A stretch of DNA of 33,836 bases from Chloroflexia bacterium (GTDB lineage Bacteria; Chloroflexota; Chloroflexia; QHBQ01; JAICKM01). The notes beneath the pieces are model-generated. The model was not told where the DNA came from, ran no database searches, and saw only the letters and a program-made list of their open reading frames with translations. The stretch lies in the NCBI GenBank assembly GCA_035310405.1, contig DATGEF010000469.1, positions 1 through 33,836 on the forward strand, written 5' to 3'. Positions 1 to 33,836 of the stretch are shown here, piece after piece (the first letter of the stretch is position 1; each line of letters opens with the position of its first letter). Position numbers and translations under genes: made by a program.

Positions 1-1325
1 AGGCGGCGGGCCGCGCGCACGGCGCCCATGCGCGGCACCTGCTGGTCGATCTCGGCACTGGTGTCGCGCACATCGGCGTCGACCACGCTGTTCCACTGGT
101 CGCCCAGGTAGCGGGTGAGCTCGTTGCGGACCGCGGCCGCCTCGAGCGGCAGGCTGCCGGGCATGATCAGCGCGCTGTCGTCGTCGGTGCGCCAGATCTC
201 GTGGATGGCCTTGGCCATCAGGCGGAGGACGCCCCGGGTGCGCTGGAAGCGCTCCAGGCTGGCCCAGTCCTCGTAGAGGCGGTCGAAGACCTCCGGGTGC
301 AGCGGGTAGCTGGCGATCATGCGGCGCTCGTAGGCGGCCTCGCGGCACTCCTGCGGGAAGTCGGTGGGGTTCTGGCGGTAGAGGCTGCCGAAGGCCGCGA
401 CCGTGGCGTCGCGGGCGGCCTCGTCGGTGATCGGGCCGAAGAGCCGGCGGCGGACGACCTCGAAGGACTCGTGAACCTCGACCGGCTGCCAGACCTCTTC
501 CATGCGGCCGAAAACCTTCTCGACCTTGGTCAGCACGGTGCGGCCCGCCGCGCCGCCGAGCTCGTCGTCCGACTCGGGGATGGAGGCGATGAGCATCGCC
601 GTGGGCGTCGAGCGCACGGCCTCGGTCAGGGCTTGGAGGAAGGTAAGGTTGGCGCTGAGGCTGCCGGCGCGCAGCTTCTTGACGGGCGCTTCCAGGTTAC
701 GGAGGAAGGCGACCAGCTCGTCCATCAGGATCACACAGGGCCCCACCTGGTCGAGCAAACGGCGGAGCTGGTCGGCGCCGGGCGCCACGCCCGCCTGGTC
801 GGCATCCTCGACTATCTGGTAGCCGCGCAGGTTGCCGAGCTGCGCGGCGATCTCGCCCCAGAGGGTATGGACCTCGACACCCAGTGGGGTCAGGATCGGT
901 GAGGGGTCCGTGGCACTCAGGTCGGTGCCGACGATGACCGCCACCCCGACCTGGGGCGGCATGCCCCCCGCTTCCTCCACCAGCTCGCGCACCGCGGGCA
1001 CGGCCTGCGCCTCGGCCGGGGCGCGGAGCAGGTGGTAGAGGGCAATCATGGTGTGCGTCTTGCCGCCGCCGAAAGCGGTCTTGAGCTGGACCACGGGCGC
1101 CTCGCCCTGGCCGCGCATGCGGGTGAGGGCGGCGATCAGCAGGCGGCGCATGCCGGCGGTAAGGTAGGTGCGGCGGAAGAACTCGCCGGGGTCGCGATAC
1201 TCGTCCTTCTCTTTACCCCGGCGCACGTCGGCCAGGTTGGCGGCGAACTCGGCCTGTAGGTAGCGGCCGCTCTGGACGTCGGGGTGCGGCGCGACGATGT
1301 GGCGCCAGGGGGTCAGGATGGGCAT
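1..1325 (-). CDS. DUF499/BrxC-like AAA ATPase, the ATPase component of the helicase-methylase-ATPase (Hma-type) operon; partial, 3' end runs off the window
   Basis: It is absent from the ORF track because it is open at position 1. My translation of the minus strand from the ATG at 1325-1323 gives MPILTPWRHIVAPHPDVQSGRYLQAEFAANLADV...VVQLKTAFGGGKTHTMIALYHL (Walker A GGGKTH)...CVILMDELVAFL (Walker B-like)...ASYPLHPEVFDRLYEDWASLERFQRTRGVLRLMA. This is the typical DUF499 N-terminal layout. The + strand ORFs 201..902, 502..822, 832..1038 and 1032..1259 are antisense artefacts of this gene. Confidence 0.85.
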   Translation of the reverse strand, partial: MPILTPWRHIVAPHPDVQSGRYLQAEFAANLADVRRGKEKDEYRDPGEFFRRTYLTAGMRRLLIAALTRMRGQGEAPVVQLKTAFGGGKTHTMIALYHLLRAPAEAQAVPAVRELVEEAGGMPPQVGVAVIVGTDLSATDPSPILTPLGVEVHTLWGEIAAQLGNLRGYQIVEDADQAGVAPGADQLRRLLDQVGPCVILMDELVAFLRNLEAPVKKLRAGSLSANLTFLQALTEAVRSTPTAMLIASIPESDDELGGAAGRTVLTKVEKVFGRMEEVWQPVEVHESFEVVRRRLFGPITDEAARDATVAAFGSLYRQNPTDFPQECREAAYERRMIASYPLHPEVFDRLYEDWASLERFQRTRGVLRLMAKAIHEIWRTDDDSALIMPGSLPLEAAAVRNELTRYLGDQWNSVVDADVRDTSAEIDQQVPRMGAVRAARR

Positions 1326-1351
1326 AGTAGTGCTCACTTGGTTTAGATGAC

Positions 1352-2014
1352 TTATAGCTGTAAATAGATCAAATAGAGACCGAAAGCGCTGGTTCTAGAG
1401 TTATCAGGGTCGGTATTCTGGCCATAGTATTCTTGAAAAAGACTTTGCAGATCAGCTAAATAACTGTTGATTTGTTGCCGACTTTGAATTCTCTCACCTA
1501 CTTCACATGACACGACTCGTTCAATAAAATGCCCCCACCGACTTTCTGCTGCTAAGCACTTATATGGAGTCTTGGCTCTTGGATTATTATACCAAGCGTT
1601 TGTGTCATTGTGACAACCAGGACGCCAGAAGATACAATGTTCTAGAGCGGATCGTGATATTTTCCTGTTAAGAAATGTTGGCAAGCAATAGAATATTTCC
1701 TTTCGGCGTTGTAAAAGCGAAAATTGCCCCTTAGGATTTGCAAAATCCCATCTAATTCTTGAATAATCTAATGATGTGTTAGTTTGCGTTGATCTTACCT
1801 TCGTCTGCTTGAACTGCAAGCCAATTATTTTGCCATCCATATATAAATGCTCGTCGGCTGGCCAAGTAACCTCATCCCTTGGTGAAACTGCCCAAATCAA
1901 TGACCTCATCCCAATTCTGCTAAAATAATCCTCAATTTGCTGAACAGTCCAGGCTTCGTATTCGCGCTCTTGAGGTATTGAAAGGTATCGCTGCAGGAAA
2001 ACTGGCATCCGCAT
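1352..2014 (-). CDS. Hypothetical 220-aa protein with no family I recognise; possible PD-(D/E)xK-like nuclease motif; low-GC cargo gene embedded in the operon
   Basis: It is a clean ORF in a region of sharply lower GC (23/60 GC by hand count at 1441-1500). An AAAGGGA Shine-Dalgarno-like sequence lies upstream of the ATG. It sits 26 bp upstream of the DUF499 start on the same strand. The sequence has E16/E18/E20 in an N-terminal helix-like stretch, then W-P-A-D54, and 13 residues later L-Q67-F-K69 (nt 1808-1861). This resembles a D...(D/E/Q)xK nuclease core. The functional call is inference only. Confidence 0.8.
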   Translation of the reverse strand: MRMPVFLQRYLSIPQEREYEAWTVQQIEDYFSRIGMRSLIWAVSPRDEVTWPADEHLYMDGKIIGLQFKQTKVRSTQTNTSLDYSRIRWDFANPKGQFSLLQRRKEIFYCLPTFLNRKISRSALEHCIFWRPGCHNDTNAWYNNPRAKTPYKCLAAESRWGHFIERVVSCEVGERIQSRQQINSYLADLQSLFQEYYGQNTDPDNSRTSAFGLYLIYLQL

Positions 2015-2061
2015 TCCCTTTATGACGATTTGCTCGTAGATTTGCTATCGCACCGCGCCGG

Positions 2062-2230
2062 CTACAGCTCTAACTGGCCTTGTATTGCCCGCGACCCCAC
2101 CGCCGCCGCCAGCCGTTGGATCTCGGGCCAGTCGGCGACGAGATTGTTGTAGCCCAGCGCGTCCTCGGTCCAGCCGTGGCCGGGCGCGCTCGCGACCTGG
2201 TAGAGCGCGTAGGCGAGGATGCGGGCCTGC
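2062..2230 (-). pseudogene. Orphan 3'-terminal fragment (about 56 codons plus stop) of a second DUF1156 methyltransferase allele
   Basis: The minus-strand reading gives ...ARILAYALYQVASAPGHGWTEDALGYNNLVADWPEIQRLAAAVGSRAIQGQLEL*. The intact gene ends ...ARTLAYALYQVASAPGHGWTEDALGYNNLVADWPEIQRLAAAVPGRPTQLGFGV*. The stop codon is at the same distance (36 nt) from the repeat in both copies. Homology ends abruptly at 2230, and there is no upstream coding continuation; ORF 2062..2478 beyond that point overlaps the KAP gene 3' end and is spurious. Confidence 0.8.
2098..2230. repeat. Direct repeat copy A (133 bp), partner at 4555-4687
   Basis: Hand alignment of 2098-2230 against 4555-4687 gives 7 mismatches in 133 nt, in the same orientation, with an offset of 2457 bp. 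This high-GC segment is embedded between the low-GC 220-aa gene and the KAP gene. Confidence 0.9.
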
Positions 2231-2296
2231 GAGGGTGAAACTGTTCGTCGCTGGCTTGCGCATGGGCACGAGCGGGGCGGGCCGACGGCCGGTGTG

Positions 2297-4501
2297 TTAG
2301 GAGTCACTGGCGATCCTTTCTGTCCCCTGCTCAGAGGCTCCGGGCTCGAAAGGTTCATGCGGATCGATTCCCTGCTGTCTTTTAGCATACCCGATCTCAA
2401 ACTGCCGAATGACCTCCACCTCATTCTCATCAAGTGTTCCATCACTTGTGATTTGCTGCAGGCGAGCGTGGAGCGCATCAGCGTCCAGAAAAGGGGTCAA
2501 GGATTCAAGATCCATACTCTGGCGCACGTGAGTTGTCGCGTCGGTTAGTGAGAGTAATCTTCGTGTGTCCACGAAACAGTCCAAGAAGGCCAGGAGCCTA
2601 TGAACATCTTCAGTACTCGATTGGACCCAGTGTCGAACTGGTTGTTCGCCAACGTGCTCCCGCCAAAACCGGAGCGTTCGTCCCAAATTGGGAGACTCCA
2701 GCAGATACCCACCCTGCGCGGCATCCTGGATTCTCGCTACAACAAGCCTGTCTAACTCTTCCCACTCCGCGAGGGTAATGAGTGGTTCTGGTGCTACGGT
2801 GCCACCGTATTTACCATGCTCCGCACCGAGTGCCTCCGCGAGTTGCACTATTGTCGCGATGGCCGGGCTTTGCTCCATGGCGCCGTTTAACACTGTGACC
2901 CGGCTTGGTAGCGGAAGCCTATCCAGGAGGCCAGTCACCACCCTGTACAGTATGGTATTAAGCGACAAACTACGCACCCCCGCCCCCTTATCAGATAGGA
3001 GGAGTTGGTCACCGACCTGTAGCAACGCCGTGACAATTATTGCGGTGTTCTCATGTGGGATGTGCTGCTCGACGTAATCCCCAACGTAAGACAAGAAGAT
3101 GCGAAGGCGAGTCGTACCGTCGACCCCCTGCTGCTTGCCGAGTTCCAGGAGTTTTGCACTCAACTGATCTGTGTTGTTGGCCAATGCCAGTATGGCGCGC
3201 ATTTCCATGTTTGAAATGCTATCGCTCGGAACCGCCATACGAAAATAGATCTCAAATTTGCTCCGGCTGGCGACACGTAGTTCTCGCCTCCATCGGTGTT
3301 CCCATTCTGATCCGTAGTGTGTGTTTGTCCAGACAGCATCAAGTTTCGGGAAAAGGTTCCGCAACAGGCGTTGCAGCGCCTTCGGGTCCGCCACCTGTGC
3401 CTCACTAATCAGGGTGTCATAGAATTCGCGCTGAGTAGAGAGGTCAGGCGTACTGCGACTGCCTGAGTAGGAGTTGGGAGCAGTGCCAGCAAACATATCA
3501 GGATGCTGCCGAATTGCATCGTAGACAGTGGGGCAAAAGAGACGCAGACTCTCAATTGCGACAAAGTCTATGGGGTTGACTTCCGCATGGACGACTGGAT
3601 AGGTGAAAGCTAAGGCGTTCATGAGACGCGCCACGTCCCTGGGAGTCTTCAAGAACTTAGTGATGGGCGGGAACGTTAGATTCCAGCGCCCTTGATCGAG
3701 GAGATCAGGGGAAATGTCCCCTAATAATTCCGTCAAATGCTCTGCACACAGGCGACCAAGCTGCTCCTGACCCAGGCTGGGTAGTTGGATAGGCACCTGA
3801 ATAATCTTATCCAGATAGTCAGCTCCACGCGCTCCTTGCAGTCCACCGAGTGCCTCGGTTACAACGTCGCGGTCGAACGCTAACAGGTAGACCACATTGG
3901 GGAAATTTGCAACGGCTTTGACTAAGCGAAATAACTGACGAATTTCATCAGATGTTAATCGATCAATATCATCGATAATTACAAGTATTCGCTTGTTACT
4001 AAGCCTAAGAGTTGCAGAGATCTGCTCTTTGAGAGCAGATACATCGCCTCGTTCGCGCTTCGACAAACGCGCTACTAGCTTTGGGAACCAAGCTACTGAT
4101 TCCGGTAGAGGCGCATCCGATACAACATCAGCGAACTGCCCGAGCCTATCGAGAAACTCCTTCCCTACACTTTTCCATTTGCGTGCGAGAGTTGATTTGA
4201 GTTGACTGAAAAAACTCCTCGTTAGGTCTTCTTGTCCCGAGAACCACCACGGATTGAATCGAACGATTACTGGCTGATTCTCGTCCGTCTCTTGCTGCAG
4301 GTACTGTTCTACAAACTCCAATAGCGTTGACTTACCCGCGCCCCAAGAACCATAGATCGCTATGACGAGGCCATGTGGGGGCGTCTGCTTCGTGATACTC
4401 TGTGCCAGCTTCTGTGCGTAGGGGGCATAGCCAAGGCGGTCCTTTTTAGGATCGGTCAGAGGTTGATCTGCAGACCATTGGCTATTCTGGGGTAATCCCA
4501 T
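2297..4501 (-). CDS. KAP-family P-loop NTPase (734 aa), soluble form without the transmembrane insert
   Basis: The N-terminus is DPKKDRLGYAPYAQKLAQSI...GLVIAIYGSWGAGKSTLLEFV (Walker A, nt 4325-4351). This is followed by VRFNPWWF and then KRILVIIDDIDRLTSDEIRQLFRLVKAV (Walker B). That is the canonical KAP order and spacing. I see no hydrophobic TM segments between Walker A and B. A strong SD (GGGGGAGG) lies upstream of the ATG, 17 bp downstream of the methylase stop. GC is intermediate to low (21/60 at 3961-4020, 33/60 at 2701-2760). Confidence 0.9.
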   Translation of the reverse strand: MGLPQNSQWSADQPLTDPKKDRLGYAPYAQKLAQSITKQTPPHGLVIAIYGSWGAGKSTLLEFVEQYLQQETDENQPVIVRFNPWWFSGQEDLTRSFFSQLKSTLARKWKSVGKEFLDRLGQFADVVSDAPLPESVAWFPKLVARLSKRERGDVSALKEQISATLRLSNKRILVIIDDIDRLTSDEIRQLFRLVKAVANFPNVVYLLAFDRDVVTEALGGLQGARGADYLDKIIQVPIQLPSLGQEQLGRLCAEHLTELLGDISPDLLDQGRWNLTFPPITKFLKTPRDVARLMNALAFTYPVVHAEVNPIDFVAIESLRLFCPTVYDAIRQHPDMFAGTAPNSYSGSRSTPDLSTQREFYDTLISEAQVADPKALQRLLRNLFPKLDAVWTNTHYGSEWEHRWRRELRVASRSKFEIYFRMAVPSDSISNMEMRAILALANNTDQLSAKLLELGKQQGVDGTTRLRIFLSYVGDYVEQHIPHENTAIIVTALLQVGDQLLLSDKGAGVRSLSLNTILYRVVTGLLDRLPLPSRVTVLNGAMEQSPAIATIVQLAEALGAEHGKYGGTVAPEPLITLAEWEELDRLVVARIQDAAQGGYLLESPNLGRTLRFWREHVGEQPVRHWVQSSTEDVHRLLAFLDCFVDTRRLLSLTDATTHVRQSMDLESLTPFLDADALHARLQQITSDGTLDENEVEVIRQFEIGYAKRQQGIDPHEPFEPGASEQGTERIASDS

Positions 4502-4518
4502 GTGACGTCCGCCTCCCC

Positions 4519-7343
4519 CTACACCCCGAACCCCAGCTGCGTCGGCCGCCCCGGCACCGCGGCGGCAAGCCGCTGGATCTCGGGCCAGTCGGCGACGAGG
4601 TTGTTGTAGCCCAGCGCGTCCTCCGTCCAGCCGTGGCCGGGCGCGCTCGCGACCTGGTAGAGCGCGTAGGCGAGGGTGCGGGCCTGCTCGGCGACGCCGC
4701 CGAGGGCCGCGGCCACCGCGGCCGCCGCGGCGTTGCCGCCCTGGCGGTGCGCGGCGACCAGGTGGTGCGTGGCGCTCCAGATGGTGAGCGCGGGCTCGTC
4801 GCGCGGGTCCCAGGCATCCTGGTAAGCGGCCGCGCCGGCCGGGTAGAGCTGCACAAAGCCCCCGCCCTGCTGCAACAGGCCCTCGCGGGCCAGCCGGGTC
4901 AACGAGATATTCGCGCCCTTGCTCATGCTCTCGGCTTCGCCATAGCGCCCGGGTTTCGTGCCGTAGACCTTGTACCAGCGGAGGCAGAACTGCGTGGCCG
5001 GGTCCAGATCGCCTTCCTGCTCGGCGAAGTAGGTCTGGATGACTTCGTTGATCGCGACCAGCGCAGCGCGCAAGGTCATGGGCCGGCCATCCGGCTCCAG
5101 CACTTTAGCATAAGCAGAGAAGACGGCCATGCCGGGCCCGATGGCCGCCTGGTCGAGGTCGACAGGGGCGACGCGGCCACTGGTGAGCACGGTGAGTGCG
5201 GCGGGCAGACTGCTCTTGAGGGCGCGCTGGAACTCGCGGCGGGTACCGAGCGGTGCCTCTGACGGGCGCGGTCGGCAGACAAGCACGATAGAAGAGGCAA
5301 GATTATTGAACCCCTTCTTCAGTGCTGTAAGCATCTCGGTCCGCATTGGCCAGGTGCCAGTGATCTGGAAGCCCGCTTTGAGTAGTGCTTCAAGCATGGT
5401 CTCCCAGCCCGTCGAAATAGCTGCGGGTGCTTTATTTCCACTTTCATCCTCATCACCGGCCTCGGCCTGCTTAAAGGCATAATAGATAGTTAGCGGGTAG
5501 TTGGGGTTTGCCACAGAATACATGCGCTCAAACACTGTCGCCAGGCCTTTCTCGAAGTACTCCTTGGCGGCTTCACTACTTCCCGCAAAACGATACGGCA
5601 TTGCTACGAGTTCTTGTGTCTTAGGAGCTAGTAACGTACTAAACAAACTTGGGTAAATTTTACTAAGAGTACGGCGAAGCCATACATAGAAAAAGTCAGA
5701 CAAATCAGCATAACCAATATTATCGTAATAAGGCGGATCAGTAGAAATGATCATACCATTGCCACTTATGTTCCTAGCATCTAGATTCATGACATGAACA
5801 CGCTGGTCATTTGCGACTTTAGGCAAGCTCGCACTCAGATTCCGTGCGAGGTTTTCGATTATGACCGCCCATGAGCCCGAGCTCTTTCCAGTTGGATTCG
5901 CCTCTGCAAAATTCCACTGCATAGGAATCGCTTGCCGGGCGAACAGATTCCGAGGACATTGTGCAACTGGCTCCCAGGGCGAGAGACTATTATTGAGGTC
6001 CGCTAATTTGTCTAACGCAAATGCCAAATATGTGGAGATAGCATCAGCATAAGCAAGAGCACCGCTGCCTCCGTCGTCGAGACTCTTCCCGTCCTCTGTC
6101 AACCCTGCAGCAACAGCGTCGATCCGTATCTTCTCTCGGGCTTCGCTTATGAGATCACTAAAAGTCGCGAGTCCGACTAACTGTCGATTAGTAAAAAGGT
6201 CACCGACTGTACTCAGTCCATATAGTGGGCACCAGATTGCTCTTCTATCACCAGCAAGTTGCTGTTCAGGCTTCCAATAAGGTTGGGCCTCCCCGGCGAT
6301 CTTGATCTGGTCACTATCAGGCGGCAGATAGATTCGTCCATTCTGGCTATGGGCCGCAATCGCCATTAATTGCATGGCCATCCGGCCTGAAACGCCTTCA
6401 TCCTTGATGTGCTGCTCGGGCGCAATCGTCCCGCAGGCTAAACAGCGGAATATCGAGCCGCGTCCGACTTTCGTGGGATCTGGCGATGCATCACTGCCGG
6501 ACTTGATGCTGAAGGTTACGACAGCAGGTCGCTGAGAATGGTCCACATTAGGCTCGGCCCATACCTTCGTTCCCGGCTTAGCAGACAACACAAACGAACG
6601 GATGAGTGGCATCTGCGCCCCACATGCCGGGTTAGGGCATTTGACCGTTCGCGCCCATAACCAAGCGATGATTGGGGCTTTAGTAATCCCGTACTCTTTG
6701 GGCAATTTCACCATGGGATAGAGATGCCCAAGCCGTTCTTCCGCCTGGTCACGAATCCATTGTCCGTAGTACGACAGATCCTCGATTAGCCCAGAAGCCC
6801 CGGCCCATGTACTTACACGCGCACCGCCCCTGTGGGTTTTCGGATTAACTGGAGCAGACCCTCCGAATCGCAGCGGGATTTCAACGATGGCCTTTGTAAT
6901 CAGAACTGATACAGGATTGAGATCACTTGCATAAACCTCTAGGCCGAGGCGCAAAGCTTCCAGAGGAATCGCACCGCTCCCGGCGAAAGGATCGAGCATC
7001 GGCGGGGGGTTTCCGTTTGTACATCTGTCTATCTCGATCCGTGCCTGTCGAAGGACTTGTGAGTCGTTGATGTTTTCCCACTTTACCAGCGATTCGATGA
7101 GGCGAAAGAGGCGAAGGCGTTCTGCGTTTTGAGTCTCCTCATCAGGAAACTCATCAGGGTGGCTAGAGGGATCATCCACTAGTGACGCAAAGAGGACCGC
7201 TCTACAAGTTGCGAGCGGGCGGCGCGCCCACCATGGATGGAGCGTAGCAGGATGCCCATGACGTATCGTCTTTTCCCGGGCCGAGGCGGCGTTGATGGCC
7301 TCCAGGGGCAGGGCGACTTCGATCAGCTTCCTGCGCGGCGCGG

Positions 7344-7347
<4 letters not shown>
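4519..7347 (-). CDS. DUF1156-type DNA methyltransferase (N6-adenine/N4-cytosine class, DPPY motif, Zn-ribbon), 942 aa
   Basis: The N-terminus KLIEVALPLEAINAASAREKTIRHGHPATLHPWWARRPLATCRAVLFASL is the DUF1156 signature. An AdoMet-binding-like LDPFAGSGAIPLEALRLG follows. Cys pairs CPNPAC...CLAC form a Zn-ribbon. The catalytic motif is STDPPYYDNIGYADLSDFFYVWLRR (DPPY at nt 5728-5739). The ATG overlaps the helicase stop by 4 nt (ATGA at 7344-7347). Confidence 0.92.
4555..4687. repeat. Direct repeat copy B (133 bp), inside the 3' end of the intact methyltransferase gene
   Basis: See copy A at 2098-2230. Confidence 0.9.
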
Positions 7348-10958
<3,611 letters not shown>

Positions 10959-11046
10959 GGCGAAGCACCCTTTCCTTTAGCGTAGGAGGAATTTGCAGGA
11001 GGCCCGGGCGTGCGTCGCGGTTGTCCCGACCGGCGACGCTTTGTGC

Positions 11047-11055
11047 ATTGTAGCA
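11047..11055 (-). promoter_or_regulatory. Putative extended -10 promoter element (TGCTACAAT) for the helicase-methylase-ATPase operon
   Basis: The minus strand reads CTGCTACAATGC, 89 nt upstream of the helicase ATG. The same TGCTAYAAT element occurs upstream of four other transcription units in this window. Confidence 0.5.
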
Positions 11056-11096
11056 GGTTTGGCCCTCGGTCGCAACTCGGCGGTCCCGGGGTTCAA

Positions 11097-11319
11097 GAGC
11101 GGACCGATCGTGCCGAGCACGCGGCGCAGAAGGGGATGCGCCGTTATTCGGACTGTGGGAGAGGGCTCGGCCCTCGAAATACTCGCCTCATGACCCGGCG
11201 TAGGATCGGGGCCCACCCACGCGGCCAGAGCGTCGAGGGCCGAGCCCTCTCCCACAGCCGCGTCAGGCGCGGGTAGTGCCCATCACCGACGCCCCGTTGC
11301 ACACACGATCGGTCCGCTC
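11097..11319. repeat. Nested perfect inverted repeats in non-coding DNA (outer 16 bp, inner 25 bp)
   Basis: The outer arms are GAGCGGACCGATCGTG (11097-11112) and CACGATCGGTCCGCTC (11304-11319). The inner arms are CTGTGGGAGAGGGCTCGGCCCTCGA (11153-11177) and its exact reverse complement (11233-11257). Each inner arm also contains its own GAGGGC/GCCCTC palindrome. Confidence 0.85.
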
Positions 11320-11337
11320 CTGCCCCGGAGTGATGAT

Positions 11338-11390
11338 CGTCAGCCCGCGGAGGCGGGCTTCGCCCGGTGTTGCCGCGGCTTTAGCCGCCA
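11338..11390 (+). repeat. REP-like double-hairpin element, copy 1
   Basis: It consists of AGCCCGC-GGAG-GCGGGCT (11342-11359) followed by GCGGCT-TT-AGCCGC (11375-11388). A near-identical unit in the same orientation lies at 12477-12528. Confidence 0.75.
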
Positions 11391-11531
11391 GGCGTCCGCC
11401 CCAGGACCGCGCTGCCCGGAGGTCGCCGCGCTCCCCACCCCGGCACGGCACGCCGTGCCCCTACAACTGCCAAACGATGCTGCGCATCCTTCCTGGGGGC
11501 GGCGGGGTGGTTGTCAAATATCTTACGATCA

Positions 11532-11563
11532 GGCAGAGCAACTGACTCTTAATCAGTGGGTTC
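11532..11563 (+). other. 32-nt partial copy of tRNA-Lys (D-arm 3' half, anticodon arm, variable loop), inverted relative to the intact gene
   Basis: GGCAGAGCAACTGACTCTTAATCAGTGGGTTC on the + strand is identical to the reverse complement of 11657-11688, which lies inside the tRNA gene. Similarity stops on both sides. Confidence 0.9.
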
Positions 11564-11629
11564 TCGGTGGGGTGAAAAGATCGCTACTTTTCCGTCAAAA
11601 TAGGCCTGACATAAGCCTAAAATAGGGAT

Positions 11630-11705
<76 letters not shown>

Positions 11706-11757
11706 AAACGCTGCTCCAAGCCACCCGGTTAGGCCCGGTGGGGTTTGGAGCGTTATT

Positions 11758-11786
11758 ATTATAGCAGTTCGCCCCCCGCCTGTCAA
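11758..11786 (-). promoter_or_regulatory. Consensus sigma-70-type promoter for tRNA-Lys
   Basis: The minus strand reads TTGACA (11786-11781), a 17-nt spacer ending in TGC, then TATAAT (11763-11758). The -10 element lies 53 nt upstream of the mature tRNA 5' end. The -35 element overlaps the stop codon of the upstream membrane-protein gene. Confidence 0.8.
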
Positions 11787-12415
11787 GCGCGATCGTCCCG
11801 CGGCGCCGCCGCGGCCGGCGGGCGCCCCAGCGGCCCGGCGCCGGTCCGGCTCCAGACCAGCAGCCCGCTGGCCACCCCGGTGAGCCCCAGGCCGGCCAGC
11901 CAGGCCACAGTGGTCAGCCACAGCAGGTCGTCCTCGCGCTTTTCCACTTCCCGGAGCGACCGGCCGGCGAGCACAAAGCCCGGCGCCGGCCCGGTCACGG
12001 GGGCGACCACGACGGCGCTGCGCACCCCCGCCTGCGGGTCCGGCGACCAGGTAAACCGGAGCTCGCCCCGCTGCCGGGCATCCGCGAAGACACCACTGGG
12101 CAGGATCGGCGGCCCGCCGTTGAGCTGCACCGAGGACGCAATCAGCCGGCCCTGGGCGTCGAAGATCATCAAGTAGGGGGCCAGACTCGCCGCCATATTG
12201 ACCTTGGTGGCTGGGATCACCGCCTGTGGCGTTTGCCCGCCGGCCAGGGCGGCGGCCGTATCTTCGGCGAGCTGAATCTGCGGGTCGTCGGCCCCCGCCC
12301 GTAAGCTATGTTGAGCCGTGCCATAGACCAGGCCGGCCACCATCGTCACCAGCACAAGGCCTGGCAGCCAGTGGAGCACGATCTGGCCAAGCGGAGAGGC
12401 AAGAATATTGCGCAT
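11783..12415 (-). CDS. Hypothetical membrane protein (N- and C-terminal TM helices flanking an extracytoplasmic domain)
   Basis: It is a 210-aa ORF with hydrophobic segments LHWLPGLVLVTMVAGLVYG and LLWLTTVAWLAGLGLTGVASGLLVW. Composition is host-like. I recognise no family motif. Confidence 0.7.
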   Translation of the reverse strand: MRNILASPLGQIVLHWLPGLVLVTMVAGLVYGTAQHSLRAGADDPQIQLAEDTAAALAGGQTPQAVIPATKVNMAASLAPYLMIFDAQGRLIASSVQLNGGPPILPSGVFADARQRGELRFTWSPDPQAGVRSAVVVAPVTGPAPGFVLAGRSLREVEKREDDLLWLTTVAWLAGLGLTGVASGLLVWSRTGAGPLGRPPAAAAPRDDRA

Positions 12416-12476
12416 GCGGCAATCTATCCTTCTTTGTGCGGATATCGGGATTCGCTAATATGAGGCCGAGCTATTC

Positions 12477-12528
12477 CGTCAGCCCGCGCAGGCGGGCTTC
12501 GTTTGCGTAGCTGCGGCTTCAGCCGCTG
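12477..12528 (+). repeat. REP-like double-hairpin element, copy 2
   Basis: It consists of AGCCCGC-GCAG-GCGGGCT (12481-12498) followed by GCGGCT-TC-AGCCGC (12513-12526). It is intergenic, between the membrane-protein gene and the PRC-barrel gene. Confidence 0.75.
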
Positions 12529-12707
12529 GGTTTCCTAGATCTGGATTCGATTGTAGCGCAAGGGGCCGGGGAAAGCGCGAGTTTGAGACCGGCAGACGAC
12601 GCACTCAAGTGCTTGACGGCGGGATCGCCCCGGCACGCAGCTTGCTCAACATCCAGGAACCGGCCCCCCTGGCGCGCCGGGCGGCGTGGGGCGCCCGGCG
12701 GCGATTC

Positions 12708-13394
12708 TCAGGGCTCGCCGGCCGGCGGGGTGCCTTCGGGCGGCCGGACTATGACGCGGGCGGCGTGGGGCGGCGGCGGGGTGACCGCCGGGAGGGCGCC
12801 CGGGTGGTCCGTAGTCGCCGGCGCGGTATCCGCATCCGGCCCGGGACCTTCCGCGGGAGCGGGCGTCAGCCTGGCGCCTCGGCTGTTCAGCTCGGCGGCG
12901 ACCTCGTCGGGCACGATCAGCAGGTCCTTGCCGAAGCGCAGCCCGGCCGCCGCGCCAAAGGTCTTCTGGGCGTGAGTCAGCTGGTCCCAGAAGCTACCGC
13001 TCATCTGGTAGCGGATAATCTGGTACTGTTCGGCATCCATCTCGATATCGCCGAGGGTGCCGAGCAAGACGCCGCCATGGCTCACTACTTTCATATCGAC
13101 CAGGTCGTCGAGGGTCGGCATCTCCTGGATCTCCGGGACTTCGTCGGCGCGATCATGCAGGAGGCTGCGGTCGTTGATCGTCACCGCGTCGGCGCCAATG
13201 CTGCGGATATCGCTGGCGCGCAACCACTTGGCGCCCCCCAGCAGACCCGTCTTCACTTTCAAGCCGAGCACCCGGCTGGTGGCGGGGTCGAAGATCACGC
13301 TATCGACGGTACCGATCTTTTCGGCCTGGGCCAGGCTGACGACCGCCCGGCCTTTGAGTTCACTGGCTTTGAGGGTGCTCACAGGGGCCTCCAT
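12708..13394 (-). CDS. PRC-barrel domain protein (two PRC-like repeats) with Pro/Ala-rich C-terminal tail
   Basis: The two repeats are LKGRAVVSLAQAEKIGTVDSVIFDPATSRVLGLKV and LVDMKVVSHGGVLLGTLGDIEMDAEQYQIIRYQM. Both fit the PRC-barrel pattern. The + strand ORF 12609..13469 is antisense. Confidence 0.7.
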   Translation of the reverse strand: MEAPVSTLKASELKGRAVVSLAQAEKIGTVDSVIFDPATSRVLGLKVKTGLLGGAKWLRASDIRSIGADAVTINDRSLLHDRADEVPEIQEMPTLDDLVDMKVVSHGGVLLGTLGDIEMDAEQYQIIRYQMSGSFWDQLTHAQKTFGAAAGLRFGKDLLIVPDEVAAELNSRGARLTPAPAEGPGPDADTAPATTDHPGALPAVTPPPPHAARVIVRPPEGTPPAGEP

Positions 13395-13483
13395 ATCATG
13401 ACTAAGGCTGGCTATAGGGCGGCGGGGTGCCGGGCCGCCGGAATCTCCGGGCCGTGCGGGATAGTATAATGCATGCCGGGCGC

Positions 13484-13512
13484 TTGTTCAACAGGCAGAG
13501 AGATGCTATAAT
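13484..13512 (+). promoter_or_regulatory. Putative promoter of the ECF sigma / anti-sigma genes
   Basis: It comprises TTGTTC (13484-13489), a 17-nt spacer ending in TGC, then TATAAT (13507-13512). This lies 49 nt upstream of the TTG start. A GAGGGAAG SD is at 13549-13556. Confidence 0.6.
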
Positions 13513-13560
13513 CCGCTTGCAGCGAGGATACCGGCGGCGCGGCGGGTAGAGGGAAGTTTT

Positions 13561-14187
13561 TTGGATCAACAGCAGCGAAATATCGAGGACGAGGACTTGA
13601 TTGCCCGCATGGCGGCGCGCGACCCGACGGCGCTGGCGGCACTCTACGATCAATATGATCGGCTGGTCTTCTCCTTCGTTTTCCACATCCTCAACGACGC
13701 GGCCTCGGCCGAGGAAGTCACGCAGGATGTGTTTTTGCGCGCCTGGGAAGCCGCCGCCAAGTTCCAGGTCGGGCGCGGCCGGGTCTCCTCATGGCTGCTG
13801 GCCATTGCCCACAACCGGGCGATCGACGAGCTCCGCAGCCGGCGCGCGCGGGGCGCCAAGGTGACGACCTCGTACGACCTGGCCACCCCCAGCGAGCTTG
13901 AGCAGGCCTTTCGCTCCAGCATGGGCGGCACGACGGCCGAGGATGCGCTCGACCCGCAGGAGGCGGCGCTCGGCGGCCTGCGGCGGGCGCGGGTGCTGGA
14001 AGCGCTCAAGCTCCTCCCGCCGGAGCAAAGCCGGGTGATTACCCTGGCCTATTATGGCGGCTTTACCCACCGCGAGATCGCCGAGCGGCTGCAGGAGCCG
14101 CTCGGCACCGTCAAGACCCGGCTGCGGCTCGGCTTGCAGAAGCTACGCAATTTACTGGCGGCCGAGATGCAGGCCAGCGAAATGTAG
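13561..14187 (+). CDS. ECF-type RNA polymerase sigma-70 family factor
   Basis: Region 2 reads LIARMAARDPTALAALYDQYDRLVFSFVFHILNDAASAEEVTQDVFLRAWEAAAKF...SWLLAIAHNRAIDELR. Region 4 reads LPPEQSRVITLAYYGGFTHREIAERLQEPLGTVKTRLRLGLQKLR. The TTG start is inferred because region 2 begins immediately downstream. Confidence 0.9.
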   Translation: MDQQQRNIEDEDLIARMAARDPTALAALYDQYDRLVFSFVFHILNDAASAEEVTQDVFLRAWEAAAKFQVGRGRVSSWLLAIAHNRAIDELRSRRARGAKVTTSYDLATPSELEQAFRSSMGGTTAEDALDPQEAALGGLRRARVLEALKLLPPEQSRVITLAYYGGFTHREIAERLQEPLGTVKTRLRLGLQKLRNLLAAEMQASEM

Positions 14188-14334
14188 GTCCAAATCTTAG
14201 AGCCTTGCGTATTAAAGGTAGATGATGGCCCTACCACCCCGGCGTGGCGGCCGCTGAGTGTTTCTTGCGCAATCAGGGCGCGATCATGACAGCTATGCAG
14301 CCGCCCAATGCAACGCGGGCGGGCCAGAAGGATC

Positions 14335-15156
14335 ATGAAACAGGTTAACTGCCAAGACGTTGAACCCTTGATCCCGGCGACCGCCGCCGGGGCCCTGGAT
14401 GAGGACGAAGCCCAGGCGATTCGCGCTCACCTGGCGATCTGTCCGCCCTGTGTGAAGCATTACCACGACTTCCAGCAGACCGTGGAGCAACTGGCGTATG
14501 CTGTCCCCCAGGTCCCGCCGCCCGCCGCCCTACGCGTCAAGATCCTGCAAGTGGTCACGACGACCGCGCAGCCGGCCCCCGCCCAGGTGCCGTCCCTGAT
14601 GCCGCTGAATGGGGCCCGCCCCGCTGGACGGGCCCGCCCGGATCGCCCCCAGCGCCCCCTCGCCACACTCTACCAGCAATTCGCCCCGGCCACGCTGGCC
14701 GCCTGCCTCCTCTTACTGATCGGCGCGGGGATCTGGATCGGGGTCCTCTCGGAACGGATGACCATGATGGAGCGGGGAGTGGCCCAGCAGCAGGCGGTGC
14801 GGGACCTGTTACACCAGCCGGGCGCGGAAATGGCGGCGCTCAAGCCGACCGCGTCCACGATTCCGGCCGGCGGCCAGGTGATCATGGCGCCCGGGCATCG
14901 CCAGGTGGCCGTGATGGCCGTACATCTGCCCCCGCCCGCGAATGGCCGGACCTACCAGCTCTGGATGCTCCAGCATGGCAACCAGCAGCCGGTGCCGGCC
15001 GGCCTGCTCTATGTCGACGGCGACGGCACCGTCATGACGATGGTCGACACGCCGTCCGACCCCGGGGCCATGGCCGGCGTGCGCATCACTGACGAGCCGT
15101 CGGCCGGCAGCCGGACGCCGACCGGCACGAACTGGCTGGAGGCCTGGTACCGCTGA
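14335..15156 (+). CDS. Anti-sigma factor (N-terminal zf-HC2, single TM, RskA-like extracytoplasmic domain)
   Basis: MKQVNCQDVEPLIPA...AIRAHLAICPPCVKHY carries the H-x3-C-x2-C motif. The TM segment is LAACLLLLIGAGIWIGVL. The C-terminal GRTYQLWML...PAGLLYVDGDG...ITDEPSAG is typical of RskA-like domains. I chose the ATG at 14335, which has a GAAGGA SD, rather than the track start at 14308. Confidence 0.85.
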   Translation: MKQVNCQDVEPLIPATAAGALDEDEAQAIRAHLAICPPCVKHYHDFQQTVEQLAYAVPQVPPPAALRVKILQVVTTTAQPAPAQVPSLMPLNGARPAGRARPDRPQRPLATLYQQFAPATLAACLLLLIGAGIWIGVLSERMTMMERGVAQQQAVRDLLHQPGAEMAALKPTASTIPAGGQVIMAPGHRQVAVMAVHLPPPANGRTYQLWMLQHGNQQPVPAGLLYVDGDGTVMTMVDTPSDPGAMAGVRITDEPSAGSRTPTGTNWLEAWYR

Positions 15157-15163
15157 GCGCCAG

Positions 15164-15190
15164 TGCGGAGTGCGGAGTGCGGAGTGCGGA
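15164..15190. repeat. Heptamer tandem repeat (TGCGGAG), about 3.9 copies
   Basis: The units are at 15164-15170, 15171-15177 and 15178-15184, with a partial unit at 15185-15190. The repeat lies in the convergent intergenic region just after the anti-sigma stop codon. Confidence 0.9.
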
Positions 15191-15213
15191 ATAGGCACGA
15201 CGGGAGATCGGAC

Positions 15214-15240
15214 GGGGCGCCAGGGGCGCCCCTTTTGATT
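15214..15240 (+). terminator. Rho-independent terminator between convergent genes
   Basis: GGGGCGCC (15214-15221), an AGG loop, GGCGCCCC (15225-15232), then TTTTGATT. Confidence 0.7.
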
Positions 15241-15248
15241 TCCTAAGC

Positions 15249-17417
15249 TTAACGGTTATGCAATCCACCCTCAGATTCGGGCGGTGGGGCGCAGCACATC
15301 GAGAGATAGCCGATCTTGGCGATCTGGCCGCGGGTGGCGTTGTTGTACGGGCGGAAGTAGGGGCGGCTGTGGCTGTCGCAGGGCTCGCCGATCCCCCCAC
15401 AGCTATAGCCCGAGATGATGCCGTGGTAGTAGGCCGTCTCCACGAAGGGGTAGAAGGCCGTGTTCGGCACGACGTCGGCGAAGCTGCCGAGCGGCGGGTT
15501 GACGACTCTCCAGCCCGCGGCCCCCACAGCGATCTTGCTCAGCTGGCCGCGCGTCACCTGGGTGTACGGGCGGAAGTAGGGCCGGTTGCGGCTATCGCAG
15601 GGCTCGTTTGGCTCCCCGCAGGTGTAGCCCGAGACGATATTGGCGGCAACTGCGGTCTCGATCACGCTGAAGAACGGGAAGGTCGGCGGCACGTCGGCGA
15701 AGGTGTAGCCCCCGCCGACCGGCGTGCTGACAACTTTCTGGAAGCCGAGCACGACGATCTTGACCATCTGGGCGCGCGTGGTGTTGTTGTAGGGGCGGAA
15801 GCTGAAAGTGCCGTCGCCATTGCGGTAGCCACTGATTACCCCATGACAGGCCAGATACAGCACCGGCCCATAGAAATAGTCCGTGGCCTGCACATCGACG
15901 AAGCTCAGCGGGCAGGGTGTAGGGCTCGGCCCGGCCGTGTTGGTCGGCGCGGTGGTGCGCGTGGCGCTGATCGGCGGCACGGGCGTAGTCGTCGCCGTGT
16001 TGGTCGACGGCACGGGCGTAGTCGTCGCCGTGTTGGTTGATGTATTCGTGTTTGTTGGCGTATCCGTTGGCGTAGGCGTTGGCGTGTTAGTGTTGGTTGG
16101 TGTATTCGTGGCTGTTGGCGTATTTGTGGAGGTCGGGCTGGGCGTGCCGCAGGGATCGGCATAATGTGCTACTAGCGTTTGGGAGTAGCCGCCGGCGCTG
16201 TAGTCGCCGACGCCCCAGATATTGTTAGCAGTTACCACCGCCACTCCCCGGAAAGCACTAAAGTTCCCCAGGTTGGGACTGGGCACAACCGTCCAACTGC
16301 TACCATCCCAGTGCTCGCTCAGTGTTTGGAATACTAAATTACCAACATAGGAGTAACCCAGAGCCCAAACGTCATTGGTTGTTACCGGCCCCACACTATA
16401 GAAGCGATTGCCAATTCCTGGATTAGGGCTGGACACCACGGCCCAACTCGTGCCGTTCCAGTGCTTGGTCAGCGCCTGGCTTTGGTTACCGAAGTTGCCG
16501 TTGTCTCCGACGGCCCAGACGTCGTCGGTCGCCACTACCGCCACGCTGTTCAACCCATCGTTGCCGATATTGATGCTAGGGCTGGGCACCACGGCCCAGC
16601 TCATACCGTTCCAGTGTAAGGTTAGCGTACCCCCGGCGCCCCCAACAGCCCAAACATCAGTAGCCGTTACTGCTGCAACTCCGTAGAGAAAGTTATTTCC
16701 TGCGCCAACGTTAGGACTGGGCACCACTGTCCAACTCGTACCATCCCAGTGTTCCACCAACGTTTGGGGCGCCAAGTTGCCATTTTCGTAATAGCCCACG
16801 GCCCAAATGTCAGTAGTTGCCACTGCAGCCACTCCATAGAGAGCGTTGCTGTTTGTTCCTGGATTGGGGCTGGAAACAACCGTCCAACTCGTCCCGTCCC
16901 AGTGCTCGGCTAATGTGCGGAACACAAAGTTACCGATATCGTAGTAACCAACGGCCCAGATATCATCGGCACTTTTGGCCGCCACTCCCGTGAGGATACC
17001 GAGATGGGGGCTGGGCACGACGCGCCATTGCGCGCCGTCCCAATGCTCCACCAGCGTCTGGTCTCCATTGCCATTATAGTAGTATCCGACAGCCCAAATA
17101 TCGTCGACGGCCACCACTGCCGCACCATTGAGGTAGTTGCCGGCCCCGCCAGCGTTAGGGCTGGCGACTACCCGCCAGGCCAAACCACAGGGCGGGATCG
17201 CGGTGGGGGTGGCGGTCGGTATGCTGGTGGCTGTGTTGGTGGCCGACCCGGGCGTCCTGGTGGCCGTGGCCGTGATTATCACGGCGGCATTGAGCTGGGC
17301 ACCCGTGCCGGGCGCGGGGAGCGCCGCGCGTGCCGGGCCGGCGAACGCTGGTCCGAGGCTCAGCAGCAGGAAGAGAGTGAGCAGTGCCCCTTGGTGGAGG
17401 TAATGAGGACGCATCAT
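15249..17417 (-). CDS. Secreted surface protein: signal peptide, seven roughly 45-aa propeller-like repeats, Thr/Pro linker and three C-terminal SLH domains
   Basis: The signal-like N-terminus is [20 protein letters not shown] repeat of the form D(I/V)WAVGYY...QTLVEHWDG(T/S)SWTVVPSPN occurs seven times. The linker is [30 protein letters not shown]. The three SLH-like units begin [52 protein letters not shown] and [27 protein letters not shown] 33-bp tandem duplication at 15976-16041 encodes [11 protein letters not shown] twice. Confidence 0.85.
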
Positions 17418-17441
17418 AGGGGAGACTCCAGGCCGTGCGCG

Positions 17442-19460
17442 TTATTCGATGGTGAACACGGTGGCCTCGCCGCCGTTGAGGGTGACGACGACCTGGCCGT
17501 CGGTGGCCGCGAAGGTGCTCAGGGCCGGCAGGTTGTTGTCGAAGTGCTGGGTGACCCGATGAGTAGCGCGCCAGGTGACCGGGCCGATGTTGACGCTGGC
17601 GGTCAGCGGCTCGGCGGCGTTGGCATTGACCACCAGCAGCAGGCCGCGCGTGCCCGTCCAGTAGAAGTAGGCAAACGCCTCGTGGTGTTTCAGCGAGTAG
17701 AAGTGGAAGAATTGGGGGCTCAGCAGATCCGCGTAGGTCCGCCGCAGGGCGCCCGCTGCCTGGAGCACGGGCACCAGGTCGTCCCGTCCGTTCCAGTGCA
17801 GGCCGCAGATGTCGAAAAAGGCGAGCTTGCCGTAGAAGGGGTCGCCCGGATCGAGCGCGTAGCGCGAGCCTTCCGGGTGATCGAGGCCGAGGTTCATCGG
17901 CTGGCGCTCGTAGATCTCCTGGCCGGCGTTGATGTAGGGCAGGGTATTGACCAGGAAATAGTTCATGATGCTATAGGCCCGGGCCAGTTGTGATCCGCCC
18001 GGCCGCATGACGGCGCGGGGCGAATCGGCGATCTCCGCGGCGGCCAGGATCGGCAGCACCAGGCGTGGCGCGTCCCACTCCACCAACCCCCAGAAGAGCC
18101 CCTGCTGGACCTGGTGCTCGGTCTGCCAGCTGTTGCCCAGGAAGGCATGATAGCCCGCCGCCTTGCTCTTGCGGTCGTTGGCCATCGCCAGCTCCTCGGC
18201 CAGGAAGGCAAACGCGGGGTCGGTGGCCGTCGCCGTGGCGATGATCCGGCGCTCCAGGCCCTTCGGCAAGGCGTGTCCCATATCCAGGCGGGCGCCGTCG
18301 ATGCCGTAGGTGCGCTGCCAGTGGGGGATGATGTTCAGGATAAACTCCCAGAGGCCGGCGTTCGGTTGCGTCCCGGGGAAGACGCTCGACTTGGCCACGT
18401 CGAACAGCATGTAGGGGGCTTGGGCGGCCGCGGCGGGCAGATATGCCTGCGACTCCGCCGGGTGGTCCATATAGAGGCGGAGGAAGGTCACGTCGTCCCA
18501 GGGCGGTTGGGTGTCGTTGATCCAGTCGCTGAACGCGGGCGGCGTGATGACCCCGAACTGCCGGGCGATCTGCTCCAGCACATCGGGGTCCTGGCCGTGG
18601 GCGGCGACGAATGGGGGCCAGGCCGCCGGATGCGTGGTCTGCGGGTCGGGCGCGAAGCGGGCGAGATGGGCCTGCACGGCAGGCTGCGCGTAGATCTGGC
18701 CCAGCGTCGCGCTGCGCGGCTGCTCGAAGCCGAGCCCGGCCACCGGCGGCGGGCCGAAGCTTGGCAGCTCCGCGGCCTTGATCCAGTAGAACCAGTCCGG
18801 GTGCTGCAAGAGCAGGTCGTTGTCCCGCGACGCGGTGCGCGGGATAAAGTCGAGCATCACGCGCAGGCCCAGGATGTGGCAGGCTTCGACCAGGGCCGCG
18901 AACTCGTCGCCCGCGGTCGCCGCCGTGCCCAGCAGGCTGTCGTGGTAGCTGGGCTCGACGTCGGTGAAGCTCTTGACGCTGTAGGGGCTGCCGACCTCGC
19001 CTTTGCGGTAGACATTACTGTATTTGGTCACCGGCAGCAGGTAGAGCGTGTCCACCCCGAACGATTGGATCTGGGGCAGGTAGGCAATGAGCTTGAGGAA
19101 AGTCCCGGTTTCCGTATAGGCGCCCCCGCTCCCGGCCGGGGCGATCTGGCCATCCAGGTCATGGTCGTAGGCGGTCGCCGAGCGGACGAAGGCGCCATAG
19201 ACCACCGCTTTGCTCAGCCACTCGGCATCGTTCTCGCCGCGCAGCGTCGCCAGCGAGCGGCCGTAGTCGGTGCGGGCCTCGGCGCGGGCGAGAATGCCGG
19301 CGAGCGCCTGCGCATAATAGGCGTAGGGATCGACCTGGATAATGCCGCGCTGCTCCGCCCGGGGGCCGACATAGCCGGCGGCCCACCGCGGCGGGATGGC
19401 GTAATCCGGCGACACGGGGCCATGGTGGGCCAAATAGTCATGCAATTGCGTTAGTTTCAC
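17442..19460 (-). CDS. Alpha-amylase-family (GH13-like) glycoside hydrolase
   Basis: Conserved-region-like motifs are GVDTLYLLPV, LRVMLDFIPRTAS, GIDGARLDMGHALP and FAFLAEELA. It has a GTG start with an AGGAGA SD 9 nt upstream. Confidence 0.75.
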   Translation of the reverse strand: MKLTQLHDYLAHHGPVSPDYAIPPRWAAGYVGPRAEQRGIIQVDPYAYYAQALAGILARAEARTDYGRSLATLRGENDAEWLSKAVVYGAFVRSATAYDHDLDGQIAPAGSGGAYTETGTFLKLIAYLPQIQSFGVDTLYLLPVTKYSNVYRKGEVGSPYSVKSFTDVEPSYHDSLLGTAATAGDEFAALVEACHILGLRVMLDFIPRTASRDNDLLLQHPDWFYWIKAAELPSFGPPPVAGLGFEQPRSATLGQIYAQPAVQAHLARFAPDPQTTHPAAWPPFVAAHGQDPDVLEQIARQFGVITPPAFSDWINDTQPPWDDVTFLRLYMDHPAESQAYLPAAAAQAPYMLFDVAKSSVFPGTQPNAGLWEFILNIIPHWQRTYGIDGARLDMGHALPKGLERRIIATATATDPAFAFLAEELAMANDRKSKAAGYHAFLGNSWQTEHQVQQGLFWGLVEWDAPRLVLPILAAAEIADSPRAVMRPGGSQLARAYSIMNYFLVNTLPYINAGQEIYERQPMNLGLDHPEGSRYALDPGDPFYGKLAFFDICGLHWNGRDDLVPVLQAAGALRRTYADLLSPQFFHFYSLKHHEAFAYFYWTGTRGLLLVVNANAAEPLTASVNIGPVTWRATHRVTQHFDNNLPALSTFAATDGQVVVTLNGGEATVFTIE

Positions 19461-19525
19461 GGCGCGATCTCTCCTGGGGCAAGGATGGGGCGGCGGCCGG
19501 CTCCTGCAGGGACCGCGCCCGCCCT

Positions 19526-19534
19526 ATTATAGCA
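19526..19534 (-). promoter_or_regulatory. Putative extended -10 element (TGCTATAAT) upstream of the GH13 gene
   Basis: The minus strand reads CTGCTATAATAG, 66 nt upstream of the GTG start. There is no convincing -35 element. Confidence 0.5.
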
Positions 19535-19558
19535 GAAGTGTCCCGGGTCTGCTGCGCG

Positions 19559-19596
19559 CCCCGACCCGCGCAGTTGTGTATTTGCGCGGGTCGGGG
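19559..19596 (-). terminator. GC-rich 13-bp stem hairpin downstream of the alpha-2-macroglobulin gene (no U-tract)
   Basis: CCCCGACCCGCGC (19559-19571), a 12-nt loop, then GCGCGGGTCGGGG (19584-19596). It lies 20 nt past the stop codon. No T-run follows on the minus strand, so terminator function is uncertain. Confidence 0.4.
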
Positions 19597-19615
19597 TTAC
19601 GGGGCGCCGCGCCGG

Positions 19616-22600
19616 CTACTTCACGGTGAAGGCGCCGCCGTCGCTGTGGCCGAAGACGTCCGGGTAGTAGAGGAGCTCGGCATGGGCGGGCAGCGCCAGG
19701 TAGACGCCCGGCGTGGTTGCCCGCGCATAGTACTCGTAGACGTAGGTGCCGGGGCTCATATAGGTGGCAAAGAGCACCGTGCGGTCGTCGCGCATCTCGA
19801 CGTTATCGAACGGTCCCCAACGATAATACCACTCGTCGTAGATGCCGTAGTGATTACCCTCGGCGTCGCCCTGCTGGAAGCCGGACGGGTTGGTCGGCCG
19901 CTCGGTGAACGAGGTGGTGTTGAGCGAGCCGTTGATCCCCTCCAGGCCGGCAGGCAGCGGATCGGTGACCAGCACATAGTACGAGGTCTCGGGGGCCACG
20001 ATCGTCAGGCGGACCTTGATCAGGTCGCCGGCCGCCGTCTCCTTGATCGGTTCGGCGCTCGCCGTCCCGCTGCTGCCGCCGGTCATCCGGTAATAGGTGC
20101 GGGTGATCGACAGGCCTTCGCTGCGCGCCTTGATGCCCTCCCCGGGCACATAGTAGCGCAGGCTGACCTGGTAGTACATCTTGCCCTTGGTGCCGTCGCG
20201 GGCCAGGGCCAGGTCGCCCAGCGTGTTCTGGGGCATGCCGGCCACCGGCAGCCGCAGGGTGGTCGTGCCGGTCAGGGTGGCGCGGTTGGCCACGCCCTCC
20301 CCGAGCAGCTTATCGAAGGCGCTCACCTGCCAGGTGTAGTCGGCCCCCAGCTCTTTGCTCTGGCGGATGTAGTGGGCCAGGCTGATCAGGCTAATGGCCG
20401 TCTCCTGGGTGCTGAGCCAATGGCCTTCCTTTTCGGCGGTCATCAGCCAGCGCACCGTTTTGGGCACCAGGGGATCGCTGGGGGCCAGGGTGACCAGCGC
20501 GTCGAGGGCCAGGGCGGTGGCGCGGGTGTCCGTGCCCATGCTCCAGTAGTCGGGCTGGCTTTCCTCCCAATGGGCGGTCGTGCTGCTCTGGCGGGCCGCG
20601 GCGGCCAGGCTGTCGAGGACCGTTTTGCTGTCGCTCTGCTGGCCGGCTTTGGCCAGGCCCAGCGCGAGCCAGGCGCGGGCATGGGTGCTGAGGCGCGCCA
20701 CCTGCGCGATCAGATCATGGGCCTCGGTTTGCAGCTGGCCGTCCGTATCATTGCCGCCGGTCGCGCCGAGCAACACATAGTAGCTGTAGGCGCGCATATT
20801 CAGGTGGTAAGTCTCGTCGATGCCCGGCGTCGCGTTTTCCTGCTGAAAGGCTTTCAGCCGATCCAGGCCGCGCGACAGCAGGTCGGGCGGCACGGCATAG
20901 CCGGCATCGCGGGCCGCGGTCAGGCCCTGCACGGTATAGGCCGTTTCCCACCAGTTGGATGGCCCGCGCTCCCACCAGGCCCAGCCGCCATCGGCCTGCT
21001 GGAGCGCGGTCAGCCGCGTGACCGCGCGATCGACCAGGCCCGGGAGCTCGGCGGCGTACGGGGTTTTGAGGCCTTGCTCCTCGTAGACTTGCTCCAGCAC
21101 GACCAGCGGTAAGAAGCGGCTGACCGTCTCATCCGTGCTTTCGTAGGGATATTCTTTCACATAGACGATGCTGTCGACCGTCGCCGCGGCGAGCGACGGC
21201 GAGACCTGGACGACCAGTTCGCCAAGCAGCGGGTTCAGACTGTAGGGCAGGAAGACCGACTCGTCGGCCCGCGTGCCGCTCACTTCGCCGCTGGTGGCGA
21301 CCGCCTCCGGGGCCGCGAACGGCTGCACGGGCAGGTGGGCGGCGACAGCGTCTTCCAGATAGCCGTTGTTGACGTCCAGGGTATGCACCCAGTAGCGCAG
21401 GTTGGCCACGTCACCCTTGCCGACCTGGACGCTCCAGGTCACGACGGCCTGCTCGCCGGCGCCGACGGTGATCGATTGGGCCGCCGGCGGCTGCGCGTCG
21501 AGGGTCAGCGCCCCGCTGACTTCGAGGCTGGCGACCACCTGCAGCGGGCCCGCTGTGTTATTGTGGATGATGGCCTGCGGGTGCGGGTTGTCGCCCGTGG
21601 TCAGGAAGCGGGGCTGGACCGGGCGCAGCAGCAACGGCTGGGTGACCGTGAGGGGCAGGGTCGCCATCCCGGCCCGGGTATCGGCGGTGATGCCCTGGGC
21701 GGTCAGCCGCCAGGTGGTCAGGTTGTCGGGCAGGGGCACGGGCACGGTGGCGCTGCCATCCGGCCCGGTGGTGATGGTCGCCTGCCAGAAAGCGGTGTCG
21801 CGGAAGTCCGTGCGGACTTTCTTGGGCGCCGCGGGCGCGGCGGGCGCCGCCAGGCTCGCGCTGGCGGCTTTATCGGCCGTGGGGGCGGGTATCGCGCCCG
21901 GCTCCACCATGCCGCCCCCCGCGTACCCCGCCGGGCGGCCTTCCTGCTGCCCGGAGCTGAAGCTGGTTGAGGTGGCGACGCCCAGGCCGCGCTCGCTCCA
22001 GAAGGTGCCGAACAGGTCGGCACTGTTGTCGCCGGCCAGGGCGAAGATGGCCTCGTCGACGACGGCCAGGGAGAGTTCGCCCGGCGCCGGGTTGCCCGCG
22101 CTGTCCCGCGTGTGCAGGGTCATCGTCGCCGTGCTGCCCGGCGCGAACGGCCCGGGGCCGACGGGCTCCAGCGTCACGTGCAGCTGCTCCCCGGAGGTGT
22201 CGACCGGCAGGTTGACATAACCCTGCCGTAGCGTGACCTGGTTGGTCCAGTCGACGGGCGCCCCCGGCACCGAGGTCTGAGGCCCCAGCAGGGTGAGGCC
22301 GACGTAGATATTGGGCAGGTCGCCGGCCTCCAGGGGCACGTCGATCGTCGGCGCGCCGCCCTGGAGCGTCAGCACGCGGTAGCGTTTCAGGTGGCCGCGC
22401 TCGACCGTCAGCAGCGCGGTGGCCTGCGGGAAGGGCGAGGTCACCAGGATGTGGGCGGTTTCGCCGATCTTGTATTTCGGCTTATCGGCGACCAGCTTGA
22501 CCTGCTGCTCGTTCTGGTAGCGCCAGGGCACGGTGCCCGGGTCGCTGCTGGCCACCCAGAGCTCAGTGCTGCTGTGGATGAGGTTGCCGCGCGCATCGGT

Positions 22601-25600
22601 GCTTTCGCCGATCACCCGGTATTCGCCGCCGGATGGCGCGGTGAAGAGATACGTCGCGCGGCCCTGGGCATCGGTCGTCACCGTCGCCTGGTCGACGGCC
22701 ACCTCGTTCAACTGCCAGTTGCCGCTGCCGGCGGGCGGGGGCGCCCACTCGCTGCGCACGAAGCGCAACTGCACCACCGCATTGGGCTGCAGATGGGTCG
22801 CATCGGCCGCCACGGTGCGCACGGTGATCGTCGTCGGCTGCTTGGCCGTGGCGATGTAGTCGCCCAGGTGGAGGCCGACGTAGTAGAGCCCCTGGTGGAC
22901 GACCACGCCGGTGCTGGCCGCGACCGCCTGGTTGCTCAGGTCCTGGACCTGGCCCTCGATCTGCAGCGATTTGCTGCCGACCGTGGTGGTCACATAACGG
23001 CTGACGTCCACGGTGAGCATGCCATCTTTGCCCGTCCGCGCCTGGAACGATTGGACGGGGGCCGGCTGCGGCGGCCGAAACGGGCTCATCCTTTCAGCCA
23101 CGTCGTCCACGAGCCAGGGATAGCCGCCCTCCCCGAAGGTATAGGACTCCCCGGTGTCGGGGTCGCTCCAGCCGAAGTAGTACGGGCTGCTCTCCAAGGT
23201 GACGGTGGTCGTGACATTGGCCAGCGGCCCGCCGAAGTAGTAGCTCGTGGCGATCGTGGCCGTGACCGGGTCGCCATGGACGACACTGCCCTGGCCGGCC
23301 GTGACGTTGACCTGGAAGTCCGGCTTACGATATTCCTCGACCTGGAAGCTGGCCGACGCGCTGCTGCCTTCGAGGGTATAGCTCCCGGTGGCGGCGTTGT
23401 CGGGCAAGGTGAACTGGCCGTTATAGGTGCCGACCGCCGAGAGCGTGGCGGTGCCGGTGTAGATGCGGGTCTGCCCTTCGCGCCCATAGGTGTAAGCGGA
23501 GAGATTGACCGTGCCGCCCGCGGCCGGCAGGGTATAGTGGGCGTCGTCGTCGAGCCGGGAGGCGCCGCGGTAGTAGACGACCTGGCCGGGCCGGTAGATC
23601 GGGCGGTCGGTGTAGAGCGCGCCATTGGTCTGGGCGCCGCCCATCCCGGCGGGCTCGATATTCGCATTCCAGCCGGTGAGCACCAGGCTGGTATCGTCCT
23701 GTTGCTCGCCCCAGATGGCGAGGCGGTCATAGCTGGTGCGGTCCAGCTTCAGGCGCAGCACCCCGTCGTCGCCGGTGTGCCCATGCTGGCTGCTTGCCAG
23801 GCCCCCGTTGTTCCAGAGCTCGACGCGCAACGGGTAGTTCGGTACCGGGTGCCCGCTGCCCAGGTCGGCGGCCCAGATCAGCAGGTCGCTGCCCTCGGTT
23901 TTGCTGACCAACCCGGTGCGGCCCACGAGCAAGATAGCCCATCCTTCGAGGGGCTCGGGGCTGTACGGCGTCTGGGCGGTGGCGCGCACGAAGTAGTAGC
24001 CGGGGGGGAGGCGATCGGCCGCGCCGTTGAGGCCCAGCGTCGGATAGAGCGTCGCCGGCCCCTGGCTGCTCGCCGGCACCGGCACATCCCACTCCCGTTT
24101 TAGCTGGCCCGGGTAGCTGGGGGTCGGGTTGGACTGGGGAAAGTAGAGCTGATTGTTCTGGAGGATGCCCCGCAGCTCGCCCTCGTCGATCTGATAGAGA
24201 TGGAGGGTCAACGTGCTGAGATTCGCCGTCTCCAGCTGCACGCGGGACGGGCGATCGGCGTAGACCGGCTGGAAGCTGCCCCCCTTGAGGTCCAGACTGG
24301 GCGGCAGCGGGCCGATCTTGACCTGCCAGGTGGCCGGGGCCACCGGGAAGCCCCACTTGTCGCGCAGGCCCGCCTGGAGCGCAAAATTGTAGGTCGTGTT
24401 GGGCAGCAGCTGCACGGCCTCCGTATAGGCGCTGGTCCCGGAGAAGGTCAGTTGGTTATGGTAGCCTTGCGGCGCCGGGTCGACGGTGAAGTACTGGGCG
24501 ATATCCTGGCCTGAGGCCAGGGGGTTGTTGAATGAAAAGCCAAAGCTGGTGCTGGGCGGGACCGGCTGATCGCCCGAGTTCTCGGGGCTATGGGCTTGGA
24601 CCTGGGTGGGCGTGGTGGTCGTGAACGTCCAGGAGTTATCGTGGGCCGCCAGCTGCACAGCGTTGCCGGTGGCCGGCTTGACCGTGCCCGCCACGAGGAC
24701 ATCGTAGGTCTGGCTGAATTCGAGCAGGCTGCCCGGGGTAAAGGTCAGCACCGTGCTGTCGGGCGACCAGGCATAGTTGCCGGGTAAGGCGGCACTGCGG
24801 TCGTGGACGTGGGATGTGAAGGCCTGCTGGACGGAATCGTGGTCCATCGGCTGATTGAAGCGCACGACGATCGCCGTGTCGAGCGGGACCAGGCTGGTGC
24901 CATTATCCGGCTCGACGCTCAAGATGGCCGGCTTGATCGTCGTGAAGCGGAACGTGGTCCCCTGGCGGAGCCCGATGCCGGTCGCGTCGGGCCAGCCGGC
25001 GTTGGCGGTCACGGCATACTCGGTGGCCGGCAGGAAGCCCGTCGCGGCGTGGAAGCCGGCCGCGGCTGTGCCGAGCCAGACCCAGCGCCCGGCCACGGCC
25101 GGCTGGATCGACACCCACTGGCCGGCGTCCGGCTGATGATCGAGGGCCGTCAGCGGGATCATCGGCCGGTTGAAGCTGATCGTGATAATCGTGTCGGTTG
25201 GAACCTCGGCGGCGCCGGCACTCGGCAGGGTGCGCAGGATCGCCGGCGGCGCGGCCGTCTTGAACTGCACGGCCAGGGGCGCGGCCAGGCCTTGCCCGCC
25301 CTGCGTTTTCGCGCCGCTGCCGACGGTGACGCTATAGGTCGTGCTGGGGGCGAGGGGCGCGTGTGGGGTGAAGACGAGGGTGTTGGTCTGCCAGGTGAAA
25401 TCGCCGGGCGCCGCCGGCTGGAGCACAAACGCCGTCTGGGCGGAGGGATGGTCCATGGCCTCGGAGAAGGTCACGGCGATCGGGGCGAGCCCGGCGATAT
25501 CGCCCGCCCGCATCCCGACCCCGGCGGTGATGCCGAGCACATGCGGCCCGTGGATCACCTGGCGCGGCTCGGGCGTGAAAGTGGCCGCGCCCGCCAGCGG

Positions 25601-25864
25601 TGTCGCGGTACTCGCATCCGGCGGCGGCGGGGCCGGCGGCGTGGTCGTCGGCGGCGGGACGGTGGGAGGTGCCGCCGTCGGCCCCGCGATGGTGGCCGTG
25701 GGGGTCCCGGGCGGCGGTCCGGACTGCCCGCCGGATGCGGTCAAGGCGCTGATGCCCAGCACCAGGACGGCGACGAGCCCGGCGACCAGGATCAGGCCGG
25801 TCCACGGGGGGCTGGATCGCCGGGGGGGCGATCCCGCGGGCGTGGCGGTCGTGTCTTCACTCAT
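19616..25864 (-). CDS. Bacterial alpha-2-macroglobulin family protein (2082 aa), membrane-anchored, with N-terminal SbsA-type Ig-like domains; thioester motif absent
   Basis: The N-terminal TM segment is WTGLILVAGLVAVLVLGISAL, followed by a Pro-rich spacer. Repeated units of the form (F/I)(S/N)xxM...(A/S)F follow, for example VTFSEAMDHPSAQTAF, ISFNRPMIPLTAL and VRFNQPMDHDSVQQAF. A long macroglobulin-domain body comes next, then the A2M thioester-domain region EYPYESTDETVSRFLP (nt 21119-21154) and a terpenoid-cyclase-like alpha/alpha region (QQADGGWAWWE...). I chose the ATG at 25864, 7 nt after a GGGGAGG SD; the track begins one codon earlier at a TTG. Confidence 0.88.
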   Translation of the reverse strand: MSEDTTATPAGSPPRRSSPPWTGLILVAGLVAVLVLGISALTASGGQSGPPPGTPTATIAGPTAAPPTVPPPTTTPPAPPPPDASTATPLAGAATFTPEPRQVIHGPHVLGITAGVGMRAGDIAGLAPIAVTFSEAMDHPSAQTAFVLQPAAPGDFTWQTNTLVFTPHAPLAPSTTYSVTVGSGAKTQGGQGLAAPLAVQFKTAAPPAILRTLPSAGAAEVPTDTIITISFNRPMIPLTALDHQPDAGQWVSIQPAVAGRWVWLGTAAAGFHAATGFLPATEYAVTANAGWPDATGIGLRQGTTFRFTTIKPAILSVEPDNGTSLVPLDTAIVVRFNQPMDHDSVQQAFTSHVHDRSAALPGNYAWSPDSTVLTFTPGSLLEFSQTYDVLVAGTVKPATGNAVQLAAHDNSWTFTTTTPTQVQAHSPENSGDQPVPPSTSFGFSFNNPLASGQDIAQYFTVDPAPQGYHNQLTFSGTSAYTEAVQLLPNTTYNFALQAGLRDKWGFPVAPATWQVKIGPLPPSLDLKGGSFQPVYADRPSRVQLETANLSTLTLHLYQIDEGELRGILQNNQLYFPQSNPTPSYPGQLKREWDVPVPASSQGPATLYPTLGLNGAADRLPPGYYFVRATAQTPYSPEPLEGWAILLVGRTGLVSKTEGSDLLIWAADLGSGHPVPNYPLRVELWNNGGLASSQHGHTGDDGVLRLKLDRTSYDRLAIWGEQQDDTSLVLTGWNANIEPAGMGGAQTNGALYTDRPIYRPGQVVYYRGASRLDDDAHYTLPAAGGTVNLSAYTYGREGQTRIYTGTATLSAVGTYNGQFTLPDNAATGSYTLEGSSASASFQVEEYRKPDFQVNVTAGQGSVVHGDPVTATIATSYYFGGPLANVTTTVTLESSPYYFGWSDPDTGESYTFGEGGYPWLVDDVAERMSPFRPPQPAPVQSFQARTGKDGMLTVDVSRYVTTTVGSKSLQIEGQVQDLSNQAVAASTGVVVHQGLYYVGLHLGDYIATAKQPTTITVRTVAADATHLQPNAVVQLRFVRSEWAPPPAGSGNWQLNEVAVDQATVTTDAQGRATYLFTAPSGGEYRVIGESTDARGNLIHSSTELWVASSDPGTVPWRYQNEQQVKLVADKPKYKIGETAHILVTSPFPQATALLTVERGHLKRYRVLTLQGGAPTIDVPLEAGDLPNIYVGLTLLGPQTSVPGAPVDWTNQVTLRQGYVNLPVDTSGEQLHVTLEPVGPGPFAPGSTATMTLHTRDSAGNPAPGELSLAVVDEAIFALAGDNSADLFGTFWSERGLGVATSTSFSSGQQEGRPAGYAGGGMVEPGAIPAPTADKAASASLAAPAAPAAPKKVRTDFRDTAFWQATITTGPDGSATVPVPLPDNLTTWRLTAQGITADTRAGMATLPLTVTQPLLLRPVQPRFLTTGDNPHPQAIIHNNTAGPLQVVASLEVSGALTLDAQPPAAQSITVGAGEQAVVTWSVQVGKGDVANLRYWVHTLDVNNGYLEDAVAAHLPVQPFAAPEAVATSGEVSGTRADESVFLPYSLNPLLGELVVQVSPSLAAATVDSIVYVKEYPYESTDETVSRFLPLVVLEQVYEEQGLKTPYAAELPGLVDRAVTRLTALQQADGGWAWWERGPSNWWETAYTVQGLTAARDAGYAVPPDLLSRGLDRLKAFQQENATPGIDETYHLNMRAYSYYVLLGATGGNDTDGQLQTEAHDLIAQVARLSTHARAWLALGLAKAGQQSDSKTVLDSLAAAARQSSTTAHWEESQPDYWSMGTDTRATALALDALVTLAPSDPLVPKTVRWLMTAEKEGHWLSTQETAISLISLAHYIRQSKELGADYTWQVSAFDKLLGEGVANRATLTGTTTLRLPVAGMPQNTLGDLALARDGTKGKMYYQVSLRYYVPGEGIKARSEGLSITRTYYRMTGGSSGTASAEPIKETAAGDLIKVRLTIVAPETSYYVLVTDPLPAGLEGINGSLNTTSFTERPTNPSGFQQGDAEGNHYGIYDEWYYRWGPFDNVEMRDDRTVLFATYMSPGTYVYEYYARATTPGVYLALPAHAELLYYPDVFGHSDGGAFTVK

Positions 25865-25979
25865 CAAATAACCTCCCCAGATCAGATTCAGATTCGGTAG
25901 TCCTCGATATAGAGATGCCGAACCCCGCTATAAAGTTCCCGGCCGATTTTCAGGGTGGGGACGCCTGCGAGGGTGTGGA

Positions 25980-26960
25980 TCATTCGCCGCGGCGGCGATA
26001 CGGGACCTGCAGGAGCCCGGCCGCTTTGCGCTTGGCGGCTTCGGGCCGGCGATCGTAGCGGGCCGTGGTCTGGACATTGGCATGGCCGGCGAGCTTGGCC
26101 ACGGTGGCGATATCGGCGCCGGCATCCAGCAGATCGCTGACAAAGGTGCGGCGCATGTCGTGCGGCGAGAAGTGGGTCAGGCCGGCCTGCTTGCCGCGCT
26201 TATTCAGGATGTTATAGACGGCCTGGGCGGTGAGGTGGCGGGGCAAGCACTTGCCGGTTTTGGTGATCGGCCAGAACAGCGCCCCCGCGCCGTCCCCGCG
26301 GATGGCCAGCCAGTCGGCGAGGGCGCCGGCGGCGCCGCCGAGCACATACACCGCGCGTTCTTTGCCCCCTTTGCCGCGGACCACCAGGCGATCGGTGGCC
26401 GGATCATAGTCGGCGTAGGCCAGGCCGGCGGCTTCCTCGCGCCGCAGGCCCGCGGTGTAGAGCAAGCTGATCAGCGCGGCGTCGCGGGCGCCGGCGGGGG
26501 TCTTGTCGGCGGCACAGATGCGGAGTAAGGCATCCAGCTCGGCCGACTCCAGTTCGCGCCCGGCGGGCAGCGTCGTGCCTTTGACGACCGGCAGATCGGC
26601 GGCCCGGGCGTATTCTTCGGCGCTCATCTGCTCCAGGCGCCAGGCCATCTTCAGGGTGCCGCGCAGGGCAGACAGCATTTTATTGGCCGTCGCCGGCTTA
26701 TAGGCGTCCGCGACCAGGGCGCGGATGGCCATGGTATGCTGAAAGCGCAACGCCCCCCAGGGACAGGTCAGCGCGATCGCCTTGCCGTCGGTCAGCAGCC
26801 CAGCGATCACGTTCAGGGCCTGGTGCATCGTGCGGCGGCCGCTCGGCTTCAAGTGCGCCAGGTAGACCGCCGCCGGGTTCTGGTCCTGGGCCGGGTAGAC
26901 GCGCGGCGCCAAAGCCGCGTCGGAGCGGGTAGTCGTCAGCGCCACAGCGGGATCGGGCAT
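25980..26960 (-). CDS. Tyrosine site-specific recombinase (phage integrase/Xer family), 326 aa
   Basis: The catalytic-domain motifs are ARDAALISLLYTAGLRREE (Arg I), HFSPHDMRRTFVS (H-x-x-R) and LAGHANVQTTARYDRR (His, Tyr nucleophile). I placed the start at MPDPAVALTT (ATG 26960, GGAG SD). The track's 518-aa version adds an implausible Arg/Ser/Thr-rich extension that runs across the divergent promoter region. Confidence 0.88.
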   Translation of the reverse strand: MPDPAVALTTTRSDAALAPRVYPAQDQNPAAVYLAHLKPSGRRTMHQALNVIAGLLTDGKAIALTCPWGALRFQHTMAIRALVADAYKPATANKMLSALRGTLKMAWRLEQMSAEEYARAADLPVVKGTTLPAGRELESAELDALLRICAADKTPAGARDAALISLLYTAGLRREEAAGLAYADYDPATDRLVVRGKGGKERAVYVLGGAAGALADWLAIRGDGAGALFWPITKTGKCLPRHLTAQAVYNILNKRGKQAGLTHFSPHDMRRTFVSDLLDAGADIATVAKLAGHANVQTTARYDRRPEAAKRKAAGLLQVPYRRRGE

Positions 26961-27021
26961 CGTGGGGCTCCAATCGGTGCGGGATGCACGGCCATCCCGG
27001 TAAACACGATTCTCATAATTT

Positions 27022-27030
27022 ATTGTAGCA
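27022..27030 (-). promoter_or_regulatory. Putative extended -10 element (TGCTACAAT) upstream of the recombinase gene
   Basis: The minus strand reads GTGCTACAATAA, 62 nt upstream of the ATG at 26960, in a locally AT-rich stretch. Confidence 0.45.
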
Positions 27031-27088
27031 CACACGGGGCGGCACCGCAATTGCCGCCGCGCCGCTTTCACTCTGCGGGGCGATCCTC

Positions 27089-27094
27089 TATAAT
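27089..27094 (+). promoter_or_regulatory. Putative -10 box (TATAAT) for the SpoIIE-family phosphatase gene
   Basis: A perfect TATAAT lies 21 nt upstream of the GTG at 27115 and 39 nt upstream of the ATG at 27133. The -35 match is weak. Confidence 0.4.
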
Positions 27095-27114
27095 TGGCCG
27101 GTGGTGCGAGGTAA

Positions 27115-28506
27115 GTGAGGGCGCGAGGACGTATGCGGGAATGGTTGTCGCGGTGCCCCGTGACCGACGCCGAACAGGTTCGGAAGTGGCGCGTGCTCAA
27201 CGTGCTGCTCTTGAGTTTTGCCGGCGTGCTGGTCGTCAACGGGACGTTCAGCTTTCTGTTCAATACCCTGCAGCAAGGGCTGACGAATCTGGTCACCCTG
27301 GGGCTGATCGCCGGGCTATACCTGGTCAACCACCGCGGCCAGGTCACGGTGGCGACCTGGGGACTCGTGGCCAGCGCGATGGCCTTCGTCCTGGCGAGCG
27401 CGATCGACCCCGGCCAGGGGCTGATGAGCGCCGTGATCAGCCCGACCGCCTTCGTGGTGCCCATCGCGGTGGCCGGGGTGTTGATCTCCTGGCGGGTGGT
27501 GCCGGCCATCACGCTGTTGGCCAGCGGAGTGACCATCTGGCTTTACCTGGATGGCTTGCCGCAGCTGGCCGGCTACCGGGGGCCTCATTACGACGATATC
27601 CTGGCCATGGTCTTCGGCCTGGTGCTGGTTTTCGTCGCCACCGCGGCCGCGTCCTGGCTCTCCAGCCGGCTGATCTTCGAGGCGCTGGGGGATCTGCGGG
27701 CGCGCAACGTCGAGCTCGTGCTGGCGAATCGGGCGCTGGCGGAGCAGGAGCGATTCCGCAGTGAGCTGGAAATCGCGCGCACGATCCAGCGGGACCTGTT
27801 GCCCGCGCACCTGCCGATCTTGCCCGGCCTGGAGCTGGCGGCGGAGTGCCGGCCGGCGCTGGAGACCAGCGGCGATAGTTATGACGTGCTCGTCGGCGAC
27901 GACGGCATCCTCCACCTGGTCGTCTCCGATGCCTGTGGCAAGAGCGTGCCTGCCGCCCTGTTGATCGCCCTCAGCCGCAACAGTCTGCGCGCCGCGCTGC
28001 TACGCACCGGCTCGCCCGCCGCGGCGCTGACCGAGACGAACCGCGCCCTGACCCCCGATCTGCGCCGCCACCAGTTTGTGGCTATCAGCTGCCTGGCACT
28101 CGATCCCCGCACCGGGCGGCTCCGGCTGGCCAATGCGGGGCAGGTCTATCCCGCGCTGGCGCGGCCCGGCTCGCTGGGCGCGCCGGCCACCTGCACCTTC
28201 CTGGAAACGACGGGTCCGCGCTTGCCGGCCGGCCTGCTGGCCGGCCTGGTCTACCAGGAAACGGTGCTGGCCCTGGAGCCCGGCGACTTGCTGGTCGCCT
28301 GTAGCGATGGGCTGATCGAGGCTCTGGCCGGGACGGGGGAGCCCTTCGGCTTCGAGCGGTTAGCGGCGCTGCTCGCGACGGCCGCGGCCGCCGGGGCCAG
28401 CGCGGCCGCGACGCTGGCGCAGGTGCTGGATGCCGTGAGCGCCTGGGCCGATCCGGCCCAACCGCAGGACGACATCACGGTGGTCGTCGTCCGCCGGCGG
28501 CCCTGA
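27115..28506 (+). CDS. Membrane-bound PP2C-type (SpoIIE/RsbU family) serine phosphatase
   Basis: The N-terminal half has several hydrophobic helices (VLNVLLLSFAGVLVVNG, LVTLGLIAGLYLV, AFVVPIAVAGVLISW, MVFGLVLVFVATAAASWL). The C-terminal half reads ELEIARTIQRDLLP...SGDSYDVLV...LHLVVSDACGKSVPAALL...ACSDGLIEA...QDDITVVVVRR, which is the SpoIIE domain signature. The start could be the GTG at 27115 or the ATG at 27133. Confidence 0.85.
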   Translation: MRARGRMREWLSRCPVTDAEQVRKWRVLNVLLLSFAGVLVVNGTFSFLFNTLQQGLTNLVTLGLIAGLYLVNHRGQVTVATWGLVASAMAFVLASAIDPGQGLMSAVISPTAFVVPIAVAGVLISWRVVPAITLLASGVTIWLYLDGLPQLAGYRGPHYDDILAMVFGLVLVFVATAAASWLSSRLIFEALGDLRARNVELVLANRALAEQERFRSELEIARTIQRDLLPAHLPILPGLELAAECRPALETSGDSYDVLVGDDGILHLVVSDACGKSVPAALLIALSRNSLRAALLRTGSPAAALTETNRALTPDLRRHQFVAISCLALDPRTGRLRLANAGQVYPALARPGSLGAPATCTFLETTGPRLPAGLLAGLVYQETVLALEPGDLLVACSDGLIEALAGTGEPFGFERLAALLATAAAAGASAAATLAQVLDAVSAWADPAQPQDDITVVVVRRRP

Positions 28507-28513
28507 TGCGGGG

Positions 28514-28951
28514 CTACGAGTTGGTCCCCGGGCCGGTCAGGCGCCGTAAGGTATGGTCCATCTCGGCCGTGGTCACGCGCGCCCGGACACGCGCGCCGAG
28601 ATGGCCGATACGCCGCTCCAGCTCCTGGCGCAAGTCCGGCTGATCGGCCAACTCGGCCGCAACCAGCGCCCGTAAGCCGGCTTCGATTCCCTCGCTCCCG
28701 TGGCGGATGTCGGCCAGCGGTATGCCCTGGGCGGCCAGCCCCTCCATCTCGGCTTGAGTCTCGGCCTGGTCGATGGCTCCCCGCCGTAAGGTCGCCAGCA
28801 CCACCTGCCCGACCCCCTCGGCCTGGGCCTGCTGCGCGGCGGGGGTCTGCGTGGCATAGTAGCCGCCGACCTGCTGCCAGGCGGCCAGCAGCACCGCCGG
28901 GATACGCGCCGCGTGGACGGTGAGGAAATGATCGACGGAGTTATAGTGCAT
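28514..28951 (-). CDS. Hypothetical protein (145 aa)
   Basis: I placed the start at MHYNSVDHFLTV (ATG 28951), preceded by a GGAAGGAG SD. The track's longer 193-aa form has a Pro/Arg-rich leader and no SD. I recognise no family. Confidence 0.55.
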   Translation of the reverse strand: MHYNSVDHFLTVHAARIPAVLLAAWQQVGGYYATQTPAAQQAQAEGVGQVVLATLRRGAIDQAETQAEMEGLAAQGIPLADIRHGSEGIEAGLRALVAAELADQPDLRQELERRIGHLGARVRARVTTAEMDHTLRRLTGPGTNS

Positions 28952-29054
28952 CGCCAAAAGGCTCCTTCCTGTGGTTGGATTCGTCGCTACAGAGCATACG
29001 CGAGGGCGGGCCCGCGGCTCGCCCTCAGCCCTCAGCACTTTGAACTCAGCACTG

Positions 29055-30080
29055 TCACTGGGCCTCGGTTTTGCGGGCGGCGCTGGGCGCGCCATTCCGC
29101 AGCGGCTGGGGCGCGCCGGCCAGGTCGTTGGCCGCGCCGCTGCTGGCCCAACATTCGTCGTTGTAGCAGTCCAGGATCCACTGGCAGGCCTCCTGCGGCG
29201 AGTCGGTCACGCGGAGCAGATCGAGGTCCTTCGCCTCGATCTTGCCGCCCGGCAGCATTGTCGTGCGCAGCCAATCGAGCAACCCCTGCCAATACGCGCG
29301 GTTGAAGAGCACCACCGGGAAGTTGCGGACCTTGCCCGTCTGGATGAGAGTCAGGGCCTCGAAGAGCTCGTCCATGGTGCCGAAGCCCCCGGGAAAGATG
29401 ATAAACGCTTCGGCGTATTTCATGAACATGGTTTTGCGGACAAAGAAATAGCGGAAATTGACCGCGATCTGGACGTAGCGATTGGTGCCTTGCTCGCGCG
29501 GCAGCTCGATATTGCAGCCGACACTCTCGCTCGGCCCCTGGGACGCCCCCTGGTTGGCCGCCTCCATGATCCCGGGCCCCCCGCCGGTGATCACCGCTAG
29601 GCCGGCGTCCGATAGCAGGCGAGCCACCTCCACGGCCGCCTGGTAGTCCGCATCGTTCTCTGCCATCCGGGCCGAGCCAAATATGGCCACCGCGGGGCCG
29701 ATATGGGCGAGCATGTCGATGCCATGCACCAACTCACCCATGACCCGGAAGACCCGCCAGGGGTCGGTAACCGTGAAATCGAGCGCGCCCGGCTGATGCA
29801 GCTCGGGCCGTGAAAGCAGGCTTTCGTCTTCGGTCATCCGGCCGGAGCGTGCCGCGTTGTTCAGCGTCGGATTCGGCTCCAACCCGCCCGGCTGCCGGCT
29901 CTGCTCGCCGATCGTAGCCCCCGCGGCCGGGACGGGATCGCTATCGGGAAAGGTCTCGCCGGGGCCCCCCCGCCGCTGGGCCAGCCGCTGGCGATCCTGT
30001 TGGATTCGGCTGCGGGCGGGGTCGTCCGGGGCTGTATCGTCCGGGGCCGGCGGGCGGGGCGGGGGGTTATTGCTGCTCAT
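29055..30080 (-). CDS. LOG-family protein (TIGR00730-type, cytokinin riboside 5'-monophosphate phosphoribohydrolase-like) with a Pro-rich N-terminal extension of about 100 aa
   Basis: The core motifs are AIFGSARMAENDADYQAAVEVARLLSDAGLAVITGGGPGIMEAANQGA and FIIFPGGFGTMDELFEALTLIQTGK (PGGxGTxxE). The N-terminus MSSNNPPPRPPAPDDTAPDD... is low-complexity. Confidence 0.85.
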   Translation of the reverse strand: MSSNNPPPRPPAPDDTAPDDPARSRIQQDRQRLAQRRGGPGETFPDSDPVPAAGATIGEQSRQPGGLEPNPTLNNAARSGRMTEDESLLSRPELHQPGALDFTVTDPWRVFRVMGELVHGIDMLAHIGPAVAIFGSARMAENDADYQAAVEVARLLSDAGLAVITGGGPGIMEAANQGASQGPSESVGCNIELPREQGTNRYVQIAVNFRYFFVRKTMFMKYAEAFIIFPGGFGTMDELFEALTLIQTGKVRNFPVVLFNRAYWQGLLDWLRTTMLPGGKIEAKDLDLLRVTDSPQEACQWILDCYNDECWASSGAANDLAGAPQPLRNGAPSAARKTEAQ

Positions 30081-30352
30081 AGTGCTGTTCTCCAGCCGGC
30101 CGGGCGCCGGGCGTCAGGGCAAGAAAGCCAGGGAAGCGGCACGGCACACCGGCCGCGCGGCAAATGAATGGCGCAAAGAGTGTGCCATGGATGGGGGGCC
30201 GCGGAACCCGCGGATCGCCGGGCTGAGGCTGCCCGCGGCACGGATCGTGCCGCGCACGCCGCGACTTGCCGCTGGCGCGGTACAGCGGGAGCCAGGTTTG
30301 TTACCCATTTGTTACTATAGGACACGGGTCAAGGAAGGGTCAGGAGATAGGC

Positions 30353-31558
30353 ATGATCGAGAATGAGGCCTTGCGCGCCCAGGCCGCGGCCGGGCGGGCG
30401 GCGATGGTCGACTTTGCGCGCCGCCTGATCGCGACGCCGAGCCTGTCGGGCGACGAAGGGGCCGTGGCCGCCCTGGTCGAGGCCGAGATGCAACGCCTCG
30501 GCTTTGACGACGTCTGGCGGGATGCCGCCGGCAATGTGATCGGGGTGGTCCGGGCGACCGTGCCCGGCGGCGCGGCCCGGCGGATTATGTTCAACACCCA
30601 CATGGACCATGTCGACGTGGGCGACCCGGCGAAGTGGCCCTACCCCCCGTACGCGGCCACGGTGGCCGACGGCGCGATCTGGGGGCGCGCCGCCAGCGAC
30701 CTCAAGGGGCCCCTGGCCTGCCAGGTCCACGCCGTGGCGGCCCTGAAACAGCTGGGCCGGCCACGGCCCAATGATTGTTACGTATCGGGCGTGGTGCAGG
30801 AGGAAGTCGGCGGCCTGGGCGCGCGCGAGCTGGTCAAGACCGTCCCGACCGACTACTGTATCCTCGGCGAGCCGACCGCCAACCGGATCATGCGCGGGCA
30901 TCGTGGTCGGGTGGAGGTGCGCGTGACCTTCGCCGGCCGCTCGGTGCATGCCAGCGTCCCCGCCCAGGGGGCCAACCCCTTGTACGCGCTGGCCCGCTTC
31001 CTGGACGGGCTGGCCTTGCTGCCGATGATCGCCGACCCCGCGCACCCCGACCTCGGCCCGTCGACCGTGGCGCCAACCTTGCTATATACCGACCAGAGCA
31101 GTAGCAACGTCACGCCCGCCGAGGTGACCCAGCATCTGGACTGGCGCAATGTGCCGGCGGATACGCCGGCGGCGATCCTGGCCCGCGTCCAGGCGCTCGT
31201 CGATCGTAGCTTGCTGGAGGGCATCACGGCCCGCGTCGAGCCGTTGCCCCGCGTGTTGACGTCGTATACCGGCGTCAGCGCCGCGATCGGGGCCATCAGC
31301 GCGCCGTTCGGCCTGGCAGCCGATCACCCCCTGGTGGCTGGGGCCCAGCAGGTGCTCACCGCAGCGCTGGGGCGGGAGATCCCAGTGGGACTCTGGCGCT
31401 TCGCCACCGATGGCGGGTATTTCGTCGCGGCGGGGACCCCCTGTATCGGCTTTTCGCCGGGCTGGGAAGAAGTTATCCACACCGTGGATGAGCGGATCTC
31501 GATCGATCTGATGGTGGAAGCCCTGGCCGGCTATATGGCCCTCGGCCTGGGACTCTGA
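30353..31558 (+). CDS. M20-family metallopeptidase/deacylase (ArgE/DapE/YgeY-like)
   Basis: The metal-ligand motifs are MFNTHMDHVDVGD (H-x-D), GRAASDLKGPLA (bridging Asp) and VVQEEVGGLGA (E-E). I chose the ATG at 30353 because it follows an AGGAGA SD. Confidence 0.85.
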   Translation: MIENEALRAQAAAGRAAMVDFARRLIATPSLSGDEGAVAALVEAEMQRLGFDDVWRDAAGNVIGVVRATVPGGAARRIMFNTHMDHVDVGDPAKWPYPPYAATVADGAIWGRAASDLKGPLACQVHAVAALKQLGRPRPNDCYVSGVVQEEVGGLGARELVKTVPTDYCILGEPTANRIMRGHRGRVEVRVTFAGRSVHASVPAQGANPLYALARFLDGLALLPMIADPAHPDLGPSTVAPTLLYTDQSSSNVTPAEVTQHLDWRNVPADTPAAILARVQALVDRSLLEGITARVEPLPRVLTSYTGVSAAIGAISAPFGLAADHPLVAGAQQVLTAALGREIPVGLWRFATDGGYFVAAGTPCIGFSPGWEEVIHTVDERISIDLMVEALAGYMALGLGL

Positions 31559-31592
31559 TGATGGGGGCCGGCTCGGGAGAAGGGACTATCTG

Positions 31593-32240
31593 ATGAAGCT
31601 GGATATTGGGACGCCGGTGCGCTATCCGGACGGAGAACAGGCGGGCATAATTAGCAAGGTCGTGTTCGACCCGGAAAGTGCCACCGTGCATGAAATTGTG
31701 CTGGAAACCCCCGATCTCGTCGGGCGCAAGGTGCTGGTGTCCATCGCGCTCTTGCGCGAAGACCCGGGCGAGGTGCTGACCCTGGTCGCCGACCGGGAGG
31801 GCCTGGACGCCCTGCCCGACTACACGGTGGAACGCTTCGCCGCGGCCCCCGACGGCTGGACCGCCCCCGCCGAGTATATGCCGCACGACATCCTCTTCCC
31901 GACGAGTGTGACCTACCCAATCATGCCCGTCTTTGAAGAGTCTAATGCCCCCGCCGGCTCGATCGAGTGGAGCCAGGGCACCGAGGCGATCTGCACCGAC
32001 GGCCGCTTTGGCGTCGTCGACGAGGTGATTACCGACGACGTTGGGCACATCACCGGGGTGGTTCTGCGCGGGGATGCCGACCCCCAGCCACGCCTGCTGA
32101 TCACCCCGGACCTGATCGTCGAGTCCGACTCCCAGGTGCTGCAGCTGAGCTGTACGCTGGATGAGCTACCCAGCCGGGCGGAGCCCTTCAGTGATCCGGA
32201 GGGGGAGCCGGAGCCCGACTCCCTGCTGCCGACCAACTGA
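31593..32240 (+). CDS. PRC-barrel-like domain protein (two repeats)
   Basis: The two repeats are GTPVRYPDGEQAGIISKVVFDPESATVHEIVLE and GTEAICTDGRFGVVDEVITDDVGHITGVVLRG. Both fit the PRC-barrel/DUF2171-like pattern. This is weaker than a motif-level call. Confidence 0.6.
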   Translation: MKLDIGTPVRYPDGEQAGIISKVVFDPESATVHEIVLETPDLVGRKVLVSIALLREDPGEVLTLVADREGLDALPDYTVERFAAAPDGWTAPAEYMPHDILFPTSVTYPIMPVFEESNAPAGSIEWSQGTEAICTDGRFGVVDEVITDDVGHITGVVLRGDADPQPRLLITPDLIVESDSQVLQLSCTLDELPSRAEPFSDPEGEPEPDSLLPTN

Positions 32241-32251
32241 ACGGAGGAACC

Positions 32252-33268
32252 ATGGCGCAGCAAGCAGCGCCGGCCGCCGGCCCGGGCGGCGGCCGGCGGC
32301 CCGTGATCGAGGTCCAGCAGGTCAGCAAAAAATTTGGCGCGGTGCTGGGCGTCGAGGACCTGAATTTCGAGGTTTACGAAGGCGAGATCTTTGGCTTTAT
32401 CGGGCCGAGTGGCAGCGGTAAGACGACGACGATGCGCCTGCTGAACGGCATCTACGCGCCAACCGCGGGCACCGTGCGGCTGCTGGGCGTCAACCCGGCT
32501 AAGCCGACGCGCACTCTTCACGAGGGCTTTGGCTACATGCCCCAGCAGTTCGTGCTCTATCCAAACCTGACGGTCTACGAGAACATGGACTTCCTGGCCG
32601 GGGTGCATGGCCTGGGCTGGTGGGAGCGCCGCAAGCAGATCCGGGATCTGCTGAGCTTTGTCGAGTTGACGGATGCTCATAACCGGCTGGCCGCCAATAT
32701 CTCGGGGGGCATGCAGCGCCGCCTGGAGCTAGCCGGCTCCTTGATCCATAACCCCCGCCTGCTCTTTGTCGACGAGCCAACCGCCGGCATCGATCCCGTA
32801 CTCCGCGGCAAATTCTGGGAAGAGTTTCGCCGCTTGCGGGATAGCGGCCGCACGATCTTTGTGACCACCCAGTACGTGGGCGAGAGTGAGTACTGCGACC
32901 GCGTCGGGGTGATCCGCAAAGGCAAGCTGCTGGCGGTCGCCCCGCCCCTCGAATTGCGGCGCATGGCGATGCAGGGCGATGTCGTCGACCTCGAGTCGCC
33001 GAACCTGGCGCCCGAGGCGATCAAGGCCCTGCTCACCCAGCCATATGTAATCAAGACTCCCCAGGGCAAGCCGCTTTATCAGTGGCTCAACTATCCTGCC
33101 GCCATGCGCGTGCATGTGACCGATGCGGCGGAGGCCACGCCGCAGATGATGCAACTGTTGCAGGGGATGGGGACCACCGTCACGACCCTCCAGGAGTACC
33201 GGCCCACCTTCGACGAGGTCTTTATCGAGCTGATGGGCGGGACCGCTAGCCTGGACGACATCGACTGA
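32252..33268 (+). CDS. ABC transporter ATP-binding protein (ABC-2/DrrA-like exporter type)
   Basis: It has Walker A GPSGSGKTT, a Q-loop MPQQ, the signature ISGGMQRRLE, Walker B LLFVDEPTAGID and an H-loop-region TTQYVGE. The permease gene follows immediately. Confidence 0.92.
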   Translation: MAQQAAPAAGPGGGRRPVIEVQQVSKKFGAVLGVEDLNFEVYEGEIFGFIGPSGSGKTTTMRLLNGIYAPTAGTVRLLGVNPAKPTRTLHEGFGYMPQQFVLYPNLTVYENMDFLAGVHGLGWWERRKQIRDLLSFVELTDAHNRLAANISGGMQRRLELAGSLIHNPRLLFVDEPTAGIDPVLRGKFWEEFRRLRDSGRTIFVTTQYVGESEYCDRVGVIRKGKLLAVAPPLELRRMAMQGDVVDLESPNLAPEAIKALLTQPYVIKTPQGKPLYQWLNYPAAMRVHVTDAAEATPQMMQLLQGMGTTVTTLQEYRPTFDEVFIELMGGTASLDDID

Positions 33269-33290
33269 TCGGCCAGAGGAAAGGGTGGGG

Positions 33291-33836
33291 ATGATCGCTC
33301 TGCTGGGTAAGCGTCTGATTCGGATCAGCGGGTTCGTCGGCAAAGAGGTGCGCGAGATCGTGCGCCAGCCGCGTCTGCTACTCTCCCTACTGCTTGGTCC
33401 CTTCCTGATCCTGCTCATCTTTGGTGCGGGCTACCTGGGCACGCCCGCCGAGCTGAAAGCGATCATCGTCATCCCCAACGACCCGGCTTTCGCCGCGCAA
33501 AAGGACACGATCCGCGCCCAGTTCGGCAAGGGGATCGGCGTCGTCGACGTCACGCCGGACCTGAACGGCGCCTTGCAACGGTTGCGTAATCAGGAAATCG
33601 ACGTGGTGATCCAGGTGCCGGGCGATGCCGCGAAACAGATTGGCTCCGGCGCGCAGGCCATCGTCCCCGTCTACTACAACGAGATCGACCCGGTCAACGA
33701 AAGCCGCATCGTGGTCGGCACGTTGAACTATACCAACGAGCTGAACAAGGAAACGGTGGCCAATGCGTTCAAGCAAGGCCAGCAGCAATCGGGAAGTGTG
33801 AAAGACGCCCTGGCGCGCATCGACACGGCCCTGGGG
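33291..33836 (+). CDS. ABC-2-type transporter permease; partial, continues past the window end
   Basis: It is not in the ORF track because it is open-ended. An ATG at 33291 follows GAGGAAAGGGTGGGG. My translation is MIALLGKRLIRISGFVGKEVREIVRQPRLLLSLLLGPFLILLIFGAGY, followed by a large extracytoplasmic loop. This is the usual N-terminal topology of ABC-2 permeases. Confidence 0.75.
   Translation, partial: MIALLGKRLIRISGFVGKEVREIVRQPRLLLSLLLGPFLILLIFGAGYLGTPAELKAIIVIPNDPAFAAQKDTIRAQFGKGIGVVDVTPDLNGALQRLRNQEIDVVIQVPGDAAKQIGSGAQAIVPVYYNEIDPVNESRIVVGTLNYTNELNKETVANAFKQGQQQSGSVKDALARIDTALG

Follow-up and report, generated by a model that had tools for sequence, protein, structure and literature searches.

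Introduction

Embedded genes are present in 62.7% of Hma systems, and 96.7% of those are co-oriented (Payne et al. 2024, 10.1101/2024.01.29.577857). Other defence genes are nested in most Hma systems and in many systems of the BREX, DISARM and Type I R-M types, and the only idea offered in this preprint for the origin of the embedding is that of a 'genomic sink', with neither recombination nor duplication mentioned (10.1101/2024.01.29.577857). The locus described here lies in a window of 33,836 nucleotides, the whole stretch of DNA that was analysed (contig DATGEF010000469.1, Chloroflexia bacterium). It has the same arrangement as the systems of Payne et al., hmaA-hmaB-cargo-hmaC with the cargo on the same strand, and goes beyond that set in that the present locus and seven events elsewhere supply physical scars of insertion. 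Here the scar is a second copy of the 3' end of hmaB (the orphan), which lies beyond an embedded KAP-family gene.

The same architecture is known from T6SS and rhs loci, for which homology-facilitated illegitimate recombination was proposed, a process that is rare where it has been measured (Kirchberger 2017, PMC5361080). Displacement of C-termini and orphan modules go back to Jackson 2009 and to Poole 2011 (both cited via PMC5361080). Recombination between the main rhs gene and an orphan was seen experimentally in Salmonella, with 95% identity over 522 bp (Koskiniemi 2014, PMC3967940). The present locus shares several features with rhs, CDI and T6SS loci: newly acquired DNA lies behind an intact gene, beyond it comes a stranded 3' fragment that belongs to another allele of that gene, the breakpoint of homology is sharp, the proposed cause is a homologous anchor together with an illegitimate join, and main gene and orphan are about 95% identical over a short stretch, here 133 nt, which permits deletion or fusion. 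Unlike in those loci, the displaced piece of hmaB is a conserved end, of which only an 11-residue tail is variable, instead of a toxin domain that varies; the payload that varies is a complete gene of its own (KAP), the operon concerned encodes a helicase, a methylase and an ATPase for defence, and in hma loci 5' ends and junctions are displaced in addition to 3' ends. The hmaB orphan also differs in that it carries no functional module, so that re-activation would bring only the loss of cargo. The original prediction took this route of embedding to be undescribed. The Hma preprint is indeed silent on mechanism, but the principle had been described in rhs, CDI and T6SS loci (PMC5361080, PMC3967940), and its extension to Hma is modestly new rather than a new mechanism.

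Homology-facilitated illegitimate recombination in transformable bacteria was described by de Vries and Wackernagel 2002, Prudhomme 2002, and Meier and Wackernagel 2003, all as cited via PMC5361080, and a case from conjugation in E. coli is also on record (PMC3240628). By analogy, a one-sided anchor with a non-homologous join could explain the additive capture of DNA beside a conserved gene. Classic events of this kind usually delete recipient DNA, whereas in the hma loci 60-170 nt are duplicated.

Islands of the tRNA, tmRNA and dusA type integrate at gene ends with a replacement end, an integrase and a short fixed att core. The present locus resembles them in its intact target gene and in the displaced copy of the gene end, which stands as a direct repeat at the far side, but both an integrase and a fixed att core are absent. 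In the hsdS shufflons of Type I R-M systems, silent or inverted partial copies of the specificity gene are the substrates of recombination. A partial copy near a methylase gene as a potential recombination substrate is common to both cases; unlike the shufflon copies, the hmaB orphan is a direct repeat, and it has neither an alternative specificity domain nor an adjacent recombinase. A shufflon-like Hma locus was noted among the loci surveyed (L082), with an inverted hmaB copy and two tyrosine recombinases.

Organization of the locus

The genes are all located on the minus strand, in the order hmaA, hmaB, KAP/PifA-like gene, 66-nt spacer, orphan hmaB 3' end, X220 and hmaC (Table 1). With hmaA, hmaB and hmaC present once each on one strand, the locus corresponds to the PADLOC definition of Hma and is a predicted anti-phage system of an uncultured bacterium. 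Pfam matches of hmaA were to Helicase_C, SNF2-rel_dom, ResIII and NOV_C; its stop codon and the start of hmaB overlap by 4 nt. The product of the KAP gene is a putative PifA-like defence protein, as judged from its KAP_NTPase domain (PF07693, 292 of 293 model positions covered) and its full-length similarity to the PifA model of PADLOC (residues 7-697). X220 matched neither a Pfam nor a PADLOC model; it belongs to a widespread family of stand-alone hypothetical genes.

Table 1. Features of the Hma locus in the window
Feature	Coordinates	Strand	Evidence or remark
hmaA, SNF2/DEAD helicase with NOV_C, 1204 aa	7344..10958	-	PADLOC HmaA, 1348 bits
hmaB, DUF1156 N6-adenine methylase, 942 aa	4519..7347	-	PADLOC HmaB, 1058 bits, residues 5-937; Pfam DUF1156
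Repeat copy B, functional last 56 codons of hmaB	4519..4687	-	core 4555-4687; tail PGRPTQLGFGV and stop codon 4519-4554
hmaB-KAP spacer, 17 nt, with GGAGG ribosome-binding site	4502..4518	-	sequence
Embedded KAP-family P-loop NTPase (PifA-like), 734 aa	2297..4501	-	Pfam KAP_NTPase, 1.5e-60; PADLOC PifA, 2e-115
Spacer between KAP stop codon and orphan, 66 nt, 71% GC	2231..2296	.	left edge is the breakpoint 2230/2231
Repeat copy A, orphan hmaB 3' end, 56 codons and stop codon	2062..2230	-	core 2098-2230; tail GSRAIQGQLEL
X220, second embedded gene, 220 aa	1352..2014	-	GC 0.41, GC3 0.38
hmaC, DUF499 AAA+ ATPase, first 441 codons, ATG at 1325	1..1325	-	PADLOC HmaC, 598 bits; cut by the window start

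The duplicated methylase end

The two core segments (2098-2230 and 4555-4687) are direct repeats with 126 of 133 positions identical (94.7%; 7 mismatches, no gaps; BLAST E ~2e-54), and their offset of 2457 nt is 3 x 819, i.e., 819 codons. Mismatches and offset had been noted from a hand alignment; BLAST reproduced both exactly and without a gap, and its E-value removes the concern raised at the time that the similarity might not be significant. A repeat search of the window extended the match to 169 nt (2062-2230 and 4519-4687) at 86% identity. Copy B is, as had been stated, the true 3' end of the methylase gene, lying within the hmaB reading frame that the PADLOC model recognizes (Table 1). 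Copy A is observed in the hmaB frame, and its stop codon falls 36 nt past the core, at the same position as in hmaB; the alignment bears out the description of an in-frame orphan with a diverged tail. No start codon of hmaB and no hmaB sequence lie upstream of it: copy A matches only the last 52 of the 967 positions of the PADLOC HmaB model (915-966) and scores 41 bits with an HMM of the HmaB C-terminus. Its 5' breakpoint at 2230/2231 is sharp, and upstream of 2230 just 26 of 70 positions are identical to hmaB.

Identity between the copies is distributed as a mosaic, with 110 of 113 positions identical (97%), then 15 of 19 and finally 19 of 36. In the last 55 nt it drops to 34/55 (62%) as against 110/113 before (Fisher p = 2.8e-9); the longest perfect block is 51 nt. 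Both tails align to the C-terminus of the HmaB family. The closest relative of the locus (L083), an independent allele, differs from both copies by about 15% over the same 113 nt. High identity followed by low, together with this distance of L083 from both copies, indicates that the cores share recent ancestry or gene conversion and that the tails do not. The mosaic therefore points to tails from different hmaB alleles, and the orphan tail, on its alignment, belongs to another allele than the resident end. Of the earlier conclusion that the locus once held a different methylase allele, this step in identity bears out that the orphan tail comes from a different allele. The orphan is not expected to act as a gene; its consequence is structural.

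Composition and origin of the embedded genes

Third-position GC content (GC3) is 0.94 in hmaA and hmaC, 0.89 in the orphan and 0.88 in the 3' part of hmaB, as against 0.55 in the KAP gene and 0.38 in X220. The overall GC content of KAP, 0.53, is likewise of foreign composition. These contrasts indicate two separate foreign cargo genes amid host-like hma sequence. The DNA between the repeat copies is horizontally acquired, as is evident from the GC3 of KAP compared with flanks of 0.88-0.94 and from the different cargo in the closest relative. Since both hmaB ends are host-like (0.88 and 0.89) while KAP is not, any donor must itself have been a high-GC Hma locus. Within hmaB, GC3 falls from 0.72 at the 5' end to 0.51 in the centre (5320-7197) and rises again to 0.88 at the 3' end, so that a host-like 3' part of about 800 nt separates the low-GC centre from KAP. 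Centre and KAP are of similar GC3, and their joint arrival in a single event is a possibility; with the host-like 3' part between them, the history may exceed one event.

In a protein search, the nearest KAP homologue in the databases was 45% identical, and the exact KAP protein occurred solely on contigs of this same locus. The nearest homologue of X220 was 55% identical, and X220 homologues were found in unrelated contexts, not paired with KAP. The idea that X220 and KAP are one two-gene system split by the orphan was ruled out, because the homologues of X220 stand alone. No identical database record exists for the exact hmaB protein or for the 218-aa form of X220, and a scan of 185,579 species representatives for hmaB returned nothing closer than 53% identity. 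The 66-nt spacer had no significant match in the window, in 162 loci, or in the junction between cargo and hmaC of L083.

Related loci and recurrence

A single close relative of the whole locus, L083, was found in the collections searched. It has one different cargo gene, GmrSD_N/HEC-05-like, in the hmaB-hmaC slot and no orphan. The hmaC genes share 86.8% nucleotide identity, starting 2 nt before the ATG, and identity between the HmaB proteins rises from 30-55% in their central part to 80-98% over the last 250 aa. Nucleotide similarity to L083 breaks off with the stop codon of hmaB and returns at the ATG of hmaC, so that the slot is exchanged by recombination in the flanking genes. By the C-terminus of hmaB, the close matches are limited to L083 (85% aa identity) and L169 (71%), neither of which has KAP, X220 or an orphan. 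Neither a donor locus, nor an empty site, nor a deletion variant was found in the collections searched.

A search of other Hma loci for duplicated methylase ends next to cargo was rewarded: in 8 of 160 other hmaB loci, representing seven further events, cargo is bracketed by a duplicated hma gene end. These are 5' orphans of hmaB (L036, L056, L092, L112 and L135), a 3' orphan of hmaC (L056), and a duplicated hmaB/hmaC junction of about 94 nt (L106, L130 and L131). The duplicated segments comprise 60-170 nt, the breakpoints differ each time, and the 5' stubs, of 20-57 codons, are placed where a displaced end is expected. In L106, L130 and L131 a polymorphic patch of 13 nt is present in the first copy, in the second or in neither of them, as would fit exchange between the two. 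No cargo recurred with identical arms in a second Hma background; all eight events differ. It had been suggested that Hma operons may accumulate their embedded genes in this manner. The scars in 8 of 160 loci lend this some support, but in about 95% of the loci surveyed, L083 among them, cargo occurs without any orphan, so displacement is at most a minority route; for most loci, plain replacement between hmaB and hmaC arms suffices as an explanation. A locus with unresolved repeats flanking hmaB (L054) was left out of the count, and a 76-nt repeat in L041 was excluded as a REP-like palindromic intergenic element.

Proposed origin of the repeat

On balance, the repeat is probably a recombination scar left by the displacement of a gene end through additive recombination. 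DNA of a related high-G+C Hma locus would have been integrated in addition to the resident sequence, with one homologous crossover within a conserved hma gene and one illegitimate join, now visible at 2230/2231. A second cargo gene would thereby have been stacked in the hmaB-hmaC slot without replacement of the resident cargo, and the last 56 codons of one hmaB allele would have been stranded between the two cargo genes. Pathway and polarity are inferred from the anatomy, and two polarities fit the data equally well. In the first, the hmaB 3' end entered together with KAP from the hmaB side, and the resident end that it displaced was retained beside X220. In the second, KAP was resident, and the orphan entered with X220 from the hmaC side to be joined 66 nt downstream of KAP. 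The original prediction, that KAP entered with a new methylase 3' end by way of a homology arm, stands insofar as the orphan is read as a displaced hmaB end, but an entry of X220 with the orphan would fit equally. The first 113 nt of the copies may later have been homogenised by gene conversion, or may contain the homologous crossover. A donor that was a high-GC Hma locus already provided with compositionally foreign cargo is an extra assumption of displacement.

Alternative explanations

A contig assembled as a chimera of two strain variants of the locus would also show two copies, and an artefact at 2230/2231 had been raised as a caveat from the start. The JGI assembly, from sample 3300027857, does break within the 66-nt spacer: L171, with the KAP stop codon and 29 nt of spacer, ends at 2268, and L170, with 28 nt of spacer and then copy A, starts at 2258, leaving a gap of 9 nt (2259-2267). 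L002 and L170 moreover end at one and the same point of hmaC, 11 nt beyond the window start, which points to strain heterogeneity or low coverage. However, the ENA contig L002 (assembly ERZ27279678), from an independent pipeline, spans both copies at 99.99% identity (1 mismatch in 9135 nt), the three assemblies possibly stemming from the same samples or from related ones; the breakpoint is present within L170, and L171 joins the KAP stop codon to the same spacer. Because the 28 nt of spacer in L170 are not hmaB-like, copy A cannot be explained just as the end of some other full-length allele. The longest perfect block is too short to confuse an assembly with k = 141, and a misjoin induced by the repeat would collapse the copies, not make both; an artefact is thus very unlikely. 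Scarcely credible is a site-specific element with the copies as attL and attR, which would target the hmaB 3' end, bring a replacement end and use a recombinase in trans. The restored target end with the displaced end at the far side is island-like, and a tyrosine recombinase gene lies about 21 kb away (25980-27536), but the 2.4-kb unit encodes KAP alone, without a recombinase domain, and the repeat is long, coding and mosaic instead of a short identical core. Neither terminal inverted repeats at 2231-2296 and 4502-4518 nor a transposase or integrase in the unit (Pfam, PADLOC) were detected, and inverted repeats, promoters and terminators around the unit did not rise above chance. The duplications in other loci, at different genes and ends and of different lengths, reveal no specific att site. 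This explanation is largely refuted. The wording of a cassette-style insertion finds no support as regards site-specific mobility, with no integrase, no terminal inverted repeats and no fixed breakpoints. A transposon or IS was rejected on the lack of terminal inverted repeats and a transposase and on the duplication of 133-169 nt; target duplications made by transposases are far shorter. An integron gene cassette would end in an attC site and have an IntI integrase nearby; the inverted-repeat search gave no hairpin-forming imperfect repeat downstream of KAP, and no integrase is adjacent.

That the orphan is the remnant of a tandem second hmaB, of which only the last 169 nt survived the insertion of KAP or a deletion, appears improbable. 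L067 and L092 do contain two full-length hmaB genes in tandem, conserved at the ends and divergent in the centre, and the orphan tail represents a distinct allele. Such pairs are rare, though (2 of 160 loci), their ends are at best 82-88% identical (L067; lower in L092) compared with 97% here, two separate illegitimate joins would be required, and the other orphans, as 5' stubs, sit where displaced ends belong and do not look like decayed paralogues. Somewhat less improbable, but still unlikely, is a pre-formed, RecA-dependent cassette, in which hmaB 3' end, KAP, 66-nt spacer and orphan already existed as a unit in the donor and entered by purely homologous recombination, either with both crossovers in hmaB and the orphan as right arm, or as an excised one-copy circle integrating Campbell-style. 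The breakpoint 2230/2231 would then predate the locus, and the unit would be able to move from one related Hma locus to another. The step in identity about 113 nt into the repeat resembles a crossover point, host-like hmaB ends around a foreign KAP fit shuttling among high-GC Hma loci, and the junction duplication of about 94 nt in L106, L130 and L131 has single-crossover geometry, with patches that move between copies. Against this, no combination of cargo and arms is repeated across Hma backgrounds, the eight events differing in cargo, arm length and breakpoint; neither a circular junction nor a deletion variant was observed; the initial duplication still requires an illegitimate event; and a circle that does not replicate lacks an evident way of passing from cell to cell.

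Possible loss of the KAP gene and implications

As the orphan is a direct repeat, recombination between the copies deletes rather than inverts. Homologous recombination by the host would, on the present arrangement, excise exactly KAP and restore a complete hmaB that ends in the other tail. This had been predicted, and when hmaB down to 4688 is joined in silico to copy A, the product is indeed an uninterrupted ORF of 942 codons. We infer only that such a deletion could occur. Stranded hma gene ends may conceivably serve further as portable homology arms, with embedded defence genes as cassettes that depend on host recombination, but this extension is doubtful. If it were true, a unit of gene end, cargo and orphan end could be copied into related Hma operons by two crossovers in one gene, indifferent to the downstream sequence and again open to precise excision, and an integrase-free way of gain and loss for defence operons would explain stacked cargo.

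The present locus and the seven events elsewhere are physical evidence that conserved hma gene ends act as recombination substrates. If additive displacement is the correct reading, cargo can be added beside existing cargo in addition to being swapped, and each addition leaves a direct repeat that would make the new gene precisely deletable. The mechanism of embedding thereby becomes a testable question.

Two observations concern annotation. In public data, hmaB is called with only 360 of its 942 codons, and orphan gene ends get annotated as small hypothetical genes.

Organization of the locus

Every gene of the Hma locus is carried on the minus strand. Two embedded genes, one for a PifA-like KAP-family NTPase (KAP) and one for a protein of 220 residues (X220), separate hmaB from hmaC, so that an orphan hmaB 3' end is placed between the two. 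The features of the locus are listed in the table together with gene-end duplications from other loci (L-numbers denote collected contigs or loci).

Features of the Hma locus in the window and gene-end duplications in other hmaB loci
Feature	Coordinates (nt)	Strand	Details
hmaA	10958-7344	minus	PADLOC HmaA, 1348 bits
hmaB	7347-4519	minus	HmaB, 1058 bits; DUF1156; 4-nt overlap with hmaA stop
hmaB-KAP spacer			17 nt, with GGAGG ribosome-binding site
KAP (PifA-like NTPase)	4501-2297	minus	KAP_NTPase 1.5e-60; PifA 2e-115
KAP-orphan spacer	2296-2231		66 nt; 71% G+C
Orphan hmaB 3' end	2230-2062	minus	56 codons + stop
Orphan-X220 spacer			47 nt
X220	2014-1352	minus	220 aa; no family match
X220-hmaC spacer			26 nt
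hmaC	starts 1325, continues past window edge	minus	HmaC, 598 bits
L036			hmaB 5' stub, 27 codons; between copies: GmrSD-like gene and others
L056			hmaB 5' stub, 57 codons; between copies: ABC-ATPase
L092			hmaB 5' stub, 81 nt at 94%; between copies: caspase-like gene; upstream helicase DpdF-like, not HmaA
L112			hmaB 5' stub, ~130 nt; between copies: Schlafen/AlbA_2 gene + ParA-like gene
L135			hmaB 5' stub, 34 codons; between copies: two small ORFs
L106, L130, L131 (one population)	9444-10330, 3612-4502, 3604-4490		~94-nt duplicate of whole hmaB-stop/hmaC-start junction; nucleotidyltransferase ORF + partner
L056, second event	16103-17544		hmaC 3' end, last 115 nt, 98%, own stop at same position; two small ORFs (193, 140 aa)

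GC3 (G+C at the third codon position) is 0.94 in hmaA and hmaC, 0.88 in the 3' part of hmaB, 0.89 in the orphan, 0.55 in KAP and 0.38 in X220. KAP and X220 are foreign DNA, unlike each other; the hmaB end is host-like in either copy. The GC3 of hmaB itself is a mosaic (5' end 0.72, centre at 5320-7197 0.51, 3' end 0.88), and identity to the nearest allele is 30-55% in the centre, against 80-98% over the 3' end. The pattern suggests replacement of the central part, possibly specificity-determining, by sequence of a lower-GC donor. Of the 942 hmaB codons, public gene calls contain only the final 360 (4519-5601), with ~1.7 kb left uncalled, and a public 98-aa "gene" (2062-2358) is the orphan read through from within the 3' end of KAP; both calls are probably artefacts of gene calling caused by the shift in composition.

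The duplicated hmaB end

In the first 12 kb, a single direct repeat stood out in the repeat search: 2062-2230 (copy A, the orphan) versus 4519-4687 (copy B, the true hmaB 3' end), which is 169 nt long and 86% identical at a spacing of 2457. The finding is real and was correctly described by the original prediction of a 133-nt duplication with seven mismatches and an offset of 2457 around KAP: BLAST aligned the core (2098-2230 with 4555-4687) at 126 of 133 positions with no gaps (E ~2e-54). Copy A had also been taken for an in-frame hmaB fragment with an equivalent stop and a diverged tail, and alignment and protein model agree. In the HmaB model (967 positions) the orphan covers positions 915-966; it keeps its reading frame and stops where the real hmaB does. 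Against copy B, its protein has one changed residue in the core and an entirely different 11-residue tail.

Upstream of 2230 the copies share background similarity only (26/70), while the allele of L083, the closest relative, still matches copy B there (62/70), so the breakpoint is sharp and proper to copy A. Read in gene orientation, the copies agree at 110 of the first 113 nt, at 15 of the next 19 and at 19 of the 36 in the tail (first 113 nt versus the rest, Fisher's test, p = 2.8e-9). L083 is ~15% off both copies in those 113 nt, with nearly the same protein; the cores are therefore of recent common ancestry or homogenised, and the tails are from different alleles. The copy offset equals 819 codons, and fusing the copies in silico gives an hmaB of 942 codons, intact and ending in the alternative tail. 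Geometry alone predicts that host homologous recombination over 133 nt at 95% would delete KAP and its spacer and leave a functional-looking hmaB. Perfect blocks of ~25-50 nt are enough for low-frequency RecA-dependent exchange.

A chimeric assembly of the locus is unlikely, because an ENA contig (L002) covers both copies and all junctions with one mismatch in 9135 nt against the window, the gap in the JGI assembly lies outside the repeat, the breakpoint is present in a JGI contig, and the longest perfect block common to both copies is just 51 nt. In JGI sample 3300027857 the locus is found in two contigs: L171 ends at window position 2268, and L170 begins at 2258 with 28 non-hmaB bases ahead of copy A and continues through copy A, X220 and hmaC, leaving a 9-nt gap (2259-2267) in the 66-nt spacer. 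L002 and L170 both stop 11 nt past the start of the window, at an identical position in hmaC; together with the JGI break, this hints at low coverage or strain heterogeneity at the edges of the variable region.

Relatives and recurrence

No close homologues of KAP or X220 were found in the databases (best matches 45% and 55%, respectively). X220, very low in G+C (0.41), is matched by no Pfam or PADLOC model. It is one of a family of >150 proteins (40-55% identity) from very diverse bacteria; its relatives are encoded by stand-alone genes, and the surroundings of these genes are unrelated. Its place within the Hma operon makes X220 a candidate defence gene. A PifA-like KAP NTPase, 38% identical to that of the window, is encoded in L135 (14881-17070), 25 nt after hmaC; KAP has thus become associated with Hma more than once, at different positions.

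The content of the hmaB-hmaC slot is exchanged among relatives. In the one close locus, L083, hmaC DNA is 86.8% identical and the last 250 HmaB residues are 80-98% identical, and the slot holds a single different cargo gene (625 aa, GmrSD_N, HEC-05-like) and no orphan. DNA similarity to the window ends at the hmaB stop codon and restarts 2 nt before the hmaC ATG, as would be expected for slot exchange via homologous recombination in the flanking genes.

A further 160 hmaB loci were surveyed, half of them (80) from genomes of species representatives and the other 80 from metagenomes. Each was screened for direct repeats and extra HmaB ends, candidates were checked at the protein level and the bracketed genes were annotated. 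Seven further gene-end duplication events were identified in eight of the loci, with different arm lengths and breakpoints in each event. A 13-nt polymorphic patch in the L106/L130/L131 population occurs in copy 1, copy 2 or neither, consistent with exchange (gene conversion) between copies. The hmaC-end copy of L056, 1.3 kb downstream and different in its final three codons, shows the same signature of displacement at the operon's outer edge. In L067 and L092, hmaB occurs as a tandem pair with like ends and unlike centres.

Origin of the structure

The locus structure is, on balance, probably the product of gene-end displacement. We infer a pathway in which incoming DNA of a related Hma locus would pair homologously within a conserved hma gene and join illegitimately, by its other end, slightly within the end of the resident gene. 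The intact end of the donor would take over, and the resident one would be stranded past the new cargo. The first 113 nt of the copies would have been homogenised later, or the crossover fell within them; the orphans observed may be short because longer ones would soon lead to loss of the cargo. KAP may have entered with copy B from the hmaB side or, as the mirror image at equal cost, X220 with copy A from the side of hmaC. The original prediction, that KAP came in with a new hmaB end, was reasonable but over-specific on this point. It also claimed too much in proposing a mechanism for embedding in Hma operons at large: the signature recurs, but ~95% of loci, L083 included, have no such scar.

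A pre-formed cassette with portable arms, entering by homologous events only as originally proposed, would fit the identity step in the repeat and the hmaB/hmaC junction duplications, but the same cargo with the same arms was never seen twice, and this origin is rather unlikely. Still less probable is a decayed second tandem hmaB as the source of the orphan. Such pairs do occur (L067, L092), but they are rare, their common ends are less alike than copies A and B, and more joins would be required. Simple in-place duplication was rejected, as it does not account for near-identical cores with tails of different alleles. An att-type integrating element is highly improbable: no recombinase is present in the unit, and the variety of duplicated segments contradicts it. 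Pfam, PADLOC and inverted-repeat searches of the unit revealed no integrase, transposase or terminal inverted repeats.

Gene-end displacement has its closest parallel in the C-terminal displacement of effector-immunity loci of the rhs, CDI and T6SS types, where orphan 3' ends pile up in strings and homology-facilitated illegitimate recombination was proposed (PMC5361080); recombination between main gene and orphan was observed at 95% identity over 522 bp (PMC3967940). At Hma loci, which are defence operons, what is displaced is a conserved end instead of the variable domain of a toxin, a separate defence gene forms the payload, and 5' ends and gene junctions are affected too. The Hma operon is thus a new context for an already known kind of recombination scar. 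Embedded genes were reported in 62.7% of Hma systems in the preprint defining Hma embedding, which does not address their origin (10.1101/2024.01.29.577857).

Other recombination-related features

A 518-aa tyrosine recombinase (Phage_integrase family) is encoded at window 25980-27536, ~15 kb from the Hma operon. A tRNA-Lys(CTT) gene (11630-11705, minus strand) is located ~670 nt upstream of hmaA. Part of it recurs in inverted orientation at 11532-11568 (37 nt, 95% complementary), possibly as the relic of an att site or of the edge of an island. Another inverted repeat, of 40 nt, is located at 11153-11257. Between hmaA and hmaB, the Hma locus L082:1791-16180 (Gemmatimonadota MAG, OZ241352.1) has a second hmaB in inverted orientation (855 aa; 5465-8032, minus strand) next to a pair of tyrosine recombinase genes (8049-8936 and 8940-9824); its inverted repeats measure ~1.06 kb (84%) and ~0.85 kb (80%). 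The arrangement suggests a methylase that the recombinases can invert, much as in phase-variable Type I hsdS loci.

Follow-up and report, generated by a model that had tools for sequence, protein, structure and literature searches.

Introduction

PifA of the F plasmid has long been known to abort infection by phage T7, and QatA is another KAP defence protein that is soluble. KAP stands for Kidins220/ARMS and PifA (PMC13001434, PMC13552941), and PifA is described as a well-characterised representative of these NTPases without transmembrane (TM) helices, whose action depolarises the membrane and lets nucleotides leak out (PMC13001434). The abortive exclusion of T7 by F PifA is set off by gp1.2 and gp10 (PMC8594841, PMC13001434). 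Its phage range comprises T7 and one relative out of the BASEL collection, its primary defence role has been questioned, and some authors suspect that the anti-T7 effect is incidental (PMC8594841, PMC13552941). Other KAP NTPases defend against phages, as shown experimentally; in the group formed by QatA, PDC-S20 and EF_KAP, Walker B and the C-terminal region are both required for defence (PMC13552941). Tmn, which a first-pass annotation of the DNA analysed here had taken for the one characterised KAP example, is assigned to a separate YobI family (PMC13001434, PMC13552941); two TM helices interrupt its P-loop domain, and it acts through export of Mg2+ and plasmolysis (PMC13001434). The textbook TM-less KAP protein is PifA.

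About 66.5% of Hma systems, and all Halomonas Hma loci, hold inserted genes, and the operon is a hotspot for the insertion of defence genes; the cargo reported is Septu, PARIS, Ppl, an AAA_21 pair and a GmrSD-like gene (PMC11232893). PifA or KAP cargo is mentioned neither in that paper nor in a survey of BREX-related systems, and the supplementary files of the survey contain no KAP or PifA entry (PMC12839542).

Here, we analyse a stretch of 33,836 nucleotides (the window) from a Chloroflexia bacterium (GCA_035310405.1 DATGEF010000469.1:1-33836), in which a PifA-like KAP NTPase gene lies between genes of a predicted Hma operon.

Results

An intact PifA-like gene in a predicted Hma operon

The first-pass annotation had placed a 734-aa open reading frame at 2297-4501, in what it called an RM-like operon. 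The reading frame is there and is intact, on the minus strand; a plus-strand reading of the coordinates is full of stops and was rejected. The features of the locus are as follows:

1..1325, minus strand: hmaC, encoding a DUF499 ATPase; 5' part of 441 codons, cut by the window edge, with an open frame off the left end and a GC3 of 0.91
1352..2014, minus strand: 220-aa ORF of unknown function in the hmaB-hmaC slot, GC 0.41; no match in Pfam, PADLOC, NCBIfam or PHROGs
2297..4501, minus strand: PifA-like KAP P-loop NTPase gene, 734 aa, stop codon included in the coordinates (ORF and translation)
4502..4518, minus strand: 17-nt spacer between hmaB and the PifA-like gene, containing the Shine-Dalgarno sequence GGGGAGG
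4519..7347, minus strand: hmaB, encoding a DUF1156 N6-adenine methyltransferase of 942 aa (PADLOC HmaB, 1058 bits; Pfam DUF1156)
7344..10958, minus strand: hmaA, encoding an SNF2 helicase with a C-terminal NOV_C (PD-(D/E)xK) nuclease, 1204 aa (PADLOC HmaA, 1348 bits, full length; Pfam SNF2-rel_dom, Helicase_C and NOV_C)
11630..11705, minus strand: tRNA-Lys(CTT), immediately upstream of hmaA (ARAGORN)

The three hma genes stand in canonical order, and the hmaC fragment matches NCBIfam DUF499_antiphage (E 1.1e-41), with homologues that carry PF04465. The idea of a defence-type gene in an RM-like operon stands, and by the PADLOC, Pfam and NCBIfam matches of its flanking genes the host locus is classified as an Hma system, also called a Type-1 BREX-related system. 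Because the tRNA-Lys(CTT) gene adjoins hmaA, this system is in a genomic-island position.

The ATG of the PifA-like gene lies exactly 17 nt past the TAG of hmaB, in agreement with the first reading of the junction, and the spacer (GGGGAGGCGGACGTCAC) has its Shine-Dalgarno core ending 10 nt before the start. At this junction, a scan for sigma-70 promoters and terminators, the model of which may not suit the organism, detected no promoter-like or terminator-like site. The gene is most likely co-transcribed with hmaB. Its composition is foreign, as had been noticed, with a GC of 0.527 and a GC3 of 0.55 versus 0.71 and 0.94, respectively, in hmaA and hmaC. The hmaB gene itself is a mosaic: GC3 is 0.95 over its last 160 codons but 0.55-0.57 over the two-thirds at the 5' end.

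The protein has the hallmarks of a TM-less KAP NTPase

Domains and motifs were located as follows:

4325..4351, minus strand: Walker A GSWGAGKST, residues 51-59, lysine K57; G, G and K invariant in a 33-sequence family alignment
4241..4255, minus strand: NPWWF, residues 83-87, the KAP signature after strand 2; N, P, W and F invariant in the family
3959..3985, minus strand: Walker B LVIIDDIDR, residues 173-181, including D177 and D178; D, D, D and R invariant in the family
3593..4429, minus strand: KAP_NTPase domain, residues 25-303 (Pfam PF07693, E 1.5e-60, profile positions 1-292 of 293)
2348..3550, minus strand: helical region resembling an alpha-solenoid at the C-terminus, residues 318-718; homology with the C-terminal half of F PifA (hhalign, reaching PifA residue 735)

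All three motifs had been recognised in the first pass, which numbered the Walker A lysine K58 instead of K57. With NPWWF as a search pattern, 455 relatives were retrieved, and an exhaustive scan found 5,122 representatives of 50%-identity clusters at E <= 1e-30, the best 150 of which are mostly end-to-end proteins of ~720 aa. In the family alignment, the Walker A and Walker B residues do not vary. Family identity is 56% over the NTPase and drops to 38% over the final segment. The PifA-like gene is a real, conserved gene.

The highest 19-residue Kyte-Doolittle mean is 1.30 (1.27 in F PifA), below the cut-off of usually roughly 1.6 for a TM helix, and the structural model is globular and helical; both accord with the earlier view that a TM insertion is lacking. 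Because the Pfam domain reaches residue 303, ~430 residues follow the core and not ~500 as estimated at first. This part, which had been called uncharacterised, aligns with the C-terminus of F PifA; it is a putative sensor or interaction array.

A full-length but distant relative of F PifA

The PADLOC PifA model matches the protein with E 2e-115 and 385 bits over residues 7-697 and profile positions 3-711 of 720, while the next best PADLOC model scores at most 70 bits. The same model gives 963 bits for F PifA and 390-440 bits for relatives of the PifA-like protein. With a profile of 33 family sequences, hhalign aligned F PifA over 660 columns (probability 100%, E 2.6e-41, PifA residues 13-735). 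By contrast, pairwise BLASTP against F PifA covers only the NTPase half (residues 6-327, 25% identity, E 1e-27), and the C-terminal homology is visible at the profile level only. On these profile matches the protein is best described as a full-length, distant member of the PifA family that the PADLOC model already captures, and the proposal of an undescribed type of defence is not borne out.

In both proteins, an N-terminal KAP P-loop NTPase without TM segments is followed by a helical region of ~430 residues; they are of similar size (734 aa and 741 aa for F PifA) and colinear end to end, and both genes are single-gene defence candidates. However, identity is low, about 22-25%, and a long branch sets F PifA apart from the entire ~720-aa family. 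Moreover, the PifA-like gene sits on the chromosome of a high-GC organism from a soil metagenome, inside the Hma operon and without the operon context of F. A homologue of F PifC was detected neither in the window (tblastn, E <= 1) nor in any PifA-like locus. The pifC-pifA operon organisation of F is, thus, absent here, and the PADLOC single-gene model does not need pifC. Because identity is low and the C-terminal homology is confined to the profile level, the trigger, the target phages and the killing mechanism of F PifA cannot be transferred with confidence.

Predicted structure

The full-length model (pLDDT 84.9, pTM 0.76) has an alpha/beta P-loop core in the KAP domain, where pLDDT is mostly above 85. 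Its best structural matches in the PDB are the RdrA rings of RADAR (E 1e-7), followed by ORC/Cdc6 and NLR/Apaf-1, and weaker matches of the NTPase domain include HmaC (DUF499) and BrxC-type ATPases. The first pass had proposed looking for an effector or sensor domain in the C-terminal region. When the C-terminal 416 residues were modelled separately with AlphaFold, they formed an alpha-solenoid, helical with one beta-hairpin pair (pLDDT 81), for which Foldseek found generic TPR/HEAT/PUF-like solenoids only, no PDB match at E <= 1e-3 and no effector fold. Sequence searches of the PDB gave DotB at E 0.52 as the only match of the whole protein and none at E <= 1 for the profile of the C-terminal region; Pfam, NCBIfam and PHROGs identified nothing besides the NTPase, and viral structures in BFVD yielded generic P-loop/AAA+ matches only. 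Thus, no enzymatic effector domain is recognisable in the protein as modelled.

Comparison with other P-loop NTPases in defence

The protein resembles RdrA, STAND and Avs proteins in that a P-loop switch of the ORC/Cdc6-STAND class is followed by helical domains, an architecture suggestive of a ring or other oligomer on activation. With RdrA, however, the resemblance is structural only (TM-scores of about 0.3, 11-13% identity), and no deaminase-like gene adjoins the PifA-like gene, so that the RADAR pairing with an RdrB deaminase is missing. The NTPase is similar to ORC/Cdc6/NLR folds and the C-terminus looks like a solenoid, whereas NACHT and NB-ARC remain below the Pfam cut-offs; also, Avs proteins carry an N- or C-terminal effector domain and none is detectable here. 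The protein is predicted to work in a STAND-like manner but by sequence would not count as a STAND member.

QatA, PDC-S20, EF_KAP and gut-metagenome relatives have the KAP NTPase core in common with the PifA-like protein. However, QatA matches over short NTPase stretches with 68-70 bits against a curated cut-off of 600 (NCBIfam QatA, 68.4 bits, residues 21-110 only), and the qatBCD neighbours of QatABCD are absent, the genes adjoining being hmaB and the 220-aa ORF. EF_KAP has TM helices and a C-terminus unrelated to that of the PifA-like protein. With Tmn, the protein shares a P-loop NTPase and a single-gene organisation, but it has no TM segment and scores 16.5 bits with the YobI-ATPase Pfam model, below the cut-off of 27.

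The PifA-like gene as probable facultative cargo of the hmaB-hmaC slot

On either side of the PifA-like gene lies a copy of the 3' tail of hmaB:

4519..4687, minus strand: copy A, the functional methylase end and left repeat arm (direct repeat of 169 nt, 86% identity, spacing 2457)
2062..2230, minus strand: copy B, an orphan remnant of 56 codons that has a stop codon of its own and forms the right arm of the same repeat

The core of the repeat comprises 133 nt with 94.7% identity; of the seven differences within it, six are synonymous, and divergence is seen in the final 12 codons. We know of no earlier description of an hmaB-tail duplication flanking Hma cargo. The closest Hma relative, L094 (HmaA 84%, HmaC 81-90% identical), has an hmaB tail that is 81.6% identical to copy B. 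Its hmaB-hmaC slot contains a PD-(D/E)xK/T4-EndoIV-like module, a degenerate hmaB-tail remnant and other low-GC DNA, and no PifA-like gene. Such a gene was found in none of the 81 other Hma loci, L094 included. Conversely, Hma remnants occur at only one of 80 PifA-like genome loci, L062, which is a degraded Hma locus. Among 70 loci with both hmaB and hmaC, 22 have gaps of 1-5 kb between these genes. The bracketing tails, the different cargo of L094 and the absence from the other Hma loci together argue that the PifA-like gene is facultative cargo and not an Hma component. The first-pass notion of coupling to a methylase/helicase/DUF499 machine is not supported by these observations, and its second option, a stand-alone single-gene system carried along in a defence hotspot, agrees best with the evidence.

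We also considered the tail duplication as a general feature of Hma cargo and rejected this idea, as only L094 shares it and the three other loci with several tails have two complete tandem hmaB genes. Similarly, the 220-aa ORF was rejected as a partner: it is absent from 80 PifA-like genome loci and 81 Hma loci, and its own family of about 49 proteins occurs alone in unrelated, integrase-bearing islands. It is a second, independent cargo gene of the slot, and the co-occurrence that the first pass had proposed to look for is not observed.

Neighbourhoods of relatives

No conserved neighbour of PifA-like genes emerged among 88 flanking genes at 45 non-redundant loci. The association with defence loci that the first-pass annotation expected is found for part of the family only: a search with a small set of query proteins detected an RM or defence neighbour at 23 or more of 81 PifA-like loci, whereas most, at least 58 of 81, have no restriction-type neighbour, and some homologues adjoin housekeeping genes (gyrB, CTP synthase, a symporter).

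The restriction-type contexts are of two kinds besides Hma. In class 1 DISARM, the PifA-like gene is directly between drmMI and drmA in 10 genera; the DISARM proteins of these genera are only 42-90% identical to their L038 counterparts, and the start of the PifA-like gene either overlaps the methylase stop or directly adjoins it. In Type I RM, about five lineages are represented, with the order hsdR, PifA-like gene, hsdM in L011 and L024, hsdR and the PifA-like gene separated by a 9-nt gap in L047 and L051, and hsdM adjoining in L006-L008. We found no published report of recurrent PifA-like placement inside class 1 DISARM and Type I RM operons and no annotated DISARM-embedded example in a plasmid collection.

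Discussion

Based on these data, we suggest that the gene probably encodes a PifA-family KAP P-loop NTPase that acts as a self-contained, single-gene defence of the abortive-infection type and is carried as interchangeable cargo in the hmaB-hmaC slot of an Hma operon located by tRNA-Lys. That it would stand alone is suggested because PifA-like genes lack both a conserved neighbour and a PifC homologue. In this model, which draws on homology and the structural model, the N-terminal NTPase would be an NTP-driven switch of the ORC/Cdc6, STAND and RdrA structural class, while the C-terminal alpha-solenoid, which is more variable towards its end, would recognise a phage protein. Recognition would bring about nucleotide-dependent activation, probably with oligomerisation, and as a result the infected cell would be arrested or killed. 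Given that no enzymatic effector domain is present, the lethal step would have to proceed via partner or host components or via the assembly itself; for the same reason, the abortive step is something that we purely infer. As for its arrival, the scar suggests homologous recombination with a second hmaB allele or paralogue, which would have left the 169-nt duplicate of the hmaB 3' tail on the far side of the cargo. The same repeats would permit renewed excision or a swap of the cargo.

Alternatively, the NTPase could be latent under, or monitor, the methylase/helicase complex, and a phage anti-restriction factor would switch it on, giving abortive infection as a backup. This arrangement has a precedent in PrrC, which is likewise an abortive-infection protein that contains an NTPase and has its gene within a restriction-modification operon; PrrC is silenced within Type Ic EcoprrI and released by the T4 Stp peptide (PMC1484252, PMC2610378). 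Also, embedded backup suicidal effectors have been proposed for such loci in a survey of BREX-related systems (PMC12839542), and PifA-like genes are repeatedly embedded in restriction-type operons in separate clades, i.e. in class 1 DISARM, Type I RM and Hma (the window and L062). The recurrence of relatives inside DISARM and Type I RM operons lends a PrrC-like role some plausibility. However, PrrC combines an ABC-type NTPase with a defined C-terminal RNase, whereas the PifA-like protein combines a KAP NTPase with no recognisable effector, and prrC is always RM-linked while the PifA-like family mostly is not, with at least 58 of 81 loci free of a restriction-type neighbour and some next to housekeeping genes. 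The gene is missing from all 81 other Hma loci, and F PifA works without any RM partner. Moreover, the host systems differ, so that one family would have to read three complexes, and defence genes cluster in hotspots within RM operons for reasons unrelated to function. We therefore regard a role in guarding the complex as unlikely.

A lesser chance still is given to the gene not being an active defence at all, either as a decaying passenger or as a KAP NTPase with a non-defence cellular role. The narrow range of F PifA, which restricts only T7 and one relative in BASEL, and the doubts about its primary role (PMC8594841, PMC13552941) would fit with this, as would the homologues beside housekeeping genes. 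Against it speak the intact reading frame, the invariance of all catalytic residues and a confident full-length predicted fold, as does the existence of a large family, with 5,122 representatives at E <= 1e-30, that is kept at full length. That the family is enriched in defence islands and in RM, DISARM and Hma loci points to a conflict-related role, and other KAP NTPases are experimentally anti-phage (PMC13552941).

Finally, it is highly improbable that Hma restriction or methylation in this variant depends on the protein as an integral accessory subunit that senses or regulates. Its gene does lie in the operon, 17 nt past hmaB and behind a Shine-Dalgarno sequence, the scan shows no promoter or terminator signal in between, and HmaC and BrxC-type ATPases are among the weaker matches of the predicted NTPase fold. 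However, the gene is absent from the 81 other Hma loci including the closest relative, is foreign in composition and flanked by a recombination scar, and belongs to a family overwhelmingly found outside Hma; nor is there a missing subunit for it to replace, as each of HmaA, HmaB and HmaC is encoded, at full length or in an open frame.

Under our preferred interpretation, that of a self-contained cargo gene, the locus does not add a new type of defence: it places the PADLOC-recognised PifA family in a published Hma system at a published insertion hotspot. Its interest lies elsewhere. The ~720-aa subfamily comprises thousands of 50%-identity clusters in bacteria and archaea, and a tractable member could contribute to explaining how a KAP NTPase with neither effector nor TM segment kills or arrests a cell. 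The PifA-like genes tightly inside class 1 DISARM and Type I RM operons are a lead for layered, PrrC-style immunity. In an extension that we consider speculative and, on balance, not likely, PifA-like KAP NTPases would be widespread guard-type backup modules of Hma, class 1 DISARM and Type I RM, co-translated with the methylase or HsdR and silent until a phage anti-restriction factor disables the machine, whereupon they would set off abortive infection, with the duplicated hmaB tails serving as homology arms for swaps between loci in Hma. If this were true, PifA would gain a general biological rationale.

The hmaB-tail duplicate, together with the different cargo of L094, offers a concrete picture of content exchange at an intra-operon defence hotspot.

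One observation does speak against our preferred interpretation: the tight placement of PifA-like genes after a methylase or HsdR gene, to which they are probably translationally linked, recurs in independent clades and is not obviously predicted by chance insertion alone.

Results

The PifA-like gene and its protein

The PifA-like gene is clearly a real gene because an exhaustive search with HMMER through 1.84 billion cluster representatives yielded 5,122 homologues at E <= 1e-30 and because the best 150 of these 5,122 matches are mostly end-to-end, over ~720 residues. Its closest relatives among the matches listed share just 41-46% identity with the window protein. A single intact frame of 734 codons is present at 2297-4501, as proposed in the first-pass annotation; it is on the minus strand, and the plus-strand frame is riddled with stops. 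The three KAP motifs named there were all found, with the correction that the Walker A lysine is K57 and not K58:

residues 51-59, Walker A motif GSWGAGKST, with the lysine K57
residues 83-87, NPWWF motif
residues 173-181, Walker B motif LVIIDDIDR, with D177/D178

The KAP_NTPase domain is complete at residues 25-303 (Pfam, E 1.5e-60). The highest hydropathy of any 19-residue window is 1.30, which is too low for a membrane helix and agrees with the proposed lack of transmembrane segments. Also as described, the ATG is located 17 nt past the TAG of the 942-aa upstream gene and is preceded by GGGGAGG, and the gene is of foreign composition, with a GC of 0.527 and a GC3 of 0.55 compared to 0.71 and 0.94, respectively, in the flanking helicase and DUF499 genes.

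By profile comparison, the window gene is a divergent member of a known family, PifA (KAP), and would be labelled by existing annotation tools. The PADLOC PifA model matches residues 7-697 over profile positions 3-711 of 720 (E 2e-115, 385 bits), while the remaining PADLOC defence models (QatA, PDC-S20) match short NTPase stretches only. BLASTP against F PifA (741 aa, from an IncF plasmid) detected the NTPase half alone (25% identity, E 1e-27) and, therefore, the C-terminal homology was checked by an independent profile comparison. Because a 33-member family profile aligned with F PifA over 660 columns, to PifA residue 735 (probability 100%, E 2.6e-41), the ~500 residues previously considered uncharacterised correspond to the PifA C-terminal region. 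F PifA likewise has no transmembrane segment.

The background given in the first pass, with transmembrane Tmn as the one characterised KAP protein, was incomplete. The KAP acronym derives from Kidins220/ARMS and PifA (PMC13552941), PifA has been described as a well-characterised KAP representative without transmembrane helices, and Tmn is assigned to the separate YobI family (PMC13001434). PifA makes T7 infection abortive, with depolarised membranes and leakage of nucleotides (PMC13001434); its triggers are T7 gp1.2 and gp10, its phage range is very narrow, and its mechanism is still unknown (PMC8594841).

Predicted structure

AlphaFold2, run on the family alignment, gave a confident model (mean pLDDT 84.9, pTM 0.76): behind an alpha/beta P-loop core comes a long helical stretch, which has one beta-hairpin pair close to its end. 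In the PDB, this model is closest to the ATPase rings formed by RdrA in the RADAR defence system (E about 1e-7), a structural likeness with a TM of about 0.32. Lower-ranked matches include ORC/Cdc6, NLR/Apaf-1/NRC proteins, clamp loaders and a BrxC fragment, and all are nucleotide-driven oligomerising switches. Viral structure predictions gave generic P-loop matches only. The first pass suggested a look for an effector or sensor domain in the C-terminus, and none was recovered: residues 318-733, modelled separately (pLDDT 81), had no PDB match at E <= 1e-3, the weak matches being generic TPR/HEAT/PUF/importin-type solenoids, and a sequence profile of the C-terminal region had no match among PDB chains. 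Conservation declines along the protein: family members share on average 56% pairwise identity in the NTPase and 38% in the last segment, and the corresponding values for the window protein against the family are 50% and 26%. Based on the structural matches, the solenoid-like C-terminus and the identity falling toward the end, the predicted architecture is a switch NTPase plus an increasingly variable solenoid, a layout shared with STAND sensors, with no recognisable enzymatic effector.

The Hma host operon

The gene order is hmaA, hmaB, the PifA-like gene, the 220-aa ORF and hmaC. Upstream, HmaA combines an SNF2 helicase with a NOV_C nuclease (PADLOC, 1348 bits) and HmaB is a DUF1156 methylase (PADLOC, 1058 bits), while the 5' part of hmaC, encoding the DUF499 ATPase, is an open frame of host-like GC3 (0.91) that leaves the window at its left edge. 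A tRNA-Lys gene directly upstream of hmaA places the Hma locus in a genomic-island position, and the remainder of the window contains ordinary chromosomal genes.

Hma is a published system (PMC11232893) that has been renamed as a Type-1 BREX-related system (PMC12839542). In the 2024 study, ~66.5% of Hma systems hold inserted genes, Halomonas Hma loci have a two-gene insertion between hmaB and hmaC in every case, and the operon is described as a hotspot for defence genes, i.e. Septu, PARIS, Ppl, an AAA_21 pair and a GmrSD-like gene (PMC11232893). By contrast, the slot in the window carries a PifA-like gene, and neither PMC11232893 nor PMC12839542 mentions a KAP or PifA gene. The PifA/KAP family and the Hma host with its hotspot are both known, and the gene is not the undescribed defence gene for which it was a candidate in the first pass; what has not been listed previously is its host context in Hma.

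The second cargo gene between the PifA-like gene and hmaC is:

1352-2014, minus strand, 220-aa ORF, GC 0.41

This ORF has no match in Pfam, PADLOC, NCBIfam or PHROGs. Its family comprises about 49 unannotated proteins whose genes stand alone in islands (integrase-bearing or P4-like) and also next to a Type I RM system. Judged by eye, its D...GLQFKQTK stretch looks PD-(D/E)xK-like, and the ORF may be an independent small defence gene. The suggested co-occurrence with PifA-like genes was not found, the ORF being absent from all of the best 80 of 455 PifA-like loci.

A recombination scar and mosaic composition

The PifA-like gene is flanked by a direct repeat, a recombination scar in which 2062-2230 repeats the last 169 nt of hmaB (4519-4687) with 86% identity and 2457 nt apart. 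In the 133-nt core (94.7% identity), six of the seven differences are synonymous and one is T -> I, the last 12 codons of the two copies are strongly diverged, and the stop codon is in register in both. Because of these features, the copies appear to derive from separate hmaB alleles, both shaped by selection before they were joined, a pattern not matched by a fresh in-situ duplication. The repeat is consistent with a single crossover that inserted "hmaB tail plus pifA-like" DNA, or with a second hmaB copy once present here whose body was later replaced. In three other Hma loci (L099, L132, L137), two full-length hmaB genes lie one after the other, their tail copies being 2.7-2.9 kb apart, and such pairs could have given rise to the orphan hmaB tails of the window and of L094, the closest Hma relative. 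Judged from match span, L106 and L117 also have tandem full-length hmaB genes. We did not find hmaB-tail repeats around Hma cargo reported in the searchable literature.

The composition of the locus is a mosaic, with a GC3 of about 0.94-0.95 in hmaA, hmaC and the last 160 hmaB codons, about 0.55 in the 5' two-thirds of hmaB and the PifA-like gene, and 0.38 in the 220-aa ORF. The hmaB core is low in GC in L094 too, and is ~61% identical to that of the window, compared to 84% for HmaA (window 4519-7347; L094:4876-7816), which suggests exchange or rapid evolution of the part of hmaB that determines specificity. In the public gene calls on the window's own contigs (L083/L084), hmaB is represented only by a 360-aa product of its 3' third; the low-GC 5' part is left uncalled despite the intact 942-codon frame, probably a gene-caller artefact of the compositional mosaic. 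Because no promoter-like or terminator-like signal was detected between hmaB and the PifA-like gene, in a scan whose model may not suit this organism, the two genes are probably co-expressed.

Cargo at other Hma loci

L094 (HmaA 84%, HmaC 81-90% identical to the window) has neither a PifA-like gene nor the 220-aa ORF. Its slot starts with a PD-(D/E)xK/T4-endonuclease-IV-like module that is read through from hmaB. Beyond this module, a degenerate remnant of the hmaB tail and ~0.9 kb of low-GC DNA lead up to hmaC. Thus, the window and L094 have a common layout (hmaB, cargo 1, tail remnant, cargo 2, hmaC) with unlike contents. At L094:6156-8780, the hmaB frame is stop-free into the ~320-residue module, which reflects either a true methylase-nuclease fusion or a frameshift/stop error of the long-read assembly; hmaC is split in this assembly.

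In a reverse survey, 80 further Hma loci were fetched via HmaC alignment, giving 81 with L094. Both hmaB and hmaC are present in 70 of these, and the gap between them falls into three classes: <110 nt (11 loci), 0.5-0.9 kb (37 loci) and 1-5 kb (22 loci); it measures 3.2 kb in the window. The HEPN extension of HmaC probably accounts for the middle class. The 220-aa ORF was found in 0/81 loci. The proposed coupling of the PifA-like protein to the Hma machine was not upheld, as its gene, too, is in 0/81 other Hma loci and L094 has a different cargo; that the protein is an Hma subunit is a less likely reading. The gene is rare in Hma loci, and the best-supported reading is that it is carried as exchangeable cargo.

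Genomic settings of PifA-like relatives

A total of 455 relatives were confirmed in one-genome-per-species contigs, and the best 80 of these 455 loci were examined. There is no conserved partner: no family occurs in more than three loci among 88 immediate neighbours at 45 non-redundant non-DISARM loci, and no PifC homologue was found in the best 80 of 455. Restriction genes are among these neighbours, and so are gyrB, CTP synthase and a symporter. It is less likely that the gene is without any defence role; the expected defence neighbourhoods were observed, as a clear minority pattern, in at least 23/81 loci with RM/defence-type neighbours, a lower bound obtained with only few query proteins.

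In ten loci from separate beta-/gammaproteobacterial genera, including Acidovorax, Caldimonas, Denitrificimonas, Alkalimonas, Methylocaldum and Panacagrimonas, the PifA-like gene is embedded in class 1 DISARM, directly between drmMI and drmA:

L038:9989-12130, DISARM-embedded PifA-like gene, Acidovorax facilis DSM 649 (NZ_JAMXAX010000006.1)
L040, L044, L049, L052, L058, L059, L067, L068 and L070, further loci with a DISARM-embedded PifA-like gene

Denitrificimonas caeni DSM 24390 is one of the carriers. The start of these genes overlaps or abuts the drmMI stop in most loci, and a 650-aa REase-like gene is often next. The association with class 1 DISARM is old: compared to L038, the DISARM proteins at these loci share 42-90% identity, and the PifA-like genes group into a single clade. 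No mention of this clade was found in the searchable DISARM literature.

Other members are within or beside Type I RM operons (L011, L024, L047, L051, L006-L008), a recurrence that we did not find in the searchable literature, and further members adjoin Mrr, REase, ResIII or OLD-family genes. In Nitrospirae bacterium JdFR-86 (L062:6398-14027), a degraded Hma locus has turned into a defence island. Its remnants are a 215-aa HmaA, joining the N-terminus to the NOV_C tail, and a DUF1156 fragment; between them are OLD-like ATPase-TOPRIM, PifA-like and SIR2-like genes, followed by two integrase-family genes. In a neighbour-joining tree without support values, of which the coarse picture alone is trustworthy, the window protein, the DISARM clade and L062 are in three separate places, with F PifA as a distant outgroup. 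Because these places are separate, embedding in restriction-type operons has arisen repeatedly.

Discussion

The best-supported interpretation is that the PifA-like gene is a stand-alone PifA-family abortive-infection gene, carried as exchangeable cargo in the Hma hotspot. We suggest a model in which the protein would defend against phage. The solenoid would sense a phage protein, activation would occur by nucleotide-dependent oligomerisation, and the outcome may resemble the membrane lesion caused by F PifA.

The main rival is a guard role similar to that of PrrC, an NTPase-nuclease that is encoded in and silenced by a Type I enzyme and released on T4 inhibition (PMC1484252, PMC2610378). The repeated tight linkage behind methylase or HsdR genes supports such a role; however, the majority of family members, which are unlinked, and the other Hma loci, which lack the gene, speak against it as a general rule. 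We consider it improbable that PifA-like proteins are a general guard module for helicase/methylase restriction machines. The DISARM embedding, the Type I RM recurrence and the hmaB-tail repeats are leads, short of discoveries.

Other features of the window

Four features lie outside the cargo slot:

11153-11192 / 11218-11257, intergenic inverted repeat upstream of hmaA (40-nt arms, 83% complementary, 25-nt loop)
11532-11560 vs 11660-11688, 29-nt perfect inverted copy of the tRNA-Lys anticodon-arm region, read from the sequence
19616-25867, minus strand, 2083-aa bacterial alpha-2-macroglobulin gene
25980-27536, minus strand, 518-aa tyrosine-integrase-family gene

The 40-nt-arm inverted repeat may act as a terminator or in regulation. 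The 29-nt inverted copy, ~100 nt downstream of tRNA-Lys and between the tRNA and hmaA, could be an island-integration relic or a structured element. The alpha-2-macroglobulin gene and the integrase-family gene adjoin each other, and both are unrelated to the PifA-like finding.
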